In this document: one piece after another, positions 1 to 64,000 of the stretch
Numbering within the stretch: position 1 is the stretch's first letter
Layout: each line of letters opens with the position of its first letter
Source: Paraspadella gotoi
Lineage: Eukaryota; Animalia; Chaetognatha
Length of the DNA: 64,000 nucleotides
Assembly (NCBI GenBank): GCA_051294375.1
Contig: CM119264.1
Coordinates: forward strand, 17,605,795-17,669,794
Direction: 5' to 3'
Program-made: the position numbers and the translations under genes
Notes under the pieces: generated by a model
Database searches by the model: none
What the model was told of the DNA's origin: nothing
The model's input: the letters and a program-made list of their open reading frames with translations, nothing else

Positions 1-469
1 AAGTTCAAAAACAACGGAAAGAATGGAAAAGACGGTCGACATTGGTCCTCGAACCCGCGACCTCCCAGTCCAAGCCAAACCGGTTCGCCCCACGGAACGA
101 CGCCGTTCCGAGAGGTTTCCATCGCCAAAAATAAGAAAAAAAACCCCACAATTGACTCTTCTCCTTTGATCTTCCACTTCAAATGCTCCAATTCTTATGA
201 ACTGAAAATTTCGCTCCCACACATTTTTTTTCTTTTTCTTTTCCGCATCGGGAGGCGAAAGACTAGAAGGGGGTTGGGGACGGGAGGTGGTGACGGGAGG
301 CGCTAACAAGGGAGACGGCTTTTCTCACGGTTGCCACGCGACCGCTCTTCGGCGTCTTCGCCCCAAGAACCCCCTCGCTTTCAACGCCCCCGCCAGAGGG
401 CATGGGGTCTTCCTTGACGCCCAAACCAATTATTTTCTTTCCTTCCTTCATTACTTTCTCCTCCGCTTT

Positions 470-640
<171 letters not shown>

Positions 641-3600
641 ACTGTCTCTCTTTCTGTTTCCTTCTTTCTCTCGATCCGTCAACTCTGTCCAATAAATTTT
701 CAAATCTTTTCTTAGCCTCTCTCCTGTCCCTCTCTTCGCTTCTGGTTCTCGCTCCAGCCTTTTTTTCCTTCCATTCATTTTCTTTCTAATTTTTTTTTCT
801 CTCTTTTTCCCCTTTTTTTATTTTTTTTTTTCATTCTTCCCAAGGACCCTTTATTGCATTTTGCTTCCATTTTGGGGAGAGGAAAGTCAAAAGAAGAAAG
901 CCATAAAACCCCCAAGAATTGACGCCGACGAGAAAATTGAGTAAAGGGAGTCGAGTTGGCTGAGAGCGGATCTTCGATTTTCCGACGGTGACACCAGAGG
1001 TGGTGAACGATGGAATTGTGTGAGGTCGTCGGGGGCGAAAGTGAAAGTGACTGCCGGGTCGTGAATGTCCTCGATGTCTTTTAAGACCCGAAGGCTGTTT
1101 TGGAAATGCTGCTGTGATTTGGCGATTTTTTTGTTGATACAGTAAAAGATGTGATTAATTCGCTGATCGAATTGGTGGTGTTGTGATTTAATCGTGAATG
1201 TTTGATTGGATGGGTGGACCGGTTGGTGCCGTGATTGTGTCGGCAATGTCCCCAGAGAGCCGGTAACGTCGGGGGAATTTCAACCATTGTCGTGAAGAAA
1301 TATATGAGAAAGGATCGTGGAAGGTTGAAGCGAGATGGGTATTCGAGTGGCGNNNNNNNNNNNNNNNNNNNNNNNNNNNNNNNNNNNNNNNNNNNNNNNN
1401 NNNNNNNNNNNNNNNNNNNNNNNNNNNNNNNNNNNNNNNNNNNNNNNNNNNNNNNNNNNNNNNNNNNNNNNNNNNNNNNNNNNNNNNNNNNNNNNNNNNN
1501 NNNNNNNNNNNNNNNNNNNNNNNNNNNNNNNNNNNNGAGAGAGAGAGAGAGAGAGTTACTGTTCCTTCTTTTTGTTGGTTTCAGACCATCGAACAACAAT
1601 AGTCGAGTTTTGGGGTCTCAACCCGGACATATTTTCCGCTCTCTTTTTTTCTCTCCCTTTCCCTCTCGTTTATTATTACATATCGTTTTGAAATATCGCT
1701 TCAACCAATAATTTTCCTTTACTATGTTCGTCGTTTACGAATTTTTTTTACGAAAGTCTGTCTGCAGCCAGAGGAAGCTACATAAGGAAAACTATGAAAA
1801 GACTTGGACGAGGTCAAACCCTCAGAAAATGGCTGTTGGCAAATTTTGACGAATCGTGTTGAATTCCATGGGCAATTGTGAGGCGATATGAAAAGCGGGA
1901 CCATCAGCAATGAGGATAACAATGACCGCGTCGAAACAATAATCCTCAGATGGTTTTACTGGAATAAAATCGAGAGACCGAACGGTTTTTTTAATCTTCC
2001 TAATCATTTTAATTTTTGGTCTTTATTCTCTTAATTTATATCAATTTGTTTATCATCGTCATGCTTTTATCCATAATTTTTTTACCTCACAGCTTTTAAA
2101 AAAAGTTATTGTGATCAGTTTGTTTCTGATTTGAAAAATTTACAAATACCAACGAAAACATTTTTAATACTGTGGTGTAGCCTGTAACGTCCTCCTAAAC
2201 TCACACAAGATCACTCTCGCATTCTTCCTTTCTCTCATCATTTCAGTTTGTTGTTACCAACTAGTTTAATTAAACAGTTTATGTAATTAATTTAAGACTC
2301 CCTTCTTGTTATTCATCTTTTTTTAACCTAATATTTCACTCCTATTTTTCTTCCTACATTTTTCCTTTTCGAACATAAAAAATTGAAAGATGACGACGAC
2401 AGCCGCTTCGTGAGTCGAAGACGATCGTAAATAGGAGGCGCCGCCTGAAGTATNNNNNNNNNNNNNNNNNNNNNNNNNNNNNNNNNNNNNNNNNNNNNNN
2501 NNNNNNNNNNNNNNNNNNNNNNNNNNNNNNNNNNNNNNNNNNNNNNNNNNNNNNNNNNNNNNNNNNNNNNNNNNNNNNNNNNNNNNNNNNNNNNNNNNNN
2601 NNNNNNNNNNNNNNNNNNNNNNNNNNNNNNNNNNNNNNNNNNNNNNNNNNNNNNNNNNNNNNNNNNNNNNNNNNNNNNNNNNNNNNAGTGAGTGAGAATC
2701 AGCGTTTATGTCGCAGCCCGTGGGGTCAAGGGAAGGTGAGGATGAAGTCATTTACGCCAGAAGGAAAATGGCGCCGCTTTTAAGATACATGGGTTCGCGT
2801 TGAGACGCAGGCTGGGATAGAGAGGAGGTTGGACCTTGAAGGTGAGGCTGGATCAGGGTGAGAAAGAGGTCGGTGATATGTTTAAGAGGGTGAGGAACGA
2901 GTGTGAAGAGGTGAGTGGGAGACGAAGCTGAATATGAGCGGATATATGGAGGGAGAGAGTTAGAGCGAAAGAGAGTAATAGCGAGAGCGAGTTAAAGCGA
3001 AGAAACAAGGACGAAACCTGGGGTGAAGACAAGATTCAAAAGACGCGAGGAGAAAAAAAAGATAAATGAGGGAAGCGGAGAGAAGCGGGAGGAAGCGGTC
3101 CTTCGGCGCGAAAAAGACGTTAAAATGGCNNNNNNNNNNNNNNNNNNNNNNNNNNNNNNNNNNNNNNNNNNNNNNNNNNNNNNNNNNNNNNNNNNNNNNN
3201 NNNNNNNNNNNNNNNNNNNNNNNNNNNNNNNNNNNNNNNNNNNNNNNNNNNNNNNNNNNNNNNNNNNNNNNNNNNNNNNNNNNNNNNNNNNNNNNNNNNN
3301 NNNNNNNNNNNNNNNNNNNNNNNNNNNNNNNNNNNNNNNNNNNNGTTTGGTCGCCGGAAATGGGGGAAGGATCGCGGGAATTGTGACTGTGACCAAATTC
3401 TGCGGAATCTTAGACCCAATCAGAGTGGATAACTTATGAGTCACATTCATGGAAGATAAAAAGCAAAACAAAGTGATGAATTCTCTGCACACACAAAAAA
3501 AAAACCTTTTGTTTTTTTCGTTGTTTCCATTACGTGGTTGCCCTCCTTTGATTTTTTACATTTTTCAGCGATATATAATTATATACATTTATATATTATA

Positions 3601-4364
3601 TCCTGTTCACCGCGATTACGCTCACCCACTCGCCTCGATTTCCTCCTTTTTCGCCTTTTCTTCCTCCTTCCTTTCCTCCGCCCTTTTCTTTCTCCCATTT
3701 TTCTTTTTTTTTTCCTTTTCTCGTCCATCCTAAAATCTCCTTTTGTTTTGGGTCAATGTTTTTTCTCTCGAAAAACTAGACCCGAGTCCCGACCCCTCTC
3801 TCTCTCTTTCTCCCTCTCGCTCTCTCTATTCCATTCTTTCTTTCTCTATGCGTTCTCGTCATCGCCGTCACGTATTTCTCTCATCGCGACGTCTGGAGGT
3901 GCAGCTGAACCTCANNNNNNNNNNNNNNNNNNNNNNNNNTCAATGAAATCTACATTGAATTTGAAGAGTGCAGCTAAACGACTTGCAATTAATATTGAAT
4001 TAAATTGTTGCAATCTTAAATACATTTGTAAAATGTAATGAGAGACATTTTGATAAACGCGTTCCAGTTAGAAAGAATCAGGGTTAAAGTTTAAACGTTT
4101 CATTTTCTAGGTTACAAGTTGAATTAAAATTCTCTCTATTTATTTTCGATTCATATAAAAATTCATAAAAAATATCAGCTGGATTGGCCTTTTCGTTTGA
4201 CCTGAACTCTTCAGATAGGTTTCTTTTTATTTTATATTATAATTAAAACCGATATAAATGGTGAATGCATCAAATGTTAAGTGATCATTTTCGGAATCTG
4301 CCAGGACTCAGCTTTCTGAATTTGTACTCCATTTGGCCTATTTTGGTTGATATTGAATGACCCT

Positions 4365-4727
4365 TTTCTAACGAGCTTTCCAAGTAGAACTGACTGATTG
4401 TGGTAATTACAATATAAGAACTAATATTAATTAAATTTAGTTGTTTTCTCAAAGATGGGACGAACGTGTTTTGTTTTTTACTTCAGACGTTAAACATTCT
4501 AAGATTTAAAAAAAAAAAACACGTTGAATTTGTTTTCTCGCTTGATTAGTGATAATGATTGTTGATACATAATTTCATAGAAATCAGAGGCGTGCGCTCA
4601 ACCCTTCAAACGCTAAAGATAAAAAAAGCCTTTAAGAAAAGTTATCAAGCTGTGAGTCGGAAGTAACGTCGAGTAATCCGCGAATGTCAGTTCAAATCAT
4701 ACTGACATCGTCCGGTGTTTGTATTAT
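4365..4727 (+). repeat. ~360-bp repeat, copy A (inverted partner at 15333-15685)
   Basis: The reverse complement of 15333-15685 aligns along its length (e.g. ctaacgagctttc..., gatgggacgaacgtg, gttatcaagctgtgagtcg, gtcagttcaaatcatactgaca, gtccggtgtttg), differing mainly by scattered indels. Confidence 0.85.
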
Positions 4728-5639
4728 CAGCCATGACCGTTTGCCGGTCAGGCTTGATATTGATTCGGGTGAGATTCTTCTGTGACGTCGTCGTCGTCGG
4801 TCGTCGGCCGTCACGCTGTTTTAAATAAAACTACTACGCTGTTCATAGGTGGCTGTTCACTTACCGTTTCTTTTTTAAATAAAATATTATGAATTATTCT
4901 AAAAGTTTTACAAAAGTGTGCGTCATAGTAAGTTAAAAATAGATATGGCTTTCCAACTTTGAAATAGCTTTGTATTTTTTTATAATTTGGGTCTTAAGTA
5001 TTTTTGTTTGAATGCCACTTATTATGATTACTTACATATGCAAATGAGATATAGTATGATCTAATATCCAATAGTATAATCGAAGTTGCTTTAAGCTTAA
5101 TTTACTATGCAGTATATAATATTGAAGATGAAATTAAAAATAATTTTTTAAATTTCTAATTAAAATGGAACTCAAAGAAACTTTTTTTTAATGAGAAGCT
5201 ATATCTTACATTTAATAAAAATCAAAGAATAAAACTTTTTACAAGCTGCGCATTGGAAAAAATTGGAAAAAGTTTGTCCAATTGTAACCATATGTAACAT
5301 TTTTTTTGTCCTTTCTCTTTATTTATTTTAATTACATATGATTTTTTTTAGGCGCTGCCTTTTCTGAATTCGTTTAAAACGAGTTCAGTTTCTCTCTGTC
5401 TCTCTTTGTGTGCGATTCCTTGCGTGATCGGTCGTTTTTTGAAATATTTCTGATTATTTTTTTCTTTCTAAAAACATATATATTTGATCAGGCGCGGCCT
5501 TTCTGGAATCGTTTAAAAAAAAACAGAGTTTGGCTCTCTCTCTCTCTCTCCCTCCGTCTCCTCCGTCTCTCTCTCTCCTCTCCTCTCTCTCTGCTCTCTC
5601 TTTTTTTTACAAAAAAAAATCTGGGTAATTCTGGAATGG

Positions 5640-5847
5640 AATTATGATTATTATCGAAACCCCCCCACATTAGCCTTTTGTCGTCCCCAAAAGCGAGACA
5701 CGCGCTGTGACCAGACATGTGAAAACAGAAACAAAAGTCAAACGAAAATACATCTCTTCGGCCTCAGGCGCAAGAGCTGCTGCAGGCCCAGTACCGACGC
5801 TGCTTCACTCCTGTCGAAGTGCTGCTGGAGCGGGGACGCGTCTACTA
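5640..5847. repeat. DIRS inverted terminal repeat (3' end of element)
   Basis: ccccccacattagccttttgtc...ccagacatgtgaaa...ctgcaggccc...ctcctgtcgaagtgctgctg...gggacgcgtc is the reverse complement of 10736-10955. Outer boundary uncertain by ~20 bp. Confidence 0.9.
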
Positions 5848-5899
5848 GTCCGAGAACGCCAACGAAGCCCCATGAGACGTCCCTTGGCAAGATTAAACG

Positions 5900-6680
5900 G
5901 GCTAAGAAGGATCTGATCTCGGGAACCAGTCTCCGGCCTCTGAGAATGACGCCCGAGATCGACGCCGGTGGCCGCGCGAAGGCTTCCCGACGACCGCCAT
6001 GGCACGAGTAAGTCTGGCGGGAAGCCTAGCGTCGACATTCGCCTCCAAAAGAGCCTTAGGATCGCGCAAACGTTGAGGCGAAAACGGAGTAAAAGGGCGC
6101 GAAGGGGCGCAGAAAAGGAAAACGTTTGAGACGGCGCTTAACATCTCGCGGACCGAGCCACTCCTCAAGCGCAATGGGGACAACGCGTGACGCCGGCAGG
6201 GCGTCACCCTGAAGGATGGGTCCCATGTGCCCAACTGGCGATCTATGTCTTCGGAAAGCTGTGGACGAAAACAACACGCCCATGATCCGCGAGCGAGCGA
6301 GCCAGTGGGCTGATTCACACTTGAGGGATAAACTATCTCACGGCTCCTGCGAGCGGTGCCAAAGAAAAAGAGAGAGCGCCGGGAAGAACGTTGAGCGGGA
6401 AGACGGCGGGGTGAGGGCGACGACGTCCAAAACGCGTGAACAACGCCGATCCCACGGAGGAAAATTGCCGGCGGAAGTAGGGGACTCGCTCGAAGGTCCC
6501 TGAGAAACGTCGACGAGGGGGTGTTCCCCCATCGAGTACGAACCCTTGCCGGCAAGTGGCCGATCGCTGAGCGGTGAAGGTTCACCGTGCTGTACGGACA
6601 AGCCCTAACCACGGATGGGTACGGTACTCCAGAAATCTTCAGAGACGCATTCAAGTCCAATCGAAATTCCTTCATTGAAG
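5900..6680 (-). pseudogene. DIRS tyrosine recombinase (YR) coding region, frameshifted
   Basis: ORF 5902-6675 contains PYSTVNLHRSAIG, matching the DIRS YR N-terminal YSTINxHRSAIS-type motif. Fragments in shifted frames (ATGVDLG, SRDQILL) resemble the YR C-terminal catalytic region. Position is 3' of RT/RH/MT. Confidence 0.75.
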
Positions 6681-6899
6681 GAAAGAGACAGAAGGAGGTC
6701 CAGGCTCGAGCGTAACGTTCGCGTCGAGCTCTCCAGTCGCGGCGATGATGTCGAGACCGAGTCGGCTGAGGTCGTCTGAGGTCGTTCGCCCGGCGAAACT
6801 GTCAAACGACCAACTTGAGCGCGGCTTGCGGCGCGGAGATTCCTGTGCTTGAGGAAGGTCAGTGACGGCGTCCTCGGACCGGAAGGCGTCGAGCTCCAG

Positions 6900-7590
6900 A
6901 TCTTCAGGGTTCAACACGACTGGAACCATTTGGCTGGCCAGAAGGGGCGATCAGAAGGAAGGTATCCCCGACGACTCCTCCAGTTTCCGGATGCGCTTCG
7001 GGAGGAGAGGTGTGGAGGAAAGAAAATGCCCGATCGAAGATCAAATCTGGCGAGGCGTCCACACCCTCCGTTGGCGCTCCGCCTTCCAAGAGAAGAAACG
7101 AGCGCACCTTGCGTCAGTTCCTTCGTCGCAAAAAGATCGATGGAGGGAAGTGCCGAAGGTCTGCAGATCTTGACGAAGATCCGTGGAAGGAGATTGCCAA
7201 TCCGCAAAACTAGGACGTCCCCTCGACGCCGCATCGTCACCAAGTTCTCCATCTGCGACAGGTGATCCCGTATACGGATCCCCGGGTATGGGCGATCCGC
7301 CACGAGACTCCCGGCAACCTGTTGTAGCTCCGTCGACACGGGCTGCCGTGCGACTGGAGACAGAGCACGACACCGACTGTCGGCCTACCAAGGAGATGGT
7401 ATCTCAGAGAGCTGCCGAATCGAGAGAGGAAAGATCTTCAACCACCATGAACTCCTTCACATTGATATTTGGTGTATGGACATTGCAGCCTCCCAGGTCC
7501 CTCTGGTGAAGCTCTCCCTGGAAAAGGATGCCCCAACCCTCCTGACGAGGCAATCCGCGTCACTACAGTGGTCGCAATCTTTCTGGGAGC
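6900..7590 (-). pseudogene. DIRS RNase H and methyltransferase-like domains, frameshifted
   Basis: Degenerate TDAS..GWG at ~7530-7560, then RGTW and INVKEF at ~7445-7500. PSIDLFATKE at ~7120-7150 matches the DIRS MT-like PxIDLFA motif. Confidence 0.75.
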
Positions 7591-7869
7591 AGATCGTTCC
7601 ACCGGCGCGGCGGTCTCCAGGACGAAGGAACTGACACCACTCTCAGTCCTCCGCGGCTTGAAGCGTCTAACAGCTGTTGGGCGACTCGAGATCCTTCTGG
7701 AAGTGGTTAGACAGCGTTAGACGTTTCCTTTGAATCCTGGGCGAAGAGTGGTGGCACGGAGAAGCGGAACTTGTCAGCGTGGGCCGCCGATGGCGTGTCC
7801 GAGAAACTGAAGACAAACGCCGCCGGCGGGAGAGACGACGAGAGGAGTAGAAGTCGCTAAACTCGGATC

Positions 7870-8640
7870 GATTACCAACTTGGGCGGCGGAAGGCGAGAT
7901 CTATGAAGTGACGTCCCATGAAAACCGAGGAATCGAAGGACTGAGAGGGGTAGGCTCGACTTCTCCCCGGTGGAGAATGAACCCGCCTCCTGAAGAGCAG
8001 TCTGGACTGCCTTTCAACGTCGCTTGGTGACACTCCTCTTCGATGGCCAATCAGGATGGGGATGTCGTCGATATAGGAAGAGACAACGACATGCCTCTCT
8101 GCCTCAGCCATGAACTAGCGGCGCTTTCTTCGTGAGAGCACGGGCCGTAGCCAAACCCGGAAGGGAAGATAACCTTGTACTAGAAGGAATCCGACCCTTT
8201 CCAAATGAATCGACAAACTTTTCGATGCTTCCTCGTGAAGCGGAAGGGGGAGGATAAGCGCTCGCGTAGGCGATTCGAGGCGCGCCCATCTCCCCGTCGA
8301 AACATCTTCCTGATGTCCTGACCCTTCCATGCGGAAAGACGGAGGTGAAAGAAAAGCGGCGTTTTTTTTTTGAAACGCTTAGGTTGAGAATGGCCTCCAC
8401 CCTCCATCGTTCTTCGGCAAGGAAGATCCTGGAGTAAAAACCGGAGAGGCCTCTACCTCTCGATCGCACCCTTTCTCAAGGCCGGCGCGAGATTTCCGCT
8501 TTCGACCGCGTCGTCCCTCTCGCCGAAAGATGGCGTCGCGTCGGGCAGACGAGAAGACGGGTGGGATGCTCCGCATCGGCGATTCTTGAAGCCCGAATAT
8601 GTTCGTCAAAATTGGAGAGGTCGGCCCGACCAGCTCCTCC
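7870..8640 (-). pseudogene. DIRS reverse transcriptase coding region, frameshifted
   Basis: GFYSRIFL (ORF 8104-8469), NDGGWRP (ORF 8379-8609), LPGLATARALTK, and catalytic SYIDD (ORF 7872-8111) are spread over several frames. Confidence 0.88.
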
Positions 8641-10500
8641 CAAAAGGGGCGAAAATAACGGAGCCTCCCTCCCCCGTAGATGAGGAGAAGGCGCCGGCTG
8701 ATCCAGAAATCGGAGTCCTGAGACCGAAATCCGATCTTGAAGGGTCCTGCAAGCCGGACGAGGCGGCGACTGCATCGGCGGAGAACCCGTTCATTTCGCA
8801 GGGCTTGGTCCCCTGTCCTGCCCGTTTCTCGACTTCTTGAACGAGTAGGGCTTCTTGCCGCTCTTCCGCGGTGTTGAAGTTGGACCTGTCGACGCTTTGA
8901 AACCTTGACGCGTTATTCAAGAAAGCGAGGCGTTGCGGCGGATCGGATTAAAGGCGGCGTCTTGACCGTGACGAAACTTGATCCGGAGCGATTTCCGAAG
9001 AAAAACCTCTCCGGTGGGAGCACGGCGTCCTGCATCGCCCACGCGATCGGACGGCGCTTCGACAAAACCCGAACGTCGAACTTCAACAAGCGCAGCGCTT
9101 GAACGCGGTTGCCTGGATGCGCAATATCGCGTAGCCGGCGAGCCAGCGAGGAGATGCGCTCCACCCACCTATCCGCTGAAATACCCGCCTTGGATGGCGT
9201 CCGACAAAAGGCGTAGTCGTCGGCGACAAAAAGAGCGGCGGTGACCCGACGCGCCCCGGCCTCCTGCATGTGCGGTAAATGTTGACAGGTTAGAAGGAAT
9301 AACTTGGTGTAGATAGCCAGCTTCGGAAGGCGGGATCAAAACACCGTCGTGACTGGAAGTAGAAACGACGCCGGTGAAGGCGTGGTCCACCAACGACGGA
9401 AGGCGCCGAGGTGCGGGAGTTGTGCGAGACTCCAGCTTCTCGCCAACTCCCCTGACTCGAGACGTGACGAAGCGAACGCCATTGCTTCGAACTCCATCAG
9501 ACGGCGACGCCGCTCCTTTGGCGCGGGCTGAAGTCGTAGAAAGGCCGATCGACGTATGGGTCGGACCTACCTCTCATCTCCCGAATGAGGGGTGTTGTCC
9601 AGTCCCGGAGCTGATGCGCTGCCTGTGTGCCGTCCAGGCGGTGAAGGCCGACGCGTTGCGTCAGAGGGCCGAGCAGGAAGCCCGTGGGCGGGACTGCTCT
9701 CTGGGAAGCGAAGGACTGTCAAGGACACCAGCGGCGAGGGAAAGGCGAAGTGAAGTCGTCCGTTTCGAATAGAATTCACATGGAACGTAAGCAAAAAACG
9801 ATAATGTAGATTCACATATCAATGAGGAACCCCCCTTCTTTCTCTCTATCCAGCAAATATTCACAAAAAAGAAATAATTTGAAACTAAACACACAGAAAA
9901 AAACAGAAACGAAACCACACCGCGACCACACCACCCGGAGGGAAAGGGGCGGGCGCGGGCAGAATGTGGGGGTCGTTTTCGATAAGAATCATAATTCGCC
10001 ATTCAGAATACAGTTCTCTTTGCGAAACCCCCCCCAATTAGCATCGTACGAGAAAAACGCGGTATAATCCGTCGATTCGGGCGTAGTGAACAAAATATAA
10101 AAAATAAAAAAACGAAAGAAAGAAAGAAAAGAGAAACAAAAAATTCGATGGATGGCAAATAAGAGAAGCAAAACGACTATCGAATAAAAGAAATCCCACA
10201 CTTAAGCTCACCGGGAAATCTTTCCATCTCCTGGCGAAGCGAATCCCGCATTTCTTGAAAAACCGTTTGAGGGGTCCTTCAAAAACTTCCAGGGCCTCCA
10301 GCCGTGTTTGCGGCTCGCCTCCCAGGGCTGCGTGTGGCTGTCCACCCCCGAACGACACACTGGTGCCGGGTGCAGGCGCGCCCTGCGCGCGCGGCCCGAG
10401 CTCCGTAACCGGGGGTAAGGAGACAGCGCCTAAAGCAGAGGAGGGGTGGAGAGACACCGACCGGGGCGCGAGGCATCTGGGCGACGCAGTCGGCACGTGA
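8600..10500 (-). pseudogene. DIRS ORF1 (gag-like), frameshifted, interrupted by an AT-rich segment at ~9770-10210
   Basis: GC-rich minus-strand ORF pieces upstream of RT. ORF 8913-9269 ends in RRPIAW...LPPERFFFG, resembling the DIRS gag RR..W..LP..LFG motif. Confidence 0.6.
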
Positions 10501-10735
10501 ACTCCTCAGCGGCCCTCAACCCTTGCGTCGAAACCAAGATTTCGTCGAACTGCAGATGCGCGATCCTTCTCGAGATTAATCGGGCTGCGAATCTTCGATC
10601 GTCGATAAAACAAAAGAGACGAGCGTGAAGTTCAAAACGATATGAAAAGTAATAATATCGAAGGAAAGTCTCCGTAATAATCGAAAAAAGCGCATAAAAA
10701 GAAGCGAAACGCCTGATCACATAGCGCGAAAAAAG

Positions 10736-10955
10736 AAGTGGACGCGTCCCGGGCTCAGCAGCACTTGCGACAGGAGTGATGCAGCGTCGGGATAATGGGC
10801 CTGCAGAGCTCTGCTGCCGCTGAGGCCGGGGACGAGTATTTTTTATCGTTTGACTTTTGTTTCTGATTTCACATGTCTGGTACCAGGCGCGGCTGTCTCG
10901 CCTTTTGGGGGAGACAAAGGCTAATGTGGGGGGGTATTGAATAGAAATCTATTCA
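10736..10955. repeat. DIRS inverted terminal repeat (5' end of element)
   Basis: gacgcgtcccgggctcagcagcacttgcgacaggag...tttcacatgtctgg...ggctaatgtggggggg is the reverse complement of 5640-5847. Confidence 0.9.
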
Positions 10956-10959
10956 CTTT

Positions 10960-11286
10960 GTTTTTACCACCGTTTTAAAAACAATTCTTTCCTTCTAAAA
11001 CTTTTTATTATCCGCCATTTATTCCGCGCTTCTTCTCTCAATACCAAAATCCCAAATTACATCTGAGATTCGTGAGATTTTTTGAGAAAATGTGGAAGAA
11101 TAACTTACTTGACCTGGCATTTCGATGGCCGTTGCGGGGCAACGAGTAAACAATGTCGTAAGAACATACCTATAACGCGTTTGATGGCCAACGAAAAGTT
11201 ACGTGTATAAAAAAATCACTTACCGAGATCACGCCGATATAACAAGAGTTGACCGATATATTAGCGATATCGTGGCGGAAAACCTT

Positions 11287-11330
<44 letters not shown>

Positions 11331-11344
11331 CTCTCTTCTTCTCT

Positions 11345-11389
<45 letters not shown>

Positions 11390-11441
11390 TTACAAAAAAA
11401 ATTTATTCACTTGTAAAACGAGTAAACGAGTTCCGCGCTCT

Positions 11442-11499
<58 letters not shown>

Positions 11500-12829
11500 C
11501 TCCTCTATCTTTCTCTCTATCTGTCTCTCTCTCTCTTTCTCTCTTTCTATCTCCTTTTTTTTGGTACAAAAATAATTATTTAGTACCCTTAATTTTTCAC
11601 CTCCGTATTAAACGAGTTCCGGCTCTCTCTATCTCTCTCTCTCTCTTTTTTTTCTTATAACAAAATAAAATTGTTAGTCACTTTTTTTTCACCAGGCGGG
11701 ACGAGTAACACGAGTAAACGAGTTCCGGCTCTCGTCTCAGCTTTCTTCTCTCGTCTCTCTCTCATCTCTGTCTCTCTCTCCTTCTGTCTCTCTTCCATGT
11801 CGACCGTTCGTTTTATTGAAAATTGATTCATTATCTTATCTTTTCCTTTCTAAAAAACTAATTATTTATCGCCATTTATTTTTTTTTCTCTATACAAAAT
11901 ACCAAAATTTACATTCCAGAATTTTCTATGATTCATCTTTTAGAAAAAAATGGCAGAGCAATGTCACATGTACATCAGCTTGCTGCTGTACATAATAGCT
12001 GCATATATGTCCGGCAATTGCGCGCGCTGATTAAATTATAATTGCATATATAACTTTTAACAAAAAAAAAAAATTTTTGTCTTTTGTTTATTACTGCTAA
12101 CTTTTGGACCGGTCGGCCCATATTCGGCAAGATTATAATCTAAAATAGAGAGTTGGAGAAGAGGAGATAATTGGTCAAATTAACCTTTCCTTTTTATGAT
12201 TTATTCTAACAATTTTTAAACTTTTAAAAATTGTAAATTTTTATTTTTAGTGTATGTAGTATTTAATCATTCATTATTCTTTTTTTTAAAATCATAATTA
12301 TTTGGTTGGGGAATAAATATTTAATAAAATTAGTTAAATATGCCAAATATGAAATTTGACATCGAGTCTGGTTTCTTTCTTAAAAAAAAGAACAATCTAA
12401 AATTTCATTTCAAGATTAAAACTCTTTTTAACGATGGAGGACATAAATTTTTTTTGATAACGTAAGAAAAAATATTAGAAAGGAAAAGAGTTTTCGTCCC
12501 TCATTCAGCATACGTCGGAAAACGAGGTTCAGCTCTGCAGGGCCGTCCAGCCTTCGTCTCTCATCTCGTTCTCCTCTCTCTTCTCTCTCGTCTCTCTTCT
12601 CTCTCTCATCTCTCTCTCTCTTCTCTTTTTTCTGTTCTATTTATTCCTGCCATTTATTCCCGCGCTTTTTTCTCAATACAAAATCCCAATAATTTAATCT
12701 GCAGATTTTTCTGTGACATTTTTTTTCTTTAAAAATTTTGATTATTCTTTATATAAACGGACGTGAAACTGACAGCCTCTCTCACTTCTTTCTCTCTTCT
12801 CTCTCCTCTCTCAGTCTCTCTCTCTCCTC

Positions 12830-12861
<32 letters not shown>

Positions 12862-12900
12862 TCATCTCTCTCTCTATTCTACCTACAATCTATTTTTTTC
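10960..12900 (+). repeat. Compound degenerate repeat array: AAACGAGTTCCG-(CT)n-poly(T)-ACAAAA units plus a ~130-bp AT-rich unit
   Basis: aaacgagttcc(g)gctctctct at ~11425, ~11610 and ~11716, with similar copies at ~5376, ~5520 and ~12520. gccatttatt...caaaat..ca..tt.acatc motif at ~11015, ~11870 and ~12650. Confidence 0.65.
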
Positions 12901-15332
12901 TGTTTCGCTAATGACTGTCGTTGTTATTTTGTTTGCTCGACTTTTTCCTTTTTCTTATTCTTAATCAGTCGTCGCGCAAAAAAGACGTCGTCTGTGAATA
13001 AAAAACAATAAACGGATTGTTTATTCGTCTTCCATTTGTCTTTTCTTTTTTTTTTTTTTTTTTGGACGAGTCGGTTTCTGTCTCCCGACATCATCCCTAA
13101 GAAATAATATTTCCTTCTTTCTATTTACGTATTCTTTTTGAATGCAGCAAAAATGCTTTTCCAATAGTTCGCGGCCCCTTTTTTTTCCTGGTATTTACAG
13201 TATTTAGAGTTGATGGTTAATGCAATAGTTTTCCGAGAATGCGTTTCCATTTAATATTTTATCGCTCACTCGTTATATCAATACGACTCTCCCTCGATTT
13301 CTTATCGCTTCTCTTATTTTTTTTTTATTTTCAAAAGAAAACAAGAAGCGATATAATGACAAATTGATTTTTAATTTTCTTAACTATCGACTTCAAAAAA
13401 AATAATTGAATATTGATTTAATTATGATCTGTGTCCGATATACTTTTCTACAAATATATATTTATCGACAGTATTACTTATTAGATCGCGAATAAAAGAG
13501 AGAGACCGCGTCAAAAGGAGTTTTCGTGAGAGGCTTCGAAACTGGCAAGGGGCGTTGATGAGGATTAAGAAAGGAATTCGGAATTAGATTGAGGGAAAAT
13601 CGCGTCGAAACTGGCGCCAGTCCGAAGCTTCGCCTTCATTAATCGTTGTCGTTCGTCGTCGTCGTCGTCGGTCTGAGTCGTCGTCCACTTTGTTGTCGTC
13701 ATCGTCGTCGCTGCATCTCGGATTACTGTGACAAGTTTGTTTTGTTTTTTTTGTTTTTTTTTATGACGTCACCGTGTACGTCATTGTGTACGACGTTCCT
13801 GCGTGCTCGTGTTCAACAATCTCCCGTACACGGTCGAAGTATATATTAATAATTTCTTTTTAAAAAGTGTATATCGAAGCCTGTGTTTGTCTCTCAATGT
13901 TTTTGCCAAGGCCTCCGTAATCATTAAGCAGTAAGATTTTAATTGCGAAATGTAAAACAAGAAATGAAAACTTGAAAAAGAGGGAAGGCCATTACGATTT
14001 ATTTCCCTTATAAATGTTGGAAAGAGGGAGAAGAGGAGCGGGGGAATTTAGTATTTTGAGTGCGGCTCGGATCGAAATAGTTAAATTTAGCTATATACCG
14101 TATCTAAATGAAATAATGAAACATTTGATCGATATGTTACTGCGTATGTTTATCCATACGTCAGAGTAAACACTAAATTTTACGCCCATCCCAAAATAGG
14201 CTCAAAACGATATTTTGGCGGAACGCATGCGCAGGCTCGACCGACTTCGAAGACGAGCTACGTAAATATCGATAAAAACGGTGCATTACCTTTGGGAGGG
14301 ATGAAGTTTTATCCCCCGGAAAGACGAAAAGATTCCGAAATTCGAGTCGCGGCGAATATTTTTTTTTATCGTTTTTGTTTACGACTGACCCGACGTTTGA
14401 GCGCTTGCGCCGTCAGGCCACCGAATGATCGTCGATGGCATTTATGGCGATTTTCACGAACGGCATCTATTGCCACTTTCAATGCTGACCGCAAGCATCG
14501 ATCGCATCACGGCTCCAAAAGTTATTTTTGTTAATATGATTCACGTTTCACATTTCTGTTCCCATCGAAATTTACCGTCAAAATTCGCCATTCCTAACTG
14601 TCTTAAAGAAGAAGAGAAGAGAGAGAGAGAGAGAGAGAGAAGAGAGAGAAGAGAGAAAGAGAGAGAGAGAGGAGAGAGAGAGACGAAGAGGAGAGAGAAG
14701 TGTCATTTCGTCATATTGATGAATAAAGATCAAGTTACGCGGGAAAAAATCCGTTAAGATAGATGAAGAAATGACGATAAGAGTAAAACTACGATGGTTG
14801 AAAGACACGAATAGTGTGATGAAACACATTGAAACGCGATGATGAAGACGACATTGAAAACGACGTATGGAGCCGAGATGAAGACGAGATGAAAACGCGG
14901 ATGAAGACGACGATTGGAAAACGACGATGAAAACGACGAAAAAAAAACCCGGGGGCACGAGACGAAAACCGGGAGATAAAAAAGTTGGAGCGCGCGAAAA
15001 ATGTTGCGGAGCCGAGGAAAGGGAAAAGCGCGTGAATGCAGTTTCATGGTGCGGGCCGGATGAGGAGGAGGAGGAGGAGGATGAGGAGGAGGAGGATGAA
15101 AATATTGTGGAAGAGGAGGAAGAACAAAAAGGAAAAGGAAAAGAAAGAGGTGGAGGAGGAGGAGGAAGAGGAGGGGGAAAGGGATGAGAAATAAGCCGGG
15201 GACGTAAACGAAATGGGGAGAAGGGTCGACCATAAAAGGAGGTGGAGGGAAGATTCGTGAAAAGCGCTCCCCTTTATTTAAAATAGCTTTTCAAAGTGTT
15301 CTTTGAAATAACATAGACTAAAACCAAAAAAA

Positions 15333-15685
15333 AAATAACAAACACCGGACAATTTGTCAGTATGATTTGAACTGACATCTCGCGGATTCTCGACGTTACT
15401 TTCGACTCACAGCTTGATAACTTTTCTTAAAGCTTTTTTTATTTTAGACGTTTGAAGGTTGAGCGCACGTCTCTGATTTCATGAATTATGTATCAACAAA
15501 TAATTTACTCACTAATCAAGCGAGAAACAAATTCACGTGTTTTTTTTTTTAAATCTTAGAATTTTAACGTCTGAAGTAAAAAAAAACACGTTCGTCCCAT
15601 CCTTTGAAAAACTAAATTTAAATTATTTTAAGTCTTATATTGTATACAATTCAGTCAGTTGACTTCTTTCGAAAGCTCGTTAAAG
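15333..15685 (-). repeat. ~360-bp repeat, copy B (inverted relative to 4365-4727)
   Basis: caaacaccggac...gtcagtatgatttgaactgaca...cgactcacagcttgataac...cacgttcgtcccatc...gaaagctcgtta is the reverse complement of copy A. Confidence 0.85.
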
Positions 15686-16116
15686 CGTATTTATTTCATC
15701 TAAAGGCTTCACTGAGCCTTTCTTGACTCTTGACCGACATTCCTACCTTTTAATGGAAGTGAAGACTTGATAGTTTTCGTTCAAAATCTTATCTCTCTTC
15801 TGCGTCGTCGTCTTTGTGTCTCACGAAATATAGTACTATTTGGCAAAAAGGCTTTTGATTTACATCACCGACAAAATTCGAAGGCTTTCTGGGATCTTCA
15901 TTCTTTAGTGATCGCTTATCCTCCGCAATTTTGGCAACGAATTAATTTTTCTACTAATTAATATCCATGCGCTTCTCCTTCACTTATTCTTGGCTAAATT
16001 ATCAATTTCAACGGTGAGAGCTTTATTGGCCGTCGTTCGAAGCTAACGATCCCTCCAATTCCCCGGTCGCCGAGGGAGAGAGAGAGAGAAAGAGAAGAGG
16101 AGAAGAGAGAGAGAGA

Positions 16117-16162
<46 letters not shown>

Positions 16163-16167
16163 AGGGA

Positions 16168-16202
<35 letters not shown>

Positions 16203-17337
16203 TGTAATTTGCATATCGCGGTGAAGCTGATTGCTTCGACGGCGAATCGATGGGAGGTGACGTAAGAGTCGTAAGTTCCAGAGTGAGAAAAAAAACCGTC
16301 TTTGGCGCGAAGACTAATCGACTCCAAGATCCTCACGACCCGACTGTGAAATCTCTCACTCTCTGGGATGTAGAGAGAGAGAGAGAGAGAGAGACGTTTG
16401 GTTTCTTGACAGAGAGGGCGCGAGGCGGACGATTGGTCAAAGTTAGCTAAGGCGAAGATTTTACACGGGGGCATTAACGTAGCTTAACGTGAGAATTGAT
16501 CGTCGAAATAGATTTATATCAATTTTAAATGTTTCCTTCACTTAAATAATAATTAAAAAAACGAACATCTAATCTTTCGAGTTGTCATTTAATCGGTAAC
16601 AAAACGTGAGTTCTTCCATCACTCCCCCCCCCCTTCGAGTTCAACCAATCAAGAACGGTTTCCGCTGACCAATGAGAAACCGGCGTCATCCGGCCGCTTG
16701 GAAGAGCAACGCAATTTTACTTCTTAAACCCCAATGAGTCGTTAACTGGGAAACGACGTTGTTTCTTCTTTGTTGTCGTCGTCGTCGTTTTCGTCGACGT
16801 CGTCGTCCGTTTTATTGAGCGGGTCAACAGACGACTTTCTCTTTGCCTTTGGCCTCTTTGTAGTTATTTTAAAACTATTCGGACTTTTCGTTAACCACGA
16901 TTTTTTCAGCTGCCGTAATTTTGGAACTTGAGGGCTTTTCTTCTCATTCAGATCGTCTTCATCATGGTCATCGTCGTCGTCATGATAATTATCAATAACA
17001 TAATTAAAATCGTTGTGAATCAATATCTTCACTTTAAATTATCATATCGTTATCATCAACTCCATCATCATTATCATCTGCAGCAGCATCTGGTTTTTTC
17101 GCCGCTTCTTGGATTTTGCGCTGAACTAATCTGTTTCAGTTGCTATTTAAAAAATGTAAAAACATTTGTTTCTGTTTCTTTTTTAAAATTAAATGATACC
17201 AAAATAATTTTAAAAAATCTTCATCATATTCGTTCGTTAGTTTCATAATCCTCAACATAGTCATTTTTCTTATAATTATCGTCATAATTAACTCCACCAA
17301 TTTTTATCCTCAGCATCATAGTCCTCTTCATCATCAT

Positions 17338-17473
17338 TTTCTTCTTCTTCTTCTTCTTCTTCTTCTTCTTCTTCTTCTTCTTCTTCTTCTTCTTCTTCTT
17401 CTTCTTCTCCTTCTTCTTCTACTTCTCCTTCTCCTCCTTCTTCTTCTCCTTCTTCTTCTTCTTCTTCTTCTTC
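17338..17473. repeat. (TTC)n microsatellite
   Basis: Long TTC run with a few CTC interruptions; source of the poly-E ORF 17288-17509. Confidence 0.95.
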
Positions 17474-17969
17474 TATTTTTCTTCTCTCGTACGCCACTAA
17501 AAAATGCATTCCCAGGAACTAATTGTCTTTTAGTTCTTTAGCTGCGGGGGAAGAATGGAGAAAGGAGGGGAAAAATAAAGAGGAGGAAAGAGAAGGATGG
17601 AAAATAAAAGGGGGAAAAGGGGAGGAAAGAAAAGAGGAGGAAAGGAGAGGAGGAAAAGGATGAAAGAATGAAGTTGGATGGGGGAAAGAGAATGGAGGAG
17701 AGAGAAATGGAGAGAAAAGAAGCGAATTCTGGAAGGACAGAAGTAAAGAAGAGAAAAAAAGAAGAGAAGAAAAGAAGAGCGAATAGAGGATGGAGGAAAG
17801 GAAAAAAGTGGTGAGAATGGAGGAAGGAGGGAAGGAGGAAAGGAGAAAAGAGGCGAAGGTGTAGGAAGGAAGGAGGAGGAAGGAGGAAAAGAAGAGGATG
17901 ATGGAAGAAAAGGAGGCGCGTAAATTGAAGACGAAGTCGACGGGAAATTTAAGAATAGACGAAAAGATA

Positions 17970-18000
<31 letters not shown>

Positions 18001-18229
18001 AGAATATATTTAGATATAAAAGCAGTGAAGTTGTGTTTGGCAAGTGAGGGAGGAAATTTAATTAAAATGGTTAAGAAAAAGGGTGAAGATACAAGAGTGA
18101 AGATTGATGAGAAGAAAGCAAAGGAAAAGAAATGAAAGGAAAGGAAATGAAATGAAAGTAGAGGAGAGGAAAGGAAATAAAAGAAAAAAGGGAGAAGGAA
18201 AGAAAGAGAAAGAAATAAAACAAAAAGCA

Positions 18230-18415
18230 AAGAAAAGAAGAAAAGAAAAAAAATAAAAGAAAAGAAAAGATAAGAAAAGAAAAGAAAAGAAAAGAAAAGA
18301 AAAGATAAGAAAAGATAAGAAAAGAAAAGAAAAGAAAAGAAAAGAAAAGAAAAGAAAAGAAAAGAAAAGAAAAGAAAAGAAAAGAAAAGAAAAGAAAAGA
18401 AAAGAAAAGAAAAAA
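18230..18415. repeat. (AAAAG)n microsatellite at the end of a ~900-bp polypurine tract
   Basis: Direct inspection. The purine-rich plus strand extends from ~17550. Confidence 0.95.
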
Positions 18416-19344
18416 AAAGGAAAGAACAAGGTTATTTCCAGAAAAAAAAAAGTCGGTCGCTCGATTGATGAGATTATGGGATGAGCAAAAAAAAGGAAGG
18501 AAAGAGGAGAACGGAAAAAGAAAAGGAGAAGGTGAGTTGCGACTCGAGCGATGAGGAGAAAGCAGAAGAAAAAAGTGGGTGAGGCAAAGAATATGGTTTC
18601 TGGATGAATAATGGAGAGCAGGTAAGGTACGACATTAAGCAGAAACGCGCTCGCGAAACTCACCCTTAATTCGCTCAATTTCTTTTTTCGACGAGTATCT
18701 CCTTTTGTGTGAGCGCGAACAAATGTGCGTGAAAAAAATCATTTTTCCCTCCACTTTTTTTTAAAAAATTTTTAGATTTACGACTTTTAAACGAAAAGGA
18801 AATCATTTTTCATCTTTCTCTTTTCATTTTTTCAGCTAATTTTTTTTTTTAAGTTAACAATTTTTTTCCTTCATTCTACCGAATCGCGCAACTTTTTTAT
18901 TTTTATGCTCAAAAAAATTTGTTTCGCAATAAAAATTGACGAAGGCAGCGAAGACGACGACGACGACAAAAAGAAAAAAAGGAAAAACGATCAACGGTGA
19001 CGCAAATGACGACGATGGCAGAGACGACTGATGACAGAGACGACTGAAGACAGAGAAGAATGATGACAGAGCCGAAACCATTTGTTGATAAAAGATAAAC
19101 AAGAATGGTAATTCCAGTGTGTTGCGCCGCAGTGACTTTTATTTTGATCACATGATATGACATGACATGACATGACTAAAAAACTTTTTATGACATGCTC
19201 TGCAGCAATATTCTGTCTTTTATTCCTTATAGTTTTAAGAATTCCTGAAGGCGACGCAAGCAGTCCCTTCGATTCAAGGGTTTTTTTCTGTCTTAACAAA
19301 TGAGCAACCAACTATAAGCAAATCATATGCATTTTTAACGTAAG

Positions 19345-19450
19345 TGGGACAGAAGGTCGGATGGACATACCAAAGGATCAACCGACCGACAGACCGACCG
19401 AAAATTAACTTATAGAGTTGCTCCGCGAGTACTCACGGCGCAACTAAAAA
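19345..19450 (-). mobile_element. Probable terminus of a non-autonomous Helentron/DINE-1-like (HINE) element
   Basis: (GACC/GACA)n microsatellite, then cttatag, then a near-perfect palindrome agttgc-tccgcgagtactcacggc-gcaact and AAAAA. On the minus strand this is the T-run, hairpin, GTCY-repeat layout of HINE/DINE-1-type ends. Confidence 0.55.
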
Positions 19451-19509
19451 GTGAAGGAAATCGTGAAAAGGGATTTCGTGCGTAGAGATCACGACCTTCT
19501 CAAGATGTC

Positions 19510-19585
<76 letters not shown>

Positions 19586-22500
19586 AAATCCATTTTGTAT
19601 GCTTTGCTTCTCAAGAGCTCTGCGTTTCGTTTTCCGTCATAATCATTGATCACTGATAGAGGTTATTTCTTTTTTCATTCTTTTCCTCAGTTTACCTTCT
19701 CCCGTTAACCGATCACTTTCTCATCTTCTCGCTTTTCTTTCGTCCTCTCTAAAAACTTTTCTTTTCTTCCCACTGTTCTCTTCCAATTTCCTCTTAATTT
19801 TGTTTTTCATGACATATTCGTTTACTAACTTTTTCTTTTTTAAACCTTCATGTTAAACACACACCCCCACCCGTCCAGACGAACATTTTTTTTTTCAAAC
19901 CTTTTTTCTAAATTACGCAACCATCGTATTTGAACCTTTTTCTTTTTAAAGACTTTTTTCTCTGAAGAAAGTGAAGACTCTCGATTTTAAGATTCAATTG
20001 ATATGCAGGAACTTCACTTTTTGAAAACGACGATGACGACGACGACGACGACGAAAGGACGAAGTAGACGACTAAAATAACGACTAATACGACGACGCAA
20101 ACGACGAAAAATGTCTACTCGAAGAGCATCTAATATTTTTTTTTCCGAAAAAAAAAGTTGTGGGCCGAGATGTAAAACATGGTTCGATTCCTAATTTGCA
20201 TAAGCTTCTATGAAATTTGACTGTTTCACTTTGTAGCAAATATAAAATTGCGGTTTAATTTTTTCCCTTTTTTTTTCTAGCGGAGAAAATTCGCCTTCTC
20301 AAAAAATATCAAGTGAAAAGATAACGTTGAATGCGAATGAAGTAAAAACCGAAAAAAAAGTTTTTCTCAGAATTTTCTTTCGTTTTCATCTTTGATCCCT
20401 CGTCTTTTGGCTTCACTTCTTTTTTTTCATTATATTCAATGTTCCTCTTTCTTTTATCTTTTCTTTTACTTCATTTTTTTATTTTTTAATTCCTTCATTC
20501 TTCTTTCCATCTTTAGTGATCGCTTGCCATCATCCGCTCCCCTCCCACATCCTCGCCTCTCGGTCCCAATTTCTCGGAAACCGACAATTGAATACGAGAG
20601 CAAACATCTCGATTTTCACAGACAACAAACAACAAAGTTGCGCTCAACAAAAACATCAAAGGCAACAAAGACGCGATGAGCTGAGAAAAGGAAAAACTGA
20701 AAAAAAAGTGTTTAGTGTTTTTGTCAAGTTTTCGCTCCAACAACTAATTTAGTAATTATTTAAATTTTTCTTCGACTGCATTCGAGCAAACCTGCACGGA
20801 AATTGTGAATTTCTAGTATTTGAGATGGCTAAGTCTAAGATATGAGAAATAATTTTGAACACAAGAATTCGTAGACAAAGCTAAATGGAAAGGTTTACTC
20901 AGGCCTCATGAGAAAAAAAAAAGAATGTGGTTTTACACTTGTACGTAATAAACTTATTGTCGATCTGAATTTTTTTTTAGTTAATAACGTTCTTTCGGCT
21001 TCCGTCGAAATGGCCATGACGAACTAAAAAGCTATTCGTCACGCCTTTGTTCCGATGTTTTTAAAAGCCATTTTCCATCATGAATCGAGAAGAGAATCGA
21101 AATTAATTCAAAATTATGCAAAAAAGCTTTTTCGTTGTTGAAATTGGCGAATGAGAAAGGGGTATGAATCGTTCGGGGAATAAGGGGAAGATGGGAGAGA
21201 ATAGATGGGGAGAAAGGGGAGAGAGAGAGAGAAAGAGAGAGAGAGAAAGATGTAGTCTGTAGCAAGAAATGTGTTGCGGTTTTTTTTGCGGATCCATCGC
21301 AACTGCATTAAGGCTACAATCGTGGGTTTATTACTCATGCCGTATAAGCTTTGAGAAGATGCTTTACTCTACAAACTGTGACAGCTGTGCATAGAATCAG
21401 TCTTCATTGCCCGAGCCTGTTCAAAGTGTTCATGTACCCAATCTGCGTTAAGTCTGTGTCAAGAATACGTCTATGTAAGAACTTTGACTAGATTCCTATT
21501 ACAAGGCTTCGTCGGAAAGGGTAGAGAGGCAAAACAAAAAATGGGTGTGCGCTGGAGCGAACCATTGGGAAGGAGGGCAGGCCGAAAAGGAACGCGGGTG
21601 GGCGAGAGAGTCCCGGTGGTGCTGTTTGACGGGCGTCTCGGGGTTTAGAGGTCGGAAACGGAGGTGGAAGAATCCACGGCCCAACTCTCGGCACCAAACA
21701 CTGAATCTTTTCGACTGTAGAAACGATATTCGACAAATTTTGACTGAATCCTTCGCCTCGGTTCGGCTAAAAGGTTCCATTCAACTCAGCGTGATCTAAC
21801 CTTTTTTTCCCCCGAACTCGACGGTTAATTTCGCTTCTCCCGCGTTTTTAAGTTCTCTCAACGCTCCGGGTGGGAGAGTAACGTCGAATTCGTGCCCAAC
21901 TAAGGTTTACGTTTAAAAAAAAAAAAATATCTTAACGCAACGTTGCCTAACCCTAGAACCTTCTCCTTCTCCCTTCTTTCCTTCGTAGATCAAAACTCGG
22001 AAAGCCATCCCCAGTTTCCCCGGGGAACCGAAGGCAGAGAGATCGAGTCCCAACCCCCGATGAGGTCGTAAACCTCGGCCCAGACCTGACTCCCTCCCTC
22101 GCGTCTTCTTATTCTTCTTCTTCTCCTTCATTTTTACTTCTCTTTTCTCTCTCTTTCTTTTTACTCGCAATTTTTAATGCCCTTCTCCGCTCCTCGGATT
22201 TTTACTATTTCATTCATCTCATTTTTCCTTTTCTTAGATATGTTTCTTAGCCATTATATTGATTATTTACTAATATAAATTTATATATATAATATATAAT
22301 ATGTAGTTATCTAATAAACAAGCTTTTCTCCTGATCTAGGCTATGGTAGGCCTCCAGTCCCCCTTACAAGATAATAACATCATAACACAGATTGCAAGAT
22401 TTCAAGATTTTTCTCTCTCTGATTTTTGCAAATATATCTTTTCATGTTTCATTACATTTTCGTTTTTTTCTTTTTCACCCCATTCTAACATGCTCACTGA

Positions 22501-23037
22501 TTAATTTCTTTTTCCTTCAGACTTACCATTCAAACTGATACATTCTTAATACCATTTTTATTTTATTTTTTACTCGCTTCCCTTCCCTCCACCCTTTTTT
22601 TTCTCAAATCAAAATTTCTCGTTCGCCTCTTTTCAATTTTCATTCATCAGCATTTTCTTTAATTTTCTCTCCTCTCCATTCTTTTCCCATCATCCTTTCT
22701 GACTTACAACTTTCTTTTTCCTTACTTCCATCTTCTCTCATCGTCTTTTTCGTCAACCCCTTCTCCCCTCCCTTCCTCCCTTCCTCCCTTCCTCCCTTCC
22801 ACCCTTCGCTCAACAACCTTCCCAGACTTTCTCTCATCCCTCGACAATTGCCTTGGGAAAAGAAGAAACAAAAAAAAAGAATAAGAAAAGAAAAGAAAAT
22901 GTTATGTTGTTGTTGGGGGAACCTCTTCCTACGACCGGGTAGAGGAAATTTAGAGAGACTAAAATGAATTATGGCGGCCGGAGCTTTTGGATTGAGAAGA
23001 TAGCGCTACGAGCCGTGGGGGAAATGGGGAAGAACAT

Positions 23038-23127
<90 letters not shown>

Positions 23128-23932
23128 CCTGCGATTCTTCAATTTCCTTTCCTGTGGCTTTTCCCCCTGCCTTTTTCTTCTTTTCGAACCATTTTTCTTC
23201 TCTTTTTTCCTTCTCTTTTTTTTTCGCTCTTTTCTTTTTTTTTTCACCTGAAGTCGGAGAAAAAAAAACATTGATTTCCCGCGTTGGTTTTGAGGTTTTG
23301 CGGATTGATCCCAACGGAACGAATTTTCAAACTCTGTCATTAGTGGGAGGATTTGAAAGAGAAATTGGGAAGGATTTTACGTTGGGTGACAAAGCGGGAG
23401 ACAAGGGGAACTTATTTTGCTCTATTTGCAGTCAACCCAGATTCTCACGCTCACACAGTCACACTGTTTCACTCTTTCTGCAAAGGGAAGAGCACAGTTT
23501 TCCCTTCTTCCCTTCCGTTCGGCGCGACATGTCTCATGTAGCATCATTCTATCTCCCAACATATTCGTAGAGATTAACTTAAAATATGAATCCAGAGCAA
23601 CTTACGAATTAGCAAACGATGGCTACTTTACTATTTCCCCTTTGCTTTTTCCCTTTCCCTTTGCCTTTTTCTCCTTCTCGCCTTTTTCGTTCCGCTCTGA
23701 ATTCTTTGGTTCTTCATCGTTCATTCCGAACAACAGAAAAAGATTTTCTTGTCTGTGCATAACATCATTGAAGCTCGTTTGCATTCAATCGTCGAAGACG
23801 AAACAACTTTTCAAGTCTGGACTTGCTCCAAGTTAACTCACGGTTTTTTTCGTCGCATCGTCGAATTTGTATATTACACAGGTTCGCGCAAGAAAGTGAA
23901 TGTAACGCTAATATTTTAAAATAAAAGTTGAT

Positions 23933-24150
23933 GTTATGGTAAGAGCCGGGTTGCCTGTGATGCCCATTGGGATGGGGCATCTCACTGTTGGCTTCCGACC
24001 CTCAGTGACGCCTCCAGTCACTGGCGCGGTTACCCTAGGACGTCGTCAGGTCTGTGGAGTGTGGATGGTACACTACGCTTAGGGATGGTGTGTTCCCCCT
24101 CTGAGCCAGTGAATTTTGGCTGAAGGATGGTGGACGTGAGACGGTGAGAA
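23933..24150 (-). mobile_element. SINE-like retroposon family, copy 1
   Basis: The reverse complement matches 47525-47768 (cagtgactggaggcgtcactgagggtcggaagc; gatgccccatcc.aatgggcatcacaggcaacccggct). Confidence 0.85.
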
Positions 24151-24267
24151 TGTTTCTTTTCTGTTTTTACGGATTGAATCTTTTATTTTATTATTCCTTT
24201 ATATGACATATGATGGAGTTGGACGGTCTATGTCTAAGAAGGGGAGAGGGGAGAGAAGAGAGAGAGA

Positions 24268-24321
<54 letters not shown>

Positions 24322-24542
24322 GCGATAGTGAGAAAGATTGAGATAAAATATAAACAACTAATAAAGAGTGAAATTTTCCTTGGTAAAAATGGTGAGTACT
24401 TTAGTGAATCTATCTAAAAGGGTGTTAAAAATGAAGAGGAAAAAATTTCTTTTTTTTCTATCACCCCTTCAAGAAAAAAATTGAAAAAGAAGAAATTTTT
24501 AAAAAGAGCCTCTGGCGCCAATGTTAAGGAGAAAACGTTTTC

Positions 24543-24623
<81 letters not shown>

Positions 24624-26033
24624 GGTCTATCTTTTCAAATCCATCACTGTCAATTCTTCAGTTTTCCTTTGTTAAATAAAAAAAAATTATGTTCTCACGG
24701 AGGACGGGCGAATCTGACCGAGAGAAGCCGAGCCTAGAAATAAAATAAGGAAGATTAAGACAGAAGTGACTAATCTAATGCCTAGTTTCGGGTGACGAAT
24801 ATTTTAGATGACAGAATTCATAATACTTCTTTACATTTTTGGCTTTAATATTGGGGGTGGGGGGTTAAATTTTCGAAATCCAATGGTATTTCGTGCTAGT
24901 AAGATTTGGCTTTCAGGTTTTCCATTTCTTTAAATCGCTTTCTAATTTTTTTTGTTGGTGAACGAAATTAGGAGTCGTCGTCTTCATCATCATACAATCT
25001 ATATAGTATTGTACATAGTCATCAAGGATTTTCATAGTTAACTAATTTTATTTTTAGTCTACTTCTAATTCAATTTATCACTCCGACACTTTGCTAGTTG
25101 CTAACTTAAATTTTACAAATCAATATATTATCGCTTTTCCATCGAACTTTTAAAATATTCATAATTCCTATACTAACTGCTTTTAAAAAAATATTAGATT
25201 TACGCGGTTTTTCCTGTTTGCGGATTTCCTCTTTTCCAATCGTCCGATTCGTCCTACTCGCGTATTTTTCCGGACGCTAATTTGGCGACGCCTACTCAGC
25301 GGCTTCCGGTTCCCATGGGCGTGGCCCCATCCGGGATTCGAGTCTCGTTCTCGTCGAGTATTTCAACGACTTTTGTTGTGGCGGATGACGTTTGTTTCGC
25401 GCGGAGCGGCGAGCGGAGTTAGCAGCGGCCATGCCGAGGAGCTGCCGGTTTTGTCTGCTGCGGCGCTTCTGAGATGAAGCCCGCGGCGCTGAGGATATAT
25501 CAGTTGCGGCGCCGTTGAGGAGGCTACGGCGCTGCGGAGATTGAGGCTGAGGAGACTCAAGTTGCGGCGCCGCGGAGGCCGCGCCGTACGGATATGCGGT
25601 CGCGAGCGGTAGGAGTGGGGTATGTGAGAACTGAGCAGATTCAAAGAAAATTAGAAAGGTTCTGTTTGAACGAACTGGAAACAAAGATGACGAGCTGGTT
25701 GCTAGATTATGACCCAACTTGGAACCTCACCACAAGCAGGTGGGTAAGTTTCAAATTCTCTTTTTTCATTGCCATCTTAATTCTAAACCTTTTTTTTTCC
25801 TTTTTTTTTTTTTACAGCGGTTGCTCAATTTAAGTTCCTTCCATGAGGCTCTCTTCGTATCTTTCCTTCTCCTAATCCCTGCTTGACTCTATATCTCTTC
25901 TATATATCTATAATTCTCCCTAAACTTTATGTTTTGTTTTGTTTTGTTTGTTTTTTTCTTTTTTACTTCTTTGTATTTCTCATTCATCTGCAGTCGTATC
26001 AGGGATTCGAAAACCTTACGGTAATCTCTCTCT

Positions 26034-26115
<82 letters not shown>

Positions 26116-26907
26116 TTTTAATCTTTCTTTTCCCATCTTTCTTATCCGCACCTCCTTTTCCGTTCTCTCCTCTCGCTTCCCTGAGAGAAGCAGACATTTT
26201 GGAAGATCTTTCGCCGGGATAAGACCCTCCCTTTCTCTCGCGGGCTCATCGGCGTTTTACCATCCATCTTCTTGTCAGTTCTGGGCTTTGTACGAGCTGG
26301 ATCTTGATTAGCCGCGGTAATGCGAAAGGGGAGAGAGGGAGAGGAAGAGAAAAAGAAAAAAAAAGGGGCCGGATTGGGGGAAGGGGAGAAAGAGGAGAAA
26401 AAAGTGTGAAATGAATCGTGAACGCAGTTGTAATCGAATGCAGTTCATTCTCGGCGTCGCTGAACAAATTAAAGGCTAATTTCTACAAAATGGAAACAAA
26501 TGCAACAGGTAAGATTCTCTCTTTTATTGTGATTTTCATGATTCGATCATTTTGGATTTAATAAAACCAGAACAAAAAATTCTAACCAATTCCAATCATT
26601 TCATTGATTTCGTGCTTTTTTAATTTAATAGTTCAATGGATATCAGTCGTCAATATTATAAAAACAGCACCTTGTTAAATTTTGTGCTTTTTAATTCATA
26701 ATATTTTTTAATACATACCGTTGATAAAAATGTTTTAGAAATATTGTTGAAAGACAAAACAAAATGGATGCGCGACGCTGGTGGCGCGGAAACGTTGACG
26801 GGCGACTGACGTGGACAGAACGCCTATGATCACGGGATTCACGGATCGACGACTTTTCAAAACGAATTTTCAAAACGCAACGCGGTGAATCAGCCCGGTC
26901 GCTCTGT

Positions 26908-26998
<91 letters not shown>

Positions 26999-27296
26999 CA
27001 ATTGAGCAGGTCGACGGCGAACGCGAATGAAAACGCCCGTGCCACGCCTCTTTAACGAAACTGAAAGGATCTTTGAAATTCAAAGTGCGGGGACATATAT
27101 TTATAATTGAACATGCAAGCAATAGGATGATATCGAATCGGGTCGAAAAGAACTTATCTAGTCTTGAAAATAGAATCGAGAGACGGAGACGAAAATCGCG
27201 GCAAAGTGAAAAATAGAAAAGAAAGTGGAATAACGATAAGAGAAGAGACGGTGTCTCCTCTCTGCGACCTGCTCAATATATATCGTTTTTTAAGTC

Positions 27297-27406
27297 TCCC
27301 TTCTCAGTTCGTCTTAGAACCAAGTGCAAATAGGACTCTTTTTTCATTAGCGCCTTCCGTCTTGATAAATGGAACCGGTTTCCATCTCGCTTCCCTCTTA
27401 GCGCTC
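27297..27406 (+). repeat. ~110-bp direct duplicate (second copy at 30642-30752)
   Basis: tcccttctcagttcgtctta...ccatctcgcttccc.cttagcgctc is repeated immediately after the 25-N gap. Confidence 0.9.
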
Positions 27407-27449
27407 CTTTATGGCCTAGTGGAATACATTAGGCGCATGGCCAACATCC

Positions 27450-30048
27450 ACTACTATGACCTTATAGGGTGGGATGACGGAAAACTATCACAGGGCCTCG
27501 CTATCGAGCCAGAACCGAACTACACTATATGAGCTTGAGTAGGCGTGGATGACGGAAAATATCACAGCGCCTCGTATCGAGCCAGAACGCACTACCACTA
27601 TATGAGCCTTAGTAGGGTGAGATTGACGCGAAAATACTCACAGCCGGCCTCGCCTATACGAGCCCAGAACGACTACACTATATGAGCTTAGTAGCGGTGC
27701 GATGACGGAAAATATCACAGGGCCTCGCTATCGAGCCAGAAACGACTACACTATATGAGCTTTAGTAGGGTGGGATGACGGAAAATATTCACAGGGGACC
27801 CTCGCTATCGAGCCAGAACGACTTTACACTATATGAGCTTAGTTAGGCGTGGATGACGGAAAAAATATCACAGGGCCTCGCTATCGACCAGAACGACTAC
27901 ACTATATGAGGCTTAGTAGGGTTGGATGACGGAAAAATATCACAGGGCTCGCTTATCGAAGCCCAGAACGACTACACTATTATGAGCTTAGTAGGTGGAT
28001 GACGGAAAATATCACAGGGCCTCGCTATCGAGCCTAGAACGACATACACTATATGAGAGCTTAGTAGGGGTGATGACGGGAAAATATCACAGGGCCTCGC
28101 TATCGCAGCCAGGAACGACTTACCACTTATATGAGCTTTAGTAGGCGTGGATGACGCGAAAATATCACAGGGCCTTCGCCTATCGAGCCAAACGACTACA
28201 CTATATGAGCTCCTTAGTAGGGGTGGATGGACCGGAAAATATCACAGGGCCTCGCTATTCGAGCCAGAACGACTACCTATATGAGCTTAGTAGGGTGGAT
28301 GCGACGGAAAATATCAAGGGCCTCGCTATCGAGCCATGAACGACTACACTATATGAGCTATAGCTGGTGCGATGACGGGAAAAATATCACAGGGCCTCGC
28401 TATCGAGCCAGAACGACTACACTATATGACTTTGAGTAGGGTGGATGAGGAAAATATCACAGGGCCTCGCTATCGAGCCAGAACGACTACACTATATGAG
28501 CTTAGTAGCGTGGATGACGGAAAATATCACAGGGCTCGGCTATCGAAGCCAGAACGACTACCACTATATGAGCTTTAGGTTAGTGTGGATGACGAAAATA
28601 TCACAGGGCTCGCTTCGAGCCAGAATGACTACACTATTATGAGCTTAGTAGGGTGGATGACGGAAATATCACAGGGGCCTCGCTATCGAGCCAGAACGGA
28701 CTAACACTATATGAGCCTTAGTAGGGTGCGCATGACGGAAAATATCAACAGGCGCCTCGCTATCGAGCCAAACGGACTACACTATATGAGCTTAGTAGGG
28801 TTGGATGACCGGAAAATATCACGGGGCCGTCGCTATCGAGCCAGATACGACTACACTATATGAGCTCTTAGTAGGGTGGCATAGACGGGAAAAGATCACA
28901 GGGCCTCGCTATCGGGCCAGAACGACTACACTATATGAGCTTAGTAGGTGTGGATGACGGAAAAAATAGGTCATCGAAAGCGCGACACATGGCAGTGTGG
29001 GAATCGGCTCGATCGAGCCAGAACGACTTACACTATATGAGCTTAGTAGGGTGGATGACGGAAATATCACAGTGCCTCGCTATCGAGCCAGAACGACTAA
29101 CTATATGGCTTAGTAGGTGTGATGCACGCGAAAAATATTCACAGCGGCGCCTCGCTTATCGGCCAGAACGACTACACTATATGAGCTTAGTAGGGTTGGA
29201 TGACGGAAAATATCACAGGGGCCTCGCTATCTGAGCCAGAACGACTACACATATATGAGCTTAGTAGGGTGTGATGACGGAAAATATCCACAGTGGCTCG
29301 CTTATCGAGCCAGAACGACTACCACTATATGAGCTTTAGTAGGGTGGATGACGGAAAATATCACAGGAGGCCTCGCCTATCAGCACAGAACGACTACACT
29401 ATATGAGCTTAGTAGGGTGGATACGGGAAAATATCACAGGGCCCGCTATCGAGCCAGAACGGACTACACTATTATCAGCTTAGCTAGGGTGGATGCACGG
29501 AAATATCACAGGGCCTCGCTATCGCAGTCCAGAACGAACTACACTATTGAGCTTAGTAGGAGTGGATGACGGAAAATTATCACAGGCCTCGGCTATCGAG
29601 CCCAGAACGACTTACACTATATGAGCTTAGTTAGCGTGTGGATGACGGAAAATATCACAGCCGGCCTCGCTATCGAGGCAGAACGACTACACTATATGAG
29701 CTTGCTAGGTGGATGACGGAAAATATTCAACAGGGCCTCGCTATCGAGCCAGAAACGACATACACTATTATGAGCTTTAGTAGAGGTGGGATGACGGAAA
29801 ATATCACAGGGCCTCGCCTATCGAGCCAGAACGACTACACTATATGAGCTTAGTAGGGTTGGATGACGGAAATATCACAGGGCCTCGCCTATCGAAGCCA
29901 GACACGACTACACTATATTGAGCTTAGTAGGGTGGATGACGGAAAAAATCACAGGGGCCTCGCTATCGAGCAGAACGCACTACACTATATGAGCCTTAGA
30001 GGGTGGATTGACGGAAAATATGCACAGGGCCTCGCATATCGACAGAAC
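27450..30048. repeat. 70-bp tandem satellite, ~36 units
   Basis: Consensus GACGGAAAATATCACAGGGCCTCGCTATCGAGCCAGAACGACTACACTATATGAGCTTAGTAGGGTGGAT repeated head to tail. Units differ mostly by random 1-nt indels; there are no spacers. Confidence 0.97.
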
Positions 30049-30641
30049 GCTCCTTTTTTCTTTTAATTAGATGTAATTGAGCCAACATCCCACCCACCTC
30101 CAGAAATCGTTTTGACTTAATATAATGACTAAAAACTTTTAATTCTTCTCAATTTCCTAAGCTTCATATCTATTAAAATATTTTTTAAAAAATTTTAAAA
30201 AAAGGATTTATGCTGTAATATAATATTATGCGTTTTCATTTTATAAGTTGTATAACCTTTTTTCTTAATATTTGTTTCTTTTTTGTTTGTTTTCTTCTTT
30301 TTTTATTTTAAAATCTTTCTTACTACAATTGCAAATGAGAATTATAACCGTTCATGGGTTTTTAGACCTTTCCCCAGTATGTATCCCTATCAGAAACATA
30401 CAATTCTACATGGGTAGTCTTATCCCTATTGCGTAAAAAATCAATATAACGTTGGCTCCCTCAAAAAATTATCCTTCCCACCCCTTTCTGTTCAGCCTCT
30501 TAGATATTATGATTTTTCATTAATGCGACTTTCTAACAGAAATGATGTGTGATATCTATAGAAAACTAGGACCAAGATAGTAGTAATCTTAACCTTGTGT
30601 TGTTATCTCTCTCTTTNNNNNNNNNNNNNNNNNNNNNNNNN

Positions 30642-30752
30642 TCCCTTCTCAGTTCGTCTTAGGAACCAATGTGCAAATAGGATCTTTTTTCATAGCGCCT
30701 TCCGTCTTGACTAAATGGAACCGGTTTCCATCTCGCTTCCCTCTTAGCGCTC
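30642..30752 (+). repeat. ~110-bp direct duplicate, second copy, without the satellite
   Basis: Matches 27297-27406 but continues into gttctcgtc... instead of into the satellite. Confidence 0.9.
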
Positions 30753-32634
30753 GTTCTCGTCATTTTCGTCGGTGGCGCTCGGTTTCCTTCGCAATGCAAG
30801 CCTGCGGGACGCCATTGAGGGCGCCAAAAGATCGCGGTGTCGCCGCGGCGCTCGTCGCGGGGGACGAAGAATTGGAAAGAAATATAATAATCAATTTTCG
30901 GTGGCGACAGAAAAAAGTCTGAATCTTTCTTTCATGCTTCGCAATCCGAGACAAGATTGCGTTGGGAAGTGGAGGGAAAGAAAAAACATACAATAAAAAA
31001 AATATCCGAATTATTAATACATTGTCTATATCTTTTTCGAATGTTCAATAGTTGCTCGCGTTCCAAAAAACACTGTCTCTTCTACTATTTGGTTACAACT
31101 ACAAAACCATCCAAACACGTGCCCCTGCCCCAAATGATATCACTACCGTGTGTAATCGCTGTAAATCTGGTGATCATTTGACCCATATCCCCCTCCATCC
31201 TGCCCTCATGCTAGATATAGTCAACGAAGGCCTCTGTCAAGGCTGGCATCTTTAGCGCTTCTTCATCGCAACCCACCTCTCAGCCTCTCAGGTTCATGAT
31301 TGTCAAGAAGGTTTTTTCTTCTCTTTTTTAAACCTCGTCCACTCAACAATTTTTCATCCTCTCATCATTTTTTCTCTCAACCAAATTCAAACCAAACATT
31401 CTTTATCGACCTCGACTCTCCTTCCCTTTCTTTTCCCAACCCTTATTCGCTTTCCAACTTCTCGATGACCCAGAAAATCATGAGATCTCTTTCTCTCTCT
31501 ATCTCGCTCCTTCTCTCGCTCTCTCTCTCTCGCATCTTCCACTCAACCCTCTTCACCTTTCTTGTCAGCATCAGCGCCGGTGGGACTGAAGACGACCGAG
31601 GATCTCTCTCTCTCTCTCACTCTGGCTCTCTCTCTCTCATCATTCTCGTCTCGTTCTCTCATCACTCTCGACTCTCCTCTCTCTCTCTCTCTCTCTCTGC
31701 CTTCTTTCCCGCGAGTCAGAATTCCATCGGGTTTAAGATCAGGGATTTTCCAGCCAAATTGGAAGGTGGTCGGGTGGTCGGGTGGTCGGGTGGTTGGATG
31801 TCGGGTGGTGGTAAGAAGCCGACGGAGGGAGAAAAAGTCGGGCGACGGTGAATACAGGAAATGAATGGGAAATGAATTTCGGCGAAATGAATTTCGTCTC
31901 GAGAAAATCCTCGATTTTTCTCTGGAGAAACCGAAAAAAAAACGAAAGAATGATTCGTGAAATAAAAGCAAATTATGAAAACTCGGGAGAAAACACAAAA
32001 TCTTCTCGAAATTTAACTAATTTAGCGAAGCCTTTCTTTCTCATATAATGACGCGTACATGATCCGCTTTTTTGTAAACATTTTGCCTTCAATTATTGCA
32101 GCATGATTGCATTATTTGTTCAAGTTTTGGCCGAAGCTTGACTTACCTAAACCTACCATATTTGAAGTTCTATTTCATATATCGTTTCTTAGATTTGACT
32201 CCACTCTCCTTCGATTTTATTATCGCCGACGTCAGCGTCTTTATTGTCATCATCGTAACAACAAATATACTGTCCCTCATTTTCAAGTCATTCAATTTCT
32301 TAAGTCAATGTCATTGTTTCGGCGAAATAATATTTATATTTAAATTCATTTAATTCTTTCAACCTGCATCCAAAATCTCGAACCCCAAAAAATATTACTG
32401 ACCAAAAAAAAAAAATAAGAGGCGTCTTGAAACTATTTCAGCGAAACGCGAATCCCGGAATACTGGAGGCAGAGCTGACGCGAAAATATCTCCATGGAAA
32501 CGCGAGATTCGGGATTCAGGCGTTTTTGTCTCAACTCTGCCATCTTCCTCCCCCGTTCGATCGAGAGAGATGGATGGCATTCGTCGGAGGAAAAAGACCC
32601 GCGTTTTGTTTCTTTCTTCGTTTTCTCATAACTG

Positions 32635-32711
<77 letters not shown>

Positions 32712-33399
32712 CCCGGCTCCGACCCGTCATCTTCCGCGTCAATTCTCGCCGCGAAGTTGATCGAGCAAGTTTCACGTTCCTGCGCGAGAATTGGTGGCGG
32801 TTGCCGTGGTGATGGGATGGGGTGGGCGGTGGGTGGGATGGGGTGGGTTGGCGAAGGCTGGAGAAGGGTGGTTTTGAGTGCGTTTATTGAGTTTAGATAA
32901 CAATATCGAAGAGAAAAAACAATTCGTTGAAATGCGTTTTAATTCGTTTTAAATTTTCAAATTTATTTAAAAGCTTCGTTGGTTGTTGTTGATTATTGAT
33001 GTGGCTTGTTTGAATGATGTTAAAATTTTTTCTTTATTCCCGGTTTCTGTTGTAATCGCTTTGTGAGTATGTTTACTGTTGTTGTTGTTGTTGTTGTTGT
33101 TTTTATTGTTGTTGTTGATGTTGTTGATTTTTTTTTCATGCGAAATTTATTCTTCGAGTGGGAGAGAATTGCATTGGCGCACTTTGACTTCGAGAGCGAG
33201 GAAACATCAATTACTCGTCTGTCGGCGATTCTTCGATCAAAATCGTTTAGAAGATCGAATATATTTTTTTCAGAAAATCTTGATTCATGATGTTAAATTT
33301 TTTTATTAACAACTTATGAAAGTTCATTTTTGTTAAATTGTATAAAAAAACATTTCAAACTAGTTTGCGTTACTATTTCTAGGTAATTCAACCTTCAGC

Positions 33400-33720
33400 T
33401 CTACTTATTAACCTTTTCTTCTCCCACAACTACTCATTCTCTATTCCTCATCTCTCCAAATTAATCTACTCAGTCTCTTTTCCCGATCTTCCCATTCTCC
33501 TTTTCCAACTTCTACTAATCTATACTCAATGACTCAATGACTCAATTACTCATTCTCCATTCCCACCTCTACTAATTTTCCGATTCTCCTTTCCCAACCT
33601 CTTATAATCTACTCATTCTCTCTTCCCCACCTTTCCTAAGCTTCCCATTCTCCTTCCCCCACCTCTCCTAATCTACTCATTCTCTCTTCCCCACCTCTCC
33701 TAATCTACTCGTTCTACTTT
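33400..33720. repeat. Degenerate ~32-bp pyrimidine-rich minisatellite
   Basis: acctctcctaatctactcattctctcttcccc-type unit is clear at 33661-33712, with diverged copies upstream. Confidence 0.7.
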
Positions 33721-33884
33721 TCTATTCCCTTTCTTAGTTCTTCTTCCTTCATTTCACCGAGGATATAATTGTTCGACGACCCAGCGAAGGAACTATTCAT
33801 CTCTTCCGGAAAAAGAAGAAAGGAGAAAGACAGGAGGGAGGGAGGGAAGGGAGGGAGAGAGAGAGAGAGAGAGAGGAGAGGGGG

Positions 33885-33926
<42 letters not shown>

Positions 33927-34118
33927 GAATACAAAGAAACTTTTCCCACCTCCTCTTCCTCTTCCTTTTCCTCCAGGATTCTTCTCCCTCGACCGGAAAT
34001 GGTAACGCCCCCGCCGTTTCAGGCGTCGTTATGGAAAACCGGCGTCGTCGGAGTCGATGGTGAAATCGTGCGGCGAAGGAATGAGGAAGAGATGGAGGGG
34101 GGAAAGTGGGAGCAGAAT

Positions 34119-34195
<77 letters not shown>

Positions 34196-37100
34196 AGAAG
34201 AGAGAGAAAAAATGAAAAAAGATGTGGAGAGAGAAGAGGAGAAATAGCGAAAATTCCAGAGAGAGAAAAGCAGAATGCGAAAGGGGAAAACAGAATTATG
34301 AAATAGAGAAAAAACACAAAGATTAAAAGAAAATGAGAGAGAGACAAAGAGAGAGAGAGTAATGAGAGAGGGAGAAAGGAAATGAGATGAGAAAAGGGAA
34401 AAAGCGTACCAAATGAACAATACGTGGGGAGCAGGAAGAAAAGAAGAGAGAGAGTGAGAATAGAATAAAATGGAGATAGATAGAAAATAAGGAGAGGAAG
34501 AAGAGAATGCGGTGAAGGACAGAAAAAAAAAAGATAAGTAAATGGAAGAAACGGATGAGGTAAGTCGAGGGCTGCTGCGAAAGGCGGAGAATGAGAGGAG
34601 GGGAATAAAAAAAAGATAATAAGAAATTTTAATGAAGTAATAAAAAGGCGAGAAAAAATGGAAAATAAAAGGAAAAAGAAAAATGAAACTGGGTGATGAG
34701 AAAGTAAATTCCCTTGGAATTGTTTTGAATCGATTCAAACGCGGAGAAGAAAAAAATGGTTCGCTCAGGTTTTTCGCGAAAATGATTTCTTTTTCTTTCC
34801 CCACAATTCTTGGGTCTTCGTTAGTTTCTTATTAAACCTTTAAATTTTTTTTTAATAGGCTATTTATTTTCTTTTGTGACATCGGTAATCGGTTGTCTTT
34901 TCCAGCGCCTGGATTCTTGAAAGTGGCTTGAAATTTAATGCCTCATTCTCGATCCGAATTTCTCTCAACCGAAGCCTTGACTCTTCCCAATGAATAAATG
35001 TCTCACATGAATGATTCTTCCTTAACAGAATAATGCAAATTTTCTTACTTGGGAGTCTTTTGTTTTTCAGTAATTCGTTTTTCAAGTTGAAGCCACTAGC
35101 GGTCTTTGTTTATCGAGTTTCAAACAAACAAACCTCTTAAGTTTCTCTCTCTCTCTTCTTTTCTCTTCTCTCTCTTCTCTCTCTCTCTCTCTCTCTCTTC
35201 CTCTCTCTCTCTCTCTCTCTCTCCCATTCTCCTCTATCTATTAATGCATCCATCTCTATAACTCTCTGTCTCTGTTTGCAATTTATTTCCTCTTTAGGCA
35301 GTCGGACGACTAACACCCTTCCACCCCAACGCAACCTCTCACCACTCCCGCCCTTCATCCCCTCCGCGCCTCTAAACACTCCCCTTAAACTCCTTTTTTC
35401 AGCTGAAGTGATTTTGGGTTAAAAGGGGAATCAATCTGTCTCGGGGTCACGTGCGCTTGGTAGGGGGTTGGGGTGATGAGGAGGAGGTTGAGGAGGAAGA
35501 GTAGGAGGAGGAGGAGGATGAGGAGAAACGTGAAGAAGAGGACCCTGAGGGGTGAAGATGCATCCTGTTCAGCCGCCGCGCCGGTTGAGTTATGGCATCT
35601 AGAGACCACGATGATCATGAGGACAACGACGACGACGACGAAGACGACGACGACGACGAGGATTTATTTTAGAAGTACGAATCAATGAAGACAAAATGGA
35701 TCTCAGTTTTGTAATTCTTTTATTTTTCGTTTGTTCCTATTAAAAAAAAATTAGTTTCAACGTTCAGTTTTCTATATCTCCCCTTTTTTTTTATCTTTTT
35801 TCTATCTCTTTTTCTATAGGTTGTTGCTCCTAATTTTTTTTTTTTTTAATTACTTATATTTTTATATTTTAATATTTTAATTTCATTCTTATCAAAAGGT
35901 TTTTTTTCACTTTTTTTTCTTAGTTAATCGCTCATTCATGTATTTAAAATTTCTGAATCAGTAATGACTACTTTTTTTTATCTTATAGACTTTTCAGAAT
36001 ATTTTTAAAGAAATTTTATTGTTTTGAAATACTAATTATGTCATTATTAAAAATACATAAGACAATTCAAACCCCTGTGAAAAAAATTTTAATTCCCGGT
36101 GAAGATGATCGCTAAAAAAGGAAAAAGATTACGAAGAAGCCTCGACGATGAAAAAGACGACGACGACGACGACGACGACGAAGAAAACGATTACTACGAT
36201 GACCTCGAAAAGAGAGAAGAAGAGTCAAGAACCAGAAGACGCTTAGCATTCGCGCCACGTTCATCCTCTGTCCCAAAAAAAAGTGACAGAGTATAATTGA
36301 TTTTGACCGAAATTTCTTTATAGTGTTTTTTTTTATATAATTGCTTGTTCTATTTTGATTTTAATTATTTGATTTCTACAGCTTAAACCGCTTAACCGTA
36401 ATGAAAAAAAAATAATACAAAGGATGTAGACATAGAACATAGTACAATATAACGGAAAAAAAGAAATTTTCAACTATTTGGTTTGATTTCCCTCTTTATT
36501 ACCCTCGATGAGAAATATCCTAGAAATTTATAATCTTTCCTTTTCTCTGCCTGTCGTTTATTGGTTGTTTTTTTTTTTAACTCTTAATCGTCAACATTTC
36601 AATTTCATATCTACCGAGTATCGACATTTTTTCATGATTGAGGCCAGTGAACCTGAGGCTTCAGCCGGAAAAAGATAAAAACGGATATCATCGATCCTAT
36701 TATCGCATCTTTCGTCGACGTCATTTCTATCGAGTTTATTGAACTTTCATCATTTCGACTCAGCTGCGATCGAACCGCCATCTTCTTTTGTCGTCACGGA
36801 TCGAAAAAAACAAACTGACATTATCTTTAGACTAATTCATATCCTTTCGTAACTTAATTAATCTCCCGTGGACGCAACAAGTTTCAGAGTAAGAAAGATT
36901 TATTCTTCAACAAGAATGAATTGCGGTCTTTGACGTCGTCGTCGTCGTCGTCGTCGTCATCGTCGTGTATGGGTTGACCTCCATCGCGAAGGAGACGACG
37001 TCTGGCGAGAAAAACCCTCGTCGCGTCTTTTGTTTACCATTAATCACAGCCTTTGAAAAAAAAAGGGAGAGGAACGAAGGAAGAGAGAAAACCGGGAAGA

Positions 37101-40100
37101 AGGAAGAAAAATAATCTTTTCTTTTTTGAAAATGCAGTGAAGTCGTGGGGGCGGGGGGGGAGCGGGGGCGGAGAGGAAAAGAGCGTACATCGACGAGAGC
37201 TTTGAAAGGTAAATGAGCTTTGTGTACGTACTTATTACTTAATACTTAACTAGAATATTGTTTCTCTTTATTTGATACTTGAATTTTTTTTTTAAATGAA
37301 TTTTTTCCATCTAATAGAGACACCCTTGAGGAGCGTCTGTTACCACCAGCCAACCTAACGAGGCCAGTCAAGCTTTTGAGTCTTTTCGGACCGACATTCC
37401 CGGGAGACGCTCGCCGGCGACGCGACGCCTCGAAAAAGTTTGGGTGAAGAGACGAAACGCCGACGGCGACTCTGTTTGGAATGGGTGGTGCTGCGACGCC
37501 GCGTTCGTTTAGGCGCTGCGGCGGGGCGGAGCGTGATGCGGCCGCTGGGCTGCGCTCCGAGGGGCGTGGCCAGGATTTAAACGGCCCTCGTTTCACGCGC
37601 GCCGGAAATTCCTCGATTAATCACGCCTTCGGTTTAGCGCCTTTTTTTCTCCCACGGTTTTTGCGTTTATTCCTTCGACGCGTTTGAATTCGGATGAATT
37701 TTATTTATAACTCAGTTTTAAACGAAAGGACGAACAAAATCAACAAATTCTACCCTTAACGATTCCCCTTAGCGGCTACATTTTTTAAAAATGAATGTTA
37801 AAGACTGTGCACTGTATAGTGTATACTGTACACTGGACACTATACACTGTGCACAGTTTACAGGTATAAATCATTTTTCGACTCCTGCTCCTTTTTTTCG
37901 AAAACTTTTCCAAATCCATCAGCACATCCTCGCACCTGCCAAACGCATTCCAGAGACTCAACCCCTACCCTTTCTTCCCGCCCCCGTAACTCTCCCCAGC
38001 CACCGCCCATCTCTGCCCAGCTATCGCTATCCCCGCCCAACCCCTACCTCCGTTGCGGCAATTTGTCGGAGGGCTGCCTCCTTGACTTTTCCCACACAAT
38101 TAACCGCGCATTATTCATTGAGGCTCATTATTGCCAGAGCCTACTAAGTTGGCTGGAGTCGGGGAAAGATGAAAAAAAAAACTTTTCTGAAGGTTTTTTT
38201 TTCTTCTTCTTTTAGAAAATCAACTCGTTGGCGCCGATTTCCCTGCGAAGAAGTCACAAACAACTTTGTTTGCAAGTTTTGAAAATTTTCTTTTTAAATA
38301 AGAGACCACGATAGATTCACTTGATGAAAAATAAAGTCCGTCTGCAAAAAAACTTAAATATTTTTCAAAGAGCATGATCATAAATAAACCTTTTTTTCAT
38401 ATTATTATGATCCAACAGCTATATAGAATTCGCCAGAAACGAAAGAACAAAATGCGATTAAAAATTACAAATTACATATTATGTTACTTCCAGAAATAAT
38501 TTGTTTTTTTCTGTTATATTATTGGCATGAAAAGACCAAATCAAACCATTTACTATTACAAATTCGTTTGGCTTTGATTCGACTAAGATTTCATCACTCA
38601 TAACGACCAATAAAATATTTCAAATTCCACCGTCAGGCGTCGGATAATCCGTTAAGCGTTCGATCCCGCGACCTCCGCTTTTCGCTACCCTTGCCCCGAG
38701 GTCAATCCTTCGTGTCAAAGGTCACGTCCACAGAGGTTAAACGTCCCGACCTTCAAGATCTGACTGGACTTACGTTCAATTAAGGCGCCCGGATTTTCCT
38801 ACGAGGTTGATGTGTGAGGCGCGAGAGGCGGTCAAGCGCCGGCTGGAAAGCTGGATCAAAGGAAAATTGTAGGGTGAGGTATTTGTGGGTGGGTGGTTGA
38901 TTCAGGGTGAGGGGTGGTTGAACATGGAGATGGGTTTTCCGACAATGTCTTTGAACGTCTAATGTCTTTTAAAGTCGACATCGACTTCATCGTCGACTTG
39001 AACGGTTTCGTCGAACACATCGTCTTCATCGTCGGATTCGTCGGCCGGTGTGTCGGCCGTATCGGCGATTCCGGCGGATGTTTCGGCGATTCCGGCGGAT
39101 GTTTCGGCGGCGTTGCCGCTTTTGTCGGCGGCGTCGGTTGGATTGGCGTCGACTGTCGACGTCTCACGTTTGAAGCGACGACAGAAACGAGAAGGCGATG
39201 GAGAGAAAATTGAGGCGGGCGTGGAAATTGATGGCGCGGACGCGAAGGCGCCGCCGGGGACGTCGGGTCATAATAATGAGGCGAAAAGGGACATGGCGGC
39301 CATAGCGAAGCGACCGCTCATAATCAAGCGCTCAGTTCGGAGGGCGAGACTGGGCGAGACATGGTAAGATAGGGTGAGACAGGGAAAGACAAAGCGAGGT
39401 AATGCAAGTAGATAGGGCGGGAAAAAGAGCCACAGTGCTGAAGAATACATCGCGTTGAGTCGAGGGTCAACAACATCTGCTACGAATATAATAAAATTCG
39501 CAGTTATCTATGAATTTAAAAATGAAACATAGGTGTGGCGTCATATGTATAGCAGATTTAATTCCGGATGTTTTACGAAGCCTTTGAAAACCGAAGAAGG
39601 ACCTCGAGGAAACAATATAGAAAACCGAATTTAGCGCCGCCGTCCAAAGGGCGCCTTTCGAGGGTGCCGCCGAAAAAAAAAAAGGTGCTCTCGTTAAAAG
39701 TTTCCTTCGCTAATCGATTCGCTCGCGATTTGCATAAGAAAATCGAATTCTCGTTTGAAGGTCGAACGGAATTCCTCGAATCCACGACCGGAAAGAATGG
39801 GAGTGGGCGCGCCGGAAGTCGTGAACCGGGCGGAAAACAATCAGGAGATCAGGGAATCCCGCGATCCAAAATCCGAGTAGTTGTCGTGAGCAGTTTTAGA
39901 GAGCTGTGGAAAATGTGACCGTAGAGCCCAATTGCAAGGGCGGCCTTTTGCGTGGCGTAATCTCGGCAAAGCTGTGTCCAAGTTATATCGGACGTTTTCG
40001 TTATTTTCTTTAGACAATAAACAATCGCCTTTTTTAGTTTTCGGCCGTCGTCGTCCTCGGCGTTGTCACGTTCGTTGATTCCGTCGACAGATTTCGTTTG

Positions 40101-40621
40101 TCTTTGTTGTTATTTTTTTGGTAACGAGATTACTACGTTATCCGCCAACAGACAGTAAAGACAGAAAACAGTAAACTTCTGGCTTGAGAGTTAGATAAAA
40201 ATATATATGAAATTGGTATATTTTATTTACTGCAATTATTATATATAAAAAAGTACTAGGAATGCGGGAACCACGATGTTGTCGTCGTCCTCGAAGACAT
40301 TTACATTTATGAGATGCGACGCAACCATAATAATTAAAGAGGTAAACAAAACTCAACCCAAACATTAAGACGACCATTCTTTTCAACGACCACCAGACTT
40401 TGTGTCGTCATTGTCGTCTCGATAAAGTCACTAGCAATATCATCAAGACCTTCGCCTTCCTCAGCATCTAGAGGGAATCATGGAAACCCTTGTCTTAGCG
40501 AGTTCTTCTCGACGGTGAAATAAATGTGGAAGTATGGAAAGGCGCAATGGCGAGGAGGCGTCGAACGGCATAATAAGAAATGAATGATGAAAGAAAAAAA
40601 AGAAAGAGAGAGAGAGAAAAA

Positions 40622-40666
<45 letters not shown>

Positions 40667-41047
40667 AAAAAAAAGAGAGACAATCATGACAAAACGCAAA
40701 TTGAGTCTGGGCCTCTGCCGCGCCCTCTGGAGCCAAACCGCGAAAGCTAGCCTGCTCTTTTTTTTATATATATATATTTATTCCTTGTTTCGCTTGTTTA
40801 TTTTGGCAAAGCAAAAAGTTGATGGAAAGTTAAGTTTACTATGAATAAAGAGGGATTAGACAAGTTAAATATAAAGTAGATCTTAAATATTTATACGTCG
40901 TTTAAAGAAAACGTAAAGGCAATTCTTTTTTCGTGTTTGCATCAATATGAAATCCCCGCGAATAACATAACTCTGACAGGAAGAGGATAAGAAATCGCTC
41001 AGGCGGAAGGCGTTAGTAATGACTGCAGCACTTCGGGGGGCAAAGAG

Positions 41048-41164
<117 letters not shown>

Positions 41165-41177
41165 AGAGAGAGATAGA

Positions 41178-41220
<43 letters not shown>

Positions 41221-43588
41221 AAGAGATATGGATTGCCACTAAAACAAAAAAATGGCGAGGGCATATTATTGGAGAAATGAAATGTAGAGTTCGTCCATCA
41301 AGCTGCAGAGAAAATGGGTTCTTTTTCTCACTCTCGCCAACAAGTGGCTCTTTTTAGGAGGAGGTCGTGAAGGGAAAGTGAATGGTGGGGTTTTTCCGGG
41401 TCGAGAGGCCGGAGTTGATGGCGTCGGTGAGGTGGAATCGCTGTGGTAGTGCTGGAGTAGATGAAATGAAGACGTTTGATGGAGATCTCAGATAATCTCT
41501 GAGCTATCCCTAGCGATCCATAGCAAAAAACGCCAATGGAGCTCCGAGACGGATGTTCACTGATAAATGCCCATTCTAAGAACTCAGGAGCGAAGCCATT
41601 TAAGCATGACTTAAAAGAAGCATCTTTAAAGTGACGTGACATGCTAATCCGGGCTTAACGAGCTAAACTAAAACGGACTACTAATAAATTTGTACAACCC
41701 ATCTAACAATTACGAGGATATACGAGGAAATATCATCCACTCGAGTTTCAAAATGATTCGCCCCTGAGGGGAAAGAGCGCGAAAAAGAGTGAGGCGCTTC
41801 TCCTCTTTTTTGGTATTCAGACTTGAAGGAGTCGAATCGATGATTCATTTCCGGAAATAGAAATTTTTTTGCATTCATCATTTTGCGTTCATCAATTCTC
41901 GTTCATCGCGTTTCATTCATCATTCTTTTTTTTTTCAGCTAAATGCATAGGAGTACTTTCTTTTCGTTTCAGATTTAAATTGTATGTTAGTTGATTGCCA
42001 ACAAGGCGGGATATTTTGAGTTTAAGGCGTTAAAAAAAAGGAAAGAAGAATAATGGAATGATTGGGGACAGAGGACGAGAAAGTCGCAAAAAGGAGGAGG
42101 AGGAGGAGGGGGAGAAAGGAGGAGGAGGAGGGGGAGAAAGGAGGAGGAGGAAATGAGGAACAAAAAAAAGAGCAAAAAGGATTTGGTGAACCGAAAGAAA
42201 AACAAAGGTCAGGCCATCGTAACGCCTAATATGATCTCCAGTCTCTCCGTCAAGGACGAAACACCATAACCATTATCGAATTTGTCACAACGTTGATACC
42301 GATTTTTTTCATTACCGTATTTATTAATATGTATGTTCATTCACGCTTCAATTTTTTTTGGCAATAGGAAATTTTGGACACGTTTTTATAATAATGGTTA
42401 AAATAATCTCGTCATTAAGCTATCCTCCCTTCTATCCCTCTATGACTCTATGCCTGAGCGGAGGCGCAAATGCGAAGGATTGGCCTTCGTATTTTTTTTA
42501 TGTTCGCTCATCGTCGCTGATCCTCGTCCCCCTTTCACCAGGTCTTTCACCCCAAAAGGTTTCTCCGAATTTCTCACACCCCGCACCCCCCCCTCTCTTC
42601 CTTTTTTGACTCAATCACACCCCCGAATAAAAATATGGTCGCCCCCTTGACGTTTAAAACCCCGGCTCTTTCAGACGTATTCCGACTAAGCTCGGCGCCT
42701 TCCGATTCGCGTAACGCCGTCGCGGACGCGTTCCCGCCAGAAACCAGGTTACGCGACAACCGAAAGTCGCGGCTCTGTTCGGCGCGGCGAGGATCGGCGG
42801 CGTCGGCGCCTTTCGCCGGCGGCGTTGGCTTTCGGCGTTGGCGGCCTCGGCGGGCTAATTCTTAGGATCGTTTATCTTCGTCCGGTTATCGGAAAAAATC
42901 TGGAAATCCATGAATCAAACATGAATTTCCGCGGCTGTCGTCATCAACGTCGAAACCACGGTGACCTCTGGCGACCGGTGGGGGCGGAGGGGGCGTAATG
43001 CAAGGGACAAGGAGTAGGGGAACCAATGAAGGGATAGGGGAGCGGAAAAAAGAAAGAGAAAAAAAAGGGGAAGAGGAGGTCGAGAAGAACGCGGTTTAGA
43101 GAGCGAGGGGGATGGAGAAAAAGAAGTAGTTAAGACTTAACTTAAGTGAGTCCTCAGTCAGCGGAGCTTAGCAGTGTTACTGATAAATATAAACCATGTC
43201 CAAATAAGTATTGTTATTACTTCCCGGTTTACTTGCAAATATTACTTCAAAATGACATCCACTATAAAAATTCAGGTTTTACATCACTCTACCAGATGGT
43301 GGAGGCAGAAGGGTGTTTCGCTTAAGGGAGTTCCGTGTAGATAACAGATGGTTTCAATTTTTCGTTGCGTTCGTGATCGATGACTTCTCATCGGAGTTAA
43401 AATGGAGGATGAAAAGTTGGCTCAAGAATACGAATAGGAACGTCGTTTGTGCGCAATTTAAAAAAAAGAAGAAGAAAAAATGAAGATAAAAAAAAGGATA
43501 TAAGTTATTGTTAATTTGAAATTGAGGTTAAGTTAATTTCTAAATTCCGAAGATGCGCAAACCTATATGCCTTTTTCACCTCCGTTTG

Positions 43589-43691
<103 letters not shown>

Positions 43692-44280
43692 CCTCCCTCT
43701 CTCTCTCTCTGAGCTGTGGTAATATTTACTATTCTCCTTGTTTACAGCGATCATAAAGGAGGCTCGTCCCCGAGAGAGGAATAAGTCTTCTTCTATTTCG
43801 TTGCTTTTTGGACCAAAATAGAATTCGTGCATCGTGAGGATTTTTTCCTGCCGCGTCTTAGGAGGTCAGTCTCTCTCCCCAGATCCAATTTTATACCGAT
43901 GAATTTTTCGCATCAATTTGGCAGTATTTAAAATAAAGACACACGTACGTATCACTTATTTGCTGCAACGAAATACAACAGATGCAATGAAAAAAAGTCG
44001 AGTTAAAACTAGAAACTTATGGATAAGCACTGATATTACGTTAAAAACATGACATCCAAAAGCTACGGAAAATAAAAAGTAATTACAACAAATACATAGA
44101 AAGAAAACCAGATGAAGTGAAATCAAGAGGCAACGAAAAAAATCGGTCTCTTTGTTTAGGGAGGACGGCGGGTGCTTAGCAACCGACAAAAAAGACGAAA
44201 CGCCCTCTTGAGTCATCATCCGGCGGAAAAGAAAACAAAAAAGATGATTTTCCGAACTTCAATTATTGGGACCACAGGAA

Positions 44281-44344
<64 letters not shown>

Positions 44345-44467
44345 AACACCCAGACACCTTAATTCCCCAATATTCTGTTTTCCATATTATCTATTCTTCT
44401 TCTTTCATTCGTTTTTGTAGAAACTAATTATTAGAAATGATTTCTAGAGAGAGAGATTGTATGTGTG

Positions 44468-44497
44468 AAAGAAAGAAAGAAAGAAAGAAAGAAAGAA

Positions 44498-44529
<32 letters not shown>

Positions 44530-44555
44530 AGAAAGAAAGAAAGAAAGAAAGAAGA
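44468..44555. repeat. (GAAA)n microsatellite
   Basis: Direct inspection. Confidence 0.9.
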
Positions 44556-46148
44556 AAAAAAAAAAAACCAGCAGGTTATTCTTTTTTTTCGTAAGTTAAT
44601 TTAATTACTTTCTTTCCCACGGAATTCATGGGTTTTCATTAAATGAAGAGAGGAAGATGAAAATATAGATATGAATTGTGGAGTCGGGGAGAAAGGGAGA
44701 GAAAGGGGTAGAGGGAATACCTGGAGGTCTTTGAGGTTTGAGGGGTGAAGGGGTGAAGAGAGTCCGTTTAAGGAGAGGAATACAGGAAAAAGACGACGAC
44801 GAATCGGGTTAAATGTATAGAATAACCATTAAGTAGGAAAAAAAGAGTCAAGGTCATGTCAAGGACATTCTAATTTGGAGAAAAGGAAAAACGGGAAGAA
44901 AGTGGATCAACGATTTCGGAGTCATTTCGCCGTGAAGAACATTTTTTTTCCTCTTTACAATGGATACAAGGTCACACACTGAAACCCTCCGCTAGAAAAA
45001 ATCGTCATTTGCAAACCTATAAAGATTTTTTTTAATTTGAAAGATTTTTTTTTGTACTAAAAAATAAAATCATTTATATACCCAAATTTTATATTGATTG
45101 GTTATGATTTGACCTAGCAATGGGCGGAGAAAAGTTTCCTTTAAAAAGTTATTTCATTTTAAAACTCAAATTTTTTTAAAATCTTTTTGTTTAACTTTCT
45201 GAATATTTTTTAAAGAACTTTTACATAAAAACGTATCAATATTAATAACTTCTAAAAGCTCTTGAAAATGACATATTTAAAAATATGATAATATAAAAAT
45301 AAGCCTAACCAGCTTAAATTTAATCAAGGTAATCAAAATTGAAATAATAAAATCTAATTTTTTTTTAATATCTGACCTATTTTAACTATAATGATCTAAC
45401 AAATTAGCTTGAAAAAAACTAATTTAAAATTTTTAATTTAACAATTCTTTTAGTTTGAATTTTATTTTATAGTTAAAACTGGACCATCTAATTTTCATAT
45501 TACAGTATTTGTAATTATGCTATTCTCTTTATATTTTGAAGAGCAGAAGATATTAATATTGATACCTTTTTTTTAAATTTTTTTATAAAATATTCAGATA
45601 GACAAAAAGATTGAATAAAAAAAATTTCGTTTTAAAATGAAACTGTATTTTCCTTGAACATTATAACAATGAGAAACAGACAATAGGGAAATACAGAGGG
45701 AGCGCAAGGCGACGACGACGATAACAATGCTTAGTAACAAGGTACGCTACACTCCACTCATTTCCAAGTCAAATCAAAACTAATCGATTTAAAATTTGGA
45801 TATATTAATGATTTTGGTTTTTACTACAACGGTGATTTTTTTCTAGAGTCGGGTTCCAAATGTGTCACCTTGTAAGTTGATGACCGTCGGGCAAAATGAG
45901 ACTTGAAACTTATAAAGCGGACTGGCGGTAGGGAGGCGGTTAAGTTAAGTCTTTAACTGTTTAGAGTAGCATGAACAATTTTGAACATTGAACAAATGAC
46001 AAATGGGTTAGTTGGAATAACAACGAAGAACAAATTATTGTATCGTAATAAAATCGAATCGTGCAATTCGATTATTCTCTCGTGGTACGAAAAAGATTTA
46101 ATCAATTTGACAAGATTAGAAATTAAATGAAACAAATTAAGGGACACT

Positions 46149-46330
46149 TGTGGTGGTATATCCACACCGCCTCACATCCGCCATCGTTCAGTCAATACCA
46201 TTGGCTCAGAGGGGCAGGCGTTACGTTCCATCCACAGTCCTAACAACTTCTCCTAGGGTGACCGCACTAATGGCAGTGAGATGCCCCAACCCAATGAGCA
46301 TCACAGGCAACCCTGCTGTTCGAAAAAATA
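46149..46330 (+). mobile_element. SINE-like retroposon family, copy 2 (internally deleted)
   Basis: tgtggtggtatatccacaccgcctcac...cattggctcagagggg...ttccatccacagtcctaac...cctagggt...cagtgagatgcccca...gcatcacaggcaaccc.gctgtt plus an A-rich end. Lacks the central hairpin. Confidence 0.8.
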
Positions 46331-47309
46331 AAACTTTTAAATTAAGAGCCTATTTTCTTATTTCAAAAGCCGAGTTGCTTTTCTTCTCTCTACTCTATCT
46401 CTTTCTTTCTTTTTTTTTCCTCTCAATCTTATTCAATCTCTCAATCTCTCAATCTCAATTTTACTCGAACACTAACATTATATTTATACTTTTTCGTTTT
46501 AGCGAAAACAAAGTTTAGAATTTGTATTACAACGATTTTTATTTAAAAATTCTAAACTTTGTTTTCGCTAAAACACCAAAACAACGAAACGAAAGGAATA
46601 ACACAATATGGCTACTTTTTCGTTATACTGTTTCACTTTTGTTTTGTTTTGTTACCGTAACAATCTTGATATGAAATAAAATTCTCAAAAATTAGGTTAA
46701 TTAAGTTAATTTGAGACTTTTTGTAGACTAGGAAATTCTAGGTGCAAAAAATAAATAAATTAATAAAAAAAAAATAATAAAAAAAACCCAACTAATTTCC
46801 ATTCAGCCGCCAGACATTCGGTGCGTCTGGGTGACTTGTGAAAAACGTTTCCCAGGCCTAATCCTCTTTACACGGGATTTTAGTCGAAATTTCAAAATTT
46901 TCGCCGTTGCTCTGCTTTTTTTTTCAGACCACTCGAAATCTTCCACGAGAAATTTTTTTTTTCGACGATATTTTTTAACTACTTTTCCTTTTTTCTCTTA
47001 AATTTCGTTTAAATACGAAAAGGGGCACCGATTCTGATTCCTAAGCGACGACGGGGGCTGCTTAGCAACGGCAGCTGCGAAAATCCTTGCAATTAAAAGC
47101 ATTCGATTAACATTCGCCTTTTTCTCTCTTCTTTTTTTTTTTCTGAAAGCGTTGGTGTTTCCGCCCGACACGAATAAAAAAAATAAAATTAAACGATACT
47201 AATTTTATTAGTCAAGAAAAGTGTCATTGCTATTTCTTCAGTTATTTTAATTTATTATTAACATAGACTACTAAACGGATGTAAACGAAGTGGTTAAGCT
47301 AAGACGACA

Positions 47310-47780
47310 GCCATGGACCGGAAAACCCGTCGATCAGGACTTGAGGCGACTCGCAGAATGAACTAGCACCGAAGCCACTATAAATCTCCGATTCTGCGAA
47401 GGATGAATTCGGAACTCACCTCTGAAGAATCTGACTTGATCAAAGAATTCCAATTAAAGTGGGATGGAAGAGAAACGGAAGAGGTCCTACAGGAGGTAAT
47501 TTGGGAGATAATGTGGCGGTATATTCACACCGCCTCACGTCCGTCATCCTTCAGCCAAATCCATTGGCTCAGAGGGGGAACACACCATCCCAAGCGTAGT
47601 GTTCCATCCACAGTCCTAACGACTTCCCTCTGTGTTGGCAAAGCGAGACCGTCCTAGGGTAACCGCGCCAGTGACTGGAGGCGTCACTGAGGGTCGGAAG
47701 CCCCCAAAGCCAACAGTGAGATGCCCCATCCAAATGGGCATCACAGGCAACCCGGCTGTTGCCATAATAAATTAATAAAA
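47310..47780 (+). mobile_element. SINE-like / 5'-truncated non-LTR retroposon, copy 3 (longest), with 11-bp TSD
   Basis: Flanked by the direct repeat CTAAGACGACA (47299-47309 and 47781-47791), with an A-rich tail ataataaaattaataaa. The 3' 260 bp are shared with copies 1 and 2. Confidence 0.85.
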
Positions 47781-47984
47781 CTAAGACGACATTTGAGACT
47801 ATACGTCAAAAACGAAAATTGCTTTCCTTAAGGTTGTACATTGTAAAATGAACAACGTGCAGTGTAAACATTGCGTGGGCATAATCTTTCAATCTTGAAC
47901 TCGTTCATTCTTTCAGCTGCGTTTAATACCTTTTTGGTTCGTTTCGGTTATTCAATAAAACTCCTTAGATTTTTTTTTCCTCAG

Positions 47985-48286
47985 CTGCGTCGAATCCACG
48001 AAATTCTCAAGACTCGACTCGAAAAGTACGAAGAATTTCTCGAATGGAAAAGTGAAAAAATCAGCCGATCGGAAAGTAAACGAAATGGAAGCGGAGGCGA
48101 AGAATTTCCGAGCGAAAACGAAGAAAATGGAAGCGAAAGTGTGAAAAATGGAAGGGCGGACGATGGCGGGGAAAGCCAAGGCTTAACGAAGGCAACGCGA
48201 TTCGGCGACGTCGCAAATGGCGTCGGTCGCCGAGACGTGGAACTCACTTTCTACGACGCTCGTTCGAAAGAGTTTGTTCCCTCGAG
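47985..48286 (+). CDS. NAS: NAS-like gene, first identified exon (LRRIHEILKTRLEKY...KEFVPS)
   Basis: Acceptor ttttttttcctcag| and donor AG|gtaagg. The following 73-nt intron contains a ttctaac branch site. Confidence 0.7.
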
Positions 48287-50254
48287 GTAAGGGCTTTCGA
48301 TCGAATTTATTTCGTTTGAGATTCTAACCCCCTATCGAACTCCATCTCCCGCCACCCAGTCGCGCCCTCTCTCCATCTCCCGAGATCGACGCCGCCCTAA
48401 ATTCTCTCGTCGCCGTCTCCCTCTCACTCTTTTCCCCGCGACGCCGCCTCGACCTCTTCGCCGCGATCGCCGCCGACGCCTCCGACGCCGCTATCGTCGA
48501 CGATCTTCGTCGCGCCGCCGTCGCCGCCGAAGAAGCGATGGAGGACGACGCCGTGGACGCCGTTTTCGCGGCAATGGAGGTGTCGGGCGCGAAATGGCGC
48601 CGGGATGTGGAAGCCGCGGCGATAGAGTGGAAGGATTTGGAAAAGTCGTTGGAGAGCATCGGGGTAAAAACGAAGCAAATTGGGGAGAAGGAAGAAGAGG
48701 AAACGAAGAAAGATGAAGATGAAAATATGGGGGAGAGAAAGTTGATTCGAAATCGATTGTGTTCGAATTCGAATTCGAATCAGAAGAGGGAATCACGATC
48801 GACGCTTTCCTCCTTTTCCTCTCGCTCTCTCTCTCCTTCTCTTCTCATCGTTTCTCGATCCCAAGCGGAGCGAATCTCTATCCTCCACTCTCTCGTCGTG
48901 TCTCTCCCTTCTTCCTTCGCCTCTCAACGTCGCTTTCTCCTCGAGAATCCAACTCCCTTCAAGTATTTCCAGAACTACGTGTCTCTGGTCGCCGCTGAGT
49001 TAAGGTGAGTTCTTTGACGCTATTTTCCAACTGACCATTTCCGTTCCTAATCCTTTAATTTATTTTTAACTGTAATAATTTGATATTTAGTTACTATTAT
49101 CTATTTTTAAATGTTTATTCCAATTCCTAACATTAATTCTTAACCTTAACCTAATCTTTAGCCTAATCATTAACCCTAATCCATAACATAATCCCTAACT
49201 TCTAACCTAATTTTTAAACTGAAAAAAAAACTTGATTTGAGCAGAAATGGGGCGGTTTCGGAAAAGACGGCCAGTTCGTTAACATTCAAGTCAAAGATAG
49301 CGATCCCACCCACTCACCCGACGAGTGGCACTTTCCAGGTTGTTGGAAGTGGCAGCGGAGCAGATGGAGCCGGCGGCGACGATATCGTCTCAAAAGACGC
49401 CGCTCCTCCTCTCCTCGCTTCGTTTCGCCTTCGTCGGCGCCGGTTTTCCCTTAACCGGCGTTCTCTTGCACGTTCTCACTTTCGGCGCTCGCGTGACGCT
49501 CGTGGAAAGAGATTCGTCGGCGGCGGAGCGTGGGCGGCGGTTCTTGGCGGCGACTGAGGCGGCGGGGGTGACGCTGCGTGGAGCGGTGAGGGTGATTGAG
49601 GCGGACGGGGAAGAAGTGAAGTTCGTGGGCGGAGGTGGATGGGAGAAAGCGAGGGGAGGAGGAGGAAGAGGAAGAAAAGCGAATGGATGCGACGTTGATT
49701 GCGTTGATCGCGACGATCTTATAGACCGAGACGACGACGACGACAACGACGACGAGAACGACGACGACTTTTTATATGACGATGACGACGACAATGCGGA
49801 CGATGGTTTCACGAACGGCGCGACGGATACGTTGAATGATTTTCACCGTCTCCATGGCAACGTTGGAGGATCTCATTGCGGCCCAATTAGCAATACAAAA
49901 GAAATCAACAGCAGGTTTACCTTAAAAGAATACAAAATTTAATTTTCTTTTTTTTTTTCAAACATCTTCAAACCAGTTTTGTAATCGTTACTTAATATTA
50001 CGTCACTAAACCATTTCCCTCCCGATGATTTCATCTCATTTTAACTTCCCACACCATCAAAGTGTCTCAAGTCTCAGTCCCTCTGGTCCCTCAAGTCCTC
50101 AAGTCCTCAAGTCCCTCAGGTCCCTCAAGTCCTCAAGTCCCTCAAGTGTCTCAAGTGTCTCAAGTCCCTCAAGTCCTTAAAGTCCCTCAAGTCCCTCATG
50201 GCTTCATCCTCTTTCCCCTCGACACGTTTCACTTTTCATTCTCTCTCTCTTTCT

Positions 50255-50307
<53 letters not shown>

Positions 50308-50661
50308 TCCCTTCCTCTTTCAGTTTTCCTTCAACTCTTCGCTTCACCGTCGTCGCCGACGTCGTCGACATCGCCAGCGCCATCTCCGCCGACGTCTCGA
50401 GGCGTCTCTTCCGCCGCAACGCCGTCGACGCGCCCGTCATTCGAAAGCGCAACGTCCACGGAATCTCGACCATCCTCTACGAGAGGTTCGAGCTCGACGA
50501 CGACGACGATACGACGACCGAGTTCGAGCTCGTCGGAGAAGTGGTGCCTCCGCAGAAGCTGCTCAGCGGCGCCGCCCCCAAGCGGCTCGTCGTCGGACTC
50601 ACCTCCGCCAAAAACATCAATTCCTGTCAAGTCTACGTAAACCGAAGATTGAGAGGTGGGC

Positions 50662-50705
<44 letters not shown>

Positions 50706-50726
50706 TCGTCGCTCGTCCGAAGTTGA
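47985..50726 (+). CDS. NAS: Nicotianamine synthase-like (NAS/CntL family, SAM-dependent aminobutyl transferase) spliced gene. Exons 47985-48286, 48360-49004, 49339-49914, 50324-50726; 5' exon/start codon not identified
   Basis: Three phase-2 GT-AG introns join 1926 nt into an unbroken frame of 641 aa plus stop. Colinear NAS blocks: ALSPSPEIDAALNSLV; LRRAAVAAEEAME; PFKYFQNYVSLVAAELRLL; RFAFVGAGFPLTGVLL..GARVTLVERD; ADVVDIAS; RNVHGISTILY; FELVGEVVP; NINSCQVY. Confidence 0.85.
48360..49004 (+). CDS. NAS: NAS-like gene exon (RALSPSPEIDAALNSLV...PFKYFQNYVSLVAAELR)
   Basis: Acceptor cccag| and donor AG|gtgagt; in frame with ORF 48538-49008. Matches the plant NAS LSPSPEVDALFxxLV and FPYYxNYVxL motifs. 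Confidence 0.88.
49130..49212. repeat. Degenerate (CCCTAA)n-like hexamer repeat in NAS intron
   Basis: taaccttaacctaatctttagcctaatcattaaccctaatccataacataatccctaacttctaacctaa. Confidence 0.6.
49339..49914 (+). CDS. NAS: NAS-like gene exon (SAM-binding Rossmann motif RFAFVGAGFPLT, then an acidic insert)
   Basis: Acceptor ctttccag| with upstream actcac; frame of ORF 49325-49942. Donor AG|gtttac is phase 2 and less certain. Confidence 0.82.
50060..50198. repeat. 8-9-bp (GTCCCTCAA)n minisatellite in NAS intron
   Basis: About 15 imperfect units; source of the VPQ-repeat start of ORF 50062-50640. Confidence 0.85.
50324..50726 (+). CDS. NAS: NAS-like gene terminal exon (VVADVVDIAS...RNVHGISTILY...NINSCQVY, poly-Gly tail)
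   Basis: Acceptor ctctttcag|. The open frame has strong third-position C bias and continues into ORF 50541-50726. Matches the NAS C-terminal DVV, RSAHGARxFLY and VINS motifs. Confidence 0.85.
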
Positions 50727-51122
50727 ACCCGCGAATTCGTTATTCGTTGTGACCAATTTTCCCCGCTGGAGAAACGATTAAAAACTATAGAATAAATAGT
50801 AGGATATATAGCCATATATACAAATATAGGACAAATGTAACAAAAAATACTTTTTTCTTTCTATTCTAAAAAAAAATTGTTGTACAGCAACTTTGAAACC
50901 TTAGCATAAGATTTCATTCAATTTAAACTTAAGTTAGTTAAAAGCATAAAAGTTCGTTTCGATTCTCCCTTTTTCTCTTTACTTCACCAAAAGAAAATTG
51001 GTTCCAGTGAATGATTGGTTTTTCAGGCGGCTCGGGGCTTATGACTGATTAGGGCCTATGACCGATCGCCTCTTAGTGGAGAATCTCCTTTGCTTCTCAG
51101 ATGTCAGGAGGAGGAGGAGGAG

Positions 51123-51197
<75 letters not shown>

Positions 51198-52482
51198 CTT
51201 AAGAAAGGAAAATTGGCGAGCGAAACGAGGCCAAAACCGCGACGAAATCACCTTGCGTGTCAACTTCTTAATTACTGGACTAAGCACCCGTCAATCACCT
51301 CGCAAATCACCTTTTCCCACGACCAGTCACCCCAATAATCACTCTGTGACTCTCCGATCATCCTTCCCGAAAATGGAGGAAAAACCGAGTCGCCGTAAAA
51401 TCGAAGTGAAAACCAAGAAGGTGAAAGAGTTGCAGCACTCCAGGCGGNNNNNNNNNNNNNNNNNNNNNNNNNNNNNNNNNNNNNNNNNNNNNNNNNNNNN
51501 NNNNNNNNNNNNNNNNNNNNNNNNNNNNNNNNNNNNNNNNNNNNNNNNNNNNNNNNNNNNNNNNNNNNNNNNNNNNNNNNNNNNNNNNNNNNNNNNNNNN
51601 NNNNNNNNNNNNNNNNNNNNNNNNNNNNNNNNNNNNNNNNNNNNNNNNNNNNNNNNAACAGCATTACCCTTTTATTATTCCGCTTTTCTTGTCTTGCTTT
51701 TGTCGTTAAATTCTCTACCTTCCTCTCTCGATCATCACCACATCATACCACCTTCCCCCATGAAATTTTCCACCTTCCCATCCTCCATCGTCGCATACAT
51801 CCTCTCGTCTTGAGGATTAAAATCTTGGATCCGCCGATGAACCGAAACAATAAATCACAATCAGGTTTAATGTTTTGGGAATTAAGAAGCAAGCAGTCCT
51901 TGGTTTTTATCCGACATTGCCTTTTTATATTAAAAAAATTTAAGCGAATTTAATATTTATAAAAAGTTGGATAAAGAACTCGATAATTTATCGAGGAAAA
52001 GTTAGATAAAATTATCATCGTTCCTTTGCTAAATTTATCGAAATTTTGCGCCGACAGTAATTTTAATTTTGCAAAGAATAATTAAATACATAACTTATAT
52101 TTTGTCTAGGTTTGAAATAAGAACTAAGAAAATTGATAAGATAAACGACATACGTTCAATTTCAGAATAAGTAAGAAAATTACCTAATAAATATTTTTTT
52201 AAAAAAAGAACATTCGACGCCAGTGACTTCGAAAATTCTTTTTTAACTAATCGCAGTATTCATCACAGACCTTAAGATTTGCCGTTCTTGGAACAATGTT
52301 GCTTCCGCCAATAATTGCCACAACTGCCACTTTGTTAAATGTCGTTTCAAGGTTCGAATCCTTGACCTCGGGTCTTAGAGTTAAATAGCCGGCCGGCAAC
52401 GTCTCTCAGTATAGGAAAATCTATAGCTCAAAGAATAAAATGTATTGTTATTTAGGAAGATAAAAGTTTAAGATTTTGTCCT

Positions 52483-54019
52483 TCATGAGCGATGAATGAC
52501 GTTAATAATCGCACGAGTAGGCAAAACAGTTTCTTTTCGTGTTTTGTTTCCCACAGTTTTTTTTCCACTGTTATGTTTTATCCGACTTTGTTTCCTACTT
52601 TGCTTTTCGCATTCGTCAGGATTTTTATCTTTCTTTTCACTCTTAAGGAATCCAGATGATGTGCCGGTCTTGTCTCCCTTTATATTTCGATTACTGTTTT
52701 GTTTCACGGTTTTCTGCTTCTCGTTTTTCTTTTCGTGTCGCGTCGGTTTCACGCAAGTCGATCGATCTTTTGGTTGCGTCTTTCGATTGTCATTAACTTC
52801 TCCTCCGAATCTGTTCTTTTGTTTCAACGAAGCGCTAGAACGACGTCGCTCTCCATTCAGCTTTGGAGTCTCTTTGTCTGTAAGACCCACTCGATCGTTG
52901 TAAAAATTGTTGTTGTTGTCGTCGTCGTACAGCGACGTCATGGATTCTAAATCGTCGTCGTCTTCCTCTTTTTCCTTTTCCTCCTTTTCTTTCTTCGCTT
53001 TCTCCTCTTCTTCTTTCTTTTTGTCCAAATTCAATTCTTCCCCACATTTGAGGCAGTAATAAAGATTTTCGGTTCCTCTGAAATATCCTTCCAGCATTAG
53101 GTTTTCTTTGCACCTGTCAAACAAAGTACTCAGTACTCATTTTTGTTACAACGAGGATCGATGAATTTGTAACCACCTGGTGCAATTGAAACACTGCGTG
53201 TGATATCTAACGTTTTCCAATTCGACGTACATGACTCCGGGCAAAAGCTTCTCGTGACAAGTGGCGCACTTCCGTAGAAAAAATTCAAGGTAGCACGCCC
53301 TGTTGCGATGATAATATTAAGGTGAGGGTTTCTTGTTCAAAACGCTATTCATTATACCTAAATGTAACCAAGTTGTTTACGTCGATGTACGTCTTACTTG
53401 CAATAAGGATTATTATCTTTCAACATGTATTGTAAATTCGCGAGGAAATTTGTCTGACATCTAAAACATCTTAGGCATTCCGGGTGATATTGATGCGTGT
53501 TGAACACAACCTCAATTCAAAAATTGGAGAAAAGTTAACAATTATCCTTATTAGCCGCTACCGTTGATTCGTGCTTACTTTCAATTCCATAACGGGTTTT
53601 CTGCATCTCCAGCATGGCTCGCGCTCTATCAAGTAATTGCAACACAAGCAAAGCAATTCGCCGTCGATTTCAAGAAATCCTTCGGGTCCAGAAACAACCT
53701 TTAAATTCGATATATACATGAAACGTTTTGTCCTCATATACATAAATATCCAGCTCATTAAGATTTTACGATGGATAGATTCAGTTTTCACCATTAAAAA
53801 AGGATTCGCTTAATAAAGTTAATTAATACAATGAATTTTAATTGTACCCGATACCTTTTGACATCGTTGGCACTTGACGCATTTCGCGTGAAACGCCCTT
53901 CCGTCACGAAGGAAGATATTCGGCTTTCGTAAGATTTTCGCTTTGCAGGCGAAACAAGTTGAATGATCGGGCAAAAGACTTTTCTTCTTTGGGTCGAATA
54001 TCAAAGGAAATTCTTGCAT
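52483..54019 (-). CDS. Three-LIM-domain protein (383 aa) with acidic/basic low-complexity C-terminal tail. Exons 54019-53855, 53698-53579, 53510-53398, 53299-53177, 53113-52483
   Basis: GT-AG introns in phases 0,0,2,2 give an unbroken frame. LIM1 CFAC..HAKCVKCQRC..CLCC; LIM2 CWRC..HPECLRCFRC..CKAC; LIM3 CATC..HTQCFNCTRC..CLKC. The 3' end could splice further. Confidence 0.9.
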
Positions 54020-55167
54020 CTCTTTTCCGTGAAAAAAAAAGTGATAAAAAAAAAGGGTGAAAAAAATTTTAAAATAAAATAATATCTAGAAAAAACGAAA
54101 TGCCTAACAACAAAAAAGTAGCGCAAAGATGAAACGAAATATTTTTTTAAAAATTGTCCTAATTACAACTTGGTATTCCATTTATCCAGATTTTCATCAC
54201 ATGATTTCTTTTCACCGAAAATACCTCGAAACTTCTGATAATATAATCGTTCCGTTTATGTAATAAATTCGGGTCTCTTCGGCAAGGTTAAAGTTCACCG
54301 CATTTTCATGCATGACTACCCAAACCTAGAATTATAAAAAAATAAACAGGATCGATCCAAAGCGAGCGCGCGTCGATCATTCAATTCATTTCAAGTTCTA
54401 GACTTGCATAATGAAAACGGACAAAAGAGTTAACATTTTTTTTATAAAATATTTATTTTTAAAAAATAAAAAGGATTTGACATGTATATTTCGTTGAGGA
54501 AACAAAGACAAAAAGGACTTAATAAGCATTCCCGAGCGAATCTGATGGAACACAGCTCGTTTTTGTCTTTCCTCCTTTCGCGTTGGCAGGAATGTCGAAA
54601 CTCCCCTTTTTTTCTTTTTTTTCTCATTTTTTTTCACTTTTTTTTTCGCTTTTGGAAAGAGATTTTTTTCAATCAGAGCTGAAACTCTGATTTGCTTGTC
54701 TAGTGAGCGTCAACACTGGAACAGCAGTAAATTTAACAATTCCTTACCAGCCCCGCCTTACCTTAATGCTTTCTTTTTGCCATTTTCCTTCCCTCTTATT
54801 ATTTTCCATTTCCCGAACTTTTTTTTTTCGTTTCTTTAATCCCCATCAAATAGCGATTTTCCTCCTTTCTTCTTTCTCATTTTTACTGTTCCTTTTATCC
54901 TTCACCTTTCCTCTTTCCTTCCCTTGTATTTTTTTAGTTCCTCCTTATTTTTCACATATTCCCTTTCTTCTATTTCAAATTCCTTTTAGCCCCCCTCTGT
55001 TTACTTCGATGGACTTTTTCTCTTTCAACCTTTCTAAGGCTTCAATGTCTTTTAATTGTTATCGAATGCTTCGTAGTGCTCGCATGTTAATTTCGGAAAA
55101 CTGGGCTATATGCAACCGTCAAAAACAAAACAAAATGTGAAAAATATTAGTATCTGACTAACATTCA

Positions 55168-55240
<73 letters not shown>

Positions 55241-55243
55241 AGA

Positions 55244-55283
<40 letters not shown>

Positions 55284-56039
55284 GGGGGGAGAGAGAGAGA
55301 GAGATTTTACAACGAAGTAACAAAATGGGAAAATATGAAGATTCATGTGGAACCAAAAAGTGGAGAAAATAATCAGTTGAGGCGAACAAAATAAACTGGG
55401 AGATGGTTGTTTGGATAAAAATTTTGTGAGTTTTGGAATCTTTTGTGGAAAATCGGAGATGTGACTTTGTTTACTAATCTACTAATCTCAATTTTTACTG
55501 TTGGTGCTGCTCAAATAAATCAAATATTTCCAACATGAACGAAACGAGATTTTCAACAGACGCTACGACATTGACAAAGACTGAAAGATTAGTGACCAAA
55601 GTTCATTGCGAAGGGCGCGACGACCAAGACAACGACGTCAATGATATTTTTACGATGTCCCGACGTCCAAGCTCTTCGTTTTGAAGACATTTTAGGACCA
55701 TTACTTTGCTTCTTGAAACCATCCCAGTCCTCCGCCCTTTAACCATTTTCCCTCCCTCCCAATCCGCTCCCAGGTCACCCGAACCGTACGTCCCTCGCCC
55801 GATGGCCCGCCCGCCCTTCAGCCCGCCCGTCCCGAAAGACTGTTTTTGTGTCCCATTAAAATGTAGAAAACAAAACAGGGCGAAGGGAAAAGTCTTCCCT
55901 TCTCCCATTTTCCTCTTTCTTTCGGGTTCGAGATTTTATTCTCCGGCTCCAGAGTTATTATGGTCCGGGTACCGGAGGAGACTTTCTGTGGGGATGGGAA
56001 ACTTTTGGGTTTGGTGAAAGGCGGCTCCCGATCTCAAGC

Positions 56040-56119
<80 letters not shown>

Positions 56120-56345
56120 TTCTTATTTCTCTTTTTTTTTTGGCATTTGGCCAAAGGAAGGGGGGCATGGCTGGGATAACGAAAATGTAATGGGGTGTTG
56201 AATGTACATCGAGGGAATATTTTGGCGGTACCTAGTTCGAGATGGGAGCACAATTTTTTTTTTTTTTTAAATTTGAACTTTAGTGGATCTGTCGTCGGGC
56301 ATTGCCTAAGTTCACCCTGTCTATAAGCATGACACTTCCAGCTGA

Positions 56346-56520
56346 GTCCCGGAGGCTCGTTGATTAAAGCCATCAGCTCATGAACACTAGGTACCAGGTT
56401 CAATCCCAACCCAATCCCAACCCAATCCCAATCCAATCCCAACGCAGTACCTTCAAGACTGGTTCTAAGCTGAGGACCCGTTCCATGGTTACTGAGGAGG
56501 CGTAGACGTTACGGAAAGTA
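56346..56520 (+). mobile_element. Possible tRNA-derived SINE fragment
   Basis: A-box-like ggctcgttgattaaagc and B-box GGTTCAATCCC (56397-56407) at tRNA-like spacing, followed by a (CCCAAT/CCCAA)n expansion. No intact cloverleaf. Confidence 0.4.
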
Positions 56521-57658
56521 GTTTTCAGCCCACTTTGCGCCTTATCAACAGATCTAGACATGAAAGTCCAAATGGAACGCTATATATTCTACAAGTAGAC
56601 AAACAGAATGACTGACGAAATGACGCGGCAGCAAGTCTAATGGCAATTCCTAAAACAATCAAAGAGGCTCTCTTCTTAGTTTGTTCATTGTAAAAGTAAT
56701 TAAAAGAGACTAAAAATGGCGCATTTTTCATCCATTGCACGTTAACTACATATTTTTCTCTTTAAATACTCTCTAGATTCTGATGAAGATTAAGTCGTTG
56801 TGCTCGCAGGAAAAAAAGGGCAATGCGACGGAAAGATGTTAACGACGACGACGACGACAAAGACGACGATGACGACGAAACGCCTCGTTTTTCCTCTGTT
56901 TTTTTTTTTTCGTCGCGACGAAACTAAAACAAAATCTCGTTCGCGACAGAAAACGATCTAGTGAAACCTCATTATGATCCTCTCATACCGTCGACGTCTT
57001 CGCCCGTCTACGTCATCGCTCATATGCTTAATCATTTTCGTCGTCGTCGTCGTCGTCGTCGTAGACGTCTCCGGTTGACCGCGTTGAGGTCAACCAGTTT
57101 AATGGTCAAGTGGTCATTCGTGGGCGGTGAGATTCAATTATAAAACCGTCGATGGACGTTTTCAACGCGGCACCGACGTAGACCGAACTCGAACGCCTAG
57201 TCCAAGTTTGGTCTCCGTCCTCATTGTCGGATCTTATCCCTATGGGCCACGCCCACCTTCGAGCCACCAGCGGCGAAGCGTCTCCCATTTTCGTTCGAAT
57301 CCCACGTGAACCGCATAATACTCGGGACAAAGTGAGGCTTTTTACAAGTTCATTCATCACTTTCATTGGCCCGAGAGTTCTTATCAAAAATTTATCCTCT
57401 GGATAAATCAAAATCCCACCACCGATGTCACTAGTCAACATCGGGAGTGAAAGTCGCCCAAAACTCGGAAGCCCAATGACTCTCTCGCTCAATAGACATA
57501 GTCATCCCAATAGACTTAGTCATCCCAACCATGTCTGCCAGGGGCTTATCCCCACCTTCGCTGGCCCAAGGGCGCTGCTCCCATCCCCTCACTTACCCCG
57601 AGCAGCGGCGAGAAAACGACCGTTTTAACTCTTTCTCTTTTTTCCCTTTTTTTATCCT

Positions 57659-57707
<49 letters not shown>

Positions 57708-60160
57708 TGGTCAAGTTTTCAGAGTTAAAAAAACGAAGATTTTCTCTGGAAGAAAAAAAAAGGATGAAAGAAAAAGATGAGGAGAAAAAGAGAGTAAATG
57801 GAAAGAGAGTTTTGACTCAGTCGTAATTCCGTTTATGGAGAATGAGGCGGAAGCAAAACGGGGAATGGTAAAACTAGTTAAAAAATTATTCTCGACTTGT
57901 GTGCGGTTACGATGTCAAGGGTTCTTACTTTGAACGACATGGGAAATTTTAAAGAGGTACGAAGTACCTTCGATGTATTCGTTGAAAAAAACCTGTAAAA
58001 TCGACAGAATTTATTACGAGCGCAAAGTATTTTCTATCGCTGCTCAATTGATCAAAATTCTGCTTTGTCTCAAGCAGAACCGCAAAATCCGTTCGAATCA
58101 TAATCAATCATATCGCATCATAATACGAACAGCAACAAAGTTCAATTGTTCGTCACCGAGTTTGTCCGTTATTTCACAGTTCACGCCTTGCTCGTTTTGT
58201 CGTCGTTACAAAGTCGTTAAGACGTCGGGCGTTAGTATGTTTGTAATATGTAAAAAGTTTGTTCGTAAAGGACGGATGAAAAAAAAATTTTTGACCAAGA
58301 CCGCAACCCAAGGGATGGAATTTCTCCCTCGTTTCGGTCGGGCGTCTGTTTAATTGCCCCCAGGGTTATAATCTCTGCTCCCGAAAGAAGAAGACAGAAG
58401 GGGATAGAGAGAAGGCGAAAGGTCAAAAATCAAGTTATAGTTGTAAGAGAAAAATTTATACCAAGAGACGATAGAAGGGATGGAAAAGGGGAGGAAACGG
58501 GAGAAATAGAAAATATTAAAGAAGGCGAGGTATGAACGAGATTGTAAGGAGAAGAGAGAAAATAGAAGGAGAGAAAGAGAAGAATAGACCGGAATATTTT
58601 AAAACGAATCGTGGAAGGAACCCGAAGCACCGACTACTAATCGGTTTTTGGATGAAGGAGAGAAGTGGAAAAGATTGAAAGAAGAGAAAAGGAGGTAAAG
58701 GAAAATGAAAATGGAAGGGAAAGGAGGGCAAGAAAAGAGAAAATAAGGGAAGAAAAGAAATAAATGAATCGAAGTATTAAAGGAGAAAGGAAGAATAAGA
58801 ATGATAAAAGGAAAAGAAAGAACGTTTTATTATAGGCCTTTGACGAATTTTCCTGTGAAATCGGTGTAGGGCGTCACCTGAGAGCTCGGCTTGTTGGCTG
58901 CTTGCTGTTGAAAATTTGTTAAAGGGAAGATATAAACTGAAACTTATATAATATAAATATACATTATACAATAAATTGATACTGAATTAAGAATTGAGAA
59001 TATCAAATAATTTATGAATATGAGGTCTGTTTTATTTCGTTGTCAATTGATATGAATAAGTAATATCAGAAGAATTTCTTGAAACAAATTTATGAGACGA
59101 AAAAAGCCTATAGAACGAGTTTAATGACTGGCACCAAAACAACTACAAAGACCAAAACCGAAGCGATGCAGCGATAAACAAGTTAAATTTATGACAGCGA
59201 AATCGTCGTTCAGCAAATACAAAACAGGCATAAAAACAAACAGGAAAAAGTAAAAGCAACAACTTGTGCAACATTCTGTCGACGAGATGATTGCTTCTCT
59301 CGGCCTCCGCAGGCTTTTCCAGGGTTTTACGACGTCACCCACGCCGTGCTTCCTTCCGTGATCTGCGTGTGCAACGTGCGACGGCTTTCCTCTTGTGACT
59401 TTGAGCGATTCGGCGATCCGCGTGCGCGCTACGGACGCCATTTTGAGTGCAAGAAAACCGCGTGCCTTTGCGTGCATGAAATGGGCTGACGTTTGAGTCT
59501 TGACCTCGATTTTACGTTACACAGAGGGAACTTTTGACCGTTCAGGTTAAAATGCGTCGTTTTCATCTTTCATCGCTTCCTTCGTCCTCTTAGTCATAGT
59601 GGTTATCGTCGTAGTCCTGGCATCTTTGCCATCACAGGCTTTTTCCTCTACACCTTGCCTTGATTTTTTTTTGTTAACGCGTTTAATTTCTTTTTATTTT
59701 TTTTTTCTGTCTAATTTAGACGATATGAAAATCAAATTATAACTTTGATTCTATTAGGTTGATGAAGTGAATAGAAAATCTGATGCAAACTTTTTTTGTG
59801 TGAACTCATGAGAAGCTGATTTGAAACGGGCGAATTTTATACTCCAAGTAATCTTTCTATAAATTTTTAATCCTTGTTTAGTAGTGGTACAAAGATTAGC
59901 TGACAAGTTATTTCACAAGCCTAACTGCCCTACGTCATCAATATGCTTGAAAAAAATTAAATCAAGCCCAACTACACGAGATCGATTCGCTTTTGTCCGC
60001 CCGTCTCACTTGTCGAAAATCTCTGAGACTTTTTCTCCTTTTTTTTTTCTTTCGAGACAAAAAAAAATAAAATCGAGGCTAAGAAAATAAAAATAAAGAA
60101 GAAGCGGATTAAATTTTTGACAGGGATGATGCTAAGAATAGAAAATCATCCTTTTAAGCC

Positions 60161-60248
<88 letters not shown>

Positions 60249-62420
60249 GAAAGAAGAGGAGGCGGGAACAGAGGGAAGAAAGAAGTGGAAGGAAGGGGAA
60301 AAAAAGAAGAGTCGGGTGGAAAGCAAATAAATGACATGGAAGAATGCAAGGGCAACATCAAGGCCGAGAAATAAAGCAGCAAATTGACAAAGGCGTATCG
60401 AGTTCGGATTTTTTTTTTAGAAAAGGGATAAAGGGAAAGAGACAACGGGACAAAGGGACAAAGGGAGAGGGAAATAGATAAGGGATGTAATGGGAACCGG
60501 AAGGAGGACCGAGTCCGAAGACACGAGTGGGAAAAATTGTAGGAGATATGGAAGTCGGCGCCTTAAGAGAAACATTTCTCGTACACGTTCATTATATGAC
60601 ACGCCACTGAAGATATACATAAAAAGTGCACTTTTAATTAGTTATAAAAATGGCTGCGGCACATTTTAAAAAATCCAACGTTAAAAAAAAAGGCTTTGAT
60701 GAAAGTATAACAACAAGCGCTAAAATTGTCGATACCTAACAATACCAACGGCACACAAAAGGGGGAAAAAAGGAATTTTTCATGGTGGAGAATGTTAAGA
60801 ATGGAAAAGAGAGAAAAAAAAATTCCGTGGAAAGAAAAAAACCGGCTTTAAGACTTTCTGGGGGGGGAAAGGGGGAGATGACGACGACGAGAACGAAGAG
60901 GACGATGAGGAGCTGATGATAGTCGTTGGTCCCCCGCGAAGCCGATAATCCGCCTTCCATTGACAGCAATTGACATCGTCGCGGTATCTTTGTCGCCATC
61001 GTCTTCGTCGTCGTCAACGTCGTCGACAACGTCGTAATTGTCTTCGTCATCAACGCCGTCATCGTCGTTAAGTGGCTGTCCTCGGCATCGTCGTAATTGT
61101 CGCCCGAAACTCGAAGTCGACAGTCGATGAAGGCATTTTGTATTAAAGAGTCCGAGAAAAGAACGAGTCCGAGTCCCAGGGTCCATGACCACTGGCCAGG
61201 GTCAGACTTTGGTCATTCTCGCTCTTTCAGTTATGAGTGGCCGTTTTCCGCCTATGTTCTTTCTCCTTTCGGTTTCGGAAATAAAAAAAAAGATGGAGAG
61301 AAAAAAAAGAGAAAAAGACATTGACGTCGTTTTCGACGCCGTCGTCACCATCGCCGACCCGCGAAGGCGAAAGGTTCAATCGTTGCTCCATTACGATCGT
61401 TTCCTAAAAAACGTCACGAGGGGGAGATTCGTCGAGTCTGACGACGCCGCTCCAACAGGAAGGGAGGAGCTGCTTGCATCGCGGAGGAGTCCAAACTCGA
61501 TTTCATCAAACGAAGCTTCGCATAATTTTTCGTCTGAAATTCGCGGGATTTAAAATTGAGGCTTAAAATTTTTCGAATGTAATTGCGTAAGAAATTAATT
61601 TAATGATCCGTCATTTCAAACTTATTTCTCTATATATTTTTATATCGCGTTCGTGGAAATCCTTCGCACGTCTCCTCAATGAAGGCCTCGTGCTTGAGAC
61701 TTCCTTTGCCCCCACCGTCTCTGTTGTGCCGATATCCTTGCAAACTCCCACCCAGTCTGTCTTCACGAGATATTTTATTGTAATGAAAGATGAAATAGGA
61801 AAATAGAGACGAGGAAAGGAGGAGAGGAGAAGAGTCTGACCTTGAGAGAGAGAGAGAGGAGTTAGTAGGGAGAGTAGGAGATAGGAGGAGAGAGGAGCCG
61901 TTCCATTGGGGCAGGGAAAATCCATGCCCCTTGGGTGGTAGCCCCAGGGGGCAGGTTTTTCTAGCCCCCTGGGGGGATTCCCCTGGAGTGGCCCCTTGTG
62001 GCTCAAAATTAAGAGGGCTACAGGGGGCCGCCCCCTAGGCGTAAGGATTTGCCTTGCCCCTCGGGCCGCCCCGCGGAGCCACCCCCGCCGTGGGGCCGCC
62101 CCAGTACCGCCCCCAGGGGGAAGCGATTTATGGAAGGTATGGACATTACTTGCCCCATCTCTTTGAAAAATCCGACCCGAACCGACTCTTTTCTTTTATT
62201 TTCTTTGCCCACACTTTTTCTGCCTCTTTTTTTTTTTCCTTTTCCCTCGTATCACCCTTGCACCAACAAAGAAATGAGAAGTAATTCCTGCGCATTATTT
62301 ACCCCCGCATTCAGCGAGGAAGAATTTCAAAAGAAAAAGAGAGCTGATAAAACTTGAATGGATCTCTCTCCTTCTCTCTTCATTTTCCTTACCCTGCAAA
62401 TTCATCCTTCGTGTTTCCTA

Positions 62421-62487
<67 letters not shown>

Positions 62488-64000
62488 CTCTCCATCTTCA
62501 GCTGGAAGTTTTTAAACGCATTAAGAAATCCCTTGAACAAACAAACGCGTGATTCAAGAGGCCGGCGGCCCCATAAGCGAGGGGGGTCTGGAGGGGCAAG
62601 TGCCCGCTGGGGCCGCGAGTCGGGCTGGCTAGGGGGGCGGAAGGGCGGAAAACTTCTACATACCTTTGCGCCGTCGAGGCGTACGCGGAGGTCCGTGTGG
62701 CGGTCAGGACACCTCGGTATTGGCTCAGGGCCTCTCATATTTGAACGCCAGTTCGAGATACTCGAGCGCGAAGTTGGAAGCCCGTTAACGGGGTGGGGTA
62801 TCCGTCCGGGATTGTATGCTCCGTCGGGAGCCAGAGGGTGATCTTCTTCGGATCTTTACCTGCAGAGAGACGAGGGAGGCCGGGGGGGCTTCGTTTTTTA
62901 GATCCAGCGAGAAGGGTTGGTGCTCGGGGGTTGGAAATTCCCCGTCCGCCGAAACGGGATTTGCATTTACAAATGCAACTTTCTTATTTCATTTTCCAAT
63001 CTCCCCTTGCTTCTCCTATTCTTTTCTCTCATTCTCTCTCACTGCTGTGTACTCTCCCTCTCTTTCTCACGGTTAGGAGAAAGGAAGGCGTCAAAAAATT
63101 GCGAAGGGGTTGGGGAGNNNNNNNNNNNNNNNNNNNNNNNNNCGCAGAAGTTTCGGGAATATTTTTTTTTCCCAAGTTGACGAGGCTGACGAAGCTTTTC
63201 AGGAAAACAGTAAAATAGAATAAAATTGTAATATTTATTCTTTTTTTTTATTTTGCTTATTTGCGTATTTTTGTTTCAACTTTTACCGTTGTTTTCAAAC
63301 AATAAAAAACTTTACATTTAAAATGTATTTTTCTTAAAGTTCATTGTTTATTGTATCGTAATTCAGGTTTGGTCGCGTTGTTACGATAACGTTACACGAT
63401 GACTTATATGTCGAGATGAAAAAAAAAAAGAATTTGGAAATTGATGGATTTTTTTCCCTTTCATTTTTTCTTTTCAATTTTAAAGTCGGGATTTGACTAA
63501 ATTTTTACCTCGGCTCGGCGGCGCGCACCCGCCCCCTTTTCATCCCCTCAAGACTTTTCCAAAAGGAAGATTGATCTCGTGTTGCGAAAGCGAATAAAAA
63601 GTTTTCAGCATCAAACATTTTTCACGTTGACATCGCTTTAGAAAAAAAAAATTTGCGCCCCCTCCCTTTTTTACGAGGGAGGGGAATATTTTGGGAAAAT
63701 TTTAGTTAAAAAGCGGATTTTTTTTTTTATCAGCGGCAGCGCGAGCGGCAGCCGCGGCGTACGAAAATTCTCACGTTCGCTGGCGCGAAGCGAAGGCGAC
63801 AGCAGCCGGTGAAATCGCCGTCGAGACGAGAGAGGAAAATGTGAAAATGACGATAAAAAAATTATTTATCGACCCATCGTCCAATTTTCAACGACGTTAC
63901 GAGTTTATCCGTGGAAGCGCCGAAAGTTAGACAGTGGACGAGACGTGTAAAATTGTGATGAAAAAAAATGTTGTCATTAAAAAAAGCGATTTTATGATGT

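Follow-up and report, generated by a model that had tools for sequence, protein, structure and literature searches.

A spliced nicotianamine synthase-like gene and its divergent clade, shared with ctenophores

The window (the whole 64,000-nucleotide stretch of DNA that was analysed) contains a real, spliced gene whose protein, judged by its sequence, is a supported member of a divergent clade of nicotianamine synthase (NAS)-like proteins. The clade is common to the ctenophores Mnemiopsis and Pleurobrachia and to many further sequences, and its bacterial members are rare. By analogy with characterised enzymes of the NAS fold, the protein is probably (we would say with a probability of about 0.6) a SAM aminocarboxypropyl-transferase that makes a nicotianamine-like chelator for buffering zinc or iron in the cell.

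The earlier note on this DNA had proposed four exons, three phase-2 introns and a protein of 641 amino acids: the frame and the splicing are borne out, but an exon at the 5' end had been missed. Joining what are here called exons 2 to 5 (47985..48286, 48360..49004, 49339..49914 and 50324..50726, all features lying on the forward strand) yields 641 codons and a single terminal stop, while the remaining two frames of the same spliced sequence hold 17 and 13 stops. The intervening introns, all GT-AG and all in phase 2, measure 73 nt (48287..48359), 334 nt (49005..49338) and 409 nt (49915..50323, with a 9-nt tandem repeat and (TC)33); each of these lengths is 1 mod 3, so that the reading frame depends on splicing. 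One contig of run X9, a transcript-type assembly presumed to derive from RNA, covers exon 2 and leaves out the introns of 73 and 334 nt, with GT..AG at their ends, and the 409 nt are missing from another X9 contig: all three junctions predicted by the earlier note are thereby confirmed. The first two introns are retained, unspliced, in DNA run X4, which comes from a different study. The final 75 nt, including the stop codon, lie outside the listed spliced contigs, and the gene as a whole is covered by no single contig.

The X9 contig carries 368 further letters ahead of 47983, and it is from these, together with the N-terminal profile of the family, that we infer an additional coding exon (exon 1, 47403..47495, 31 codons from an ATG at 47403) and a 489-nt GT-AG intron in phase 0 (47496..47984), extending the protein to 672 amino acids. 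Scored against that profile, the donor at 47495 (GAG, then GTAATT) ranks first among 335 GT sites within 40000-47940, at 32.3 bits; the runner-up reaches 23.4 and the protein without the added exon 16.5, and with the exon in place the whole protein goes from 315 to 329 bits. The acceptor is the start of the spliced-contig match: at the putative 47495/47985 junction the contig begins to match on the acceptor side and shares the AG there. A donor at 47832 was rejected, having an in-frame stop 13 codons ahead of it and no ATG.

The 489-nt intron contains a SINE-like repeat (47504..47780, limits approximate; 77-91% identity by blastn); the SINE that had been placed beside the gene thus sits inside its first intron instead. 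Further SINE-like copies lie at 23934-24151 and 46149-46320. The 11-nt duplication CTAAGACGACA, found near 47300 and 47781, was considered as a target-site duplication and rejected, since it would enclose exon 1 and since other copies of the repeat begin only near 47504. The remainder of the window is gene-poor, repeat-rich DNA which, with a neighbouring tandem-LIM gene recognised by Pfam and the SINE-like copies, would fit an invertebrate; the named eukaryotic relatives of the gene, moreover, are all animals. LIM domains occur outside animals too, microsatellites are likewise no proof of an animal, and 49 of the 50 remaining candidate frames give nothing above the Pfam cut-off; that the host is a non-animal eukaryote such as a protist, in which case this copy would have no bearing on animals, we judge unlikely though far from remote. 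Rfam and tRNA scans of the window found no match. The earlier conclusion against contamination holds, on other grounds: splicing excludes a bacterial source, and the gene is present in nine runs of three studies under the same organism label throughout. Two runs from other organisms (X10 and X11) match repeats only, at 80% likeness. Runs and splicing together establish an integrated, spliced gene of the host genome.

Of the motifs quoted in the earlier note, those located lie in the order given there (LSPSPEID, AEEAME, PFKYFQNY, AAELRLL, FVGAGFPLT, DVVDIASA, RKRNVHG, LYERF, VVPPQ, NINS). In the numbering of the 672-residue protein, exon 2 would provide the opening helix of the N-terminal NAS domain, followed by an acidic low-complexity insertion; exon 3 comprises LSPSPEID, the Glu pair of AEEAME (E189 and E193), an insertion, and PFKYFQNY with Y338; exon 4 comprises the putative SAM-binding loop FVGAGFPLT (378-386), the strand-2 acid of VERD and a Gly/Asp-rich insertion; exon 5 comprises DVVDIASA, RKRNVHGISTILY, VVPPQ, NINS and a poly-Gly tail ending in TGA.

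Against the clade profile the spliced 672-residue protein scores 329 bits across five colinear blocks. Pfam gives a divided answer: single exons, which are what was scanned of the window gene, have no match to the NAS family (PF03059, curated cut-off 27.1 bits), while 13 of 28 relatives match at E<=0.1, the best at 1.8e-8. Two relatives lie above the cut-off (P0029 at 28.4 bits and P0032 at 34.5); most clade members score below it, the Mnemiopsis member has no Pfam match, and NCBIfam returned none for three proteins. The best PDB sequence match of exon 4 is thermonicotianamine synthase of Methanothermobacter thermautotrophicus (MtNAS; E 0.028), whose FIGGGPLPLT and VEIE align with FVGAGFPLT and VERD; exon 4 against longer proteins gave no match. 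Exon 5 is 49% identical to clade member P0001 across 93% of the query and in the PDB drew poly-Gly noise only. A wider clade profile run against the PDB matches MtNAS (5e-20) and the Staphylococcus aureus staphylopine aminobutanoyltransferase CntL (6e-8), and nothing else at E<=0.01.

Nine residues are invariant across 54 relatives, among them a Glu pair, a Tyr, GxG, an Arg and a further Tyr, and all nine are present in the window protein. The catalytic pair of MtNAS is Glu81 and Tyr107 (PMC10491745); AtNAS1 is described as requiring E73, E77 and Y106 (PMC10248798). Tyr107 aligns with the last Tyr of FxYxxNY, which is Y338 in the window protein and invariant in the 54 sequences. The PDB profile alignments begin at MtNAS residue 83-84, so that the match of E81 to E193 is deduced from spacing and conservation: the invariant ExxxE of E189 and E193 has the spacing of E73/E77 in AtNAS1, with E189, four residues ahead of E193, as the counterpart of E73. 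The ExxxE and the Tyr required in AtNAS1, one of the plant and fungal enzymes (PF03059), have probable counterparts in the window protein, and the Yxx-hydrophobic (YVSL) and LL elements that follow are found too; the plant VGMD motif, in contrast, is absent from it. VGMD lies near the reaction chamber and is needed for nicotianamine itself; at what we take to be the matching place, positioned from the context in plants, the window protein reads ISAD. For want of VGMD the protein is not filed as a true nicotianamine synthase. The clade also departs from MtNAS in overall identity (19%), in length (380-710 amino acids, with several insertions) and in a GxG loop that lacks the Pro of GGGPLPLT, although Tyr107 and the glycine loop align; the change of VGMD to ISAD and the low identity suggest that the acceptor may differ.

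The fold was compared through the predicted model of the Mnemiopsis member (pLDDT 88), with which the window protein is colinear. This model superposes on MtNAS (PDB 3FPE, 3FPJ) over 262 of 265 residues with Z 23.9 and rmsd 2.7; second best, at 12% identity, is CntL (PDB 7C7M, 7C9M; Z 19.2, 255 of 259 residues), and the next methyltransferase follows at Z 14.0. A Foldseek-free search of 48,161 chains preserves the order (Z 23.4 for MtNAS, 16.2 for CntL, 13.7 for the next), and in the ESM Atlas the top structural match of P0001 is a plant NAS cluster. The superposition that the earlier note had called for, made on this relative, thus predicts the two-domain architecture of MtNAS and CntL, in which a helical N-terminal domain precedes one of the class I Rossmann type. 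A fold of exon 3 by itself (pLDDT 74) brought up no structure at Z>=5, with MtNAS in 44th place at Z 2.8, and is uninformative; the ESM Atlas search with this exon returned HEAT-repeat look-alikes with low recognition. Membership of the NAS family therefore stands by way of the relatives, through the Pfam matches within the clade and a model far closer to MtNAS and CntL than to other methyltransferases.

Might the protein nevertheless be an ordinary methyltransferase, or a ligand-binding protein that has kept the NAS fold without its catalysis? The missing Pfam NAS match of the window exons and of the Mnemiopsis protein would agree with such a role, as would the signal-like peptides at the N-termini of some bacterial members of one side branch; but the NAS-specific helical domain can be aligned over the full length of MtNAS, with a Z ten units higher than for methyltransferases, and none of the 54 relatives departs from the Glu pair, the first Tyr, GxG, the Arg or the second Tyr; we regard this reading as quite improbable. 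An aminocarboxypropyl-transferase acting on an acceptor unconnected with metals, decorating a secondary metabolite, a lipid or a peptide, deserves more attention, and the bacterial relatives bear on it. Ten bacterial loci in nine genomes were inspected: an HGSNAT-like acyltransferase gene lies within about 3 kb in six of them, hinting at a different end product that this neighbour might acylate later, and the staphylopine-type opine dehydrogenase CntM (PF10100) is above cut-off in none of five bacterial carrier genomes, which may be incomplete; none was seen in the window either. The large clade-specific insertions point the same way, and the mollusc compound bursatellin is made with an unrelated aminocarboxypropyl-transferase (PMC11869996). 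On the other side, a Pfam-confirmed DUF4198 gene is adjacent or fused in four of the ten loci (the fusions are the proteins L014 and P0093), and DUF4198 is presented as a periplasmic zinc-capture protein (PMC12663993); eight of the ten loci belong to a single order, which makes the link non-independent, and feoAB lies nearby in one. Moreover, the characterised NAS-fold enzymes covered by PMC10491745 and PMC10248798 all yield a metallophore or its precursor. A non-metallophore acceptor accordingly seems to us unlikely, if well short of negligible. Two further searches may be recorded here: locus L005 was rejected as a clade member, its motif match being due to chance, and none of 20 candidate stretches in viral contigs was confirmed.

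The preferred reading, an enzyme making a nicotianamine-like chelator, would work as follows, the chemistry being carried over from MtNAS, CntL and AtNAS1. SAM would bind at the FVGAGFPLT loop, Glu193 and Tyr338 would deprotonate the amine of an acceptor amino acid, and the aminocarboxypropyl group would pass from SAM to that amine with release of MTA, one or more rounds giving the product. The N-terminus, as read from the sequence, is acidic and has no hydrophobic signal stretch, which would place the enzyme in the cytosol. The suggested role in metal handling comes from the bacterial neighbour genes.

How did such a gene reach an animal-like genome? The earlier note had favoured an acquisition peculiar to this organism; a one-off transfer is not supported, the same clade being present in Mnemiopsis, in Pleurobrachia and in many further sequences. 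Were the host a ctenophore, the refuting case that the earlier note itself set, orthologues occurring throughout the phylum, would apply, and the transfer would be an ancient one. Its only named eukaryotic members are unannotated proteins of these two ctenophores, KAL5256692.1 of Mnemiopsis leidyi and sb/3464002 and sb/3473345 of Pleurobrachia bachei, which have the same motifs as the window protein and are 47% identical to it over a C-terminal block. They differ in a 70-residue PExFG segment and a C-terminal extension, both lacking in the window protein and both common to the ctenophore group and most members of its bacterial sister group. Loci with bacterial gene context fall on several branches outside the named-ctenophore group. 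Most likely eukaryotes acquired the clade from bacteria in the distant past, in one event or in several, and the host gene would then have picked up four introns or more as well as long loops of low complexity.

Was it one event or more? The window gene may be orthologous to that of the ctenophores and fast-evolving, stemming from one ancient acquisition and vertical descent, either inside ctenophores or out of an early animal, most phyla having then lost it. Its best phmmer matches lie in the ctenophore-containing group (208, 198 and 195 bits, the best bacterial sequence scoring 190), a quick tree puts it with that group in a clade of 21 sequences (SH-aLRT 93), and the AU test does not reject their union (p 0.40 and p 0.21). 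A careful tree, however, leaves it outside a ctenophore-containing group of 13 sequences with 98/99 support, at an unresolved three-way fork, and the missing PExFG insertion and C-terminal extension also speak against orthology, to which we give slightly less than an even chance. The gene may equally well have come by a separate transfer from bacteria, directly or via a protist, into the host lineage, parallel to the ctenophore transfer. A tree that constrains it to the bacterial sister group has a log-likelihood higher by 1.34 (p-AU 0.51); its insertion pattern is unlike that of the ctenophores; a probably eukaryotic set (P0028, P0030 and P0056) is nested in the bacterial group, which makes repeated transfer look plausible; and repeated NAS transfers are documented for plants and whitefly (PMC12454661). 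Yet the insertion may simply have been lost, as P0029 lacks it and still groups with the ctenophores, and the window protein, of odd composition, forms a long branch that weakens any placement; a separate transfer, too, we would call nearly an even bet. The phylogeny, whose trees were built without plant, fungal or archaeal NAS and mostly from sequences without a taxon label, does not separate a ctenophore orthologue from a separate transfer (AU p 0.21-0.51).

To our knowledge, animals manage zinc and iron through proteins and glutathione and not through amino-acid chelators of their own making. According to a 2025 survey no animal but the whitefly has a NAS gene (PMC12454661), which makes the ctenophore members the firmest new point of this work. 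The gene of the whitefly, Bemisia tabaci, is likewise a NAS-family gene brought into an animal by horizontal transfer, from plants; according to PMC12454661 and PMC9599486 it is recent, with 63% identity to its best plant match, whereas the nearest relatives of the present clade are bacterial, and the clade, unlike the whitefly gene, is common to two ctenophore genera. Our literature search found no paper linking ctenophores with nicotianamine or a metallophore (an earlier listing of a ctenophore sequence is possible) and none linking nicotianamine with Rickettsiales. The word "nicotianamine" is absent from the main text and one supplement of a paper on horizontal transfer in Mnemiopsis (PMC6005172), and a 2026 bioRxiv preprint has a tree that includes unnamed Metazoa and could contain a ctenophore sequence.

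Ctenophores are among the earliest-branching animals. One can imagine that they and the window host make a nicotianamine-like chelator of their own, by means of an enzyme that an ancestor near the animal root obtained from host-associated bacteria and that has lasted hundreds of millions of years, while most other phyla lost it; taken as a whole, this scenario is unlikely, though not remote. What the window gene does lead to is a clade of NAS-like proteins which profile searches overlook and which occurs in two or more ctenophore genera. The clade has the plant-type Glu pair without VGMD, and its company in bacteria is not CntM but a zinc-capture protein and a membrane acyltransferase; this suggests a new product to seek, and Mnemiopsis, being a laboratory model, allows the question to be tested directly. 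If the reading is true, an animal metallophore pathway would have been hidden beneath the Pfam threshold.

The exons of the nicotianamine synthase (NAS)-like gene are joined at GT-AG sites on the plus strand (47985-48286, 48360-49004, 49339-49914 and 50324-50726), and the gene is integrated and spliced. Three observations lead to this conclusion: in sequencing run X9 (RNA by guess), one contig jumps over 73 and 334 nt at GT..AG, and 409 nt are missing from a second; the DNA run X4 reads through 47900-49758 with its introns retained; and the nine runs, from three studies, in which this stretch is present carry a single organism code throughout. The splicing proposed in the earlier note is borne out in this way. 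Its four-exon frame of 641 codons, with one stop, also stands, except at its beginning: a start codon is absent from that vicinity, and an upstream exon had probably been missed. One X9 contig extends 368 letters ahead of 47983, and the donor after 47495 ranks first among 335 GT sites in 40000-47940 when scored with the N-terminal profile of the family (32.3 bits; 23.4 for the runner-up). The first coding exon that we would add, with its junction at 47495, starts at ATG 47403, begins MNSELTSEE... and brings the protein to 672 aa. A SINE-like repeat, originally placed beside the gene, is indeed present but lies within the new 489-nt intron. A 17-codon uORF (47313-47366) has a strong ATG context, shares the frame of the main ATG and ends in TAG 36 nt ahead of it; if part of the transcript, it may regulate translation. 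Exonic variants number five, too few for testing: three change amino acids within a low-complexity insertion and two are silent in the last exon.

The window is gene-poor and rich in microsatellites. Transcribed towards the NAS-like gene from the minus strand (52483-54020) is a gene of several exons, two of them with Pfam LIM matches, whose product has about three tandem LIM domains and an acidic, Lys-rich tail. The host is likely to be an invertebrate, and may be a ctenophore. The tandem array at 27450-30050 has a unit of ~73 nt, with many small indels among its copies, and is possibly unpolished long-read sequence. A GC-rich island of broken frames (5900-10500; 57-58% GC), with no Pfam match above a cut-off, is perhaps a decayed transposon.

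To what family does the protein belong? Its exons, taken singly, find no match to Pfam NAS, and the NAS identity originally assigned to them is upheld instead by the Pfam matches of relatives and by the fold of one of these. Exon 4 has thermonicotianamine synthase (the archaeal MtNAS) as its top PDB match (E 0.028). Exon 5 finds one relative, P0001, which in turn finds 29 proteins, including a Pleurobrachia bachei model and a hypothetical protein of Mnemiopsis leidyi that is encoded on a contig of 20.9 Mb; a second Pleurobrachia piece is also among the relatives. Against a profile of 25 relatives the spliced protein scores 315 bits without the new exon and 329 bits with it. Pfam NAS matches 13 of 28 clade members at E<=0.1 (two exceed the cut-off), the Mnemiopsis protein not being one of them. 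Profile searching of 1.84 billion representatives yields 196 proteins at E<=0.001, and a profile of 54 relatives matches only MtNAS and the staphylopine aminobutanoyltransferase CntL in the PDB. P0095-P0181 form a large sister group of NAS-like proteins (350-520 aa) with full-length homology to the clade (hhalign probability 99.9).

The superposition on archaeal NAS and CntL that the earlier note called for, run with a model of the Mnemiopsis member (pLDDT 88), places both above methyltransferases: Z 23.9 for MtNAS (rmsd 2.7, 262 of 265 residues aligned), 19.2 for CntL and 14.0 for the next methyltransferase. Foldseek and a wide structure search agree with this order. The window protein retains all nine residues that are invariant among 54 relatives, and its Y338 aligns with Tyr107 of MtNAS, which, with Glu81, is described as deprotonating the acceptor amine (PMC10491745). 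The plant enzyme AtNAS1 is reported to require E73, E77, Y106 and VGMD (PMC10248798). By spacing, E189/E193 of the window protein would correspond to E73/E77; VGMD, in contrast, is absent. Because the conserved residues and the Glu pair are kept and VGMD is lacking, the protein is most likely a NAS-like aminocarboxypropyl-transferase, set apart from true nicotianamine synthases.

When 185,579 species genomes were scanned for a pattern, 21 candidate stretches emerged and two of them were confirmed, in Alphaproteobacteria bacterium UBA6187, which we take to belong to the Rickettsiales, and in a bin labelled Neisseria. In profile searches, 7 of the 301 genomes from the order of UBA6187 carry a member of the protein family, as do 1 of 38 and 2 of 400 genomes, respectively, from the taxonomic family and class of the Neisseria-labelled bin (one further genome of the class has no score). 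Ten loci in nine genomes provide bacterial context, and the counts of neighbours are not independent because eight of these loci come from one order: DUF4198 is adjacent or fused at four (a fifth has a short look-alike with no Pfam match), an HGSNAT-like gene lies within ~3 kb at six, and feoAB is one gene upstream at one. DUF4198 is described as a periplasmic zinc-capture protein (PMC12663993). No CntM-type opine dehydrogenase scores above the cut-off in five carriers. Taken together, the bacterial context suggests that metals are handled in some way other than through staphylopine. Two loci (L018:4340-9994 and L019:5212-10319) share a conserved run of HGSNAT-like acyltransferase, NAS-like protein, DUF4198 and a 512-aa protein without a Pfam match. 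In L014:280-2031 and protein P0093, DUF4198 is fused ahead of the NAS-like domain behind a signal-like N-terminus; such a NAS-fold protein may leave the cytoplasm for the periplasm, a compartment in which one would not expect SAM.

Trees were built from clade members only, without plant, fungal or archaeal NAS; near-duplicates (P0007, P0008, P0013, P0021, P0023, P0030, P0034) were left out of the later ones, P0010 also out of the careful tree and the PExFG comparison, and P0024 out of the latter. When the 672-aa protein is included, the careful tree presents a three-way fork: the window protein; a group of 9 rows, among them the known bacteria; and a group of 13 rows (support 98/99), into which both named ctenophores fall and in which only 2 rows carry taxon names. 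The AU test does not reject union of the window protein with the ctenophores (p 0.40 and 0.21), nor its union with the bacteria (p 0.51, at slightly higher likelihood). The quick tree joins it to the ctenophore side (SH-aLRT 93); it has neither the PExFG segment nor the C-terminal tail that the ctenophore group shares with most of the bacterial one. FastTree pairs it with fragment P0083, whose start resembles a translated intron that would end where the window's 73-nt intron ends. A bacterial origin of the clade's gene is likely, to judge from its rarity and from the outer branches that bacterial loci occupy. L004:1-1893, P0028, P0030 and P0056 are nested in the bacterial group, and exon-like fragments exist (P0088, P0147, P0174, P0175, P0194); P0028, P0030 and P0056 are probably eukaryotic, and their nesting suggests another transfer into a eukaryote.

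The whitefly, whose NAS gene is listed in PMC9599486, is named in text of PMC12454661 as the sole metazoan with NAS. The main text of bioRxiv 10.64898/2026.08.27.747422 mentions Metazoa and lacks the word ctenophore, nicotianamine is not mentioned in the main text and one supplement of PMC6005172, and literature searches turned up no paper that pairs ctenophores with nicotianamine or a metallophore. The enzyme family is a known one; the window gene represents a new and divergent form of it, which occurs in ctenophores as well as in this intron-bearing host.
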